A stretch of 64,000 nucleotides of DNA from an uncultured Chloroflexia bacterium (GCA_963849335.1 CAWKGZ010000011.1:81066-145065); one strand, 5' to 3'; counted from the first letter of the stretch, positions 1 through 64,000 are shown. Translations and numbers: made by a program. Notes: generated by a model from the letters alone, not told the origin.

Positions 1-374
1 GCCTGGCGCGCAACTTCCCGGCCAAGGTAGGCAGCCTGCCGGGCAGCAATGGAAACCAGGCCGCGCAGGGAGGTACGGGGGGAGCCGGCACTGGGCCTGT
101 CGCAGGAGGCCAGCCGCAGGGTACGACACAGCCTTCTGTTCCCCAGCCGACCTTCAGTGCGAAGGATGCGGGGCAGGTGCCGCATAAAGAGCAAGAGGGA
201 AGCAATGCTCAACCGTGACCAAGGCTCAAAGACCCTAAAGGATTTCTCGGCTGGAACGGGCGCCTGGATGGCCAGGCAGGCACGCCAGACATGGCTTATT
301 ATGGCCCAGGAAACCTTTGGGGTCTGGCAGCCAGGAATGAAGATTGAAATATCCACGGTGTCGGGGAGGATGCC

Positions 375-2762
375 ATGAAGAAACGTGTAATCATTATCAT
401 TATAAGCAGCTTCACCATCCTGGTAGCGGGGTTGAGTTTGCTGGCGCTGATGGCGGAGACGCACCCGTATGGGCCGGAGGACTGGCGCTATGGGGTGCAG
501 AGCTGGACGGAAACGGTGCGCATGGGGCTGATCAAGGACCCGGCGGTGCGTTTCGAGTATGTGCTGAGTGTGGCGAACTACTGCCTGGCGGACCTGGCGG
601 CGGCGGAAACGCCTACGGGTGTGGATGCGGCGGCGCGTGCGCTGGCGCATGCGCTGGATGTGGCATCCCAGCTGACCAGTGCGGGGGTATCGGAGCAGCG
701 CGAGACGATGTTGGCGGCGCTGCAGATCCTGTTCATCCGCACCGACCTGGTGCTGCAGGCGCTGGATGGGGAGCTGGCGACGCCGAGCGTGGTGCAGCTG
801 CGCAACGAGATCAGTGCAGCGCTGAGCGGGGGGATCGTGGCGGGAGAGGCGGAAACCGCGACGGCACTGATGTTGCATGTGCCGGTACCGTTCCTGGTGG
901 CGACCTACGACCACACCCAGATACCCATCAGCGGGGCGCATGCCGGGCTGGATTGTTTGGAGTGCCACCTGGGAGGGGAGTACGCCGGGACGCAGGCGGA
1001 CTGCCGGGCGTGCCACGAGATGCCCACCGCAAAGTTGCGCGCCACGGGACTGGCGGCGCTGCGGGAATACCCGGACAACCTGAACCTGACCAATCTGTAC
1101 CCGGATCACTTCGAGGGTGACTGCCAGGACTGCCACGGGTTGGAGAACTGGGAGCCGACGGCATTCGACCACGTGGGGGTGGTGGAGTGCACTTCATGCC
1201 ACCAGGGGGATGTGCCGCTGAACGAGGCGGACCCGGAGCAGATTGCGCATTACCCGGGGGACTGCATGCTGTGTCATGAGGATACGGGAGACTGGCTGAT
1301 AGCGAGCTACAACCACATGCGCTCGGCGGACTGCGCCAGCTGCCATGAATGGGAGAAACCGGCGGCGCACTACGTGGACTATGACTTTGAGTGCCAGGTG
1401 TGTCACGGGCACACCGACGCCTGGGAGAATACCAGCCACCATGAGGGGTACACCGACTGTGCAGGCTGCCATGAGGCAGTGACGCCTGAGGAACACTATG
1501 AAGGGCAGTGCTATGGCTGTCACGTACCTGAGAACTGGGATTGGGATATCAACTTTGACCACACCAACTACATGGAGCAGAGCTGCACGACCTGCCACGA
1601 GAAGCCGGAAGTGCACTTCCCTGGTGAGTGTGATGCCTGCCACAATACGGCTTACTGGATCCCGGCAGGGACGGCGCACAGTACGTTGGCGAACTGCAAC
1701 TACTGCCATCGCATGATCGTGCCGCTGTATCACTATGAGGGCGCCTGCGAGGGGTGCCACCGCTCCTTCGATAGCTGGTTTGCGGTCACCTTCACCCACA
1801 GCAACTATAGCGCTACCGAATGCGCCGGCTGCCACCTGAAGGATGCGCCGCGCGATCACTACTGCTATGATTGCTGTCGCTGCCACAATGTGACCGGCTG
1901 GAGTGACATCTATTTTGACCATGCCGGGGCGGAGAACTGCCTGGAATGTCACACCAAAGACGCCCCGCCGAACCACTACATCGGCATGTGCTCGGACTGC
2001 CACTTCGAGGGGACGAGCTGGGACAACTTTGACTTCGACCACACGCTGTACACGGACTGCCTGAGCTGCCACATCGACGAAGCGCCGCGGCTGCACTACG
2101 ACGGGCAGTGCTCGCTGTGTCACTTTGTCGATACGTGGACGCACATCGACTTCTACCACGGGACGACGTACACGGACTGTGTGTTCTGCCACGCCGGCGA
2201 TGCGCCGGCGCAGCACTACGACCTGCAGTGCTCGTCGTGCCATATCACGGACAACTGGGTGGTGGTGGACTACCTGCACAACGAGGCGCCGTTCAGCTGC
2301 CTGGAGTGCCATGAGCCGCCAGACGATGCTCACTACCTGGACAACTGCATCGTGTGCCACAACGTGACCGACTGGCTGGAGATCATCTTTGAGCACACCG
2401 CCGATTACCTGAACTGTGGGGGCTGCCATGTCCCGCCTCCGGGTCACTGGCCTGGGCAGTGCTGGTACTGCCACACGAGCACCAGTGACTGGACGGTGAT
2501 CGTGTTCGACCACAGCACTTATACGGACTGCAAATCTTGCCATGCAGCTGACCGTCCGGCGGATCACCCGCGCGGGCAGTGCTCGATGTGCCATACGACG
2601 GATACCTGGGACATCCCGGACACCCCGACGCCCTATCCAACGTCGACTTCGCTGCCGACGAGCACCCCGACCCCGACGCCGGAGCCTACGTCTACCCCCA
2701 CCCCGATTCCGACGGATATCTTACCGGAGGAACCTACGCCGACCGAGACGACGGTGCCGTAG
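375..2762 (+). CDS. Large multiheme cytochrome c (27 CxxCH motifs), N-terminal membrane anchor, Pro/Thr-rich tail
   Basis: 27 CxxCH motifs counted, mostly in repeated diheme modules (HYxGxCxxCH..W..FDH..CxxCH). Hydrophobic N-terminus, then a helical DUF5667-like region. GGAGG RBS upstream. Confidence 0.93.
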   Translation: MKKRVIIIIISSFTILVAGLSLLALMAETHPYGPEDWRYGVQSWTETVRMGLIKDPAVRFEYVLSVANYCLADLAAAETPTGVDAAARALAHALDVASQLTSAGVSEQRETMLAALQILFIRTDLVLQALDGELATPSVVQLRNEISAALSGGIVAGEAETATALMLHVPVPFLVATYDHTQIPISGAHAGLDCLECHLGGEYAGTQADCRACHEMPTAKLRATGLAALREYPDNLNLTNLYPDHFEGDCQDCHGLENWEPTAFDHVGVVECTSCHQGDVPLNEADPEQIAHYPGDCMLCHEDTGDWLIASYNHMRSADCASCHEWEKPAAHYVDYDFECQVCHGHTDAWENTSHHEGYTDCAGCHEAVTPEEHYEGQCYGCHVPENWDWDINFDHTNYMEQSCTTCHEKPEVHFPGECDACHNTAYWIPAGTAHSTLANCNYCHRMIVPLYHYEGACEGCHRSFDSWFAVTFTHSNYSATECAGCHLKDAPRDHYCYDCCRCHNVTGWSDIYFDHAGAENCLECHTKDAPPNHYIGMCSDCHFEGTSWDNFDFDHTLYTDCLSCHIDEAPRLHYDGQCSLCHFVDTWTHIDFYHGTTYTDCVFCHAGDAPAQHYDLQCSSCHITDNWVVVDYLHNEAPFSCLECHEPPDDAHYLDNCIVCHNVTDWLEIIFEHTADYLNCGGCHVPPPGHWPGQCWYCHTSTSDWTVIVFDHSTYTDCKSCHAADRPADHPRGQCSMCHTTDTWDIPDTPTPYPTSTSLPTSTPTPTPEPTSTPTPIPTDILPEEPTPTETTVP

Positions 2763-2787
2763 AGCACTATCCGTTATAAAATAAATT

Positions 2788-2814
2788 CTCCTCCCCCGTG
2801 TTTCGGGGGAGGAG
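2788..2814. terminator. Hairpin between convergent genes (probable bidirectional terminator)
   Basis: CTCCTCCCCCG-tgttt-CGGGGGAGGAG perfect 11-bp stem. Confidence 0.6.
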
Positions 2815-2858
2815 GTGTATATACTTGCTATTTCCGGCAGGCCGGGTTCGGGTGAGCT

Positions 2859-3521
2859 TCAGGAAGTGGCAGTGAAGAACTGGTAGATGCCCGTAATGAG
2901 CTGGACCGCTCCATAGGCGATGGCGCCCCAGGCGATGAAATAGGTACCGCTGCCCGAAGATGTTGCCCCGAGGCCCGTGATCAGTAGCCCTGCCCCACAC
3001 CACAGCACCCCGGAGATGATATTCTTACGGGCGAGCGCCTTGGATTTTTCGGGGATCACGCGGAGGCGCGTCTGCCCGGAGATATAGCCTTCGACGCCGG
3101 TCATATCCCGTACTTTGACCCAATCCTGGTCCTGGGAGCGGGTGACGCCGGTCAAATATATTTTGGTATTGCGCTTCAGGGTAAGGCGCACCAGCGAATG
3201 TGAGGTAGGCTGGTTGTATACGGGGACATTGTTCTGCAGCGGGGTAGCCAGCCGGAAGGGATATACCCGTGTCCCATCGGGAACATAGCCTTTCTGCCCT
3301 CCGGTCATGATCACTTCGGTCCACTTTTTGCCGCCGGCTTTGATCGTCTTGCCGAACTCGATCTCCATCCCCTCCGTCAGGGTGGCGAGGGACAGGGCGT
3401 TTGGCTCCGGGCTGCTGTACAATTTGACCTGCTGGTCGAGGATTTTGGCGCGGATAAATGTCTCCTTGATAGATGGGTGGGTGACTATACTATAGCATTG
3501 ATTGGGTTGGGATGCAACCAT
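2859..3521 (-). CDS. Tandem SH3b-domain membrane protein (true start probably near 3455)
   Basis: Two SH3b-like repeats (W-x-x-V...G-x-x-GY) and two C-terminal TM helices. AAGGAG RBS near 3462-3467. Confidence 0.7.
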   Translation of the reverse strand: MVASQPNQCYSIVTHPSIKETFIRAKILDQQVKLYSSPEPNALSLATLTEGMEIEFGKTIKAGGKKWTEVIMTGGQKGYVPDGTRVYPFRLATPLQNNVPVYNQPTSHSLVRLTLKRNTKIYLTGVTRSQDQDWVKVRDMTGVEGYISGQTRLRVIPEKSKALARKNIISGVLWCGAGLLITGLGATSSGSGTYFIAWGAIAYGAVQLITGIYQFFTATS

Positions 3522-3588
3522 GATTTCCCAACGGGCATGGGTGCAATAATGCTATAATCCAGCATCATTTATTTCACGAGGTGACAGC

Positions 3589-4029
3589 ATGGATCCCAAG
3601 ATCATAGATTTTGTCCAACAGAAGAAGCTGGCCCTGGTCGGCGCCTCCCGGGATGGCAAATCGTTCGGCAGTATGGCTGCCAAAGAGCTGAAACAGCGCG
3701 GTTATGAGGTGCTGCTGGTGCACCCGCTCGCAAAGGAGATCAATGGGCAGGTGTGCTACCCTGACCTGAAAGCGGTGGCGGGTCAGGTGGGCGGCGTGGT
3801 GGTGTGCGTGCCGCCGGCCCAGGCGGAGGGTGTGCTGCGCCAGGCAAGCGAGGTGGGCTTGCAGCGGGTCTGGCTGCAGCAGGGCGCGGAGACGCCGCAG
3901 CTGGTGGAACTGGGGCAGCAGCTTGGACTGAGCCTGGTGAGCGGGAAGTGCATCCTGATGTATGCCGAGCCGGTGAGATCGATCCATAAATTTCACCGGG
4001 GATTCATGAAATTGATCGGGAGATTGTGA
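3589..4029 (+). CDS. CoA-binding protein (YccU family)
   Basis: LALVGASRD, VVVCVPP and VWLQQG motifs. GAGGTG RBS and TATAAT upstream. Confidence 0.9.
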   Translation: MDPKIIDFVQQKKLALVGASRDGKSFGSMAAKELKQRGYEVLLVHPLAKEINGQVCYPDLKAVAGQVGGVVVCVPPAQAEGVLRQASEVGLQRVWLQQGAETPQLVELGQQLGLSLVSGKCILMYAEPVRSIHKFHRGFMKLIGRL

Positions 4030-4054
4030 TTCTCTACGCAGGGGCACCGGGGGC

Positions 4055-4803
4055 TCAAGCAGCGCGGCGAGGATGGTGCGCATGCTGACCAGGATGATCA
4101 GCACACCGACCAGGATCATCAACACCCGTACGGGAAGGCGGCGAGTGATCAGGGCAGCCAGTGGAGCGGCAAGCACGCCGCCCAGCAGCAGCCCCAGGAT
4201 GACCTGCCAGTGGGTCAAGCCGATGGTCAGGATGAAGACGACCGATTCGGTCACCGTAACGAAGAACTCGGAGGCGTTGACCGAGCCGATCGTCTGGCGG
4301 GGGTGGTTGCCGCTGGCGACCAGGGTAGTGGTGACCAGCGGGCCCCATCCGCCGCCGCCCAGGGCATCCAGCAGACCGCCGGCGAGTGCCAGCGGCTCGA
4401 TGCCGCGTTTTACCTCGTGGGGGGTCGGGTTTTTACGCAGGCCTTTGATCAGGATGACCAGTCCCATCAGCACCAGGTAGCCGCTGATATACGGCTTGAT
4501 CACGCTGCCGTCAAATTGGGTCAGGGCATAGGCGCCGATGCCGCCGCCGAGGATGCCCGGGATGAGTAAGCGCAGGAACAGGTCTTTGCGTACGTTGCCG
4601 AGTTTGAAGTGAGCTAGGCCGGAGATGCCGGTGGTGAACACCTCGGCGGCGTGGACGCTGGCGCTGCCGATCGCCGGGGGGAAGCCCATAGCAAGCAGGA
4701 AGGTGTTGCAGCTGACCCCATACGCCATGCCCAGGCTGCCGTCGATCATCTGGCCGACGAAACCGACCAGGACGCATGCGAGGAACATCAACGGATTTTC
4801 CAT
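4055..4803 (-). CDS. Sulfite exporter TauE/SafE family membrane protein
   Basis: IDGSLGMAYGV, ASASVHxAEVFTTGISG-like and DALGGGGWGP motifs. Stop probably lost near 4055 by an indel. Confidence 0.88.
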
Positions 4804-4959
4804 ACCGGATCCTTCCTCTCCAGCCGCACGCTGCGCTGTGGGTATCATTGTAACAGAAATGATAGGGGATAGGGGGTAAGGGTGAGGGGATAAGATTGTT
4901 GATAGAAAAGAACCTTGACACACTGGGCCTGCTGAAGGAGATGGGGGCGGTGTTGGAGA

Positions 4960-5127
4960 GCCCTGCAGGCGATTGACCAGCCCCCGGTGGAGTTCACCAC
5001 CCCGCTGGCTATCTTCGAGAAGGTGCAGGCGCACGAGCATCAGGTCACCGCACTGATCCACAAGCTGTATGCCCTGGCGGTCAAAGAGGGCGACTACGCC
5101 AGCCAGATTTTCCTGGGCTGGTTCTGA
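4960..5127 (+). pseudogene. Ferritin (FtnA-type) internal fragment
   Basis: Translates ALQAIDQPPVEFTTPLAIFEKVQAHEHQVTALIHKLYALAVKEGDYASQIFLGWF*, matching ferritin helices C-D. No start codon; stops before the EQVEEE motif. Confidence 0.75.
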
Positions 5128-5293
5128 AATGCTGGCATTACTGTTCGGATACCGGTATGGCAAACCAATCTTGCTCCTCTGGGGGATGAGTTGGAGGATT
5201 TGTCAACAATTTGTCAAGACGGGAGAAATATTTTATGCTAATTTATGTGTGTGAAGCAGGATGTAGGGCGGCTTGCCAGTAGCCGCCGGGAGG

Positions 5294-5388
5294 AGACCCT
5301 AAAGGATTTCTGGGTATCCCCGCTCCTCTTTATGCAGCGCATCCGGGCTTACTAAGGTCCTATTTTGCCAGAAAATCCTTTAGGGTCT
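5294..5388. repeat. Inverted-repeat (REP/MITE-like) element; extra copy of left arm at 229-247
   Basis: AGACCCTAAAGGATTTCTGG ... CCAGAAAATCCTTTAGGGTCT. Confidence 0.6.
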
Positions 5389-5450
5389 GGGTACTTTATG
5401 CCTGGGTGCTGGTAAAATGTTAAAAAGGATTTTTAAGAGAGGAGATCGCT

Positions 5451-8400
5451 ATGTACGCTCGTATTAATCGAATCCTTTATTCTTTCCTGGTGATATTTGT
5501 GGTCGCATCCTGCGCCGCCGCGCCGGCAAGCCCCACCCGCGTCGAGACGCAAGATATAGCGGTAGAGACGCAAGATCTTGCGTCTCTGCATCCCACACCG
5601 TCGGTGGCGCCGGTGGTGACCGAGCCGCCGGTTACTGAGCCAGGCGACCTGGCGAGCAGCCTGGCGCCGCCCGGCATTGACCTGGACGTGACCTTCATCA
5701 GCCGCGATCCGATGTACTATATGTACTGCGTGGAGTACCCGGACGACCTGCCGCAGCTTTGCGCCGGGCACGAGGATGATCAGCACTGGCCTGAAGAGGG
5801 CGAGCTGGTCACCTTCACCGCCCACGTAGTCAACAAAGGTACCTCAACCAGCCCGGCGTTCGATTATGCCTGGACGATCGACGACACCACGGTGATGACC
5901 GGCACGCTGCCTGGACTGGCCTCCGGGGCTGAGCTAACCACCAGCTACCAGTGGGCCTGGGCGCACGAGATGGACGGTGAGAAGGTGCTGGATGACCATG
6001 ACGTGGGCTTCAGTGCTGACCCGGGGAACCTGATCGCTGAAAATTACGAGAACAACAACAGTCTTGAAGACCGCACCAACGCGCTGAGCTTCATCCTGTA
6101 CATCACGGCTGAGATGTACCAGGCATACAACGTGCCGGTCGATGCGCTTTACCCGTATTCGGCGGAGGACTGGCTGCAGAAGCAGATTGCGACAATCAAC
6201 ACCAACCTGGCGGCGGCAGTCTACCCCGCCACGCCCGAGGGGGCGACCGTGCGCGTGCGCATCGATACTATCGCAATCCGCGAGACGAACCCGGAGCCGG
6301 ACTTCCATCACGACGGCGGCTGGTTCATCAACGTAGACCTGCGCAAGGGCGCCAGCGCCTACTACGACCCGGCGACCGACATCGATTGGGGCCTGGTGCA
6401 CGAGCTGGCGCACCAGATGGGGCTGATCGACCTGTACGCCAGCAACATCTACCAGACCAGCGTCTTCGTGCTTAACCAGTTTGGGGGGCAGACCAACTTC
6501 GGCTTCGAGTGGCCGCGCGGCGGGATCATGGGCGGTGGAGACATCTACCCGTATACCGACTGGAACATGTACGACAGCCACACCGCCGGCGGGCTGAGCT
6601 CCAACTATGGCTACCGCAACGGTTACTATGGCGTCTACCAGTACGACATCCCCTGCAGAACAACTTCCTCGTGCTGGACAACCAGGGCAACCCCGCGCCG
6701 GGCGTGGAGGTGACGCTCTACCAACGCACGCCTGGCCTGTGGGACTGGACCGGACATACCGGGCTGGACAACGTGCCGGAGATCAGCGGCGCGTACGGAC
6801 AGCGCTGGCCTCTTCCCGCTGCCCAATCGCTCGGCAGAGGGCGGCGCCGTCACCCGCATCGGGCATGTGCTGCAGGACAATCCCTTCGGCGTGGTCGATT
6901 TCATCGGCGGGAACAACCGCTTCCTGGTGCAGCTCAGCAAAGGGACGCACGAGGAGTTCTTCTGGCTGGATATCACCGCCTTCAACCTGGCGTACTGGCT
7001 GGGGGATACGGACGAGCATACCTTCGTGATCAACTCGCATATACCGCAAACGGGCGCTCCAGTCGCCCCTATGCTGGAGCCGGTCAAGGTGCAAGGGTAT
7101 GCCAGTCGAGCTGTGCTGGCAGCCCAGCGCCTCAGCGGGGGTGACGCAGACCCTCCTCTACCACGCCAATCCCGCCGGATTACCTGTATACCCGGGTCGC
7201 CGAGCTGCCTGCCAGCCAACCCTGCTTCAGCGAAACGCTGCCGGGCGGCTGGTATGGCGGCTTCGTCTATGCTGCCACGGCAGTGAACGCCAGCGGGGTG
7301 GAGAGCGGCTTCAGCAACTCCGCCTGGGCGCCGCGGCTGATCAACCCGACGGCGGTGACCATCCTGCCGGATGGCAGGAGCCTGATCCTGGATGCGCAGA
7401 ACGGCTTTGCCATGCTGGAGCAGGATGCGGCGGGCCATTACCTGGGCAACCTGGGCTCGGTGCATTACCACCTGGAGCAAAGTCAGGTTCATGGCGCTGG
7501 ACGCCAACCAGCACCTGCTGTTCAGCCACCCTGGGGATTGGTATGTGCCGCGCCAATCGGTGCGCATAGCCGACCTTGATCTAACCCCGCTGCTGGAGTT
7601 CGGCGAAGCAGGTTCCAATCCGGGGCAGTTCAGCAACCCGGCGGGCGTGGCCTCATGGGGGCCGGCCTGCACCATCGACAGCCCGTACAGTGATGACCCG
7701 GAATCCCTGCTGCTGCTGCACTTCGACGGATCGTTCGACCGGCGCGCAGGGCGAGACCGGCACCCCCAGCGGGGTGGATTTCGTCGCCGGGCGCTTCGAC
7801 CAGGGCATTCACGTTGAGTACGGTGACCGGCTCTCGTACCCCACCCTCGGCAACCTGGACATGGCGGAAGGCACGGTCGAATTCTGGCTGAAGCCGGACT
7901 GGGACGGCGATGACGAGCAGTCGTACACCTTTTTCGAGATGGGCTATGATTGGTTCAACCGCATGCGCATCATGAAAGACGGCGCCAACAACCTGCGCAT
8001 CATGGTGTGGGACGGTGACACCGAGTACGGCGTGGCGTATAACGTGGGCTACTGGCAGGCTGGGGAGTGGCATCACATCGCCGCCACCTGGCAGGGCGAT
8101 ACCATTGCGTTGTATGCGGACGGCGTGCAGGTCGGTACGAGCGACGGCGTTACCATGCCGTCCTCGATGGTCGACGCCCTGTTTGTCGGCTCCGCAGCCC
8201 TGGATCCGCAGTACGCCCAGGGCGTGATCGACGAGTTCCGCATCAGCAGCGTGGCAAGGCTGGGCAACAGCCAGCAGTGCAACCGCATCCTGGTCGCCGA
8301 CAGCGGCAACCACCGCCTGCAGGCCTTCGACAGCCTGGGCGGCTTCCTGAGCGAGTTTGGCGAGCCGGGCAGCGGGGAGGGGCAGTTCAATAACCCACAG

Positions 8401-8796
8401 GGGTTGGCCGTCGACTCAAGCGGGCGGGTGCTGGTGGCGGACAGCGGCAACAACCGCATCGTCGTGCTGGGCTTCGATGGAGACAGCTTCAGCTACCTGG
8501 ATGCCTACACCGCGGAGCTGAATGGGCCGACCGGGCTGGCGCTGGATGGGGAGGATAACCTCTATATCGCCGATACGGGCAATAACCGCATTGTGGTGCT
8601 GTCGCCGGATGGAACCTTTCTGAGCGAGTACTTCGCGCCGAACGATGGCTCGGGCGGGAATTTCTACCTGCCCAGGGGCGTGGCGGTACGGGCGGACGGA
8701 CTGATCATCGTCGCCGATACCGGCAACGCCCGCGTGGTGCGCATTTACCCCGAGGGCATGCTGCAGGTAGTGCTGCTGCCGCTGGTGGAGAGGTAG
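5451..8796 (+). CDS. Large secreted lipoprotein: CARDB-like Ig domain, HExxH metallopeptidase-like domain, LamG domain, NHL repeats (several frameshifts)
   Basis: Lipobox VASC; ENYENNN; VHELAHQMG; GTVEFWLKP/WHHIAATW/IDEFRIS; repeated VADSGNNRI. Joined from ORFs 5451-6713, 6509-7144, 6867-7286, 7283-7579, 7392-7817, 7690-8796. Confidence 0.8.
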
Positions 8797-8812
8797 GGGT
8801 ATTAAATATAAG

Positions 8813-8849
8813 CCAGGTGCAACGCACTTCCAAAGTGCGTTGCACCTGG
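8813..8849. repeat. Palindromic REP-like element, copy 1 (GGTGCAACGCAC..GTGCGTTGCACC)
   Basis: Near-perfect palindrome; further copies at 10381-10413 and 59773-59809. Confidence 0.85.
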
Positions 8850-8863
8850 ATCAATAAAGTTTA

Positions 8864-9349
8864 TTATCGCCGTTGTTTACCCAGCGCCTCAAGAAGTTTC
8901 TCCCCTCTTACCTGCTGCCAGGCTACCACCGTAAAATACGGGACCATATTCGCAGCGTTTTGCTCAACAATTGCCCGGTATGCAGCTTTGGTATTGATGT
9001 CGCTTAGCGATACGGTGAGAAAATGAGCCTCCTTTTGGTACGCTGCGCTGGCAAGATGAGCTGATTTTTTACATTTAGGGCAATATTTTGCACTTAGAAC
9101 AGCGCTGCCAGAAGTTAAGGAGTAACGACTCGTCGTGTCGGGAATAGTATTTATGGGGAAAATTTTAATATTTTCAGATAACAGATCACTTTTTTCTCCA
9201 CATTGAAGACATACTTCCGGGATATTTATCTTCGATAGGCAGGACTGGATATGCTCAAGTCCAACATCCCAGAAGATAAAACTCACATGCGTTGCGTGGG
9301 TGCGATAATCCGTGAGCATCGTCTGGGTATTCATGGCTATTTTTTCCAC
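8864..9349 (-). CDS. Hypothetical AT-rich protein with two CxxC pairs (Zn-ribbon-like)
   Basis: 161-aa ORF with CLQC and CPKC. Confidence 0.5.
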   Translation of the reverse strand: MEKIAMNTQTMLTDYRTHATHVSFIFWDVGLEHIQSCLSKINIPEVCLQCGEKSDLLSENIKIFPINTIPDTTSRYSLTSGSAVLSAKYCPKCKKSAHLASAAYQKEAHFLTVSLSDINTKAAYRAIVEQNAANMVPYFTVVAWQQVRGEKLLEALGKQRR

Positions 9350-9815
9350 ACCCAGGTTACCCCCCCAACAAAGGATAAAATTGGGAAATTTTACCCCCGT
9401 TGCATGAACCGCATCGATTATATGATATTGGGGAGTATTATCGAACCATGCTTAAATCCGGTCACGATTGGCTTCAATGAGCTTAACCTGGGACCCAGGT
9501 ATCCCGCTTGAAAATAGCTGAACCATAATTAACCATCCTTTCACTGCATCTCACTGCTTCGCAGATGACAACACTGCGGCTTATTGACCGGCTTCCTCCC
9601 TGAACAAGTAGATAACCTTTTCTCCTCCTTCCCGCCCTCCATCCTCTGCAACAGAACTAGGTGTGATTGAGGATCATTGAAGAAAGTTGAAATGTCACCT
9701 GGAGGTCTGGTTGACTTAGTCTTGACTGGGTGGGCTTTTATCGAATTTTCTATCGAATTGTATCCTTTGTATCTACCAGGAAGCTGCATTTCCCTTTGGG
9801 CGATGGCTGTTTTTA

Positions 9816-10148
9816 TCAACCTTCTCGAGACACCATATATTTCCAATTCACAATGACCGCTGGAATCAATGCCAGGAATAACGCTGCATCCCAGCCCTCA
9901 GTAGAAAGCAGGATAAGTGTTAATAGCACTACCGATAAAACGTATACAGCCATTGGTAAGATGAATTTCCACTTAACATAGCAGCTTTTGCATACTTCAT
10001 AGTGGTGCTCTTCAAATTCCCCATAGGCGGTTGTAGTCGTAGTTACTAGAGCGTCTCTCGAACTTTTTTCAGCAAGAACCCGCCCTGTGAATACTGTGTA
10101 GTTATGAGGTGTTTCCTTTATTCCTTCGCATACGCCACATATGTTCAT
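9816..10148 (-). CDS. Hypothetical membrane protein with two CxxC pairs; may continue by frameshift into ORF 9541-9846
   Basis: AGGAGAAG RBS before ATG at 10148; CGVC, CKSC, two TM helices. Confidence 0.55.
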   Translation of the reverse strand: MNICGVCEGIKETPHNYTVFTGRVLAEKSSRDALVTTTTTAYGEFEEHHYEVCKSCYVKWKFILPMAVYVLSVVLLTLILLSTEGWDAALFLALIPAVIVNWKYMVSREG

Positions 10149-10380
10149 TTGCCTTCTCCTCCTTGCCATGCTATTGCCATCAAATTCTGATTGAGGCGGT
10201 CATACTTGAAATCCGCACCACATTATGCTTGGACCTTGCAGGAATAAGTGATTGTCGCTTAAATTGCCTGGTTTGTCAATCGACTGTCTGCCCGTGAACC
10301 TTTTTCCTCTTAGCCGAGTGTATTAGAATCCTTCCCCACCATTACATCAAGGTAATCTGCGCCAGCTCAGTGAGTTTCAT

Positions 10381-10413
10381 GTGCAACGCACTTTCAAAGT
10401 GCGTTGCACCTGG
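10381..10413. repeat. Palindromic REP-like element, copy 2
   Basis: GTGCAACGCACTTT-C-AAAGTGCGTTGCAC. Confidence 0.85.
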
Positions 10414-10546
10414 CAGTATCCGGCGCTGCGCTGTCAGTTGAATTGACGAACACGCGGCGGGCTGAAGCCCTGGCTCAGGGATGGAGCGCCCGGCGGGCAG
10501 GGGGATGCGGTGACTTCAGTCGGCGGTAATGACTGCCGCGACTATC

Positions 10547-12268
10547 TCATTCACCGGAAATTGCCAGCCGCCATACATCGTTAAGTTTGGCGCCATCAAA
10601 TCCACCGATCAGCACGACACTGCCGTCTGTCAGCAAACCGGTGGTATGGTATCTCCTGGCTGACCATTCCGCGCTGGCGGTCATCTCCGTCCAGGTGGCG
10701 CCCATGTCGGTTGATAGCCAGACATCATTCTCGTAGCTGCTTGAATAGCCGCCCATTAGCATGATGCTGCCACCGCGCAGCGCCAGGCTATTGGTGCTGG
10801 TTCTTGCCGCCCAACCCGCCGCGGCGGTCATCTGCGTCCAGGTAGCACCCCGGTCCGTTGAGCGCCACACATCATTCTTTGACGTGCTGCCGGTAAAGCC
10901 GGCCATCAGCACGATGCTGCCATCCGGCAGCGCCAGGCTCGTGGCGCTGGTCCTGCCCGCCCATTCGGCGGCGGCAGTCATCTGCGTCCAGGTGGCGCCC
11001 AGGTCGGTCGAGCGCCACACATCATTTCTATATGAGCTGCCGGTATAACCAGCCATCAGGACGATGCTGCCATCCGGCAGCGCCACGCTGGTGTGGGCGT
11101 TCCTTGCCGCCCAGGGTGCGTCATCCGTCATCTCCACCCAGGTAGCGCCCTGGTCGGTCGAGCGCCACACATCATCTTCACGTGAGCTGCCATCATACCC
11201 GCCCATCAGTACGATGCTGCCATCCGGTAGCGCCACGCTGGTATGCGCGCTCCTGGCCGACCACGCTGCCGCGGCGGTCATCAGCGCCCAGATGGCACCC
11301 TGGTTCGTCGAGCGCCAGACATCGTTTAATTTTTCGTTGTCGATCCCCGTCCCGCCCATCACCACGATGCTGCCATCGGGCAGCGTCACACTGGTGTGGC
11401 CATCCCTGGTAGACCAGTCTGCCGCGGCGGTCATCTCCGTCCAGGTGTCTGCCAGTGGCTCCCCGGTGGTGAATGACCAATAAGCCGACTCCCCCCCGTT
11501 GGCGTGGGTGGTGCCGAGGCTGTTTGTAGCCCGCACCTGCCAGTAGTACGTGGTAGATTCGCTCAGCCCTTCCAGGTTTGCCAGGCTGGTTGTGCCGGTC
11601 TCCACCCAGTTCGAGCAGGCATTATCCTCGCTGGTGTCGTAGCAGTACGCGTACGCCGTTGTTCCACGACTGTTTTCCCAATCCAGCATCAGGCTGTATG
11701 GCGACAGGGCATCCATGCCGTTGGTCGGGAACAGTTTGTCGAACGCGGCTGGCGCTTCATCCCATGCATCTCTCATCAGCATCGGCAAATACAAATTTGA
11801 TGTAGGAGGGACCGAAGAAGCGATTGAAAAGTATCCGGTATATTCCCCGCCCACCTCCACCCGGTACGAGCCAGGCTCGCGGTTGCAGGGGCTGATATAA
11901 AAGTGGTCGATCACCTGGAACAAGGAGCCTGAGATGTAGACATATTCGCGGACTATGTTTGGCGATCCAGAACAGGTCTGACTGACCGGACCGCTGGGTC
12001 CATACCAGGAAGAAGAAGGGGGCGCGACCCCCATACAATTGCTGATGGTTAACTTAACCTCAAACGTGGAGGTTGTGGCGCTGGTAGGCGAAAGTGAGTA
12101 AGAATATGTGGGTGTGTTTGGCGCCGCGTGAACCGTGTTGGGCCTATTGAGCACAAAAGTGCTGCCCGGGTGAGTAAATGCAGTCAGGGCTGCCCCTGCA
12201 ACCAGGCTGGCAATCAACCAGATGCTCAGGTAGCGGGTAAGGGATCGTGGAGTCCGTTGGGTTAGCAT
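10547..12268 (-). CDS. Secreted FN3 + six-bladed Kelch/BNR-repeat protein
   Basis: Signal peptide; FN3 motif (LSESTTYYWQVRA); six ~50-aa repeats WxxMT..W..R..H..LPDGSIVLMGG..DVWRSTDxGA. AGGAG RBS. Confidence 0.85.
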   Translation of the reverse strand: MLTQRTPRSLTRYLSIWLIASLVAGAALTAFTHPGSTFVLNRPNTVHAAPNTPTYSYSLSPTSATTSTFEVKLTISNCMGVAPPSSSWYGPSGPVSQTCSGSPNIVREYVYISGSLFQVIDHFYISPCNREPGSYRVEVGGEYTGYFSIASSVPPTSNLYLPMLMRDAWDEAPAAFDKLFPTNGMDALSPYSLMLDWENSRGTTAYAYCYDTSEDNACSNWVETGTTSLANLEGLSESTTYYWQVRATNSLGTTHANGGESAYWSFTTGEPLADTWTEMTAAADWSTRDGHTSVTLPDGSIVVMGGTGIDNEKLNDVWRSTNQGAIWALMTAAAAWSARSAHTSVALPDGSIVLMGGYDGSSREDDVWRSTDQGATWVEMTDDAPWAARNAHTSVALPDGSIVLMAGYTGSSYRNDVWRSTDLGATWTQMTAAAEWAGRTSATSLALPDGSIVLMAGFTGSTSKNDVWRSTDRGATWTQMTAAAGWAARTSTNSLALRGGSIMLMGGYSSSYENDVWLSTDMGATWTEMTASAEWSARRYHTTGLLTDGSVVLIGGFDGAKLNDVWRLAISGE

Positions 12269-12768
12269 AGGTTTTCTCCTTGACGCGGAAAACGATCGTT
12301 TTAGGCTAATCACTTATGAATAACTTGCTTATCTGCTGCGATTGAAGCAGTTATTCCCCGCACGGCAGCTGTAACGTTCTCCCCCAGGTAGCGATGAAAC
12401 CGTCGCCGAGGTCCATATTGGCAGTTGCGTCGTCTGATGAGATTTCCTGTATTTTAGCACAGGTTGGCTGAGTAGAAATTGCTTTCATCAACTGGGGAGT
12501 GGCACTTAAAAAAATAAAAAAAATCAAGACAAAATTGCCCCCGAATGGGGTACAATTGGGGCAATTCCGGGTAACCATCGTATTGGGCTGAGAATACAGG
12601 TTGCCGGCATGATTATCTTTCATCGTTCGAAAGGCTATCGCCCACTTACTTTGGTATCCCACCAAACCCGATCGTAATTTTGCGAAAGGAGGTGATGACG
12701 CACCTTCCTGTATATCATTCTTGTATCCCCGTTCTCCCATTTTAACTTAAAATCATTCGGAGGAAACT

Positions 12769-15364
12769 ATGTACAAGAAATCTATTTATTCGCTCGTGAC
12801 CATCATCATGCTTATCATCCTGGGCGTCTCGCCCGTCCTGGCAGGCAGTGTCGTCCAGATTGAGCCGCTGACGCCCGCCCCATCCGCCGAAACCGGCGTG
12901 ATCACCGATGAAACTCCCCAACTGTGGTTTGTCGAATTGACCAGCAATCCCACCGCCGATGGCACCTCCCTGACCACCGTGCGTGCCGAGAAGGCTGCCT
13001 TCCGCCAGAACGCCCGGCGCGCCTGGCCTGGTGTATACCGAGCGCTATGCCTTCGACACCCTGTTCAACGGTTTCTCGATCCGCATCGACCCCAGCCAGT
13101 TGGGCAAGCTGTCCCGCATCCCCGGGGTGAAGAACATCTACCCGGTGGAGACCATCCCCATGCCCACCGGCGAAATTGGCGATCCTGACCTGTTCACCGC
13201 CCTGAACATGACCGGCGCAGCCACGGCGCAGTCTGAGCTGGGCTTCACCGGCGAGGGCATCAAAGTCGCGGTGATGGACACCGGTATCGATGTCAACCAT
13301 CCAGCCTTTGGCGGGGATGGCGTGGCAGAGCTGAACAGCGCGTTCTTCTACGACAGCCCCCGGGTGCTTTATGGCTACGACCTGGTTGGGGATGCCTTCA
13401 ACGCTGATCCAGCCTCAGCATCCTACAACCCGGTGCCCTTGCCCGACCCGATCCCGGATGACTGCAATGGGCACGGCACGCATGTCTCCGGCATCATCGG
13501 CGCCAACGACGCCGACCAACGGCCTGAAGGGTGTGGCGCCGGAGGTGACCTTCGGTGTCTACCGCGTCTTTGGCTGCGAGGGTTCCACCACCTCCGATAT
13601 CATGATCGCCGCCATGGAGCTTGCCCTGGCGGATGGCATGCAGGTGCTTAACATGAGCATCGGCTCTGCCTACCAGTGGCCGCAGTACCCGACTGCCAAG
13701 GCTGCCAGCCGGCTGGTGAACAGCGGTATGGTGGTGGTGGCCTCGATCGGCAACAGCGGCGCCAATGGTCTGTACTCGGCTGGCGCCCCTGGCCTGGGTG
13801 ATAAGGTGATCGGCGTGGCTTCGTACGATAACACCCATGTCTTCCTGCCTTATTTCACGGTCAATGGGACGAATATCGGCTACATCACCATGACCTTCTC
13901 GCCCAACCCGCCCACCTCTGGCACGGGTGAGATCGTCGATATTGGGCTGGCTTGCGCCGCTCTCACGCCGGGCTGACCCTGACTGGTAAGGTGGCTCTGG
14001 CTGCCCGGGGTACCTGCGCTTTTGGAGTGAAAGCTGCCAATGCCATCAATGCTGGTGCGGTGGCTGTGCTCATCTCCAATAATGTTCCTGGCGTCTTTAA
14101 TGGCACACTGGGTGCTGCAATTGATGGTGTGACCCCGGTGGTTGGCATCTCACAAGCGGATGGCGTCTTCATCCGCGCCCAGGCAGCGCCGATCATCCTC
14201 ACCTGGACCGACCAGTTGGCTTCCTTCCCCAGCCCCACCGGCGGTTTGATCTCCTCCTTCAGCTCCTATGGGCTGTCGCCTGACCTGGCGCTCAAGCCGG
14301 ATATCGGCGCGCCCGGCGGCAATATCTACTCCAGCTACCCGCTCGAGCTGGGCGGTTATGCCACCCTGGGCGGCACCTCGATGGCCTCGCCGCACGTGGC
14401 GGGCGCGGTCGCACTGCTGCTGCAGGCCCGCCCCAACACACCTGTCCCAGGTTGTACGCGGCATCCTGCAGAACAGCGCCGATCCCCAGCTGTGGTGGGG
14501 CAACCCTGCACTTGGCTTCCTGGATAATGTCCACCGCCAGGGCGCCGGCATGCTGGATATCGATGATGCCATCCTGGCGACCACCAAGATCACACCGGCT
14601 AAGATTTCGACCGGTGAAAGCCAGGCTGGTTCGTACACACAGAAGCTGACCCTCGAGAACAGCTCCTCGGCGGCGGTGACCTATGACCTGTCCTATGTCA
14701 ACGCGCTTTCGACCGGTGGGGTGATTACACCCGCTTTTTACTCGTCAGACGCAAGTGTAACTTTCAATAGAGCGAGCGTGATGGTTGCCGGCGGGTGGAA
14801 AAGCAAGCGTGATGGCAACGATCCATCCGGCTACTGGCCCAGATCAAGCACAATACGGTGGTTACATCGTCTTCACCCCGCGGGGTGGCGGGCAGGTGTA
14901 CCGCGTGCCGTTTGCTGGTTTCGTCGGTGACTACCAGAGCATCCAGGTGCTCACCCCCACCGCCTACGGCTTCCCGTGGTTGGCCGTCAGCATCGGGGGC
15001 GCGTTCTATGGCCCGGTAACGCGGTCCAGCGGATTGGACCTATACCATGGTCGGGGAAGATATCCCCTACTTCCTGGTGCACTTCGACCACCAATCGGCG
15101 CTCTTCCGGGTGGAGATCTTCTCTGCCACCGGTCGAGCCTGGCACAAGGCGTACAATGAAACCTGGATGCCGCGCAACAGCACCAGCACCAGCTTCTTCG
15201 CCTTCCCGTTCGATGGCTATACCTTTGCCGGCAACCGCACCTACCAGGTGCCGGACGGCACCTACTATGCGCTGATCTCGGTGCTCAAAGCCAACGGCAA
15301 TTCCAATGTCCCCTCCGACTGGGAGACCTGGACCTCACCGCTGTTCGTCATCGATCGACCGTAA
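12769..15364 (+). CDS. Subtilisin-like S8 serine protease with PA and Fn3-like domains (Vpr-like; frameshifted)
   Basis: Catalytic motifs [23 protein letters not shown]; PA motif [11 protein letters not shown]; signal peptide. Confidence 0.92.
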
Positions 15365-15399
15365 AGATAGTCCGCAATAGATCGTGAGATAATCTAACT

Positions 15400-15441
15400 C
15401 CCCACCCCTGCCCATGTCCGGGCAGGGGTGGGGTCTTTTTT
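15400..15441 (+). terminator. Rho-independent terminator
   Basis: CCCACCCCTGCCC-atgtcc-GGGCAGGGGTGGG followed by a T-tract. Confidence 0.85.
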
Positions 15442-15465
15442 AACCTTAAAATATTCATTTTGGAC

Positions 15466-15494
15466 TTGTAGATTTAGAACATCTGTGCTATAAA
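15466..15494 (+). promoter_or_regulatory. Sigma70-type promoter with LexA-like operator in the spacer
   Basis: TTGTAG-17 bp-TATAAA with extended TGn. TAGAAC-ATCT-GTGCTA (15475-15490) is one mismatch from the GAAC-N4-GTTC SOS box. Confidence 0.65.
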
Positions 15495-15558
15495 GTTATC
15501 ACACTGGCGTGGGAAAAAAACAGCGCCAGTGTTTTTTAACCCCCACGCCAGTCACCTT

Positions 15559-15939
15559 ATGACTGACGAAAACCCAACCCCCTCCAAACGCCGCCGCGGC
15601 GCTCCACCCGGCAATCTCAACGCCCTCAAACACGGCTTCTACTCGCGCAACTTCGGCACGATGGAGCTGAAGGACCTGGATGCCATGTTGGACAGCGGGC
15701 TTGACTCGGAGATCAACCTGCTGCGCGTGGCGATGCGACGCCTGCTGACCCTTACCGCGGAGAATACGGATGTCGATACCGGCATTCACCTGCTGACCGT
15801 GCTGGGCAGCACTGCTACCCGGCTGGCAAACCTGCTGCGCACCGAAGTGCTGCTGGGCGGTGACCGTAAGCAGAGCCTCTATAACCAGTTGGTTGACGCC
15901 ATCGATGCCATGGCAAAGGAGAAGTATGGCGAACCATGA
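15559..15939 (+). CDS. Terminase small subunit-like protein
   Basis: RRRGAPPGNLNALKHGFYSR motif typical of TerS N-termini; lies upstream of TerL. Confidence 0.7.
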   Translation: MTDENPTPSKRRRGAPPGNLNALKHGFYSRNFGTMELKDLDAMLDSGLDSEINLLRVAMRRLLTLTAENTDVDTGIHLLTVLGSTATRLANLLRTEVLLGGDRKQSLYNQLVDAIDAMAKEKYGEP

Positions 15940-16136
15940 GCCTGCCTGTCCCGTGATTGCCGCGGCGTTGAAAGTGCAGGGCGACCTGGACGAACTGGCG
16001 GCCTCGATGCAGCGGCTGCGCCGGGCGCTGCGAAAGTGCGCCAACTGCCCACAGAAAGATTGCCCTTTGTTGTTGGAATTGTCCACAGCGATCAGCAATG
16101 CACTGATGGAGCTGACCGAAGGCATGGGATGTATGA
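15926..16136 (+). CDS. Small hypothetical helical protein with Cys cluster (CANC..C); end inferred across an indel
   Basis: AAGGAG RBS; inferred TGA overlaps the ATG of the next gene. Confidence 0.5.
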
Positions 16137-17686
16137 GCAGAACACTGGAGAGCTTACGCAGTGGAATTGCCGAATTTCAAAGATTTAATTATCCTGGCTT
16201 ACAGCAACATGGCGAATTTCACCGAAGCTGCCAGCGACCTGCACCTGCGCGGCTACCAGCTACCCGTGGCGGAGGCAATCATCGACTTCGGTCATCCACA
16301 AGCGGGGATTGTCGTTTGTGGTGATCTTTCCACGGCAGTCGGGGAAAAACGAGCTGCAGGCTCAGATAGAATGCTACCTGCTGACCAGTTTAAGTGGGCG
16401 GCATTGCGAGATGGTCAAGGTCAGCCCAACGGGAAAGCCGCAAAACCGGAATGCGATGCGCCGGTTGGAAACGGGTTCTATCCCAGAACCTGGTGGCTAT
16501 CACTTTGGGGTGGGGAAAAGAAGTCGGGTACATCTATAAAGTGAGGAACGCCAGGATGGTTTTCTTATCCGGTGCACCGGAATCCAATATCGTTGGGCGC
16601 TACCGCCAGCCCACTTGCTCGAAGTCGACGAAGCCCAGGACGTCTCGATCGACAAGTACGACAAAGAGATCGCCCCCATGGCCGCCTCCACCAACGCCAC
16701 CCGTGTATTTTGGGGCACCGCCTGGACCAGCCGCACGCTGCTCGCCCGTGAGCTGGCAGCAGCCCAGGAAGCCCAACGCCTTGACGGTCAGCAGCGTGCC
16801 TTCATCATGACCGCAGATGATGTCGCTCGGGAAGTACCCGCCTACGGCGCATTCGTCCAGGAACAGATCGCCAAGCTGGGACGCAATAACCCCATGGTGC
16901 GCACTCAGTTTTTCAGCGAGACCATTGACGCAGAAGGCGGCATGTTCAACAAGCAGCGCCAGGCGCTTATGCAGGGACACCACCGCCAGCAGGCTGCGCC
17001 GCTGGCAGGCCACATCTACGCCATCACCATTGACGTGGCCGGTGAAGATGAGTCCGCCCGCGATGAACTCAGCACCAGCCTGGTCAAACCCAGGCCGGGA
17101 CAGCACCGCCCTCACCATCTTTGACGTGGATACCAGCACCCTGGATGATCCCTCTCATCGGCCGCCCCACCTACCAGGTGGTAGCCCGCCACCAGTGGAC
17201 AGGCATCAAGCATTCCAGTTTATTCGCCAGGTTGACCGCCATCATAGATCATTGGTCGCCAGCCTGGCTTGTCATTGACTCCACCGGTGTTGGTCAGACC
17301 TTGACCAGCTTCCTGCTGGACAGGTACCCCACCATTACCCTGCCTTTCGTCTTCACCAGCAGCAGCAAATCCACCCTGGGCTGGAACTTCATCGCCCTGG
17401 TTGAAACCGGGCGCTACAAGGAGTATGTATCCACCGGTGATGACCAGCTGCATTCAGAATTCTGGAGCCAGGTGGAGAACTGCCAGTACCACATCCTGGA
17501 CGGCCCCGGCCAGATGATGCGCTGGAGCGTGCCAGACGGCACCCGTGACCAGCGCACCGGTGAGCTGGTCCATGATGACCTGGTTATCTCCGCCGCCCTG
17601 GTCAGTGAGCTAGACGCCCAGCCCTTCGGGCCTGGCCATCTCCAAAGTAATCCAATCCCCAAACCTGTTTGAAAACAAGGACTTCT
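16133..17686 (+). CDS. Terminase large subunit (frameshifted)
   Basis: LRGYQ adenine-binding motif, FPRQSGKN Walker A, LEVDEAQD Walker B, nuclease motifs IDVAG, VIDSTGVG, HDDLVIS. Confidence 0.85.
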
Positions 17687-17706
17687 AAAATGTTTCCCCT
17701 AAAAAA

Positions 17707-17750
17707 TCCTTTGTGTTCCTTCGTGTATCCTTCGTGTCCTTTGTGTGAAA
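17707..17750. repeat. CTT(C/T)GTG short tandem repeat array; paired inverted array at 19173-19262
   Basis: CTTTGTGTTCCTTCGTGTATCCTTCGTGTCCTTTGTGTGAA; at 19173-19262 CACCAAG/CACAAAG units face CTTCGTG/CTTTGTG units. Confidence 0.7.
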
Positions 17751-17763
17751 CGGTCTGCGTCCC

Positions 17764-19137
17764 ATGCTAAAACGCCTCTTCTCCCGCAAGTCCTTCACCT
17801 CCCCCGTCTCCGTCCGCATAGATGACGACCACGCCGGCTGGACATCCACCACCGGCCGTCCGCACGACCGGGACTATGGAGAAATCCAGGAGCAGTACAC
17901 AGACACCTTGCTCGCCTGGCGCAAGAACCCCATCGCCTGGCGCATCATCAGCATCACCACGGACTATGTGATCGGCAAGGACTTCTCTCTCACCTCCCCC
18001 TTCAAACCCCTGGATACCTTCATCAAGGAATTTTGGAACCATCCTAAGAACCGGATGGATCTTCGCCTCACCGGCATGTGTGATGAGCTGAGCCGATCAG
18101 GTGATCTGTTTGTGCTGCTCTGGCGCAATCCCATTGACGGTATGTCCTACCTGCGCTTCCTCACCAAAGACCAGATCCGTGGTATCCGTTCGGCACCCAC
18201 AGATTGGGAGACAGAGATCAGCTATGAGGTACCGGGCTAACCCATGTGTCAGCCCATAGACCCCATTGTCTATCTCTCCCCGGATGCAGAAGATTCCATA
18301 GAGAGCCAGGCCGTTTGTTTGCACTACGCCGTCAACCGTCCCATCGGTGCCCTGATGGGTGAGTCTGACCTGACCACCATGATCCCCTGGTTGCTGCGCT
18401 ACATCCGCATGCTGGAAGATCGGGTGCGCCTGCATTGGGCAGCCCGCGCCTTCCTGTACCTGGTGACCGTCCCTTCCAACAAGATTGAAGCCAAGAGCGG
18501 GCAGTACCAAACCCAACCAGAAATCGGCAGCATCATCGTCAAGGATGAGTCTGAAAAATGGGAGACGCTAACGCCCTCCCTTCGGGGGGCGGATGCCAGC
18601 CATGACATGAAGTCGGTGCGTAACATGATTGACGCCGGAGTCGGCTACCCACCCCACTGGAGGGGTGAGGGTGGTGATGTCAACGTAGCCACCGCAGAAG
18701 CCATGCAAGGCCCACCAGAGAAGCACCTTGCCCGCCGTCAGCAGTACTTCTGCTTTATCATGCAGGATATCCTCTTCAACGCCTACAACCGGGCGGCCAG
18801 CTTGCGCAAGCTGCCGCCCTTGCCCACCACCAACTATGAGAAGCTCTTCAAGATCAACGCCCCGGACGTCTCGGCGCGTGACAATGGCATGCTGGCCAAC
18901 AGCGCCACCGGTATCGCTCACGCCATGCAGCAGCTGGAGTCAATGCTCCAGGGCAACACCAATGATGAATTCAAACGCCTGGCCGCAGACCTGGTCCTTA
19001 CCTTCGCCGGTGAGATCCCGGAAGAGCGCGACATAGCCAAGCTCATCAAACAGCCCCCACCCCCAGCCCCGGTCATCACCCCCAAACCAACGCAACCCGA
19101 GACCCGAGAATCACTAGGGCAGACCATTGCTACCTAA
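17764..19137 (+). CDS. Phage portal protein-like (in-frame TAA at 18238-18240)
   Basis: Position after TerL; AWRKNPIAWRII, ELSRSGDLF, GxGYPPHW..NVATAEAM segments resemble portal proteins; both ORF halves share a frame. Confidence 0.7.
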
Positions 19138-19290
19138 GGAACCCAAATGACCCAACAAGACCAAAGTAAGTTCTCACCAAGGACACCAAGGAAACACCAA
19201 GATCACAAAGAAACCTTAAATTCTTCGTGTCCTTTGTGTGTACTTTGTGTCCTTTGTGTGAACCGCTCTTAAGCCCTAAAGGAGTAACCC

Positions 19291-20031
19291 ATGGAAAGAT
19301 TCCGCTCATTCTCCACCCCATCCAATCATGACCAGGTTGACCCCACAGCCGGCGTCATCCACGCCTGCAGCGTCGCCGTAGCCGGTGAAGCCGCAGGCCA
19401 CCAACTCATCTTTGACCAGACCACCCTGCGCCAGCTGCTGGACATCGGCAACAGCCGCCAGGGCGGCATCAAGAGCCGCTTCACTCACCCAGGGCTGAGT
19501 GAGGACGGCCTGGGTAAATTCCTCGGCCGCATGCGTAACTTCCGCTTCGCCGGTGATCGCCTGGTCGGAGACCTGTACCTCTCCAAGAGCAGCGCCAACA
19601 CACCCCATGGCAATCTCAAGGACTACATCTTGAACCTTGCCGCAGAAGACCCGGCAGCGTTCGGCATCAGTGTCGTGGTTGACCTGGAGAAGTTTTGGGT
19701 AGACCAGGACGGCAAGGAGATCATCCGACCAAAGAACCGCCCACACAACCCCATGTACAAATACCCGGTCGCACGGATCCTTTCTTTCGTGGCAGCAGAC
19801 GCCGTTGACGAGCCAGCCCTCAACCCCCAAGGCCTGTTCAATGCCCATGGCAGCCTGGTCGCCAGCAACCAGGTCGCTGATGAAGTTTTCCAGGAGCTGG
19901 ACAACTATATCCAATACCTGGGCTTTGACACCCCCAAAGCCTATCAATTCGCCTTGCGTTACTTCCAATCTCGCGGCGTTGACCCCAACGCTACGGGACG
20001 GACGTCGGGCGGCCTAGGTGCCGTGGCATGA
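19291..20031 (+). CDS. Prohead protease-like protein
   Basis: Between portal and capsid; SRFTH, FGISVV and ADAVDEPALN fit an HK97-type His/Ser protease pattern. Confidence 0.65.
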   Translation: MERFRSFSTPSNHDQVDPTAGVIHACSVAVAGEAAGHQLIFDQTTLRQLLDIGNSRQGGIKSRFTHPGLSEDGLGKFLGRMRNFRFAGDRLVGDLYLSKSSANTPHGNLKDYILNLAAEDPAAFGISVVVDLEKFWVDQDGKEIIRPKNRPHNPMYKYPVARILSFVAADAVDEPALNPQGLFNAHGSLVASNQVADEVFQELDNYIQYLGFDTPKAYQFALRYFQSRGVDPNATGRTSGGLGAVA

Positions 20032-20085
20032 CCAACCCGCTAATCCGTTATCCATCCGTTTACCAATTTCAACCAAAGGAGAACC

Positions 20086-21451
20086 ATGCAATGTCAGAAT
20101 CAGCAAGGAACCTACATCAATGACCAGCCGGCACAGCCGGCGCCGGCCGCCGTAGGGGCTGACCCACGTGCTGAGCCCTCCGCAACCGGATCAAACCTCC
20201 CTCCAGATCAAAGCCATGCAGGAAGAAATCTTCGGCCTCAAGATCGCCCTCACCCACGCCGCAGAGCAGAACGTCATCAAGATGAGCCCCACGCCCCCCC
20301 GTGAGTCCCGTCTCACCATGGGACTCTCCGGCCTGGATCACTTCCAATCCGCCTTTGATTGGGTCTTCGGTGTGGACGGCGCACGCCTGCCCCCGCCCGA
20401 CCTGCGCCGCACGGATGGCCTGTACCGCATCCTCACCGGCGATCTCAACTGGCACGGTGTCTTTGACCCCGCCTATGCCTTCGCCGGTGCCACCACCACC
20501 ACCCTGGCCGACCTGGCCGCCAACGCCATGAACAAGGTCATCGTGGAGCTGTACAACCGTCTCATGCACTACCGCTGGTATGAGATGATCACCAGCGTGC
20601 AGCCCACGGACGGCACCCTGCAGGACATGGCCTGGATCCAGTTCGGCGGTATCGCCAACCTGCCCACGGTGGCAGAAGGCGCAGCCTACACTGAGCTGGA
20701 CGTGGCGGACAGCAAAGAGTCGGATGCCTTCGTCAAGTACGGTGGCTACGTCGGGATCACCGACAAGATGATCCGCAATTCGGAGATCGCCAAGATGCAA
20801 GCCATCCCCCGCGCTCTCACCATCTCCGCCATCCAGACCCGCTCCGCTGCCATCGCCGCCATCTTCACCAGCAACAGCGGTGTAGGCCCCACGCTTGACC
20901 AGGACACCACCGCCCTGTTCCACACCAACCACGCCAACCTCGCCACCACTGCATACTCGTGGTCAGCCTGGAAAGCCGCCCGCCTGGAATGCGCCAAGCA
21001 AACTGAGCTTGGCAGCAGCAAGCGCCAGATGCTCTTCCCCAAGTTCCTCTTGCTGCCGGCTGATCTGTATGACCAGGCGCTGATTGACTTCGGTTACGGC
21101 GCCGGTCCCGGCGGTCGCCCCGGTGAAGGTACCACCACCAGCTTCCAGGACGTCAACCCCTACGCCATGGATCGCCCCGGTGATCCTCGCCCCATCCCGG
21201 TCGCAGTTCCTGAGTTCACGGACACCGGGGATTGGGCCTACCTGGTTGACCCCAAGATCGCCCCGGTCATCTGCATGGCCTACGCCTCCAACCCCGGCGG
21301 ACGTGCCCACCCGGCCCCCGAGCTGTTCACCGTCACCAGCCCGCTCGCCGGCCTGATCTTCACCAATGACACCATCCCCATCAAGATCCGGGATTGGTTC
21401 GCCTACGGTGTCGCCACCTACCGCGGCATCGGCAAGCGGAATGTTGCGTAG
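20086..21451 (+). CDS. Major capsid protein (Mu gpT-like, HK97 fold); N-terminus frameshifted
   Basis: ANAMNK, LPTVAEGAAYTE, KYGGYVGIT, ALFHTNHANL, PKFLLLP and IKIRDWFAYGVATYRG motifs; AAGGAG RBS. Confidence 0.85.
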
Positions 21452-21454
21452 CCT

Positions 21455-21488
21455 CCCCCCTCCCTGCAGGGAGGGGCCGGGGGTAGGT
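21455..21488. repeat. REP-like hairpin CCCCTCCCTGCAGGGAGGGG
   Basis: One mismatch to 61081-61114. Confidence 0.75.
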
Positions 21489-21599
21489 GCTCTTCTGGTT
21501 ATCCAGCGCGCCCCCCTCGCGCTTGATAATATTTACCGGTTACAGCCTGGCGGAGGCCGCTCCCTTCCGCCAGGCCAACCATAAGGATCAATTCAAGAA

Positions 21600-21638
21600 A
21601 TCTGTGTTCATCTTTCTTTTATCGCGTTCATCTGTGTA
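21600..21638 (+). repeat. ATCTGTGT(T/C)CATC repeat array; further copies at 22757-22797, 23137-23174, 24111-24166
   Basis: Same unit as the inverted repeats at 57364-57416 and 58916-58968. Confidence 0.8.
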
Positions 21639-21652
21639 AAAGGTATTTACCC

Positions 21653-21967
21653 ATGGACTTACAAAACTTTGTCGTCACCCCAGCCGTCATGCTCGTGCTC
21701 GTCTTTGGCATCGTGGAATTCATCAAAGCCTTTGGCGTCACGGGCAACAAGCTGCGCCTGATCGCCCTCTTCGTCGGCCTGATCATCGCCACCGTCTACA
21801 AGCTGCGCGAGATCTTCCCAGCCGCCCAGGTCTATATTGACCTGGTCTTCTTCACCCTCGCCTCCGGCCTCTCCGCCTCCGGCCTCTATGACTTCCTCAA
21901 GAAATTCCGCCTCTCAGACGTCTCCCCCACCGAGCCACCCTATCTAACCCTGATCACTGATCACTGA
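21653..21967 (+). CDS. Holin-like membrane protein
   Basis: Small protein with 2-3 TM segments; IVEFIK and GLSASGLYD motifs seen in SPP1-type holins. Confidence 0.65.
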   Translation: MDLQNFVVTPAVMLVLVFGIVEFIKAFGVTGNKLRLIALFVGLIIATVYKLREIFPAAQVYIDLVFFTLASGLSASGLYDFLKKFRLSDVSPTEPPYLTLITDH

Positions 21968-22002
21968 CTACTGTATCCCACTGATCACTGACTACTGATC
22001 AC
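21950..22002. repeat. Heptamer tandem repeats CTGATCA/CTGACTA
   Basis: Seen directly; overlaps the holin stop codon. Confidence 0.7.
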
Positions 22003-22025
22003 TTTCCAACAAGGAGAACCCAACC

Positions 22026-22382
22026 ATGCAAGGCACCCTCTTCACCCAATCTTTCCACATCCCCGGCACCCTCACCGCCAACCTCAACATCCGCTGGACA
22101 GTCCCCAAAGATTGCCAGCTCCTGCATGTCAGCGCCAGCAACAGCGCCGCCACCAGTGGCACGTTCATCCTGGGCACCAGCACGAATGATGACGCCTACC
22201 TCACCACCGCGGACATTGGAGACAGCAACGTCCCCAATGAGTTTGACAAGGATAACTTCGTTGATACGGAATACCCCCACATCGTGGATGGCACCATCTT
22301 CGTCATCACCGTGGACTATGACGGCGCTGCCGGCACCGCCGCCGCCAACCTCACCCTGGTCCTCACCTTCGCAGAAGGATAG
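22026..22382 (+). CDS. Putative capsid decoration/structural protein
   Basis: Beta-rich 118 aa, AAGGAG RBS, close to the capsid gene. Confidence 0.55.
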   Translation: MQGTLFTQSFHIPGTLTANLNIRWTVPKDCQLLHVSASNSAATSGTFILGTSTNDDAYLTTADIGDSNVPNEFDKDNFVDTEYPHIVDGTIFVITVDYDGAAGTAAANLTLVLTFAEG

Positions 22383-22486
22383 AGGTAGGGGCGAACCTAT
22401 GTGTTCGCCCACTCCTCTCCTCGGGCCATGCCTGGCGGGTGCACCTCCCACCCGCCAGGCAAACCCAAAAAAGGATGTAATCCTGA

Positions 22487-22752
22487 ATGGCTAAACAACT
22501 CATGCCTATACAAACCCTACTTGGATGCCATCAAAGCCCTCGCCATTGACGTGCCCATCATGCGCACAGAGCAGGATGAAAATGGAGCCGTCACCATCTA
22601 CCTGTACGGGGGTGCAGTCCACCACTGGCCCCCGGAAGGCGAGCTCACCATTCAGAAGATCACAGATCCTTTCCCCTATGACAAAGCCCCCCGTGACCCG
22701 CACCGCCCTGCAAAAGTCGCAGCGTGCCAAAAAGTCGCAGACAAAAGCTTAA
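22487..22752 (+). CDS. Hypothetical phage protein (frameshifted; ends uncertain)
   Basis: AAAGGA RBS before ATG; coding-like core AIDVPIMRTE..VTIYLYGG. Confidence 0.4.
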
Positions 22753-22829
22753 GCACTATCCGTGTCCATCCGCTTTTATCTGTGTCCATCTGTGTTATTC
22801 CCTGCCTCCCTCTCCCAAGGAGTTAATCC

Positions 22830-23114
22830 ATGAACCCATCCGCATCCTACTACAACAACAACGTTGACGCCCTTGTCCACACCGGCCCCTGTGAGCTGAT
22901 CGGCGTCATCCTCACGGACGCAGACGCCGGAACACTCAGCATCCACAACTGCGTCAGCGGCCCGGTCGCTGGCAACAAGGTGCTGGAAGTCAACGTAGCC
23001 ACCACCGTACCCACCCAGGTCGTCATGCTTGCCGCCCCCATCACCCTCTCAGCCGGCCTGTACGTGGACGTGGGCACCGCCATCGCCGGATCGTACTGCA
23101 TCATCTGGCGCTAA
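22830..23114 (+). CDS. Small beta-sandwich phage structural protein (paralogue of 26277-26564)
   Basis: TGPCELIGVI...GTLSIHN...LSAGLYV; AAGGAG RBS. Confidence 0.6.
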   Translation: MNPSASYYNNNVDALVHTGPCELIGVILTDADAGTLSIHNCVSGPVAGNKVLEVNVATTVPTQVVMLAAPITLSAGLYVDVGTAIAGSYCIIWR

Positions 23115-23206
23115 ACACAGGTTTAAATTAAAAACATCTGTGTTCATCCGCCCTTATCTGTGTCCATCTGTGTCAATCTCTGCCTTCCTCTCTCAAGGAG
23201 TTCCCC

Positions 23207-23611
23207 ATGAACAAAAAACTTAAAGCCGTCAAGATCAAGTTCTTCCCCTGGTACTGGGGCTACCCCACCAAGCCCCCTATCCCCGCCATGAAGATCCTCA
23301 ACCGGGATCAGCAGGTGCGGGATGGTGCCAGCATCAAGGGCAAGGTGATCGCCACCCTCAAGAAAGACTCCATTGTCACCGTGGATACCGCGGAGCATGA
23401 CCTGGCCTGGACCCGGGTGATCAGCGTCAATAACTATGACCCGGTGCCCCCGCTCTGGATCAGCGCCCAGGCGGATAAGCCAGAAGCAGATCGGGAAGGC
23501 TGGCTGGATGACACAGCGCTTGACCCCTTCGGGGAGCAGCCGCCCGCCACCCGCCCCCACCGGCAAGGTCAAGTGGATCATCACCGCCACCATTGAAAAG
23601 GTTGAGGAGTA
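23207..23611 (+). CDS. SH3b-like domain protein (3' indel)
   Basis: VRDGASIKGKVIATLKKDSIVTV..W...GW pattern; AAGGAG RBS. Confidence 0.55.
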
Positions 23612-23615
23612 ACCC

Positions 23616-24032
23616 ATGGCATCTTTCACCAAGTTCTATTGCCTCGTTGAAGACCTGGCTGAGAAGAAACACAACCTCGGCAGTGACACGCTGACCGTCG
23701 CCCTGTGCGCAGCCGCCAACGCTCCGGTGCTCACCAACACCGTCCTGGCCAACCTCACCCAGATCAGCTATACCAATCTTTCCAGCCGGGTGCTGTCAAC
23801 CGTCTCATCCAGTCAAACCACCGGCACTTACAAATTGGTGGTCAGTGACCTGACCCTCACCGCCAGCGGGGGTGCGGTCGCCGCCTTCCGCTACATTTGC
23901 ATCTACAACGAGACCGCCACCAATGATGAGTTGATCGGCTACTATGACTACGGCAGTGACCTGACCCTGGCAGATGGGGAGAGTCTCACCCTGGACTTCA
24001 ACCTCACCAACGGCCTGCTGCAGATCAGCTAG
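23616..24032 (+). CDS. Phage structural protein
   Basis: HNLGSDTLTVAL, LTASGG, FRYICIYN and LIGYYDYG..TLADGESLT resemble a common virion protein family. Confidence 0.65.
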   Translation: MASFTKFYCLVEDLAEKKHNLGSDTLTVALCAAANAPVLTNTVLANLTQISYTNLSSRVLSTVSSSQTTGTYKLVVSDLTLTASGGAVAAFRYICIYNETATNDELIGYYDYGSDLTLADGESLTLDFNLTNGLLQIS

Positions 24033-24176
24033 TCTCAGTATCCCGCGCCCAATAGCGCATTAATAGCGCATTGGATAACGCCTGGCTGCCAGTGCATCTG
24101 GCAGCCAGGCAACACAGATAAAAACCATCTGTGTTCATCCGCTCTTATCTGTGTTCATCCGTGTTAAGGTCTGCGT

Positions 24177-26241
24177 ATGTCCTCAGTCACGCGCTACCCC
24201 ACCACCAACGCCGTAGGCACCACCGGCTTCACCAACGCCGGCAATGCCTACTCGTCTAATGACTCTTATGCCACCGCAGCTCCTGGCACCCTCAACACCA
24301 TCTCTTCTTACTTTGGCGGCTTTGATTTCGCTTCCTACATCCCCTCAGGCGCAACCATCAACAGCGTCACCGTGTATTGTGAACGCAAATTCAGCACAAC
24401 GGCTTCTAACGCCAGCTCAACACTCCGCCCGTACAATCTCACCACCGCCTTAGCCGCAGAGAACGAGAACACCACAGAGCCAACCAGTGACACAGAGTAT
24501 TCGGTCAACTTCGGTGCCCTGGGTGTCACGGATGTAAGGTCGGCAGACTTCCGCATCCTGGTCGGCGCTAAGCGTGGATCAGGTTCCACCGGCTACACCT
24601 ACTCCCTGGATGTGGTCTACGTCACCGTAGACTACACCAGCGGCGCATATTCGTTGACCTGTGATTACGCCAGCCTTGCCCTCAGCGGCCAGGCCGCTTC
24701 ACTCTTCCGCAGCCTCAAGCTGTCCTGTGGAAATGCCAGTCTTACCCTCACCGGGCAGATCGCTGCGCTCCTGCGCTCCAGGATCGTCGCTTGTGCCGTG
24801 GGTTCTCTTTATCTCGTCGGTCAATCAGCCACCCTCACCTATACCCCGGTCGGTACAAATTACCCGCTCACCTGTGACCATGCAACCTTAACTCTCTCCG
24901 GTCAAGCAGCTGCGCTCAACCGGGGCAGGTATATCCTTTGCGGCGCGGTTTATCTTTCTGCCACCGGGCAGATCGCTGCGCTCCTGCGGTCCAAGATCGT
25001 CGCTTGTGCCGTGGGTTCTCTTTATCTCGTCGGTCAATCAGCCACCCTCACCTATACCCCAGGCTCAACTTATTCGCTCACCTGTGACCATGCCAGCCTG
25101 AACCTCACCGGCCAGGCATCAACGTTAATCCACACAGCGTTCCTGGTTTGTAATGTTGCATCCATCACCATTGCCCCTCAAAGTGTAACGTTCAGCGTCA
25201 ATCAACCGCTGACCTGTGACCATGCCAGCCTGGTCATCACCGGTCAATCGGCAGACTTGATCAACACACTTATCCTGGTATGTAACGTTGCATCCATCAC
25301 CGTCGCCCCTCAAAGTGCAACCCTCGCGGTCAATCATCCGCTCGCCTGCACGTATGCCGGTATTACCATCTCCGGCCAGGACATCACTTTTGAGATCGGT
25401 CATGTGCTGATCTGCACGTATGCCGGTGTCACTCTCACCGGCCAGAACATCACTCTTTTCTACCTTTCAGAAACCATTATCTTCCCCTGCCTGTACGGCA
25501 GTTATAATGTTTCTGGCCAATCCGTTCAATTCTTTGTGGAATTATGGGAGCCATCAGGTGACATGATCACATTAGGCACTCTCCTCACTCGTATCCAGTC
25601 CGCTCTCGGTGACACGTCCGGCGCCATCTGGAACCGGACAGAAGTTATCTGGCCGTTCGCTTGTGACGCTATCCGTGATTTCCCCATCCTGCGCCCCAAG
25701 ACAAACGCCTACACGCTCACAGAAGCCGGGCACAGCTTCACCCTGCCCTCTGATTTCCGCAAGCTGATCTACGTGGAGTTCCCGCCCTATCAAGACCCAC
25801 CAGAATACTTGCAGCGCAAGGCCCATCTCGGGACTGACTTCTTTGGTGAAGATGGTTTTTGTGATGTGGACCGGGACTATGACTCCGGGGGTGATTACAT
25901 CCTTTGGATCTCAAATAGCCTGATCGTGGGTGACATCGTTATTGTGCGCTACCTGGCCACCCACACCACAGAGTTCGCCAATGAGTATTCTTACATCACC
26001 ATTGAAAATCAGTACGTCCAGGTGATCATCAATCACGTGGTGCTGATGTGCTACCAGGAGCGCTTGGCGCACCCAGCTGCAGGATCCCACCGCCCACACT
26101 TCCACCATCCAGCAAATGTCTGACGCGGTCAAGACCGCAGAGATCAATTACCTTGATCATCTCAAGCGCGCCCAGGAAGATATCGCCAACTCCCAGCGTG
26201 TGTCAGGTTGGAAGGTGGATAAGCATGATCGGATCTATTAA
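24177..26241 (+). CDS. Repeat-containing fibre/spike-like protein fused in frame to a head-adaptor-like domain (from Met 25563; indel near 26070)
   Basis: ~23-aa repeats LTCDHASLxLTGQxAxL; C-terminal TLGTLLTRIQSALGD..W..DAIRDF..LPSDF; continues in a shifted frame to TAA 26241. Confidence 0.6.
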
Positions 26242-26276
26242 CTTTCAAACTTGTAAACGGTCAAACGTTTAATGCC

Positions 26277-26564
26277 ATGACAGACATTCAGCAGGTAAAA
26301 ACTTCTAGTGCCAGCATCGTTACCGGTCGGGGTGTGTTATTCGGTATCATCGCCAGCGTATCCGCTGCCAGCAGCCAGGCCACCTTGACCTGCTATGACA
26401 ATACTTCCGCCAGTGGAACTGTTTTGTTTCAAATTGAATTATTTAGTGAAGCAGATCCACTGGTGTTGTTCTTCAGTGATCAATACGCTCCACGCTTCTC
26501 CACCGGTCTTTATCTGGCGTTAGACGCCAATCTGATTGTCAATATCTGGGCCAGCGAGCGTTAA
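26277..26564 (+). CDS. Small beta-sandwich phage structural protein
   Basis: TGRGVLFGII..TLTCYDNTSASGTVL..RFSTGLYL. Confidence 0.6.
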   Translation: MTDIQQVKTSSASIVTGRGVLFGIIASVSAASSQATLTCYDNTSASGTVLFQIELFSEADPLVLFFSDQYAPRFSTGLYLALDANLIVNIWASER

Positions 26565-26637
26565 TTCATCACAAAGCATCGCTTATTTGTGAAATAGGCA
26601 AAGTCAGGGTAAAATAAATCACAATCAGGAGAGAACT

Positions 26638-26871
26638 ATGACAGAGCCATTGAAACCAATAACTGAACAACAAAAGAGAAATAGAAAGGCTTTCTTCGTT
26701 GGGGGTGTGATCATGCTCCTCTGCGGTATTTTTATCCTTATAAAGGTTTTAATAGGTAATCTCGCTGATAATTATTTTTTTGCTTACATATCCTGTATTG
26801 GCGCAGGAGCATTCTTCATTTTTATCGCCGTCGCAGGCTGGATCGGGGATAGAAAAAATAAAAATAAATAA
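26638..26871 (+). CDS. AT-rich small membrane protein (2 TM)
   Basis: AGGAGAG RBS; two hydrophobic helices. Confidence 0.6.
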   Translation: MTEPLKPITEQQKRNRKAFFVGGVIMLLCGIFILIKVLIGNLADNYFFAYISCIGAGAFFIFIAVAGWIGDRKNKNK

Positions 26872-27066
26872 AATTCCTATCCCCACTTTTTCACCCCCCA
26901 CTCCCTTTGGCTGCACAGCAATTCCCTTACTTGCCGCCCCCGCTTACCCGTTCCCAAGCGTTCTCAGCATCCCCCTAAAAACCCAAGCATTTTCCCCTTA
27001 ATAGCCAATCGGCTGCCCATGCAATGCCGGACAGACCAGCCCCAGGCTTGCGCTCCGGAGGGTTTT

Positions 27067-28059
27067 TCAATTCCACGCAAACTGGGTGAAGTCCACCGGG
27101 TTATACGGCTCGCCACGGGCCATGCGCGCCATGCGCCCATCCATGAACCATGCTACCCACGGGTCGGTCAGGTTATGCACATCAAAGCTGCGATGGATCA
27201 CCGCTGCCAACTCTATCTCGCGCAGCTTGAGGAAATGGGGGATCTCGCTCAGCCAGGCCGGGTCCAGGTGGTTTTCGCTCCGGTAGCCGCGGAAAAACGG
27301 AACACAGAACTCGGGCGTGCGGCGCTCAAAGTCGCTCATCACCGCGTAAAAGATCACCATGGCAATATCATAGATGTACCAGCCATATACGCAGTCGTCG
27401 AAGTCAAACAGGGTGATGGTCCCGTCTTCATCCACGAAGAAATTGCCGGCGTGGGCGTCCTGGTGGATCAGCCCGTACGACTCACGGTCGCGCGGCAGGC
27501 GCTGCAGGGTCGCAACCAATTCACGGTAGCAGTGCAGGATGCTCGCTTCGCTGGGCGGCAAGAATTGGATCATATCATTATTGATCGGATCATCCCACTC
27601 CGGGCGGCGCCAGGCGAGGTTCGGCGGGACGTAATCCTTGCTCAACCGGTGCATTCTGCCGATGAGCTGTCCCCAGCGCTCGAACAGCACGGCATTGCGG
27701 ATCTCACTTTTTGGCGGACCTCCACGTGCTTTGACGAAGGCTGTTGCCAGGAAGTGCTCGCCCAGCCCGTCCGGGAGCAGCTCGACCAGCTCGCCGCCCG
27801 CGGAGAGCACCGCCCGCGCCACGCCCGCCCCGCCGCGCGCCAGGTAGTTCAGCCAGTCGACTTCGCCGTGGATCAGCTCGGGGGTGCGGCGGAACGAGTG
27901 CCCGATGCGCAGGATGTACTCGCCGTCCGGGCGGTCGAACTCGTACATAAAGGATTCGAAGCCGTCCAGCAGGTGGATGTGCCCCGGGGCGATGTCATAG
28001 CGCTGGCAGGCCTCGGATAGGATGGAGTCGTTGAAGCGGTCTTTGATGCGCGGTTCCAT
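27067..28059 (-). CDS. Aminoglycoside phosphotransferase-like / type II homoserine kinase-like kinase
   Basis: YILRIGH, LIHQDAHAGNF and FDFDD motifs. Confidence 0.88.
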   Translation of the reverse strand: MEPRIKDRFNDSILSEACQRYDIAPGHIHLLDGFESFMYEFDRPDGEYILRIGHSFRRTPELIHGEVDWLNYLARGGAGVARAVLSAGGELVELLPDGLGEHFLATAFVKARGGPPKSEIRNAVLFERWGQLIGRMHRLSKDYVPPNLAWRRPEWDDPINNDMIQFLPPSEASILHCYRELVATLQRLPRDRESYGLIHQDAHAGNFFVDEDGTITLFDFDDCVYGWYIYDIAMVIFYAVMSDFERRTPEFCVPFFRGYRSENHLDPAWLSEIPHFLKLREIELAAVIHRSFDVHNLTDPWVAWFMDGRMARMARGEPYNPVDFTQFAWN

Positions 28060-28213
28060 GGGAATTCCTTTTTCGGAGATGGGATGCAGGGGGGAGTATA
28101 CCCGATTTGTCACCTTTGCTGGATCACTCCTTCGCCTCGATTAGGGATATAATATTTATGCAAGGCAACCCTGCTGCCTGCTCTGTTGGATCACTCTTCT
28201 CTCACAGGAGACT

Positions 28214-31200
28214 ATGAGCACCCTGCTCAATCCGTACATCGCTGGTGCGCCTGTCGTCGAGCCGAGCATGTTCTTCGGCAGACACGACGTGTTCCAGTGG
28301 ATCGAGCACAGCCTGGAGGGGAAATATGTCAATCACATCCTGGTGATCCACGGGCAGCGCCGGGTGGGCAAGACCTCGGTGCTCAAGCAGATCCCCAATT
28401 ACCTGCCCAAATCGTATATCCAGGTATTCTTTGACTTGCAGGGACGCACCAGCACGACGCTGGATCGATTTTTATGGTGGCTGGCGCGCGAGATCAGCCG
28501 GGTGCTCAAGCAGGAGCATGGGCTGGTAGTTCCGGTGCCCGAGCGGGAGGCGTTCACCAGCGATCCGGAAATCCTGCTGACTCAATTCCTGCCCGCATTG
28601 CAGCCCTTGCTCGGCGAGCGCAAGCTGCTGCTGACCTTCGACGAGTTCGATACCCTGGAGCAGACTGAGATCCGCGAGACGCTGGCGCGCCCGTTGGTTC
28701 AATACCTGCGCCGCATGTTCGAGCTGGAGGGCCTGAGCTTCATCTTCTCCATCGGCTCTTCGGGGCACAAGCTGGAGAACATGCAGGCCTCCTACACCGA
28801 TTTCTTCAAGACAGCGCTGTACCGCAAGATCAGTTTTTTGGACCGCGATGACTGCTTCCAACTGATCACCCACCCGGTGTCCGAAATCCTCGAATACGAG
28901 CCCAAAGCTCGCCAGCGCATTTACGAGGTCACCGCCGGTCACCCCTATTTCACCCAGCTGGTGTGCCACGAGCTGTTTTCGCTGTGCCAGAAGACGGGCA
29001 AGCGCAGCCTATCTGCCGAGGATGTGGACGGCATCCTGGATGATGTCATCGAGCGCGGCACGGTCAACCTGAAGTTCACCTGGGATGAGGCTTCCAGCCT
29101 GGAGAAATGGGTCATGGCTTGCCTGGCGCAGGCTGGTGGCAGTTCCAGCCTGGTCGAGCTGCAGGAAATGCTGCACCAGCAGCGGGTGCGCTACAGCGAC
29201 CCCGACCTGAACGCGGCGCTGCTCCACGTGCGCGATAAGGATATCCTCACAGAAGAGAACCGCTTCGTGGTCTACCTGCTGCAGCGCTGGCTGCGCAAGA
29301 ACCGCCCGCTCGATCGTGTGCGTGAAGAGCTGGTGGAGGTCAACCCGATCGCCAATCGCTATATCGAGATCGGCGAGGAGTTCCGCAGCCTGGGGCAGGC
29401 AGTCCGAGCGATCGAATCCTTCCGGCAGGCGCTGGCGGTCGATCCCCTGAACCTGAAAGCCCAGGTGGGCATTGCCCACGTGCACCTGGAGCAGCGCGAT
29501 CACCTGGCTGCCATGCAGGCCTTCGAGCAGGCGCTGAGCCTCGACGACGAGGATGTCACCGCCCGCACCGGGCTGTGTGATACCTGCCTGGCGTTGGGCG
29601 ACGCCGCCAGCCAGGCGCGGGATTGGGAAAGCGCCCGGGGCTATTACCAGCGCATCCTGGCGGTCAACCCGGAACACAGCGAAGCGCGCCAGCACCTGGT
29701 GCAGGTCTACAGCCAGCAGGCCGAGATTGCCCTCAAGCAGCAGCAGGATGAGCCTGCGCTGGGCTTCTACCTGGAAGCGCTGAAGATCACCCCCGAGGAT
29801 GACGCCCTGCAGCAGCGCTGCCAGCAGCTGCAAACGCTGCTGCGCGACAAAGCCATCGCCGCGCGGCTCGATTCCAGCCGCAGTGAGGCCTCCGCCGGCC
29901 AGTGGGAAGCGGCGATCGACCGCCTGCAGGCTGGATTGCAGGATTATCCCGGCGAGCCCCGCCTGCAGGAAGCCCTGGCAGGCATCCTGGCTGCCCAACG
30001 CGAGGCAAAATTGGCCTCGCTGCGCAAGCAGGCGGATCGCCTGGCAGCCGCCGAAAAGTGGGCGGGCGCGCTGGAAGTGTGGCAGGAGTACCTGTCGCTA
30101 GAGCCGCAAGATACCGCCCAGGTGCAGGATGAGATGCAGCGTTTGGAGGCACGGCACAGCCTGGCTGAGGCCTATGTCCAAGGACAGCAGGCGCTGGAAG
30201 CCAAAGATTTCTCGCGCGCCGCCAACCTGCTCAAGAAGGTCATCCTGGTGGATGAAAATTACAAGGACAGCGCCCGCCTGCTGGCGCAGGCTATCGAGGG
30301 GAAGAGGCAGCAAAAGCCTGCCGTGCGCCTGCCGGTCATCCGTCTGCCGGAGCTGCACCGGCGGGTATGGAAACCCGCCCTACTGGGCCTGGCGGGCGTG
30401 CTGCTGCTGGCGGGGCTGGCTTTTGTGGGGGTGAGATATGCCCCCGCTTGGGTCAGCAGCCTGCGCTCCAGTGCGACGTTCACCCCCGACGCCATGCCAA
30501 CCAAGGTGCCTACCGCTGTGCCCAACCTGAACATTTCCTACCTGCTCGAAACCCAGGAACCGGCGTTCAGCGATGATTTTACGAGCTGGAACACCGCCTG
30601 GGGCGAGCCGCTGCCGGGGGTGGTGGATGTCTGGAGCGAAGGCGGGCAGATGGTGCTCACCCCCCCGGAAGGGGAGAGCGCCATCTTAGAGTCTGCCGCC
30701 ATCAACGCCTACCACTTCGCCCTGCAGTACACGCTGATATTCGATATCCCCCAGGGGCTGCAGGAGGTGGATAAATATGCCGTGTTCATGCATACCTTCC
30801 GCGCTTACCCGGGGACCGAGGGATATACCCTGTACCTGGAGCTGAACCAGGCGGCGAACGACCAGTACAACTGGAAGGTGGTGGGTGGGGCAAACGACGT
30901 CACCGGGAAGACTTCCTTATTGAACCTGGGCGAAGCCAACCTGGTCACCGTGGCTTACCTGGAGGATGAGTGTGTTATCTGGATCAATCACCAGGTGCTG
31001 GCGCATTTCTTTGACCAGCAGCACAACGGCACGATCAACCGCCTCAGCGCCCATACCGACCAGGGATCGATCAAGATTGGGATCGACGACCTGAAATTCT
31101 GGATCCTGCAGGAAGGCAACCAGGCGGCGATGCCTACCCCGGCGCCCACCCAGCAGGCTGCCCAACCCTGGGTGGCTGATTTCGCCAATCCTATCCTGGA

Positions 31201-33022
31201 GAGCATCGCAATCGCCGATCCCAACTTCCAGGATGATTTCTCGTACCAGCGCGCCGAATGGCAGCCGCAGGGCGACTTTACGCTTGACCAGGGCATGGCG
31301 GTATTCAGCGCGGAGAATGATACAGCGCATCCCTATTTGGGAGGCTCACCGCTCCAGGCCGGCGCATTCGCGCTGCAGTTCGACCTGCGGGTCGAATTTC
31401 CGCAGGGGGAAGGTCAAGATGACATCGGCGAAGGGGAGACTATGCTGGCGCTGGATCTCGCTTTCTCCGCTGATGAATGGTATACCTTCTACCTGGGGTT
31501 TGATGACCTGCCTGGGGAGATCACGGCGCGTATCTGGTCGGTGTACCAATTCCCGGAGAATATCCTGGTAGCGCATGGTGAGACCCTCCCCCTCGATCCC
31601 GCCGGTTGGACGCAGCTAAAGGTGTTGTTTAAAGATGGCACCTGGGGATTCTATATCGCTGGGCAGCCGCTTGGCTATGTGGATGGGCTCCCCGCCACCA
31701 GCCAGAACATTGCGATCAGCGCTGGCACCAAGGAAAGCCCGTTCGTGATGTATATCGATAACCTGCAGTTCTGGGACCTGGAAAACCTCAGCAGCGGGGA
31801 GTTGCCGGATTTCCTGCAAGGCAGAGCGCCGGACTTCAGCGACGATTTTGAAACCCTGAATGCGGAGTGGCTCGTGGAAAACGGCGAGAGCTCACTGGAA
31901 AATGGCCGGCTGCTCCTGGCTATGGGCCCTGACGGGTTTGCCAGAATGGGGGCAGCGCCGCTCGCCGCCCGGGATTTCCAGCTCCAGTATGACTTCCAGG
32001 TGCTTGCGCAAGGTGAAGGCGGGGCGACCATCAGCCTGGAATTGCGCATCATCGAACAGTCAAAATATGTCTTTACTGTTAGTTACCAATCCGACGTGGT
32101 GGTGAATTGGAGTTTTGCCGCAATTGACCAGGCAGATCTCAGAACCGAGCTGTCATCTGGCGCGCTGCCCGGGTGGGATTCCCTGGCTTCTCACCAGCTT
32201 GGCGTGCTTGCAGTGGGCAGCCAATTCTGGCTCACCCTGGACGGCAGCCTGCTGACCAATCTGCAGGACAGCCGCCTGGCTGAGGGTAAGATCGCCCTGG
32301 TGGTGAAGAGCGGCATGGGCCCTAACGCCTCCTTCGCGATAGATAATTTCAGCTTCTGGAACCTGGACTCCGCCTGGGCAGGGGACCTGCCAGCCGTGGT
32401 TCAGCAGGCTATCCTGGAAAGCCCGCCCGATTTCGAGGATGACTTTTCAACCGAAAAAGCGGAATGGCAGGCAGAAAAAATCTATGAATGGGGCCCTCTC
32501 CAATGGGTCGATGGCGTCCTGCAAATTCCTGACGCACCCATTGTCACCGGGGATGTTTTGTTGAGGGGAACCGACTATGCCTTCCAAACTGATCTGCGCT
32601 TTCGTGAGGTCTCAGAAAATCTAGCGTTTGTGTATGCCACACGCCTGACAGAAACCGGCGAAGGAATCGGCACCGAATATCTCTGGATTTTAGATATCCT
32701 GACGAGGGAATGGTCCTTGTCTGTCAACCGCTCTCCCGCCGGGGACCAGTATCAAACCCTCCTGAGCGGTCAACTCAGCAGACTGGAGGCCGGTCAATGG
32801 GCGAATTTCACCGTCATTGTTTACGAAGATACCCTGTGGATCTTTTGGGATAGAGAATTAACGGTTCATTATCAAGGCTTAGAGCTTTGGGGGGACCTAA
32901 ACCACTTTGTTACTGGTGCCGGACTTGGGACCTATCTTGAGCTGGACAATTGGAAATTCTGGGATCTGAGCAGCAGCAGCGGATTACATATACCATCATC
33001 ATCAACTTATCTTTTATCCTAG
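28214..33022 (+). CDS. STAND-type AAA+ ATPase with TPRs, TM helix and four extracellular ConA/DUF1080-like repeats
   Basis: NPYIAGAPV..FFGR, GQRRVGKTS, LLTFDEFD, TAGHPYFTQ; TPR helices; TM near aa 725-745; four PxFxDDF...IDNxxFW repeats. Confidence 0.85.
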   Translation: MSTLLNPYIAGAPVVEPSMFFGRHDVFQWIEHSLEGKYVNHILVIHGQRRVGKTSVLKQIPNYLPKSYIQVFFDLQGRTSTTLDRFLWWLAREISRVLKQEHGLVVPVPEREAFTSDPEILLTQFLPALQPLLGERKLLLTFDEFDTLEQTEIRETLARPLVQYLRRMFELEGLSFIFSIGSSGHKLENMQASYTDFFKTALYRKISFLDRDDCFQLITHPVSEILEYEPKARQRIYEVTAGHPYFTQLVCHELFSLCQKTGKRSLSAEDVDGILDDVIERGTVNLKFTWDEASSLEKWVMACLAQAGGSSSLVELQEMLHQQRVRYSDPDLNAALLHVRDKDILTEENRFVVYLLQRWLRKNRPLDRVREELVEVNPIANRYIEIGEEFRSLGQAVRAIESFRQALAVDPLNLKAQVGIAHVHLEQRDHLAAMQAFEQALSLDDEDVTARTGLCDTCLALGDAASQARDWESARGYYQRILAVNPEHSEARQHLVQVYSQQAEIALKQQQDEPALGFYLEALKITPEDDALQQRCQQLQTLLRDKAIAARLDSSRSEASAGQWEAAIDRLQAGLQDYPGEPRLQEALAGILAAQREAKLASLRKQADRLAAAEKWAGALEVWQEYLSLEPQDTAQVQDEMQRLEARHSLAEAYVQGQQALEAKDFSRAANLLKKVILVDENYKDSARLLAQAIEGKRQQKPAVRLPVIRLPELHRRVWKPALLGLAGVLLLAGLAFVGVRYAPAWVSSLRSSATFTPDAMPTKVPTAVPNLNISYLLETQEPAFSDDFTSWNTAWGEPLPGVVDVWSEGGQMVLTPPEGESAILESAAINAYHFALQYTLIFDIPQGLQEVDKYAVFMHTFRAYPGTEGYTLYLELNQAANDQYNWKVVGGANDVTGKTSLLNLGEANLVTVAYLEDECVIWINHQVLAHFFDQQHNGTINRLSAHTDQGSIKIGIDDLKFWILQEGNQAAMPTPAPTQQAAQPWVADFANPILESIAIADPNFQDDFSYQRAEWQPQGDFTLDQGMAVFSAENDTAHPYLGGSPLQAGAFALQFDLRVEFPQGEGQDDIGEGETMLALDLAFSADEWYTFYLGFDDLPGEITARIWSVYQFPENILVAHGETLPLDPAGWTQLKVLFKDGTWGFYIAGQPLGYVDGLPATSQNIAISAGTKESPFVMYIDNLQFWDLENLSSGELPDFLQGRAPDFSDDFETLNAEWLVENGESSLENGRLLLAMGPDGFARMGAAPLAARDFQLQYDFQVLAQGEGGATISLELRIIEQSKYVFTVSYQSDVVVNWSFAAIDQADLRTELSSGALPGWDSLASHQLGVLAVGSQFWLTLDGSLLTNLQDSRLAEGKIALVVKSGMGPNASFAIDNFSFWNLDSAWAGDLPAVVQQAILESPPDFEDDFSTEKAEWQAEKIYEWGPLQWVDGVLQIPDAPIVTGDVLLRGTDYAFQTDLRFREVSENLAFVYATRLTETGEGIGTEYLWILDILTREWSLSVNRSPAGDQYQTLLSGQLSRLEAGQWANFTVIVYEDTLWIFWDRELTVHYQGLELWGDLNHFVTGAGLGTYLELDNWKFWDLSSSSGLHIPSSSTYLLS

Positions 33023-33030
33023 GACTTATC

Positions 33031-34393
33031 ATGGAAAATCCTTTCACCTTCGGCAATCCGGTGCGCGACCCCGAGCGCTTTTTTGGGCGTAAGGAAGAAG
33101 TACGCCAGGTGGTCAACCGGCTGCTCTCCAGCGCCCATGAGAGCACCTCCATCGTCGGTGAGCGGCGCATCGGCAAGACCTCCCTGTTGAAGTACATCGC
33201 CCACCCGCAGGTCGCCCCCAGCCTGGGGCTCGACCCGGCGCGCTACTGCCTGATCTACATCGACTTCCAGGGGTTGACCGACATCACCCCGCAGCGCTTC
33301 TGGCAGCGCGTGCTGGCGAAGATGAAGCGCGCCCTGTGCTCTGACAGCCTGTATCCCGAGATCGACCGCCTGCTGGGGATGGAAAGCTTCGACCTGTTCG
33401 ACCTGGAGGACCTGTGCGAGGCAATCGCCGCCGAAAACCTGACCACCGTGCTGCTGCTGGATGAGTTCGAGTATGTCACCCAGAACCCGAACTTCGGGCG
33501 CGGATTTCTTCGGCGGGCTGCGCGCCCTGGCGATCCATCACAACCTGCCGCTGGTCACCGCCACCCGCCGCGAGCTGGTCGACCTGTGCCACTCGGAAGA
33601 GCTGAAAGGCTCGCCGTTCTTCAATATTTTTGCTAATGTCGTCCTGCGCCCCTTCCACAAGGAGGAGGTGCTGGCGATGGCGGCGGCTTACCTGGACGAG
33701 ATCGAGCTGCCTTTTACCCCGGAGGACCAGGAGCAGATCTACCGGCTGGCAGGCGGCTACCCCTTCTTCGTGCAGATTGCCGGATACTACCTGGTGGAAG
33801 CGCAGGCAAGCGGCTTGAGCGGGGAGAAGGCGCTGAGCAAGATGGCAGAGCAGTACCAGCAGCAGGCCGACCCGCACTACTCGTACATGTGGTCGCACTG
33901 TTCGGAAAGTGAGAAGATCGCCCTGCTGGCAGCCCTCTCGCTGGGGCGGCAGAATCCGGCTGTAAAGAACACAGCTTCTGGAAAACACAGCTTCAAGAAA
34001 AGCCTGCCCACGCTCGAAAACCTGGTCAAGATCTACCCCCACGCCCAGATCGACGTGCCCGAGCTGCTCAAACGCGGCCTGCTGTATGAAGACCCGGTGG
34101 CGGCGCCCTACTGGGCGGGTATGGAACCCCGCCCTACATACCGGCTGCTGTCCGAGAGCCTGGAGCGCTGGATTGGGCAGGAGATCGCCGCCGGCGAGGG
34201 CAGCCAGGAGTCGCCGGAAAGCGTGGAGTCGTGGCTGCAATCGGGCGGCAAGGAGGTGGTCGAGCCGGTCAAAGGCGCTCTGCCGCGTTTCAAGAAGAAG
34301 TACTGGCCCCTGGTCAGCACCGTGCTGCAGGAGGTGTCCATCGAGCTGGCCAGCTCGGCGGCGTTCGAGCTTATGTTGAGGGCGATGGTGTGA
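33031..34393 (+). CDS. Second STAND-type AAA+ ATPase (frameshift near 33497)
   Basis: NPFTFGNPV..FFGR, GERRIGKTS, LLLDEFE, AGGYPFFVQ. Confidence 0.85.
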
Positions 34394-34424
34394 TGCGCCC
34401 TGGCGGGTACGGAAACCCGCCCTT

Positions 34425-35441
34425 CTAATAGATCAATTCTTCCGCCTTGCTGCTCACCCGTTTCCTGAACACCCAATACGTCCAGCCCTGGTAAGCCAGC
34501 ACCACCGGCACGAAGATCAGCGCTACGATGGTCATCACCTTCAGCGTGTAAGGTCCCGATGCCGCGTTGTAGATATCCAGGCTATTCGCCGCTTCGGTCG
34601 AGGAGATGATCACGCGGGGGAACATAATAGCGAAGCAGGAGATCACCGCCAGGGCGATGGTCAGGCCGGTGAAGACGAACGCCCAACCGGGGCGGCGCTG
34701 CACCAGGAAGTAGCCAGCCACCCACACGGCGACAAAGGACAAAATGGGCAGCGCCACCACAAAGCGCGCGGCGTGGGTGGTCAGGTCGGTATAGATAAAG
34801 GTCGTCGCCAGCAGCGCCAGCAGGATGACTGCCACCGGAGGCCATAACTTGCGCGCCAGCGTCAGGGCACGGTCGGCTAATTTGCCGCTGGTCTTCAGGC
34901 TGAGGAAGATCGCCCCGCTCAGGGCGAAGGCGCCGATCGCGGACAGTCCGCCGAGCAGCCCGTAGGGGTTGAGCAGCGTCCACAGCGTGCCGGTGTAGGC
35001 CATATCTGCGTTCACCGGCACGCCCTTCGCCAGGTTGGCGAAAGCCACCCCCAGCAGCAGCGCAGCAACAAAGCTGCCGGTGAACGTCGCCCAATCCCAC
35101 AGCGCCCGCCATTTGAGATTGGCATCTTTGCTGCGGAACTCGAGCGCCACGCCGCGCAGGATGAGGGCGAACAGCAGCAGGAAGAAGGCCGGGTAAAAGC
35201 CGCTGAATAGCGTGGCATACCAGTGGGGGAAAGCGGCAAAGGTGGCGCCGCCGGCGGTGATCAGCCAGACTTCGTTGCCGTCCCAGTGCGGGCCGATGGT
35301 GTTGATCACCGCCCGTCGCTCGGTGTCGCTCTTGCCCAGGAACGGCAGCAGGATGCCGACGCCGAAATCAAAACCTTCCAGGAAGAAGTAGCCGACATAC
35401 AGGATAACGATCAGGATGAACCAGAGCAGGTTGAGGTCCAT
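34425..35441 (-). CDS. cydB: Cytochrome bd quinol oxidase subunit II
   Basis: LEGFDFGVG, IGPHWDGNEVWL, AAFPHWYA. Confidence 0.95.
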   Translation of the reverse strand: MDLNLLWFILIVILYVGYFFLEGFDFGVGILLPFLGKSDTERRAVINTIGPHWDGNEVWLITAGGATFAAFPHWYATLFSGFYPAFFLLLFALILRGVALEFRSKDANLKWRALWDWATFTGSFVAALLLGVAFANLAKGVPVNADMAYTGTLWTLLNPYGLLGGLSAIGAFALSGAIFLSLKTSGKLADRALTLARKLWPPVAVILLALLATTFIYTDLTTHAARFVVALPILSFVAVWVAGYFLVQRRPGWAFVFTGLTIALAVISCFAIMFPRVIISSTEAANSLDIYNAASGPYTLKVMTIVALIFVPVVLAYQGWTYWVFRKRVSSKAEELIY

Positions 35442-35443
35442 GG

Positions 35444-36843
35444 CTAGCCTCCGGCGCTAAGATTGGATAGTTCTGTGTCTTTGGATGCGGCCTCAGCAGC
35501 AGGAACGCCGCTTGTCGGCAGACCGGCTTTGGCAAATTTCGCCAGCAGATAGACATCCGCGCCCATCAGCAGCGCATAGATCAGCACAAAACCGACCAGG
35601 GACATCACCACGAGGCCTGGGCTGAGCGGCGAGACGCCGTTCTTGGTCAGCAGCAAACCGTGCACGATCCACGGCTGGCGACCGGTCTCGGTCAGGATCC
35701 AGCCGGCGGTGTTGGCCAGGTAGGGCAGGGCGATCAGCCAGACGCCCCATTTGAGCCAGCGCGTCCACTTCTCGGGCCACTTCTTCCACGGCAGATACAG
35801 CGCCGCCAGCGCGACGCCAACCATCAGCGTGCCGATGCCGACCATGATGCGGAAAGTCCAATAGGTGAGCGCCACCAGGGGCACGTAATCGCCCGGGCCA
35901 TATTGCTGCTCATACTGCGCCTGGATGTTGTCGATCCCCTCCACCTCGCCTGAAAAGCGGAAGTAATACAGCCAGCTGAGCATCTTGGGGATGCGCAGGC
36001 TCCAGCACCTCGTTCTTGCCGGTCGAGTCGAACCACGCCACCAGCGAGAAATCCGCCGGGTCGGCGGTTTCGTAATGCGCTTCGGAGGCGGCGGCTGCCA
36101 TCGGTTGGACCTCACGCAGGTAGACGCCCTGGGCGTGACCGGCGACGCCGGACATGATCGCCATTACCAGCCCCACAATTGCCGCCAGCTTGAACGAGGC
36201 TCTGAATGCTTCCACCTGCTGTTTGCGCACCAGGTGATAGGCGCTGATACCGAGCATGAAGAAGGCGGCGGTGACCAGCCCGGAAGAAAGCGTGTGCCAG
36301 ATGAGGAACCAGCCGCGCGGGTTGCCCAGCAGCGCCCAAAAATTGACCAGCACGGCGCGCCCACTCTCCAACTCGTAGCCGACCGGGTGCTGCATGAAGC
36401 CGTTGGCGAGCAGGATCCACACCGCCGACAGGTTCGACCCAAACGCCACCAGCCAGATCGAGGCCAGGTGCAGCTTCTTGGGCAGGCGGTCCCAGCCGAA
36501 GATCCACACGCCCAGGAAGGTCGAACTCGAGGAAGAAGGCCGACAGCCCCTCGATCGCCAGCGGCGCGCCGAAGATATCGCCCACGTAGCGGGAATACTC
36601 CGACCAGTTCATGCCGAACTGGAATTCCTGCACGATGCCGGTGACCACACCCATGGTATAGTTGATCACGAAAAGCTTGCCCCAGAACTTGGCCAGGCGT
36701 TTGTAGGTCTCATCGCCGCTGCGCACGTACTTTGTTTGCAGGTAGGCGACCAACCAGCCCAGCCCCAAGGTCAGGGGGACAAAAAAGAAGTGATAGATGG
36801 TGGTAAGTGCAAACTGCCAGCGTGAGAGCAATACCAGGTCCAT
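35444..36843 (-). CDS. cydA: Cytochrome bd quinol oxidase subunit I (two frameshifts)
   Basis: [36 protein letters not shown]. Confidence 0.95.
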
Positions 36844-36873
36844 AGTCTATTCCTCCAAACGGGTATCTCGAGC

Positions 36874-37915
36874 TTACCGCAGCGGCCAAAAACCGCTGGC
36901 AAAGACGCGCAGCAGCGTGTCGGCGATCAAGCCCAGGATGAGCAGCCCGCCGAACATGCGGTTGTGATAGAAGCACACCGCGGCAAACCAGGTGGGCCAG
37001 TAAGTGTAGCCCTCGGGCGCCTGTGCCGGGCGGGGCTTGCTCAGCGTTTTCAGCGCCAGCAGCAGGCGCTTGCCCGCCAGCAGCACGATCAGCATCACCG
37101 GGGTGAAGTAGTGCGGCACGAAGACCAGGTAGATGATCACCAGGTAGATCAGCACCAGCGAAGCCATGTTCACGTAGCGGGAAGCCTTCTCGCCGATCCT
37201 CACCGGCATGGTACCCACCCCCTTGAGCTTATCGGCGTCCATCTTATCGATGTGCTTACCGATGTTGATGCTCACCACGCTCAGCCCGAAGGGCACCGCC
37301 GCCAGCGCCACCAGCCAGGTATTGATCCGTCCAGCCCTTTGCCAGCACGGTGTACACCCCGGCGATCAGCACCGGCCCCCAGATCAGGAAGATGGACAGC
37401 TCGCCCACCCCCAGGTATTTCAAGGGCCAGGTGTAGAACAGCAGCATCAGCGCCCCAAAGGCGAACAGCCCGATCACCACCGGGTCGAAACCGGTGTAGA
37501 ACAGGGCATACACCCCCGAAGCGAAGGCGATCACGCCGCTGACCAGGAACCAGCGCATCTGCTGCGGCTTGGTCCAGAACTTCTGCACCAGCGGGTGCAC
37601 CCCGTACTGGGTGCGGAAGTAGTAATCCACGTCCACGCCGCGGCTGAAATCGGTGTAATCGTTGAGCAGGTTGTTCGTCCCGTGGGCGATGAACAGCCCC
37701 AGCGTGACGATCAGCCAGGGTATCCAGGCGAAATAGCCATCCCGCCACGCCAGCAGCCCGGCGATGATGCCCGAGTAGATGGTCACCACCGTCACCGCCG
37801 AGCGTGTGGCGATCAGCCACTTGGACACCACGTCCAGCGCGTCCCACTCCTCTTTGCTGTCCATCTTGACCAGCGTCCAGCTTGCTTTTTTCCACATGGC
37901 GAAGTTGATCTTCAT
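36874..37915 (-). CDS. menA: UbiA-family prenyltransferase (DHNA polyprenyltransferase-like; frameshift near 37320)
   Basis: NNLLNDYTDFSRGVD, YTWPLKYLGVGE, IDKMDADKLKGVGTMPVRIG. Confidence 0.8.
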
Positions 37916-38059
37916 TGGCCTCTCCTTAGCCCAGCACCAGCTAACAAAACCCCATCCCACCCACAGACCCCAGGGTATATCGCTACCGCTGAATTGTAAC
38001 TTAAATTACAAAAAAGCTTAACCGCAGATTTAGCGGATAAGCGGATGGCTCGCAATGCC

Positions 38060-38365
38060 TTATCCACTTTTCTTCGTGAGTTGCTTGTACACGAGCTGCC
38101 CGTCCGCCCACGCTCTCAGGTTTTCCAGCCGTTCGCCATTGTCCCCATGTTCTGGGTCGTCGAAGTACCCTTGGAGCGTTGCGCAGGGCACATCTGGGCA
38201 GAAACCGCAGTGCTGGTAGCCTTTGCCAATTGCACAGCGGGCAACTTGACACACGCCCCAGAACATCTCGCTCCTGGCTGCCTGGCAGCCGGGACAATTG
38301 GTCTTTACCTTCCATTCGCAAGCACCGCAATATGCGCCACACATGCCAATCAGTTGTGCGTCCAT
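38060..38365 (-). CDS. Cys-rich DUF3795-family protein
   Basis: CGAYCGAC..CPGC..C..C..HCGFCPDVPC. Confidence 0.8.
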   Translation of the reverse strand: MDAQLIGMCGAYCGACEWKVKTNCPGCQAARSEMFWGVCQVARCAIGKGYQHCGFCPDVPCATLQGYFDDPEHGDNGERLENLRAWADGQLVYKQLTKKSG

Positions 38366-38619
38366 AAGGATTGTCCTCTCTCGATCAAGTTGCAACCAGT
38401 CATTCGGTTGGGTTAAGCAGCAGCTTAATTTTACATTATTTTGAATTGCCCGCCAGAAATCCGGTTTAGCCCAGTAGATTCGTAGGGTGCGTGCGGAGGA
38501 CACAACGTTTTGCGCAGGACGACTTAGCCGGCGGGCTGAAGCCCTGCCTCAGGACCCTGCTATAATTATTTCTATTAGATACCCATCATATCCTGAAAAA
38601 TTAAATAAGAGGATAACAC

Positions 38620-39901
38620 ATGCCGCTTTTCCAACCAAACGTAAGAAAGCTGAAAGAACAGCGCAACGTTAAAGAATTGATCAAGGCGTTGAATTATCAG
38701 AAGGATGACAATATCCGTAACGAAGCCGCGGTGGCGCTCGGTGAGATAGGTGATCCCCTGGCGATCGAGCCGCTGCGCGCCATGCTCGATACATATTTAT
38801 ACGAATCCGCCGCGGTCAGCCTGTCAAAACTGGGGGATATGCAAGGCATCGAAGCCATGTTCGCCAAAGCCATGGATGACAGCGATTGGAGAAACGATCG
38901 TTCGAAACCCATTTATGTCCTGGAGTGCTGCGGTGCCGCGGCGGTACCCTACCTCTCCAAGCTTCTCAAGGTCGAGCCGTATGCCTTGCGAGCACAGGCA
39001 GCGAAGAGCCTGGGGAATTTAGCTGACCCGCGGGCTGCCGAGGCGCTCATCTACTGCCTGGATGATAAGTACGAAGTTGCCCAGGATGTGCACAATGCAC
39101 TGCTGAAAATCGGCGCACCTGCCATCGCCTCCTTTGCCAAAGTCCTCGCCGGGATGGAGAAGTGCTCGGATACATGGTTACAACATGAATGTTTAATAAC
39201 CCTGGCTGAATTTGGGGCGAAAGCCGTCGAGCCTTTGATCGATTTTCTCGCCTACAGCGAATCTCATAAAGATCTGGCTTGTACTCTGCTGGGTAAGATT
39301 GGCGATGCCCGGGCAATCGAACCGCTGCTGCAGGCGCTCAATGATCCCAACAAGAAGGTGCAAAAGGCGGCCAGGCAAGCCCTGGTAGCCAATGGCTGGG
39401 TGAAGGCTCGGGGTGGTAAACCAGCACCTGCCCGTTTGACCGCACCCATCGATGAGATCGAGTTCGTCTCCCTGTCCGCCCGGTCGCAGGGCGCCGGTCC
39501 TGGGGAGAGCGAATTCGAAAACGCCTTATCTTGCTGGAATGCCGGGGATACTGCCTCTGCACAGCGCGCTTACAAAAAGGCGCTCAAAACGGGCTTAACC
39601 ACGCTGTATGAGGCTGCTGCCAGGATGAACCTGGGCAAAATTTACTTCCAACAGCGGGATATCGCCGCGGCCGTGAATGAATTTCAGAAAGTGATCCACC
39701 TCAACCCCCAGCGTGCCTCCACCGCCTATGACAGCTCAACCTACCTGGCCCTGATTTACCAGGCATTGGGATATGAAAGAGGATATGCAGGCAGCCATCG
39801 AGCTTGCCAGCAAGGCGATGCAGCATGTGGATTACCAGATTTCCGCAAAGGCAGCCAATGAGATCCAGGCTGCCGTGAGACAGGTATATGGGAGCCGGTA
39901 A
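38620..39901 (+). CDS. HEAT-repeat + TPR protein (indel near 39780)
   Basis: Repeated AAxALGxIGDxxAIEPL; C-terminal TPR; shifted frame ends at TAA 39901. Confidence 0.85.
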
Positions 39902-39924
39902 AGCCACCCGCGGCGTGCGGTGAC

Positions 39925-40110
39925 CGTGAGCGCCAGGCCCTGCCAGGAGCACTTCCTGGACCTGTGCCACCTGGTGGATGCACCCTGCGCCTGCGCACAA
40001 GAAGCTGGACACGGCGGTGTTTGCGGCGTATGGCGGGCCGGATGCGCTGGGTGAGGAGGAGATATTGGAGCGGCTGCTGCGGCTGAACCTGGAGAGGGCG
40101 GGGGAGGTGG
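39925..40110 (+). pseudogene. Internally deleted type IIL (MmeI-like) restriction-modification gene remnant
   Basis: N-terminal-type QEHFLDLCHLV directly next to C-terminal-type AHKKLDTAVFAAYG..EEILERLLRLNLERA. Confidence 0.65.
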
Positions 40111-40494
40111 GGGAGGGTGAGGATACACAAGCTATCAGAATCCACCACCGCAGCCTATCCGCTAATCCGTTACCGATCCGTTGACCAGTCGCCCCCGTCC
40201 CCTCCCGCCTCCCGCAAATCCCAAACCGTAATTTGGGCGAGTGGAAACCGTTAGCCCGCGCACAGGGGCTATGTTCTTCCTGGTGATTACCAACCGCCAG
40301 GTGGTCAGTAAAATGATCATATCCAATCAAAATGGCTGTAAAAACGATCCTTTCCTGATAATCTCCTGATACTTGTGGGCTATAATGATAAGAAGAATGC
40401 GTGGTGAAGGGTGTTTCTCTACTGCGCCCATCGCGACGGGTTGTTGAATAACAAGCAAAAGGAATTGCACTCAATTCAAATCAGGAGGATGACA

Positions 40495-41575
40495 ATGAAA
40501 CCCAAAACTCTGTTCAATGGACTGATGGTGGCTGTGCTCGTGCTCGGGGTGCTGAACGCCTGCGCGCACAACGCCTGCCGCTCCCGTGGCAACCGATGTG
40601 CAGGAGCCGGCCTCGTCACCATCCTCAGTTCCAGAGCCGACCACTGAGCCGACGGCAGAACCGGCACCCGAGCTGCCCTCTGAACCGCCTGATTACGTGG
40701 CGCTGTTCAGCGAGCTGACGGCAGATTACCGCCGACCAGGATTATCTCCATATCGATCCCTTCATCTGGGCAGGGCGATCACGGGTAACGGGGCTGTTGT
40801 GCTCGATTTGCGTGAGGCTGCAGAAATCGAGGCGGTCGGCACCATCGAAGGAGCGGTGCATATCCCGGTGCGCGACCTGATGAAGCACCTGGACAAGCTG
40901 ATCGCAGCGGATACGTCGATTGTGATCCTCAGCGCATCCAGTCACCTGAGTGGTTCTGCGCAGGCGGCGCCAGGATGATGCGCCATGCCAACAGTGCGCA
41001 TCCAGGATCGGTAGATCGCCGTCTGGGTCGACCTAAAAAACCCGTGGTGACCGGGGCCCTGAGGCGCCTGCGCCAATCAGCACGCCGGTCATTGCCAACC
41101 AGCAGTTTTTGACTGAGCTGGCAACCGGTTCAGCAGCCTTCCGATGACCTGTACGCCATCAGCGGGATCGACAACGAAGACCTGCTTGGCGGCAATGTCG
41201 CGATGCTCTCGGGCTGACTACGCATTTGCAGAAGCGGAGGGCAATGGCCGGCAAATCCAAGCGATGCCATTCGCAGTCCGTGCGCTCATCGAGCTGCGAA
41301 CGTCTCGATAAGCTGGCAGCCAGTCTTGGATCACTGATGGTCGTATATTGCACATCTGGATCCAGCGACACGGTAGCCGCGATTGCGTGCGTTCATATGC
41401 TTCTGCCAGATTGGTCACTGGCGGGCAGGATGACTGCCTGGAAAGCTGCCCAGCCGCCGCTCGAATTTTATGTGGGCTGGCTGCCTGGCACTTCATTGCC
41501 CGAGCCGGTGGGAGGCAACGTAGTGCGGTGCGCCAAAGAGCTGGCAGCATCTACCCAGGCGGTTTAATCAGCAAA
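40495..41575 (+). pseudogene. Degraded multi-rhodanese lipoprotein
   Basis: Lipobox LNAC; VLDLREAAEI..GTIEGAVHIPVR; second domain VYCTSG..; many frameshifts and stops. Confidence 0.65.
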
Positions 41576-41659
41576 ACGTCTTTGCTGAGCAGTTCTATCG
41601 CTACGTTCCCACGGCGAGTGTGACGCTTGGCGAAGCCAATGAGGCGACCTGGCTTCAGC

Positions 41660-42500
41660 CCAGGCTCCAGGCGATCTGAACCTCCGCCAGGCGCAGCCTG
41701 GTTTTTCCTGGCCGGGATCGAGATGGTATGTTCACTGCCTGCTACTGCGGGCAGCCAACGGGCATAATCGATCAGTTTGTGGGCGACATCTTCTTCTTGC
41801 TCTCGCACCCAGCGGTTTTGCGCAACCCGAATCAAAAAATGCTTGTTGTGCGCCCGGCAGGTGGCCCAATAGGGGAAAAAGTTGCTGCCCGCATCCGATA
41901 CTTCCACCCACGTAACCCCCTCCGGCGCACTCCCAATCTCCTCGGCTGCCATCTCCACACACCTGCCCCTCCATCGAACGGGTCCATTTTGGCTTGGGTC
42001 AGGCGTGGGTACGCAAATACCTTCACTTGCCCTAACCCAAGAAAACATCGCGTTCCCCAGGCCCCACTGCGATCGTCGTATGCATCAGCAGCCCGCCCCT
42101 GCCATCTCCGATAGGCCCCAACCCTTCCACACGCTTGTGAAAAGTGTAATCCAACTCGGTCAGGTCATTCACCCACAAAACCACTTCCATCTTTTCCGCT
42201 GCTGCACGCGTCTGCGCATAGCTGGGAGCTAGTAGTTTCTCGAGTGTTACCCAAGTGTTATTCAACAAACGGTACGCCCCTTCCAAAGCGCTGGCATCCT
42301 TTACTTGCCTGGGCAACGATGCTTCAGGGTTACGCGCCATGCATGCCCCCAGCTTCACCGCTCGCCTCGTCAACCTCCGGTCACCTAATTCTACTTTACC
42401 CCATGCCTGCTCTGCAAACCCTTCCGCACTTTGTTCCATTTCCTTCTCTCCTTCCTGCTCAAGTTTAGCCTATCTAGAACAAAGTTGCGATAAAAGATGA
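41660..42500 (-). mobile_element. IS4-family (IS50/Tn5-like) transposase, truncated and frameshifted
   Basis: ELGDRRLTRRAV..NPEASLP..GAYRLLNN, DLTELDY, GLGPIGDG, FLIRVAQNR. Confidence 0.85.
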
Positions 42501-42551
42501 GCCCTCAACACCAACCTACGAATCTTCGTTTGCCCCTGCTAAAAAAATTCG

Positions 42552-44040
42552 TTAAATTCGTCCATTCGTACTATTCGTACTAATTCTTTCTCCTCCCCCA
42601 TTCACCCTCCCTGCCTCCCCAATCCGCCTGATCAATCCACCAAACACCACCCGGTGCACCGGCGCCAGCAGATACCAATACGCAAAACCCGCCAGCCCCT
42701 TCGGCGCAAAATACGCCGTCTGCACCAGCGTCACCCCACCTTCCTCCCGAGGTCTTACCCGCCATTCCATCCAGCCCAGCCCGGGCGCTTTCAGCTCGGC
42801 GCGCAGGCGCAGGTACCTGCCCGGATCGAGCGCATCGACGGTGTAAAAGTCGACGATCGAACCCAGGCGCAGGTCGTCACCGTCCGGGCGGCCGCGCATC
42901 CCCGGGCCGCCCAGCAGCCGGTCGATCCAGCCACGCAGCGTCCACAGCCAGTCCAGGTAGGGCCAGCCGTTCTTCCCGCCCAGCCCGGCAATCGCCTGGT
43001 AGACCGGCTCGGCGGGCTCGCCCGTAGGGCGGTCGAGGGGGAGTTGGCGGTGGTCGATCAGAAAGCCGGCAGCCTTGATCCGCACGGCTGAACGCGTGCC
43101 TTCAAAGGCCACCGGATCGATATGGTCCGGGGTCAGGTGACCCAGGGCAGCCTGCACCATCGCCGGATAGGTGACCAGGCGGATGTGGGGGAAATCTCGT
43201 TGGGCGGCAGCGTTTTGCACGATGCTGTCGGCGCGCATGCCATCGATCAACGGGCGGGCCATGCTGGCTGGGACCGGGGTCAGCTTAGCGGCAAAAAAGG
43301 CTATCAAGGGCAGCGGAAGGATGGGCAGCACCAACAGCCGGCGTTTAAGGCCGCGCAGGCGGGCATAGGTGCGCATGGTCTCGGCAAAGGTCATCACGTC
43401 GGGTCCGCCAATTTCATAGATGGCACTGTGGTCGGGGCGCGACGCCAGCGCCGCCAGCAGGGTATCGATCACATTCTCGATAGCGATCGGCTGGACGAGG
43501 TTGGCAACCCAGCGCGGACCCGGCAGGAGGGGGAGCTGCTCGGTCAGGAACCGGATCAGTTCAAAGGCGGTCGCTCCAGGGCCGATGACGATACTGGCAC
43601 GCAGCTCTGTCACCGGCACATTCCCCTGGCGCAGGGTATCCCCGGTCTGGAGGCGCGAGCGCAGATGCTGCCCGATCCGGGCATCGGGGTCAGCCAACCC
43701 ACCCAGGTAAATGATGTGCTCCACCCCAGCCTGGCTGGCAGCCTGGGAAAAATTTTGAGCGGAAACCAGGTCCCGCTCAGCATACTGGTGCCCGCTGACC
43801 ATATTGTGCACCAGGTAATATGCGGTCGAAACACCTGCCAGCGCCCGGTCGAGGGACTGGCGTTGAAATACATCCCCCTGGACGACTTCAACCTGAGAAA
43901 ACCAGGGCTGGCTGGCCAGGCGCTGCGGCTCACGCGCCAGGCAGCGCAAGCGATAGCCGCGCGCCAGCAGGGCAGGCACCAGGTGCCTGCCGACATAGCC
44001 AGTAGAACCGGCTATCAGGAGAAGTTCAGTCAGCGCTCAT
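42552..44040 (-). CDS. SDR-family NAD(P)-binding protein with DUF2867 domain (YbjT-like), copy 2
   Basis: GSTGYVG, AYYLVHNM, IIYLGGL, RLRAELKAPG, YWYLLAPVH; start region has an indel. Confidence 0.85.
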
Positions 44041-44045
44041 GATCG

Positions 44046-45533
44046 CTATCCACTTCCGCTGGGCGTGGCAGGCTGCCCGGCAGCGAGCGCCTTGGCGCGT
44101 TCGCCGATCTTGCGGATCATGCCGCTGAAAATGAAGCCGTGGATCGGGTAAAGCAGCATACCAGTACAGGAAACCCGCCACGCCGCGCGGAGCAAAATAG
44201 GCGGTCTGGGTGAGCAGCGTGCCCCCGTCCGGCTGGCGCAGCGATTGGAACTCCAGCCAGGCCCTGCCCGGCACCTTCATCTCCGCTCTCAGGCGGAGCA
44301 GGCGATCTGGCTCAACCGCCTCCACCCGCCAGAAGTCCAATGCCTCGCCCACGCGAATGTCGTCCGGGTGGCGGCGGCCGCGGCGCAGGCCCACGCCGCC
44401 GATCAGCTTGTCAAACCAGCCGCGGATCTCCCAGCTCCAGTTCAGATACAGCCAGCCGCGCTCGCCGCCCAGCCCGGTGAAGGCGCGAAAGACGGGCGCC
44501 GGCGGCAGGCTGAGGGACAGGCTGCGCCGCTCGATCAGCATGCCTTCTACGACGGTCAGCTTGACCGGTTTGATATCGCCCTGCACGGTGACCAGGGCAT
44601 CGCTCCAGGATGTCTCGACCGCCTCGCCCTGGATCAGGTCGAGGGCGGAATGGACGGCAGCGGGGTAATCGAGCGGCTGGATGCCTGGGGAAAGAGCCGC
44701 CGGGCGAGGTCGTCCTGCACCAGGCTCTCGGCGTGCAGCCCTTCGATGAGGGGGAGGATGATGCGCCAATGGATCGGCGTGACCATGTGCACCCAGTAGG
44801 CGGAGAGGCGCGGGGCGTAGACCGGGGCGGGGATGCGCCAGCGCTTGAGGCCGCGAGCCTGCGCATAGCCGACCAACATATCGGCGTAGGTAAGGCAAGT
44901 TGCGCCGCCGATTTCGATCAGTTTGCCCGCGCTCTCTGGAACCTGCAGCGCGCCGACCAGGTAAGCCAGCACGTCGCGGATGGCGATGGGCTGAGCCTGG
45001 GTGTAGAACCACCGCGGGCAGATGAGCAGCTGCTGGCGCTCGACCAGGTTGCGGATCATCTCGAACAGTGCGCTGCCCGCGCCGACGATCATGCCGGCGC
45101 GAAATTCGGTGACCGGCACGCCTTGCTGGCGCAGGATGTGCCCGGTCTCGTGGCGGGCGCGCAGGTAAGGGGAGAGGCGGCTGGATGGGTCGACCAGCTC
45201 GCCCAGGTAGATGATGCGCCCCACGCCGGCCTCGCCGGCCGCGGCGGCAAAGTTGCGCGCCGCCTGCAGGTCGCGCTCGGCGTCGTCCTGCCCTCCCTGC
45301 CTGCCGTGGATCAGATAGTAGGCGGCGGTCACGCCGCGCATAGCCTCGGCGAGGGAGGAACGGTCGAGCGCGTCGCCTTTGACCACCTCGACCTGCTCCA
45401 GCCAATGATAGCCGGACAGCCGGTCAGGGTCGCGGACGAAGCAGCGCACCGGATAGCCCGCCTCGAGCAGCTTTGGCACCAGGCGACCGCCGACGTAGCC
45501 GGTGGCACCGCTTACCAGGATGCGTTCAGGCAT
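44046..45533 (-). CDS. SDR-family NAD(P)-binding protein with DUF2867 domain (YbjT-like), copy 1 (frameshifted)
   Basis: GATGYVGGRL, LDFWRVE, LRLRAEMKVPG. Confidence 0.85.
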
Positions 45534-45547
45534 GATCCAATGATTTC

Positions 45548-45928
45548 CTAACCGGGTTTCACACCGCCGATGATCGCCACCGCGCCCACCGCGGAGATGA
45601 GCAGCCAGACGGCGAACAGCGCCCAGGCTATGCTGCGCTGGTTTTTGGGATTGTGCACATAATCGAACAGCACCTGGCGCAGACCGTTGATGCCATGCGC
45701 GAAGGCGAACGCCAGCAGCAGGAAATCATAGATGCGCCAGCCGACCATCGACCAGCGCAGGGCGACGTAGTCCAGGTTGATGCCGTGCCCGCCGACCAGC
45801 ACGTCCTGGATCAGCACGTGCCCCCAGGCCAGCGGGATGAGCAGAAAGGCGCTGTAGCGCATCCATTTCCAGGGGGTGCTTTCGTAGCGGGGAACGCCGG
45901 AGGTGTTTTGCGAGTTGGTCGTCATCAC
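45548..45928 (-). CDS. sdhD: Succinate dehydrogenase hydrophobic anchor subunit-like
   Basis: MRYSAFLL..GH, YVALRW, HGINGLRQVLFDY. Confidence 0.75.
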   Translation of the reverse strand: MMTTNSQNTSGVPRYESTPWKWMRYSAFLLIPLAWGHVLIQDVLVGGHGINLDYVALRWSMVGWRIYDFLLLAFAFAHGINGLRQVLFDYVHNPKNQRSIAWALFAVWLLISAVGAVAIIGGVKPG

Positions 45929-45934
45929 TGCCTC

Positions 45935-46362
45935 CTAGTCGCCGCCGAACAGGCCGAAGCCGTGTTTGAGCAGGTTGTAGCCCATCACCGCCGCGGTGGG
46001 CAGCCACAAGACGATGGCAACGATCAGCGTGGTGCACCATCGCCCTGGTCGACGACCTTTCCTGCAGCAGGTGCGGCTTGAACAGGTCGATATAGGCGAT
46101 GCGCAGGCCGTTGGCGCCGTGGAAGATGACGCAGAAGACCAGGATGATCTCCGCCAGCATGACCGGGGGCCATTGAAAGATCGACACCAGCCGGCTGTAC
46201 AGGGGCGGGTAGATGTAGACCATGGAAGTCATGGTGATATGCACGGTCAGGAACAGCAGGGTGCCCAGCCCGGTGATGCGGTGGAGCAAGAAAGCAGTAA
46301 AACCTCTTGCCACCCTTATACTTCGCATACCCCGATAAAGTAGCGATAAATTTCGAATCCAT
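45935..46362 (-). CDS. sdhC: Succinate dehydrogenase cytochrome b556 subunit-like (frameshifted)
   Basis: LLHRITGLGTLLFLTVHI, FHGANGLRI. Confidence 0.75.
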
Positions 46363-46482
46363 GGACGGCTCCTGAGAGTGAGGATTGCTGGTGATGGATT
46401 TTACCATTCGTTTCGTTGTTTCCTCAGTTTTCCTCAGTCCTATCTTTAAAAATCAGGCATAATATGCCTGGAGGATCCGAAC

Positions 46483-47013
46483 ATGCTACCCATCAGCGAG
46501 CTCAGTGCACTCTCTTTGACCTGGCAGCAGCCCAGCGCCTGGCGCCGGGAGTACCGGCTGGTCTCCGACTCCGGCACGCATGGCCGGCTGGCTTTTACCT
46601 CCTTCTGGAAGGAGATCGTCGAAGCCGAATGCGGCGGCGAGGCGTGGATCTTCCAGCGCACCGGCTTCTTCAAGCGCCAGGTGTTGATCACCCGGGCGGG
46701 CGAGAACGAGCCGTTTGCGGCTTACTACCCGGATACCTGGGGCTCGGGCGGCAGGCTGGAGCTGGGTGGGGCAAGCTACCAGTTTCACAGCAACTTCTGG
46801 CATACGCATTACGAGTTCAGCGGGCCAGACGGACAGGCGGCAGTTTCCTTCGATAAAAGCGGCCTGTTTCGCACCAGCGTGGCGGTGCAGGTAGCCCCCG
46901 AGGCGCTGCGCTGGAGCGAGCTGCCCCTGCTGGTCACCCTGGGTATGGTTGCCCTGCTGCTGCATCACCAGGATGCCGCTGCTGCCAGTGCCGCCATCAC
47001 GGCGACCTCTTAA
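46483..47013 (+). CDS. Hypothetical beta-rich protein (LURP-one/Tubby-like)
   Basis: GGAGG RBS; WxFxRxGFF motifs and a C-terminal hydrophobic helix. Confidence 0.6.
   Translation: MLPISELSALSLTWQQPSAWRREYRLVSDSGTHGRLAFTSFWKEIVEAECGGEAWIFQRTGFFKRQVLITRAGENEPFAAYYPDTWGSGGRLELGGASYQFHSNFWHTHYEFSGPDGQAAVSFDKSGLFRTSVAVQVAPEALRWSELPLLVTLGMVALLLHHQDAAAASAAITATS
46925..46985 (+). repeat. 61-bp direct repeat (second copy 49313-49373)
   Basis: CCCTGCTGGTCACCCTGGG...GCATCACCAG.ATGCCGCTGCTGC, about 4 mismatches. Confidence 0.85.
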
Positions 47014-47193
47014 TTTGACTCCCCCGCTAATCCGGTAGACAGCCGTAGAGCAACCTACTCCCGACACCTTTCCCCGTTCCTCGGAACATGCCCTGCAGGC
47101 AGGTAGCACCACGCCCTCCGCCAGGGGCCTGGCGCCGTGCGTAGCCCGGGCGTTCACGCCCGGCGCCCCCCTGGAAAACTGATTGATTTTAAC

Positions 47194-47221
47194 TTGACAC
47201 GCTCAATTTAATGTGCATAAT
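47194..47221 (+). promoter_or_regulatory. Sigma70-type promoter
   Basis: TTGACA-16 bp-CATAAT upstream of 47339. Confidence 0.5.
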
Positions 47222-47338
47222 AGTATATAACCAAGGGAGGTGTACCCGGAGATTACTCAATGGGTGGGATTTCAATCATTAAACAGGTCTAAATGGCGGG
47301 GCAGGCGCCACAATTAAATATCTCAAGGAGGCAAGGCA

Positions 47339-49252
47339 ATGAAACACGCACTGAGGCTTTTCATCGGTACCCTGGTGGTCATGGCCCTATTACTGTTCGC
47401 GCCCGGAGGAAAGGTCACGCAGGCCGCGGGGCTGATCCTTTATGTGGATGCGAATGCCAGCGGGGCGAACAACGGCGCTTCCTGGGCAGATGCCTTTACC
47501 GGCTTGCAGCCGGCGCTGGATACAGCGACGGCTGGCGATCAGATCTGGGTCGCCGTGGGGACTTATCTGCCCACCCTGGAGGTAACGCCGGGCGACCCGC
47601 GTTCGGTGGCTTTCCAGATGGAAAACGGGGTCGCCATCTATGGCGGGTTTGCCGGCACGGAAAGCAGCCTGGGCGAACGCGATTGGGTGGTCAATGAGAC
47701 CATCCTCAGCGGCGACCTGAACGGTGATGATGGACCTGATTTCAGCAATAACACCGAAAACGTCTACAATGTCTTCAACCACAATGCTGGCACGGTGCTG
47801 GATCGCAGCGCCATCCTGGATGGCTTCACCATCCGCGGCGGCAGGGGGACAACCGGTGGGGGCATGAACAATGGATACAACGACTCGCCAACCCTGACCA
47901 ACCTCACCTTCACCGCCAACCAGGCTTACCAGGGTGGCGGGATGTACAATTACTTCTCCACACCGGTTCTAACCAACTGCACCTTCTCAGGCAACCTGGC
48001 AACAGCCTCCGGTGGGGGGATATACAACAGCGCCTCATCGCCGGTGCTAACCAACAGCCGCTTTACCGGCAACAGGGCCATAATGGGCGGAGGAATAAAT
48101 AATAATGGTTCCAGCCCAACCATGACCGGATGTACTTTCACCGGCAACATGGCCGATAAGGGCGGCGGTATGTACAACCAGACTGGCTACCCAAAACTGA
48201 CCGATTGTACCTTTAGCGGCAATTCGGCCACCTTTGAGGGCGGGGGCATCGCGAACTATGGTTCTTCACCCGAGCTGAGCAATTGTGCCTTCGCAGGCAA
48301 CTCGGCTGACCAGGGCGGTGGGATTTTCAACGCGGGCTCGCAACAAACGATGGATGACGTCACCTTCATCGGCAATTCCGCCTCTGAAGGCGGTGGCATG
48401 TTCAGTCATTTGCAGTCCGTGGTTGTGCTAACCAATGCCACCTTCGCCGGCAATTCGGCCGAGCTGGGCGGCGGAATTTATGCTGCTTCCGACGCGGTTC
48501 CCGTGCTCACCAACTGCACCTTCTGGGGCAACCAGGCTGACCAGGGTGGGGCGCTGTACACCATGAAGACCACTTACTATCAGCCATACCCTGGGCCGGT
48601 GGTGAGCAACTCCATATTGTGGGGCAACACCTCGGATGAGATTACCAGCTCGGAAACAAGCATCACCCCGATCGTGACTTACAGCGATGTACAGGGCGGT
48701 TTTACCGGCGTGGGTAATATTGATGCCAATCCCTTGTTCGTCGACCCCGAAAGTGGCGATTTCCACCTTCTACCCGCCTCACCCTGCATCGATGCCGGGG
48801 ACAACCAAGCCTTGCACCTGCCGGCGTTGGATTTTGAGGGCGATGATCGCATTCTGGATGGGAACGCGGATTGGAGCGCTCTCGTAGATATGGGGGTGGA
48901 CGAGGTCGTCTGTAATGACCCGCTGCCGGTCGAGGTTGAGATCGATATCAAACCCGCAACGCTGCATAACAACATCAGTCTCTCCTCGCGGGGCACGCTG
49001 CCCGTGGCAATCTTGAGCAGCGACACGTTTGACGCCGGCACGGTCGACCTACAAACGGTGCTGTTTGCCCAGGCTGCCCCGCTTCGTACGGTACTTGAAG
49101 ACGTTGATCAGGATGGCGACCTGGATTTGCTGCTCTACTTCAGGATAGCAGACCTGGTGCTTGACCCCGACAGCACCGCCGTCACACTGACCGGCGCAAC
49201 TTTTGCCGGTGAGTTGATCCAGGGGACGGACTCGATCCATATCGTTCCATAA
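47339..49252 (+). CDS. Secreted parallel beta-helix (choice-of-anchor Q-like) surface protein
   Basis: Signal peptide; NNGASWADAF; repeated CTFxGNxA..GGG(M/I)YN; FHLLPASPCIDAG; VDMG. Confidence 0.85.
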   Translation: MKHALRLFIGTLVVMALLLFAPGGKVTQAAGLILYVDANASGANNGASWADAFTGLQPALDTATAGDQIWVAVGTYLPTLEVTPGDPRSVAFQMENGVAIYGGFAGTESSLGERDWVVNETILSGDLNGDDGPDFSNNTENVYNVFNHNAGTVLDRSAILDGFTIRGGRGTTGGGMNNGYNDSPTLTNLTFTANQAYQGGGMYNYFSTPVLTNCTFSGNLATASGGGIYNSASSPVLTNSRFTGNRAIMGGGINNNGSSPTMTGCTFTGNMADKGGGMYNQTGYPKLTDCTFSGNSATFEGGGIANYGSSPELSNCAFAGNSADQGGGIFNAGSQQTMDDVTFIGNSASEGGGMFSHLQSVVVLTNATFAGNSAELGGGIYAASDAVPVLTNCTFWGNQADQGGALYTMKTTYYQPYPGPVVSNSILWGNTSDEITSSETSITPIVTYSDVQGGFTGVGNIDANPLFVDPESGDFHLLPASPCIDAGDNQALHLPALDFEGDDRILDGNADWSALVDMGVDEVVCNDPLPVEVEIDIKPATLHNNISLSSRGTLPVAILSSDTFDAGTVDLQTVLFAQAAPLRTVLEDVDQDGDLDLLLYFRIADLVLDPDSTAVTLTGATFAGELIQGTDSIHIVP

Positions 49253-49263
49253 AGTAATCTATC

Positions 49264-49297
49264 GCGTTCCGGCACTGCAGGCGCAGTGCCGGAACGC
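49264..49297 (+). terminator. Strong hairpin after gene
   Basis: GCGTTCCGGCACTGC-aggc-GCAGTGCCGGAACGC. Confidence 0.65.
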
Positions 49298-49427
49298 TTC
49301 TGGTGCAGGAAACCCTGCTGGTCACCCTGGGCATGATCGCCCTGCTGCTGCATCACCAGCATGCCGCTGCTGCGTTCAGCCCGGGCATTGATGCCCGGCG
49401 CGCTGCCCGGCGGGATTGAATCCCGCC

Positions 49428-50424
49428 CTACAACTTCGCCAACAGCCCTCGCACATCATCCAGATGGTGTATCTCCGCGTCTGTGGTTGGAGGGGGGGTA
49501 CGGTCAAGAATCGCCTGCAGCGCCAGGGAATAGGCGATTTCCAACACCCTGTCTGACGGGACGGCGATGTCTGGCGTGATACCCTTGCCCTCCCAATCAT
49601 CGCCGGTGTGCGGGTCGATGGTGCGCCCGATGGGAATGAAGACCTCATAATGCGGCGCCAGCCGGTAGGAAGCGCCGGGGTGCGCCCCGCCATCCGTATG
49701 CTCGCCGATCAGCGTCGCCCGCCCCTGGCTGCCCAGCACGTGTGCGAGCATCTCGCCGGCGGAGAAAGTGTCCTTGCCGATCATGATGAAGACGGGCTTA
49801 TTGTCGAAGCGCCGTCCCGGCAGCTCCGTCTGCGTCCAATACTGCTGGGTGAGATCGTCGTCCCGCCAGTAGATGCTGGCGAGCAGGCGCGGCTGTTCGT
49901 CGAACAGGTAGCTACAGATCAGCGCTACCATGCCGGGATAGCCACCCGTGCAGTGGCGCAGGTCGAGGATCAGCGCGCTGGTATTGGCGATAGTGTTCAG
50001 CGCCGCCGCCACAGTCTCGCCGCCCCACTCCGGGCGGTGCAGGTAGTGCAGGTCGAGATAGCCGACATTGCCCGCCAGTCGCTCAATTTTGTACACACCG
50101 TGATTGTCCAGCGCTGCTTCCAGCTGGCGTTCCTCTTGCCACTGCGGATTGAGACGTAGTTGACCGTCGTCTTCGGGTAGGGCTTCGGCATGCCAGCGCA
50201 CCCACAGGTGCTCGTCGTGGTTCACCTCCTGCAGATGCAGGGTCAGCGCCAGGGCGAGAAACTCTCCCTCGTCGATACCCGCGTACTCGCCCGCCTGGTG
50301 GTGTTTTTCCAGGTTGGCGCAGATCTGTTCAGCCAGTTCGGGGAAAATATAGTTGGGGACGCAGCCTGGTGCACAACGTGGCGACGAGTTCGGCAGCATC
50401 GGGCGTCGTGGATGGATCGTGCAT
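49428..50424 (-). CDS. S41-family peptidase (IRBP-like); 5' indel
   Basis: GNVGYLDL, LILDLRHCTGG, TFSAGE, IGEHTDGGAHP, WEGKGITPD. Confidence 0.88.
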
Positions 50425-50824
50425 GGCAGATTCCTGAGCAAAGGGATGAGGGAGACGGCATCAGTGGTTCAGACGAGGCTGCCTGCGCCGCATTCCGGGA
50501 CCTGGCAACAGGTATGCGTCCCGACCGGCATATGCGCCGGGGCGCCCGGCCCGCCGCAGGCTTCCCAGGGGATGCCCTCGCCTGGGTGAGTCCGCAGCTC
50601 TCTCATGTCCGTCTGTTGGCGCCGCCTCCCTGCAATATAAGTACGCCTGACCGCCCTAAAGGTTCAAAGAACGAATGGGCATGTAAACAATCCCACCTAA
50701 TGTATAATATTCAGCAGGGCGGTAATTTTACCGGCTCTCGGATGAGTAGTCTGACAAATGAAAAGTTTCTGGCAGCGCTTCTTTGAACATACTTGGTAAT
50801 TTAAACCGGGTAAGGAGGGTCCTC

Positions 50825-53459
50825 ATGAAAACATTTCCTGCACTCAGAATCTCTCTGGTTTCAGTGCTTGTGCTTATTCCGCTCTTCCCATTGGGTCAAT
50901 TTACAGCAAAATTGAATATCCCAGCTCCGGCAGTCGACCACGAATTCGAGCACATCATCGTCAACACCACCTCGGATACTGTCGACCTGCTGGCAGACGA
51001 TTTCTGCGCCGATCAGACCGGCTACTGCTCCCTGCGCGCGGCGGTGCAGTGTGCCAACCTGTGGCCGGGCGAGCAAACGATCGAGCTGGCTGATGAGAAT
51101 TACATCCTGACCCGGGCGGGCGCCAACGAGAACGCCGCTGCGACCGGCGACCTGGATGTAAGCGGCGCGCTGATCATCACCGGCACGGGGCTGAGCTTCA
51201 CGGTGATCGATGGAAGCAGCCTCGACCGGGTGCTGGAGGTGCTCCCCGAAGCGGTGGTGCAGATCTACAGCCTTACACTGACCAACGGCCGGGCTCCCTC
51301 AACGACCAGCGAACTTCGCGGCCGGGATGGCGGCGGTATCTTGAATCATGCCTCACTGAGCATGGAAAATGTAAGGGTGAGCGGCAACCAGGCGGGTGCA
51401 GCCAGCTTATCAAGTGAATTCTCAGGGGATGGCGGGGGCATTTTCAACAACGAGGGTTCGCTGGTTCTGAACCTGGTGGAAATAATGGGCAATGAGACCG
51501 CCAATGGGCCGGATGGGATCTACAATGGGGTAGACGGAGGCCATGGCGCGGGGATCTATGCCCGCGGGGGGACGGTCAGCCTGACCGACAGCCAGGTGAC
51601 GGGCAACAGCACCGGCAATGGCGGTGATGGCGGGACGGGGTCGAACTCATACGGCGGTGACGGTGGGTCTGGCGGTGGGATCTACCTGAGCACTGGAGCG
51701 GCTATCACCGCCACCCGTACGCTGATCGATCTGAACATTACCGGCGCGGGCGGTTTCGGCAACCGCTACCCTAGCGGTTACGGCGGTGCGGGTGGGGCGG
51801 GGGCGGGGATCTATGTGGCGGATGGTACGCTGACGCTTAGCGACAGCGTCGTACAGCAGAACACCACCGGCGCCGGCGGTACAGGCTGCGGGGACATCTC
51901 CTCCCCGATGGGATGCATGGCAGGTGTCGGTGCCGGTATTGCGGTTATTGGGAATGAACAGAATGCCCAACTGGACCTGATCGGCACGATTGTGCAGTCT
52001 AACGGTATCGGGCTGCCTGGGAGCCTGGCAGTGAATGGCGGTCACGGCGGTGGGATTTACTGCGAAGACGCCATCCTGAACCTGACTGATTCCTCGCTGG
52101 AAGCCAACCTGGCTGGGAACGCCGGCGCCGGCACCACCTACAGCGGGAGCGGCGGTCGGGCGGGGGGTTTATACGCCCTGGATTGTACAACGGAGATTAC
52201 CGGCGGCGCCATCCGGAACAACCATGCAGGTAACGGTGCTCTTGCGACTTACTCCGGCTTGGGCGGAAATGGCGGCGGCCTGTTCGCCACCGGGAGCGGG
52301 GCGCTGACCATTACCGATGCAGCCATCGCAGATAATCATGCCGGGGATGGCGGCGGTACCGGGCGAGGCGGTTCAGGCGGTGGCATGGCTTTGGGTTTGG
52401 TGGCGACTTTGAGCGGGGTGACGATCAGCGGGAACCGCGTTGGCACCGACAGCAGCGGGACAGGTGGGTGGGGGAATGGTGGCGGTATCTACACCGGCTA
52501 CTCGCTGACCATGCTCAGCAGCACGCTCAGTGGCAATATTGGCGGTTATGGCGGCGGTATTTACACCCAGACGACACTCTATTTACAAAGCGACACAATC
52601 ACACTCAACTCATCTCTGGATCCCTCGGGCGGCTGGGGCGGGGTGGCGGGCCTCGGAAGCACCTACACGCGCAACACGATCATCGCCAACAACACGGCGA
52701 ACTCATTCCCCAACTGCTATTCCCTGATCTCACAAGGCTACAACCTGGTGGGGGACCTGACCTGCACGATAACCGGGGATCTTACCAGCAACCTGACCGG
52801 CGTGGACGCGCAGCTCGGACCGCTGCAGGATAACGGCGGGCCGACTTTCACGCATATGCTTGGCGCAATCAGCCCGGCGATCGACGGGGCGAACCCGGCA
52901 GAGCCAGGCAGCGGAGGCAACGCCTGCCCGGCTCTCGACCAGCGCGGCCTGCCGCGGAATATCCTGGCCTGCGACATCGGCGCGGTCGAGGCGCAGATTG
53001 GGGATATCCCGGAGCCGATCGTGCGCCTGTTGATCAGCGGCGTCCCGGCTTCTTTCGGACCCTCCCTGGCGTTAGCCACGCTCACCGAGGGCGACAGCTT
53101 CTACCTGGGCATCCTGCGCAGTGCCACGCCCCCCAACGGGGTGACTGACCCGGAGATTAATTTGCCGGTTTTCTGGGAGCTTACCCAGGAGGAGATCACG
53201 CAGACGCTTCGACTTCAATCACCCCTGCTGCCAGCCAGCTTCAGCTTAGACCTCACGCTGTGCTATACGGATGCCGAACTGGGCTCGATCTCTGAAGACA
53301 ATCTATTCCTGATGCGCTGGGACGGTGCGAATTGGATCGGAGAAGACAGCGTGGTGGACAGCACGAATAACTGCCTGACCACGACCGGTGTCTCGACCCT
53401 TGGGGTGTGGAGCGTGGGAATCGCGGAATGGATTGTTCCTGCCGTTGATCGTGCGCTAA
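50825..53459 (+). CDS. CSLREA-domain Gly-rich beta-helix surface protein
   Basis: CSLRAA, TGDLDV, LGPLQDNGGPT, DQRGLPR..CDIGAVE; shifted-frame end LFLPLIVR*. Confidence 0.85.
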
Positions 53460-53486
53460 GGCGATAAATCGCCGGGCTGCGCAGCT

Positions 53487-55232
53487 ATGCAGACTCAAGC
53501 CACAACGAATATCATATTTAGAGTAGCTGTCTCAGGCAGCAATGCTTATGTGGTGAATAATGATGCGTACGATCAAGATGAGCCCGGCCTGTGGGTGATG
53601 GACATCTCGAACCCAGCCAGTCCAGTTGTAACTGGCTTTTATAATACTCCCGAGTATGTTATTGATGTGGCTGTCTCTGGGAACTATGCCTATGTAGTGG
53701 ATGGGTGGGGTTTGCGGGTGGTGGACTTCTCAATCCCGAGCAGTCCAGTGGAAATCGGCGTCTATGATAGTCCTGGGGATGTCAGCGATTTGGCTATCTC
53801 TGGATCCTATGCCTATTTGGCGAGTGACTTCGCAGGCCTGCGGGTGGTGGATATCTCAAATCCAGCCAATCCGGTGGAAATCGGTTTTTATGATACACCT
53901 TGGCCTCGTAGTGTGGCTGTCTCTGGGGATTATGCCTATGTGAGAGATCTGTCTAGCGGCCTGCGGGTAGTGGATATCTCCACACCAGCCAATCCGTTGG
54001 AGGTGGGCTATCTTGATACACCTGACGTGGAAAACCTCGATTATCCCCCTGACATCGCTTATAACGTGGTTGTCTATGGATCCTATGCTTATGTGGCGGA
54101 CGGATTAGCCGGTCTGCGGGTGGTGGATATCTCCGACCCACGCAGCCCATTCGAAGTTGACATTTATCATATGAGGGGGCTTGCTTATGACGTGGTTATC
54201 TCAGGATCCCATGCCTATGTGGCGTCTGGGGAAGCCGGTCTGCGGGTGGTGAACATCTCGGATCCAACCAATCCGGTCGACCTTAGCTTCCTTGTTCCAC
54301 CAACATTTATTACTCATGTGATTGTCTCGGGCAGCTATGCCTATGTGATAGATAGGCATGCTGGCTTTTGGGTGGTGGATATCTCGGATCCGGCCAATCC
54401 GGTCAAAGTTGGCTTTTATGATGTCCAGAGTTCCAATGATATCCATAGGATCAATGATAGCTATCCTATGTTTTCCCAAGGGATATCTGATATGGTGGTC
54501 TCGGGCGGCTATGCCTATGTGGGAAATATATGCGCTGGGCTGAGTGTGGTGGACATCTCGGATCCAGCCAACCCGGTGGAGGTTGGCTACTGGGATTACT
54601 ATTTGTCTTTTCCAAGCGTGGCTGTCTCGGGGGGCTATGCTTATGTGGCGGATGCCATGCAAGCTCGCCTGTATGTGTTGGATATCTCGGATTCAGCCGA
54701 CCCTGTCGCAGTTGGTTTCGCTGATATCTCATTGCCCACCCAACCCCACATTGTTGTCTTGGACAGCTATGTCTATCTGGAAGGTTTCCGCTGCGCCACT
54801 GGCAGATGGAGGACGGGCGATGGATCACTGCTGGTAGTGGATGTCTCGATATCAGCCAGTCCCACCCTTGTAGGCGCCTATGATATCCCAGGCGAGATTA
54901 TGGCTATCTCTGGGAACTATGCCTATACCGGAGGCTACGATACCAATCTCCATGTGTTGGATATCTCAGATCTTACCAAACTGGTGGAGGTTGGTTTCTA
55001 TAAGTCACCAGTCTATGCGATAGCAGTCGCAGGAAATTATGCCTATGTTGCAGGGGATTGGGGTCGCCTGGGGGTGCTGGACATCTCGAAACCAACCTAT
55101 CCCGTCGAAGTTGGCTTCTATGAAATCCCAGGGGAGAATGCTTGGGGCGTTGCTGCCTCGGATAGCTATATCTATGTGGCGAAAGGCGATGGAGGGTTGA
55201 TTATTCTTCGCTTTACCGGCGAGGATTCATAA
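53487..55232 (+). CDS. LVIVD-repeat beta-propeller protein
   Basis: About 12 repeats VxVSGxYAYV...GLRVVDISxPxNPVEVG. Confidence 0.88.
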   Translation: MQTQATTNIIFRVAVSGSNAYVVNNDAYDQDEPGLWVMDISNPASPVVTGFYNTPEYVIDVAVSGNYAYVVDGWGLRVVDFSIPSSPVEIGVYDSPGDVSDLAISGSYAYLASDFAGLRVVDISNPANPVEIGFYDTPWPRSVAVSGDYAYVRDLSSGLRVVDISTPANPLEVGYLDTPDVENLDYPPDIAYNVVVYGSYAYVADGLAGLRVVDISDPRSPFEVDIYHMRGLAYDVVISGSHAYVASGEAGLRVVNISDPTNPVDLSFLVPPTFITHVIVSGSYAYVIDRHAGFWVVDISDPANPVKVGFYDVQSSNDIHRINDSYPMFSQGISDMVVSGGYAYVGNICAGLSVVDISDPANPVEVGYWDYYLSFPSVAVSGGYAYVADAMQARLYVLDISDSADPVAVGFADISLPTQPHIVVLDSYVYLEGFRCATGRWRTGDGSLLVVDVSISASPTLVGAYDIPGEIMAISGNYAYTGGYDTNLHVLDISDLTKLVEVGFYKSPVYAIAVAGNYAYVAGDWGRLGVLDISKPTYPVEVGFYEIPGENAWGVAASDSYIYVAKGDGGLIILRFTGEDS

Positions 55233-55493
55233 TTTGTTACGCAGGGTGGGTTTTCCATACCTGCCTGCCTCCAATCCCGTGGTTGGGTTGAGGGCAGTTC
55301 ACCCTGCTGCTGCCCTCAAAGACCATGCCTGAAACCCAACATCTCACCCCGGCCACGCCTGCCCCTTCCCCCATTTTCGGTTTATGATAATGGGGGAAGG
55401 CGGGGGATGGGGGTCGGTTTTTTCGGGAAGGCAGCGATAGGGGTATAATTCTGCCGCGAAAGCCAATTTAACCCGTTCCCACAGGTTCCCCCT

Positions 55494-56506
<1,013 letters not shown>

Positions 56507-56510
<4 letters not shown>

Positions 56511-57328
56511 ACCTGACCCGCTACCTGCGCCGCATGATCGATTTCTACTGGACGTGCATGAAGCAGGCGATCATGCTCGAGTTTCAGTACCGCGTGGCCA
56601 ACTACTTCTATATGATCGGCATGGTCTTCGAGCCGGTCATCTACCTGGTGGTGTGGTCGACCATCGCCCGCGCCCAGGGCGGGACGGTGGGCGGCTACAC
56701 ACCCGGCGCATTCGCTGCCTATTACATCGTCTGGACGCTGGTACGCAACATGAACATCGTGCTCACCCCCTACGCCTGGGAGGGGCGCATCCGCCGCGGG
56801 CAGCTCTCCATGGAGCTGGTACGCCCGCTGCACCCGCTGCACTGGGATGTCGCCTTCTTCGCCGGCTGGAAGATCGTGGCGATCATCCTGTGGCTGCCGC
56901 TGGCAGCGGGGCTGTCGCTGGTGTTCAAGCCCGAGCTGCACCCGACCTGGTACCAGGCGGCCGGCTTCTTCGTTGCCATCTGGGGCGCCTACCTGATCCG
57001 CACCATGCTGCTCACCCTGCTGGGACTGATCACCTTCTGGACGACGCGGGTGGGCGCCATCTTCGAGCTGTTCTTCGCCGTCGAGCTGGTCATCTCCGGG
57101 CGGCTGGTGCCCATGTCGCTGATGCCCGAGTGGGTGCAGCGCGTGGCGGCCTTCTTCCCCTTCCAGTGGACGTTTGGCTTCCCCATCGAAGCGCTGACCG
57201 GCGGCTACACCCCCGCCGAGCTGTTGCGCGGCCTGGGCATGCAGGCGCTGTGGATCGCCTTGGGCTTCGTCGGGGTGAAGGTACTGTGGCGCTTCGCCGT
57301 GAAGCAGTTCTCCGCGGTGGGTGGGTAG
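56507..57328 (+). CDS. ABC-2 family permease
   Basis: Six TM helices; IRRGQLSMELVRP; ATGA overlap with the ATPase gene. Confidence 0.9.
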
Positions 57329-57363
57329 AGCATTACACAGATGAACACAGATAGTGCGGTGGA

Positions 57364-57416
57364 AAAGAATTTAACACAGATAAACACAGATAAGAGCGGA
57401 TGAACACAGATAAACC
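57364..57416. repeat. Left 53-bp inverted repeat of GxxExxY cassette
   Basis: Reverse complement of 58916-58968 with 3 mismatches. Confidence 0.9.
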
Positions 57417-57446
57417 AAAAAGGAAAATACAGATGGGAGGGGAACG

Positions 57447-57809
57447 ATGGAGATAAATCAGCTTACGGAGATCGTGATTGGAAAGGCGTTTGTGGTTAGC
57501 AATTCGCTGGGAGTTGGTTATTTGGAGAAGGTGTACGAGAACGCTCTTGCTTTTGAGTTGCGGGATGCAGGGTTGCGAGTTGAGCAGCAAAAATCCATCC
57601 CAGTGGTTTATCGCGGGGTAATCGTGGGTGACTATATTGCAGACATTCTGGTTGATGCTCAATTGATCTTGGAGATCAAAGCCACTAAGGCCATCGATAT
57701 AGCTCATGAAGCTCAATTATTGAATTATTTGAAAACCACAGGGATTCATACCGGTTTACTCCTGAACTTCGGCACATCTCATCTTGGCATCAAACGCAAA
57801 GTTTTATAA
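57447..57809 (+). CDS. GxxExxY protein (PD-(D/E)xK nuclease-like fold)
   Basis: LGVGYLEKVYENAL, YIADILV, LEIKA, QLLNYLK, GLLLNFG. Confidence 0.93.
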   Translation: MEINQLTEIVIGKAFVVSNSLGVGYLEKVYENALAFELRDAGLRVEQQKSIPVVYRGVIVGDYIADILVDAQLILEIKATKAIDIAHEAQLLNYLKTTGIHTGLLLNFGTSHLGIKRKVL

Positions 57810-57810
57810 A

Positions 57811-58904
57811 TAGGACTTACGCAAGACAGAACAGTTGACGATTGAGGCAAAAGCCGTTATTGTTACGGCATGAAACCGAAAAAAGAACGAATAACACGCT
57901 TGGATTATTGTCAGTATCTGCTGGTGAGCCAAATCAACTACACGCTCACGAATTATGCTGAGCATACCGAGAAGTTCAGTCATGACATGGCCAACCGATA
58001 CTTGGCCGGAGATGAAATCCGACCACGGCTGGTGTGGGAGAATGTGCAAAGCCAGGTGGTTCAAACGCCCTACGGATTTCTCGTTTTTGATGACACAGTC
58101 ATGGACAAGAATTATTCGCACAACATCGAGTTGGTCAGAAGGCAGTATAGTGGGAATGAGCATGGCGTCATCAAAGGGATTGGTGTGGTGACTTGTGTGT
58201 ATGTCAATCCAGAGTTAGACCAGTTTTGGATCATTGATTACCGCATTTACGACCCGGATGGAGATGGCAAAACGAAATTGGATCATGTGCAGGATATGTT
58301 GCTCAATGTTGTCTATCAAAAAGGGCTGGCCTTTTGGGCGGTTTTGATGGATACCTGGTATGCGACCAAAGACCTCATGCTCCAGATTGAGAAGTTTAAC
58401 AAAATCTACTACTGTCCACTCAAGGACAACCGCCAGGTGGATGATTCAGGTGGCTCACAGCCCTATCGGCGAGTGGACAGCCTGGAATGGACGGAAGCCG
58501 AACTGCAACAGGGTAAAGTGATCAAAATCAAAGGCTTTCCGGCGGAACACAAGGTGAAAGTTTTCCGAGTAGTGCTGTCTACCCAGCGCACGGACTATGT
58601 CGTGACCAACGAGATAGCGCAAGACCACCTGGAGGTCGTACGAGACGTGTGCGGCTTTCGCTGGAAGGTCGAGCAATTTCATCGCGAAACCAAGCAGTTG
58701 ACCGGCGTCGAAGGGTGCCAGTGTCGCAAAGCTAGAATAGTGAGAAATCATATCGGTTGCGCCATTTTGGTTTGGGTTCGTCTCAAACAATTCGCTCACG
58801 AAACCCAACAAACGATTTATCAGGTGAAACATGGCTTGTTGGATGATTATCTACGCCAGCAACTTAAATCTCCTGCCATTCTTATGCGTCTTGCGTAAGT
58901 CCTA
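57811..58904 (+). mobile_element. IS701-family insertion sequence
   Basis: 17-bp perfect TIRs TAGGACTTACGCAAGAC; flanking ATAAA duplication at 57806-57810 and 58905-58909. Confidence 0.9.
57870..58898 (+). CDS. IS701-family DDE transposase
   Basis: FDDTVMDK, VLMDTWY, RWKVEQFHRETKQLTG. Confidence 0.9.
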   Translation: MKPKKERITRLDYCQYLLVSQINYTLTNYAEHTEKFSHDMANRYLAGDEIRPRLVWENVQSQVVQTPYGFLVFDDTVMDKNYSHNIELVRRQYSGNEHGVIKGIGVVTCVYVNPELDQFWIIDYRIYDPDGDGKTKLDHVQDMLLNVVYQKGLAFWAVLMDTWYATKDLMLQIEKFNKIYYCPLKDNRQVDDSGGSQPYRRVDSLEWTEAELQQGKVIKIKGFPAEHKVKVFRVVLSTQRTDYVVTNEIAQDHLEVVRDVCGFRWKVEQFHRETKQLTGVEGCQCRKARIVRNHIGCAILVWVRLKQFAHETQQTIYQVKHGLLDDYLRQQLKSPAILMRLA

Positions 58905-58915
58905 ATAAATAAAAA

Positions 58916-58968
58916 GGTTTATCTGTGTCCATCCGCCCTTATCTGTGTTCATCTGTGTTAAATTCTTT
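58916..58968. repeat. Right 53-bp inverted repeat of GxxExxY cassette
   Basis: GGTTTATCTGTGTCCATCCGCCCTTATCTGTGTTCATCTGTGTTAAATTCTTT. Confidence 0.9.
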
Positions 58969-58989
58969 GCTCTTTTCCAGGAGTAACCC

Positions 58990-59769
58990 ATGCTTTATTT
59001 AGCCCTCAACTACCTGCGCATCGGCATCCTCAACGAGCTGCAGTACCGCGTCAACTTCTTCGTCCAGATGGGGCAGTCGCTGGTCTCCCTCGCCACCGGG
59101 CTGATCGGGCTGTGGCTGGTGTTCAGCCACACCGCCGAGCTGAACGGCTGGACGCGCCCCGAGCTGCTCGCCGTGATGGGCATCCACATCCTGATGGGCG
59201 GGGTGATCCAGGCGGCGATCCAGCCCAACATGGGCCGGCTGATGGAGGAGATCCAGATGGGCACACTAGACTACGCCCTGACCAAGCCCGGCGATGCGCA
59301 GGCGCTGGTCAGCATCCGTGAGTTCCGCCTGTGGCAGCTCAGCGATGTGTTGGTGGGTTTTATTGTATTGTTCGTGGCAGTGTACCAATACCAGGGCGCG
59401 GTCGGCGTGTGGCAGTCATTGGCGTTCATCGCCGCGCTGGCAATGGGCGCAGTGCTGGTGTACTGCTTCTGGCTGATGCTCACCACCACCGCTTTCTGGA
59501 TCGTGCGCGTCGACGAGATGGTCAACCTGTTCCAGGGCATCTACGCCGCCGGGCGCTACCCGGTGGGCATCTACCCGCGCTGGCTGCAAACCGGGCTCAC
59601 CTTCCTGGTGCCGGTGGTGTTTGCCGTCACCGTCCCGGCCTCGGCCCTCACCTCCCGCCTCACCCCCCTCACCCTGCTGGGCACGCTGGGGCTGACCCTG
59701 CTGTTCGTGGTGCTGGCGCGGGTGGTGTGGAGGCTGGGGCTGAGGAATTATTCGGGCGCCTCGGCATAA
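58990..59769 (+). CDS. ABC-2 family permease (second subunit)
   Basis: QYRVNF, GTLDYALTKP, RYPVGIYP, GLRNYSGASA. Confidence 0.9.
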   Translation: MLYLALNYLRIGILNELQYRVNFFVQMGQSLVSLATGLIGLWLVFSHTAELNGWTRPELLAVMGIHILMGGVIQAAIQPNMGRLMEEIQMGTLDYALTKPGDAQALVSIREFRLWQLSDVLVGFIVLFVAVYQYQGAVGVWQSLAFIAALAMGAVLVYCFWLMLTTTAFWIVRVDEMVNLFQGIYAAGRYPVGIYPRWLQTGLTFLVPVVFAVTVPASALTSRLTPLTLLGTLGLTLLFVVLARVVWRLGLRNYSGASA

Positions 59770-59772
59770 AGC

Positions 59773-59809
59773 ACAGGTGCAACGCACTTTAGATGTGCGT
59801 TGCACCTGT
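59773..59809. repeat. Palindromic REP-like element, copy 3
   Basis: ACAGGTGCAACGCAC..GTGCGTTGCACCTGT. Confidence 0.85.
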
Positions 59810-59870
59810 CTAAGTATTATTGGTTCAGCTCTTCTTAGAATATTCTTAGCGACTGCTGCCTATCTCAAGC

Positions 59871-60263
59871 TTATTCGGATTTTTGCCCGATAATCATCTC
59901 AACCTCAGCAATAATCTGGCTTATGCTGGGCTGGTCAGCCGGCGCAAGCCGATCTTTTAGGCCAATGTGCTTGTGATGTGGATGAGTTACAATTTCTGGG
60001 TGGTGAGGGGCATTGTCGTAGCGGAAGATTAATTGATCACCGGATAGATATGTGTACGAATAATTTATCCTCACTGGATAACCTAATTCGGTGCTGACAA
60101 CCTCGTAAATGTTCAGAGTAGAGCCATCCCAAAACGTGACCCGGCAGCGGATCAATCCGTTGTAATCATCCGATGTTAGGAGTAGGGGGTCATGGATTTT
60201 ACTGATCTGAGGGTTGTTACTCAATCCCCGTTCTATCGCAGCAAAGTAATCGTCTATCTTCAC
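59871..60263 (-). CDS. DUF6516/TumE-family putative toxin
   Basis: YSYTY..IFRYDNAPHHPEIVTHPHHKH. Confidence 0.8.
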   Translation of the reverse strand: MKIDDYFAAIERGLSNNPQISKIHDPLLLTSDDYNGLIRCRVTFWDGSTLNIYEVVSTELGYPVRINYSYTYLSGDQLIFRYDNAPHHPEIVTHPHHKHIGLKDRLAPADQPSISQIIAEVEMIIGQKSE

Positions 60264-60481
60264 GCCGAAGCGACCTCATTTTGCATGAATTGGCGGATTG
60301 GTAGGGAGGTCAGGTACAGGTGATACAGGCCGCTCCACATCATCATATTTTCATCGTCTCCCAGCTCCCCATTTTGGAAACGACGATAAAACTCAATGGT
60401 GGAATAACCATACTTGCGCTCATATTCGCGCAGGCGTTCACTGAGCTCTTCAAAAGTGAGATGTTTTGACTTAAATTTCAT
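60260..60481 (-). CDS. TumA-like putative antitoxin
   Basis: LREYERKYGYSTIEFYRRFQNGELGDD; GTGA overlap with the toxin gene. Confidence 0.75.
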   Translation of the reverse strand: MKFKSKHLTFEELSERLREYERKYGYSTIEFYRRFQNGELGDDENMMMWSGLYHLYLTSLPIRQFMQNEVASA

Positions 60482-60562
60482 TTTGACACTCCGATCTGAT
60501 ACCTGTGGAACAATTCAGTAGGCCGGGCAGTGATTATATTGTACACCAGTTAATCGTTACCC

Positions 60563-61537
60563 TCACAACATCACACCGATCATCACCTCCGGCACCCACG
60601 CCTTCACCCCCGGTCTCACCCTCTCCACCCACGCCTTCACCTTCCATGGATCATAGCGCTCGGGCAGCGGGTGCCCAGGGCATGGTGGCCTGAAGAACGG
60701 CTTCAGCGACTTGCTCAGCGGGCGCAGGAAGTTGTCCCAATGGGTGGGGATGAGCAGGCTCGGCTGCACCGCATCCAACAGCTCGGGCAGGTCCGCCAGG
60801 CGGATATCCGCCCCGATCACCAGCACATCCGCCCGCGGGGCTGGGCCGGGCCGCCAATGGTGCCAGGACAGCAGGCTGGTTCCCCCCGCTTGGATGAGAA
60901 AACTGAAGTCCTCGTCCATCACGAAATCGCGCAGGCGCAGCGGGTAGTGCAACCGCTTCGGCAGCTTTCCCGGCCCAAAGACCGGCACCGGAGGGTGCTC
61001 CCCCGCCAGCACCTTGACCTGGAAGGCAGGCTGCCCCCCACCTCTCCCTATATCCCTCCCCTGCAGGGAAGGGACTTTAACCCCCCTCCCTGCAGGGAGG
61101 GGCTGGGGGTAGGTAGGTTCTCCGCTCCCTGGAGGGAAGGGCCGGGGGAGGTCGTCGCCCCCCTCTCCCTGCAAGGGAGAGGGGCCGGGGGTGAGGGTCA
61201 GCCCCTCCCCCGCCCGCACCCTCACTACCTGCGCCTGCGCCAGGCCACACACTTCCACAATCCGGCAGGTGTTCTCCGAGCCATACACCCGCGCCCCGCT
61301 GTACCCGGCGATCTCCGCCGCATCCAGCAGGTGATCGTAATGCGCGTGGCTGATCAGGATATGGTCGGCGTGGGGGATATGCCGCCGCAGTAACGCTCCA
61401 TCCGGGCGGGTGCGTCCGAACAGCAGCTTGTAAGCCGGCGGGCGCGTCAGGACCGGGTCGACCAGCAGAGTCGCACCAGGGGTTTTTAGCTCAAACCCGG
61501 CCACGCCTAACCAGCGGAACTCAAGGGATGTTCCCAT
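60563..61537 (-). CDS. MBL-fold metallo-hydrolase with in-frame REP insertion
   Basis: WLGVAG, LLVDP, SHAHYDH, IPTHWD. Confidence 0.88.
   Translation of the reverse strand: MGTSLEFRWLGVAGFELKTPGATLLVDPVLTRPPAYKLLFGRTRPDGALLRRHIPHADHILISHAHYDHLLDAAEIAGYSGARVYGSENTCRIVEVCGLAQAQVVRVRAGEGLTLTPGPSPLQGEGGDDLPRPFPPGSGEPTYPQPLPAGRGVKVPSLQGRDIGRGGGQPAFQVKVLAGEHPPVPVFGPGKLPKRLHYPLRLRDFVMDEDFSFLIQAGGTSLLSWHHWRPGPAPRADVLVIGADIRLADLPELLDAVQPSLLIPTHWDNFLRPLSKSLKPFFRPPCPGHPLPERYDPWKVKAWVERVRPGVKAWVPEVMIGVML
61036..61198. repeat. Cluster of REP-like hairpins inside the MBL gene
   Basis: About four CCCTCCC..GGGAGGG-type stems. Confidence 0.8.
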
Positions 61538-61540
61538 AAA

Positions 61541-63133
61541 TCAATACCCAAACGGGCAGAGCTCCTCTGGTGTATATTGGTTGCTCTGTAATCCATGATT
61601 AGGGCTGCCGAGATAAGTTAGAGTTTGAGGATGGGTTCTGGCATAAGCTACAGCCATATTGCAGGCTGAGCCAATATTTTGCGAAGACTGGTACTCATTC
61701 CAAAATAGGGTTGCCATGTACGCATAATCCGATCCTGGTTGACCTGCCGGGAAGTTTTCGACTAGCGCTTTATAAACCGCCTGCGCCTCGGGGAACAAGT
61801 CGAGAAAAACATTCAATACCATAATTCGGAAGTGAGCATATCCTGCCAGGTAATAATATTCGTTCAGATCCGGGGCGATTAAAGTCGGGGTGGCTCCATC
61901 TGACGAGAATTGGGCGTCATAGCGAGATAATTCATTCCATCCACGCTGTTCTGACCACCACTCAAGTTCGTCGCTTATGATTACCGCTTGATAGAGCTCT
62001 AATGCCCGATTGTAATCACCATCCAATACTGCATAATCAGCATCTTGGACCGCCTGGAAGCGGTAATCAGGAGGCTCAATTTCCGTACGATAAAGTCGGA
62101 AACCTGATCCATCCCACATATAGGTGTGTGTTTCTGCCCGAAAGGGACCTTCCGCGATGGATAATCTTGTAGCGGGTAATCCACCAGAAACCACAAATTC
62201 AAGCGTTCCATTACTATCAATATCCTCAACCCACCAGCTTGAAAAACGACCAGCATTATCCATCCACACCCAATGATTTCCGGCTCCGCCACTTCCATAC
62301 CGACTCTGAAATGTTGGTTCAGTGATTAAATTATCGAATTGCTGACCATTCCACCCTATGATTCTGTAGGGGGTTCTTGTAAAAGAGCCTGAAAATTCAT
62401 ATAAACCAAATATAAGTTCTGGTAAGCCATCCAAATTCATATCTCCGACGCTCAAAATCCGATAGAATGAACCAGTATACCTTGGGATCTGGAGATATGG
62501 TCGATACCCACCGTCATCACAACCGATGATCAAGAGATCGCCGAACACAAAGAACAATTCAGGGACACCATCCCCGGTAAGATCACTTACACCCAATTCC
62601 CCGGAAGAGTGCTGCCGGACAGAATCAACCACCGACGATAATGTACCACCGCTATTCAAGTACTCCAGAATGCGGGGAGCGATTTGGGGACAGCTTTCTA
62701 ATGGCTGGCAATCGTTCTCCCAGGCATCAAGATCTGGCACCAAATCAGGGTTAGCCGGGGGGCAGGTTTCTGGGGAAGCCGGTGTAAGGGTAAGCGCTGT
62801 GGTAGCATCAAATGTCGGAAATAACACTGGTTTTCCGATGATCGTGCCAGAGAAATCAGGAAAAAAGGGCGTTTGCGTTGCTGGGAATGTTACTGTCGAT
62901 ATCTGAGTAGGAAATGACGATCCAGGTGGTGTTTTGGATAGATTTAGATCAGGAGAAGCTGTGGCAGCTGCTTGCGTTGCTGTATTGATATCACTCCGGG
63001 TTGGTTGAGTATTAGGTGATTCGCTTGCGCCAGGATATGTGGGCACTGAATTACAGGCCGCGACAAATACCAGCAGATATGGTAAGAGCAGCCAATATAA
63101 TTGGCAGCTTCTAATCATGGATCGATTCGTCAT
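61541..63133 (-). CDS. Hypothetical lipoprotein with FG-GAP/VCBS-like motifs
   Basis: Lipobox VAAC; DLTGDGVPE, DMNLDGLPE, DIDSNGTLE. Confidence 0.75.
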   Translation of the reverse strand: MTNRSMIRSCQLYWLLLPYLLVFVAACNSVPTYPGASESPNTQPTRSDINTATQAAATASPDLNLSKTPPGSSFPTQISTVTFPATQTPFFPDFSGTIIGKPVLFPTFDATTALTLTPASPETCPPANPDLVPDLDAWENDCQPLESCPQIAPRILEYLNSGGTLSSVVDSVRQHSSGELGVSDLTGDGVPELFFVFGDLLIIGCDDGGYRPYLQIPRYTGSFYRILSVGDMNLDGLPELIFGLYEFSGSFTRTPYRIIGWNGQQFDNLITEPTFQSRYGSGGAGNHWVWMDNAGRFSSWWVEDIDSNGTLEFVVSGGLPATRLSIAEGPFRAETHTYMWDGSGFRLYRTEIEPPDYRFQAVQDADYAVLDGDYNRALELYQAVIISDELEWWSEQRGWNELSRYDAQFSSDGATPTLIAPDLNEYYYLAGYAHFRIMVLNVFLDLFPEAQAVYKALVENFPAGQPGSDYAYMATLFWNEYQSSQNIGSACNMAVAYARTHPQTLTYLGSPNHGLQSNQYTPEELCPFGY

Positions 63134-63197
63134 CTTCACACCCTCATACATTAACCTAGCACAAATTTCAAGCGGTGTCAAATAATATCGGTAGCAA

Positions 63198-64000
63198 GGG
63201 TGCATTTCAATTTTTAGGCGAGTTTCGGTAAATAGCTTTCCAGCGCTGGTCAAATCGTTTGCTCAAGATTGCTGTTCTCAGAGGAAGCAAGTGTTCCGCC
63301 CCTTTGCGGCTCCAACGCATACCAGAGCCAGCAAAGCGGGCCTTGTATTGCTTTCCGCCGCTCTCGACCATGCCGCTCCCAATGACCCAACCTTCTTCTC
63401 GCATGGCCATATAGTTCATGCGGTGCTTGTTTTTGTCAAAATAGCCAGCTTCCGACAACAGTTCTTCTTGGATAGCTGCTTTCTGGTCAGCCCAATGAAC
63501 CAACTCAGCTGCGATTGCTTCGGCTTGTCCCTGGAACAAAACGGTTTCTCTGTCCTTCAGCCAGCGTTTAGCGGCTGGGGTTCCTTCTCCATACAATAAA
63601 TGAGCGGCTTTCGCCAGGTGCTCAGTGCCATGATACCAATCAACCAATTGATGGCTGTCGTAGAAGTAATCTCCCACCAGGTTCCATATCCACGCAGCTC
63701 CATCGGCAACCACTTCGCTCTCGAAGGCTTGCCGAAAATGCCGCCTCTGCGCTTCAGCCCACAGCTTTTTCCCGAATGGCTCTGGCCCACCCAAGTGGCA
63801 GGTGTAGCTGTTATGCACCGCATGCCCTTGCTCAACCCACTCGCCTGTCTTAGCGTCCAAAACAGGCCGGGGTATGACATCGAAAACACAGCCCACTTTG
63901 AGTTCTTTCCACTCTTCCTCCCGGATATAGATCATCACTCCATCCATCGAAAGCCCCATCGGACGTTCATCTCGGATCTCACCAGGCAGAATTTCCTTCC
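63198..64000 (-). mobile_element. ISKra4/ISLre2-type (UPF0236) transposase, 5' part outside window; CDS ends 63207
   Basis: SMDG, VADGAAWIW, VDWYH, IGSGMVESG, GMRWS; terminal GGGTGCATTTCA. Confidence 0.85.

Follow-up and report, generated by a model that had tools for sequence, protein, structure and literature searches.

A compact phage-derived packaging and capsid operon of Chloroflexota as a candidate gene-transfer-agent-like element

Introduction

Gene transfer agents (GTAs), which include the RcGTA type of Alphaproteobacteria as well as BaGTA, VSH-1, Dd1 and VTA, are encoded by chromosomal clusters of phage structural and packaging genes without integration or replication genes, and they combine a conserved locus, vertical inheritance and purifying selection with a host-type promoter and a lysis function. 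GTAs are produced under host regulatory control; their particles take up host DNA largely at random, as fragments too short to hold the entire cluster, and a tail delivers it to recipients. To our knowledge GTAs occur in few lineages, and every known one carries a complete tail. Wetlands, sediments and wastewater sludge harbour abundant Anaerolineae, which are difficult to grow in culture. A literature search combining GTA with Chloroflexi or Anaerolineae returned no such element in the titles or abstract openings among the matches listed.

Phage SU10 (Kuravirus) offers a second comparison, with a short tail made of adaptor, nozzle, needle and fibres. A third is the capsid-forming satellite (cf-PICI), which according to PMC10085698 encodes its own terS, terL, portal, capsid and head-tail adaptor, with tail genes absent. 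Here we describe an operon of Chloroflexota that shares features with each of these systems.

Results

Gene content of the operon

The operon lies at positions 15,466-26,564 of a 64,000-nt stretch of DNA (the window) from an uncultured Chloroflexia bacterium (GCA_963849335.1 CAWKGZ010000011.1:81066-145065). It is bordered by the terminator of a host subtilase gene, whose stop codon lies at 15364, and by a host APH kinase gene, and it encodes terS, terL, portal, an S77-like protease and an HK97-type capsid protein (PF25209), a holin, small beta-proteins, a repeat-rich fibre-like protein, an SU10-like adaptor and a jelly-roll protein:

15400..15443, + strand: intrinsic terminator closing the host subtilase gene upstream (stem of 14 bp, 12 of them GC pairs, at 15400-15433, then a T-run)
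15559..15939, + strand: terS, small terminase subunit (phrog_1889, E 1e-5; 57% identity to the terS-like gene of the relative L019)
15860..16324, + strand: small Cys-rich ORF or ORFs between terS and terL, frames uncertain (no family above threshold)
16206..17672, + strand: terL, large terminase subunit, read via five frame changes (PF17289 Terminase_6C; phrog_5909)
17764..19137, + strand: portal protein (phrog_10963, E 9e-10 and 9e-18 for two pieces)
19291..21451, + strand: prohead protease-like domain (19291-20031) and HK97-type major capsid protein (20168-21451)
21653..21967, + strand: holin (phrog_1299, E 7e-11; 51% identity to the L019 holin)
22026..22382, + strand: g118, a conserved protein of 118 aa, encoded after the capsid gene in almost every relative
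22401..22826, + strand: small ORF resembling, by eye only, a translated stretch upstream of terS at the G029 locus
22830..23114, + strand: paralogue of the g92 jelly-roll protein (g92 profile E 3e-8; alignment)
23207..23596, + strand: ORF of 129 aa, weakly matching SH3_3 (PF08239, 18.9 bits; cut-off 27)
23616..24032, + strand: 138-aa protein of phage family phrog_644 (E 2e-10)
24177..26240, + strand: SU10-like adaptor (25563-26240) preceded in the same frame by a fibre-like N-terminal part that runs to about 25560
26277..26564, + strand: g92, a jelly-roll protein of 95 aa and eight strands (AF2 pLDDT 91.8), encoded alongside the adaptor in relatives

An initial annotation of this DNA had the operon begin just past a host terminator and from its own promoter, and both were found at the positions given here; its list of terS, terL, portal, capsid and holin was likewise borne out by Pfam and PHROG matches, and its adaptor by a profile of the genus adaptors. 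The start of terS (ATG at 15559) was chosen by homology to relatives. The pieces of terL matched Terminase_6C at 23 bits (cut-off 22.6), the portal protein was 59% identical to that of one relative across 445 aa, and the capsid segment matched PF25209 (Phage_capsid_4) at E 1e-25, as well as phrog_4523/133. Protease and capsid form a single fused gene of ~630 aa in relatives, 14 of 17 full-length capsid matches in the same genus having open frames of 627-686 aa. The protease-like domain (19291-20031) had no Pfam or PHROG match. What was first labelled a protease is called S77-like solely from a language-model look-up, in which the homologous N-terminal 215 aa of a relative neighbour Peptidase_S77 clusters (ESM Atlas, score 0.95, 27 of 30 hits). 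Neither PDB, Pfam nor PHROG yielded a match for g118, the model of g92, one of the putative decoration-like proteins of the initial annotation, gave weak PDB matches only, and a catalytic lysin domain was absent from the 129-aa ORF.

The 3' part of the operon contains a 648-aa ORF (24177-26123) whose C-terminal part is adaptor-like, with a frame change near 26055. This part scored 17.2 bits against PF24175, below the cut-off of 27, while a profile of the genus adaptors matched it at E 2e-51; adaptors of relatives reached 28.2 bits against the same cut-off. The fibre-like part carries internal repeats of 66-132 nt. Since the adaptor has its own ATG (25563) within an ATGA overlap motif, and since the two genes are separate in relatives, the fusion of adaptor and fibre described earlier may be an artefact. 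An AF2 model (pLDDT 92) of the fibre-position gene preceding the adaptor in L019 had a tail fiber protein as its best viral match (E 1.6e-18, TMq 0.55) and carbohydrate-binding modules as its PDB matches. The variable gene preceding the adaptor is therefore tail-fibre-like by predicted fold, and together with the SU10-type adaptor it would provide a minimal adsorption device. The earlier description of the operon as head-only is therefore right only in part. As in SU10, the fibre-like gene adjoins the adaptor; unlike in SU10, families of nozzle and needle had no Pfam or PHROG match in the clusters examined, leaving adaptor and fibre-like protein as the only recognised members of the short-tail set. 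A nozzle may be hidden among the small unassigned proteins.

Pfam and PHROG searches recognised no integrase, repressor, replication, tube, sheath or tape-measure gene in the operon, and no integrase, transcriptional regulator or primase-replicase in the cluster or the 20-kb loci examined. Tyrosine integrase (PF00589) had no match on the contig of the window and five in the genome, no tRNA was found in the 64,000-nt window, and neither direct repeats bracketing the flanks nor att-like repeats were found at the borders of the window copy. Within this range the previously reported absence of integrase, att-like repeats, sheath and tape measure holds. The operon thus lacks the recognisable integrase with att sites, repressor, replication genes and complete tail of an intact temperate prophage and, like GTAs, consists of chromosomal structural and packaging genes without an integration, replication or lysogeny module. 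It differs from GTAs in that adaptor and fibre-like protein alone were recognised where these have complete tails, in its capsid family (PF25209) with a fused protease, and in its host phylum.

A related cluster is fixed at one locus across an Anaerolineae genus

A synteny search recovered the same minimal cluster of ~10-11 kb, with a GH25 endolysin gene, across the genus. Wherever assemblies reach the downstream end of the cluster, which is so in 18 species, it adjoins one and the same pair of host genes, dn395 and dn215 (MaoC-like), in 18 of 18. The capsid gene was present in 16 of the 21 other species of the genus; G005, G013 and G018, which are counted among the 18, were capsid-negative merely because their contigs end inside the cluster. 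The flanking ORFs of L019 are ordinary host enzymes. The initial annotation had allowed for the possibility that homologues always sit in complete prophages, which is not so within this genus. Genes for a long tail were also scarce elsewhere in these genomes, the sheath family occurring in 1 genome of the 22 and the tape-measure family in none.

Two maximum-likelihood trees covering 14 loci, one of concatenated cluster proteins and the other of concatenated flank proteins, were identical for a clade of 9 loci. Their only differences fell on branches of weak support among the remaining 5, and branch lengths were similar; the flank tree is built from linked genes and is not an independent species tree. 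The cluster accordingly co-diverges with its flanking host genes. Values of dN/dS, taken from pairs with dS < 1.5, were 0.15 for terL, 0.17 for portal, 0.14 for protease-capsid, 0.21 for the adaptor, 0.24 for g118 and 0.45 for g92, compared with 0.08-0.18 for the flank genes. The main cluster genes (0.14-0.24) are under purifying selection, a pattern that would be expected from an active phage or a satellite as well. As GTAs do, the genus-wide cluster combines a conserved locus and vertical inheritance with purifying selection; the copy in the window does not.

The compact architecture recurs in distant Chloroflexota at a capsid identity of 37-40%. As a family, clusters of 7-12 kb are widespread in the phylum and occur in Anaerolineales, Caldilineales and Ardenticatenales.

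The promoter is a host module

Two elements precede terS:

15461..15494, + strand: promoter module (conserved upstream TTGGAC; -35 TTGTAG at 15466-15471; 17-nt spacer; -10 TATAAA at 15489-15494)
15501..15537, + strand: putative terminator-like leader element, as read from the sequence: hairpin ACACTGGCG...CGCCAGTGT, then a T-run

The spacer region carries TAGAACATCTGTGCTA (15475-15490), with TGTGc and TATAAA at 15484-15494, and a segment downstream of the hairpin, CCCACGCCAGT (about 15543-15553), is complementary to the hairpin's 5' arm. The same promoter module precedes the window copy and 14 of 15 canonical copies, which also have a conserved leader RNA of 172 nt. It is present at 35 sites in G000 and at 19-38 sites per genome in 5 relatives (0-1 in the reversed control), including sites ahead of host genes as diverse as gyrA, pheS and bipA. 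The LexA-like box of the cluster, GAACATCTGTGC, is one base off the organism's own lexA operator type (GAAC-N4-GTTC), the lexA promoter having GAACGAATGTTC; the G in question is fixed across all copies of the module, and a distant relative (L090) has GAACATTTGTTC instead. The operon had been proposed to be SOS-inducible, a suggestion that loses its support because the promoter belongs to a host module found ~35 times per genome.

Comparison with capsid-forming satellites

An unlikely alternative is that the operon is a satellite-like island analogous to cf-PICIs, which would form its own capsids with an adaptor and package DNA while needing the tails, and perhaps an activator, of a helper phage. 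The presence of head genes, terS, terL, portal and adaptor, with no tube or nozzle recognised, agrees with PMC10085698, which defines cfPICIs by packaging and capsid genes of exactly this kind together with a head-tail adaptor and connector; in Firmicutes cfPICIs, according to the same paper, capsid and prohead protease tend to be merged. Release of tail-less capsids could be followed by their joining to foreign tails, in the way that cf-PICIs, according to 10.1101/2025.02.11.637232, release tail-less DNA-filled capsids that are later tailed by phage. A promoter followed by a leader terminator would lend itself to activation through an external antiterminator, and the window copy sits within an accessory region.

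Several observations argue against this alternative. The integrase, the regulator (AlpA/MerR type) and the primase-replicase, listed as core cfPICI components in PMC10085698, were not found in the operon. Conversely, the operon has a holin (phrog_1299), canonical copies add the GH25 endolysin, and a hypervariable tail-fibre-like protein is encoded, whereas the SatelliteFinder model of cf-PICIs forbids holin and tail genes. Unlike mobile cf-PICIs, the canonical cluster stays at one locus and has diverged along with host genes throughout the genus, in which the marker families of long tails are nearly absent.

The window copy and its frame breaks

The copy in the window occupies a different, accessory locus, where the surrounding genes lack orthologues in the genus, and in the capsid tree it forms a separate lineage outside the genus clade. 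No homologue of the canonical GH25 lysin was found anywhere in the 88%-complete assembly that carries it. Third-position GC skew of its structural genes was -0.4 to -0.7, values of -0.40 or below being reached by 1.2% of the 2371 long ORFs in the genome, which could reflect a recent foreign origin. The window copy is a divergent, relocated member of the family and not the conserved one.

As assembled, terL changes frame near 16290, 16465, 16600, 17070 and 17150, protease-capsid and adaptor do so at least once each, and a TAA interrupts a variable part of the portal gene at 18238. One might take these breaks as real frameshifts and a nonsense codon in a decaying prophage remnant that has lost its lysin and tail genes and has no present function. 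The accessory surroundings and the missing lysin fit this idea, and a lone 98-aa C-terminal fragment of terL elsewhere in the genome (C12:75723-76016) shows that remnants of such clusters do exist. However, each of the five terL segments, like the capsid and the adaptor, is open and stop-free in its proper frame and 50-67% identical to intact relatives; an in-frame TAA reported earlier at 16537 in terL proved to belong to a short segment outside the frame. The neighbouring host subtilase is broken up likewise, its successive pieces covering Peptidase_S8 positions 1-71, 70-183 and 181-259. Between the window and public contigs of 98-99% identity the differences are mostly indels (14 substitutions and 5 gaps in ~986 nt; 1 substitution and 1 gap in 331 nt), with those at 13511, 13975 and 14443 recurring in 2-4 independent runs. 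Long-ORF coverage is normal genome-wide and near zero at 12-20 kb of the window, which indicates a local error patch. Because the pieces are open in frame, the subtilase is broken alike and near-identical contigs differ by indels, the frame breaks are most likely assembly errors for the most part, as the initial annotation had suspected. The portal TAA was not attributable to assembly error and may be a real stop or a sequence error. With the family as a whole under purifying selection, we regard decay of the window copy as improbable.

That the element is instead an autonomous, very small short-tailed temperate phage with unrecognisable replication, integration and tail genes is highly improbable, although g118, g121, g70, g90, g101 and the phrog_644 protein have no assigned function and IMG/VR lists related contigs as viral, since ~10-11 kb between conserved host genes leaves few small ORFs for such functions, the locus is the same and co-diverging across the genus, and att-like repeats were not found at the borders of the window copy.

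Discussion

The reading that best accommodates these findings, to which we give an even chance, is that this compact phage-derived operon builds DNA-filled capsids and constitutes a domesticated, GTA-like particle. The fixed-site conservation of related clusters across the genus argues for such a candidate rather than for a dying prophage. Of the host-controlled DNA-packaging particle first suggested, a packaging and structural operon without integration, replication and long-tail genes remains; the attribute SOS-inducible lacks support, and head-only holds in part. The genus-wide cluster resembles GTAs in its conserved locus, vertical inheritance, purifying selection, host-type promoter and lysis function.

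Under this GTA-like reading, whatever the trigger, transcription would start from the host-type promoter and would have to pass the terminator-like leader. Capsids would then assemble, and the element's own terminase would load them in situ with chromosomal DNA, a mode proposed because an excision and replication module is absent. An SU10-type adaptor would sit on the portal, adaptor and fibre closing and decorating the portal vertex, and particles would be released by the holin, aided in canonical copies by the GH25 endolysin. Entry of DNA into a recipient is left unexplained by the GTA-like reading because tail tube, nozzle and needle were not recognised.

It is possible, and we propose it tentatively, that this is the first GTA-like system of Chloroflexota: an operon of ~10 kb that would make capsids bearing an adaptor and a hypervariable carbohydrate-binding fibre alone, fixed in a genus, recurring in Anaerolineales, Caldilineales and Ardenticatenales, and placed with its 172-nt leader RNA in a host promoter-attenuator regulon of ~35 operons. 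If so, it would provide a testable route of horizontal gene transfer in Anaerolineae and widen the known range of phage domestication. Were the element a fixed satellite instead, it would add a new phylum, and a lifestyle without excision, to those of capsid-forming satellites. The shared promoter and attenuator module and the conserved leader RNA, for their part, suggest that these bacteria have a regulatory system not yet described.

Gene content and borders of the cluster

The phage-derived capsid-packaging operon occupies positions 15466 to 26564 (+ strand). The initial annotation's observation of this operon was largely right, and its gene set and borders were found as listed here.

Features of the cluster and its borders in the window
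pieces ending at 15364, + strand: host subtilase (Peptidase_S8, Inhibitor_I9 and PA domain matches)
15400-15433: strong terminator, downstream of the subtilase
15466-15471: promoter -35 element TTGTAG, followed by a 17-nt spacer and TGTGc-TATAAA at 15484-15494
15501-15537: leader hairpin and T-run, behind the promoter
behind the promoter and leader hairpin, + strand: terS (phrog_1889)
+ strand: terL (Terminase_6C, phrog_5909)
+ strand: portal (phrog_10963)
directly before the capsid gene, + strand: 246-aa ORF
+ strand: capsid gene (PF25209, E 1e-25; phrog_4523, 'major head and protease protein')
3' of the capsid gene in the window, + strand: holin (phrog_1299)
between the holin and the 648-aa ORF: several small ORFs
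648-aa ORF: weak SU10_adaptor match
last cluster gene: 95-aa ORF (g92)
downstream of the cluster: AT-rich 77-aa membrane ORF
downstream, opposite strand: APH-family kinase (PF01636)
further downstream: 1602-aa NTPase-TPR protein

No tRNA gene was detected within the 64-kb window and no direct repeats bracket the flanks of the cluster, while tyrosine integrase matches numbered zero on this contig (C11) and five in the genome (G000) overall. The position equivalent to the variable gene of related clusters holds repeat-rich sequence (66-132-nt repeats) in frame with the adaptor, a fusion that is uncertain as a real gene structure. A paralogue of g92 lies at 22830-23114.

Pyrimidine-rich intergenic repeats of 67 nt (22758-22824, 23136-23202 and 24127-24193) and 40 nt (17717-17756 and 19230-19269), with ...ATCTGTGTCCATCTGTG... 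/ ...TCCTTTGTGTG..., immediately precede ribosome-binding sites at several genes of the cluster. The leaders of host genes downstream of the promoter module described below contain similar motifs, and contigs from other metagenomes jump between the repeats, with joints 17745->22824 and 19258->24178.

Broken reading frames

As assembled, terL runs through three frames, with five frame changes in alignment to intact relatives; protease and capsid, a single open frame of 627-686 aa in 14 of 17 full-length same-genus capsid hits, occupy two frames in the window; and the adaptor changes frame around 26055. Four lines of evidence point to assembly error, rather than decay, as the most likely source of most breaks. 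All window segments are open in the proper frame, with 50-67% identity to relatives. The host subtilase is split alike, its consecutive ORFs in different frames matching Peptidase_S8 positions 1-71, 70-183 and 181-259. Nearly identical contigs of independent public runs differ from the window mainly by indels: one shows 14 substitutions and 5 gaps over ~986 nt (15442-16427), another has a single substitution and a single gap in 331 nt, and 2-4 runs share indels at 13511, 13975 and 14443 (the comparison comprised four runs, in which 24.6-25.6 kb of the window is without cover). Finally, ORFs of at least 300 aa account for 66% of bases genome-wide but for 0-8% in window bins from 12 to 20 kb, indicating a local bad patch. 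Thus, the frame breaks are most likely indel artefacts for the most part, as initially proposed, and assembly of the window copy is poor over its first 5 kb (15.4-20.2 kb).

The indels do not lie in long homopolymers. The portal TAA at 18238, in a variable stretch, is possibly a real nonsense codon, while the apparent in-frame TAA of terL at 16537 lies inside a short stretch truly read in another frame. Stop-codon recoding was rejected as an explanation for in-frame TAAs, since the terL TAA is out of frame and other cluster genes end at ordinary stops. No RNA run was among the public sequencing runs found to bear window sequence; all were DNA runs with a small share of it (at most 0.10). Host genes apparently split over several frames at 12769-15364 (shown for the S8 subtilase), 6500-7800 and 35400-36850 suggest local indel-error patches in this assembly, which may explain its completeness estimate of 88%.

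A cluster at one host site across the genus

Of 21 other species of the genus, 16 have a capsid homologue with 65-76% identity; across all genomes searched, the count is 25 of 61. Gene order is constant around the capsid in the genus loci. These canonical clusters read terS-like gene, two small ORFs, terL (~497 aa), GH25+SH3 endolysin (PF01183, E 5e-32), portal, holin, protease-capsid (~630 aa), g118, a ~70-aa ORF, g121, a variable 240-500-aa region, SU10_adaptor protein (PF24175, 28.2 bits at a cut-off of 27) and g92. Their flanks are ordinary host genes, namely CMD and ABM on the upstream side, with a 395-aa protein, MaoC-like dehydratase, multicopper oxidase and YcxB on the downstream side, and recur unchanged at every locus whose contig extends far enough. 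Three of the five species scored as capsid-negative (genomes G005, G013 and G018) carry an adaptor-g92 end beside the same 395-aa gene, their contigs breaking off within the cluster, so that the cluster abuts the same host genes in all 18 species with the downstream end assembled. The synteny search for which the initial annotation had called places the minimal gene set of the genus at one host locus. G012 is represented by a 2.6-kb contig only, and neither cluster nor flank was found in G006 (84% complete) or G021 (63% complete).

Immediately past g92 and on the other strand, the 395-aa gene (for example 4192-5376 of canonical locus L019; loci L013-L031) always adjoins the canonical cluster. 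It is unannotated, with a weak discoidin-like match only, and is absent from G000; counted here as host flank, it could be part of the system. In the short-read assemblies G005, G007, G012, G013, G018 and G020 (contigs C183, C141, C179, C126/C298, C187 and C29), contigs frequently break off within the cluster, typically near the variable fibre region or the capsid gene, which may stem from strain variation of the fibre gene or from intergenic repeats.

Inheritance and selection

Maximum likelihood trees of 14 loci were compared for concatenated terL, portal, protease-capsid, adaptor and g118 and for concatenated flank proteins. Both trees share exactly the nine-locus clade (L021,(L020,L017)),((L014,L026),(L018,(L015,(L013,L019)))), have similar branch lengths, and differ only in the weakly supported placing of the remaining five loci.

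Median dN/dS over pairs with dS < 1.5
terL: 0.15
portal: 0.17
protease-capsid: 0.14
adaptor: 0.21
g118: 0.24
g92: 0.45
flank genes: 0.08-0.18

For flank genes dn395 and up205, for which implausible pN values arose, only pairs with dS < 1.5 were relied on. Taken together, the trees and dN/dS, in a comparison whose flank genes are linked to the cluster, are those of a long-resident, selected element that is not decaying. A decayed prophage, the main alternative entertained initially, is thus a weak account of the family. The phylogeny and dN/dS proposed earlier as a check bear out host-like inheritance for the genus cluster (0.14-0.24 in the main genes, matching trees) and fail to extend it to the window copy, which lies outside the genus clade.

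The window copy as an atypical member

None of the canonical flanks matches those of the window copy. Canonical flank genes were not found in G000, bar one at 58% identity on another contig, and orthologues of the neighbours of the window copy (Kelch protein, APH kinase) were found nowhere in the genus. The GH25 lysin is absent from the window cluster and from the whole G000 assembly (88% complete). In a capsid tree of 93 rows the window copy falls outside the 23-row genus clade and groups, without resolution, with a copy of another genus (G029) and IMG/VR contigs L041 and L043, whose gene order differs again. GyrA of G000 is about equally similar to all other genus species (79-81%, compared to 76% to another genus), and both a deep vertical split with relocation and a separate acquisition are therefore possible.

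Third-position GC skew is -0.4 to -0.7 in the window protease, capsid, holin, g118 and fibre genes, values as extreme as only 1.2% of the genome's 2371 long ORFs show; skew is also seen in capsid genes of other lineages. The strong negative GC skew at 17000-26000 (-0.16 over the cluster) is caused by C-ending codons, and canonical clusters as wholes have a skew near zero.

Elsewhere in G000 (C12:75694-76016), the promoter module lies directly 5' of a solitary 98-aa ORF homologous to the terL C terminus (profile E 7.5e-11), which may be left over from another cluster copy. Another repeat, whose ends read ...TAGAACAAAGTTGCGATAAAAGATGAG... / ...TAGAACATAGTTGCGATAAAAGATGAG..., occurs at window ~42475 (C11:123540) and at 12 further places in G000; outside the window it forms oppositely oriented pairs ~1.4 kb apart. 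Its window copy adjoins a 475-aa ORF (42552-43979, - strand; bin GC skew -0.31), and the repeat is probably an insertion sequence.

Promoter, leader and regulation

The promoter is conserved nearly base for base in the window copy and 14 of 15 canonical copies (TTGTGG/TTGTAG, spacer TTAGAACA-N3-GTGC, TATAAT). Many other loci share it: G000 has 35 copies of the module, and five relatives have 37, 37, 19, 20 and 38 (reversed control 0-1). Of 20 downstream ORFs tested, the 14 with Pfam matches are diverse host genes, including gyrA, pheS, bipA, GH32, APH kinases, an M14 peptidase, a DnaE-type polymerase and a GAF-PAS histidine kinase. The description 'SOS-inducible' thus needs correcting, the promoter being a host module. 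The G000 lexA promoter carries GAACGAATGTTC, whereas the second arm of the module is always GTGC, its G also forming part of a TGTG motif just 5' of the -10; one distant relative, L090, has a perfect GAACATTTGTTC. On these grounds, SOS control of the cluster as stated would be unlikely.

Most module copies, the window's included, have a hairpin and T-run 3' of the promoter. Canonical clusters instead possess a 172-nt leader, 85% identical across 15 species, with a terminator-like hairpin and a 16-bp long-range closing helix. This leader (L019:17347-17526, - strand, and the orthologous positions of 14 further loci; alignment A8) surpasses the coding genes in conservation. No Rfam family reached its gathering score in the window and four loci, the best for the canonical leader being sX7 (E 0.37). 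Compensatory change was seen in 1 of 43 predicted pairs, in an alignment so conserved that it is a poor structure test. We consider the leader a candidate new cis-regulatory RNA; conditional read-through, by attenuation or antitermination, may operate at these hairpins.

The window's ~80-nt promoter-plus-leader module (15461-15540) reads ATTTTGGACTTGTGAAAC-C/TAGAACAnnTGTGCTATAAT, with a GGACTGGCG...CGCCGGTCC hairpin plus T-run behind it. Further G000 examples stand ahead of unrelated host genes at C7:65746, C9:157433, C12:285590 and C14:168210, and the module may represent a regulon with attenuator or a promoter-carrying repeat.

Tail functions and small proteins

The sheath family PF04984 was found in 1 of 22 genus genomes and the tape-measure family PF10145 in none of the 22, indicating, in line with the search suggested earlier, that no unlinked long tail is conserved in the genus. 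The variable gene before the adaptor was modelled for L019 (503 aa; AF2 with an alignment of 37 homologues, pLDDT 92.1). The model consists of beta-sandwich domains and, within the viral library, matches best the 'Tail fiber protein' of Pseudoalteromonas phage J2-1 (E 1.6e-18, TMq 0.55), while its PDB matches are carbohydrate-binding modules. The element is therefore predicted to encode a head, an adaptor for the portal and, probably, a receptor-binding fibre, with no recognisable nozzle, needle or tube. The term 'head-only' needs correcting on account of the adaptor and the tail-fibre-like fold; the absences reported with it (integrase, att repeats, sheath and tape measure) hold within the searches described here.

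The g92 protein is modelled as a small eight-strand jelly roll (pLDDT 91.8) with weak PDB matches only. PDB-sequence profile searches with g118, g121, g92, adaptor and protease-capsid returned nothing meaningful, comparison to PDB, Pfam or PHROG assigned no family to g118 or g121, and hhalign detected no relation among g118, g121 and g92. For nine genes on IMG/VR contig L073 and a single gene on L085, annotation against PHROG yielded no informative head or tail name.

The wider family and known systems

In GTDB, sampled at one genome per species, 209 of 287 candidate stretches encode a protease-capsid relative. Among the best 80 of the 209, 75 record titles name Chloroflexota lineages (Anaerolineae/-ales/-aceae, Caldilineales, Ardenticatenaceae, Promineifilum and 'Chloroflexia') and five name other phyla. 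Distant loci L178, L189 and L194 (37-40% capsid identity) retain 8-12 kb of co-oriented terL, portal, protease-capsid, g118, g92 and adaptor, with genes of opposite orientation at their borders. In IMG/VR, 149 stretches are related, most of them short contigs. Among isolated phages in INPHARED, the capsid matched one record (Microcystis phage Mae-JY22, 34% identity) and terL four records of two Bacillus phages, which are too distant to inform.

The SU10 tail comprises portal, adaptor, nozzle and needle (PMC9509320), of which only the adaptor was matched in the cluster. The cluster shares with cf-PICIs a packaging, capsid and adaptor gene set (PMC10085698), and cf-PICIs release tail-less capsids (10.1101/2025.02.11.637232). 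Unlike cf-PICIs, which require integrase, regulator and primase and exclude holins (PMC10085698), the cluster has a holin, and Pfam and PHROG searches recognised none of the three required genes in it. A satellite-like element is the next-best reading of the cluster, and we consider it improbable.

Among the papers listed on gene transfer agents in Chloroflexi or Anaerolineae, none describes such an element in its title or in the opening of its abstract. The operational definition of a gene transfer agent provides the yardstick for the cluster. Its properties fit that definition, packaging and delivery being predicted ones, except that it encodes no full tail. A domesticated element resembling a gene transfer agent is the best-supported reading, one to which we would give an even chance.
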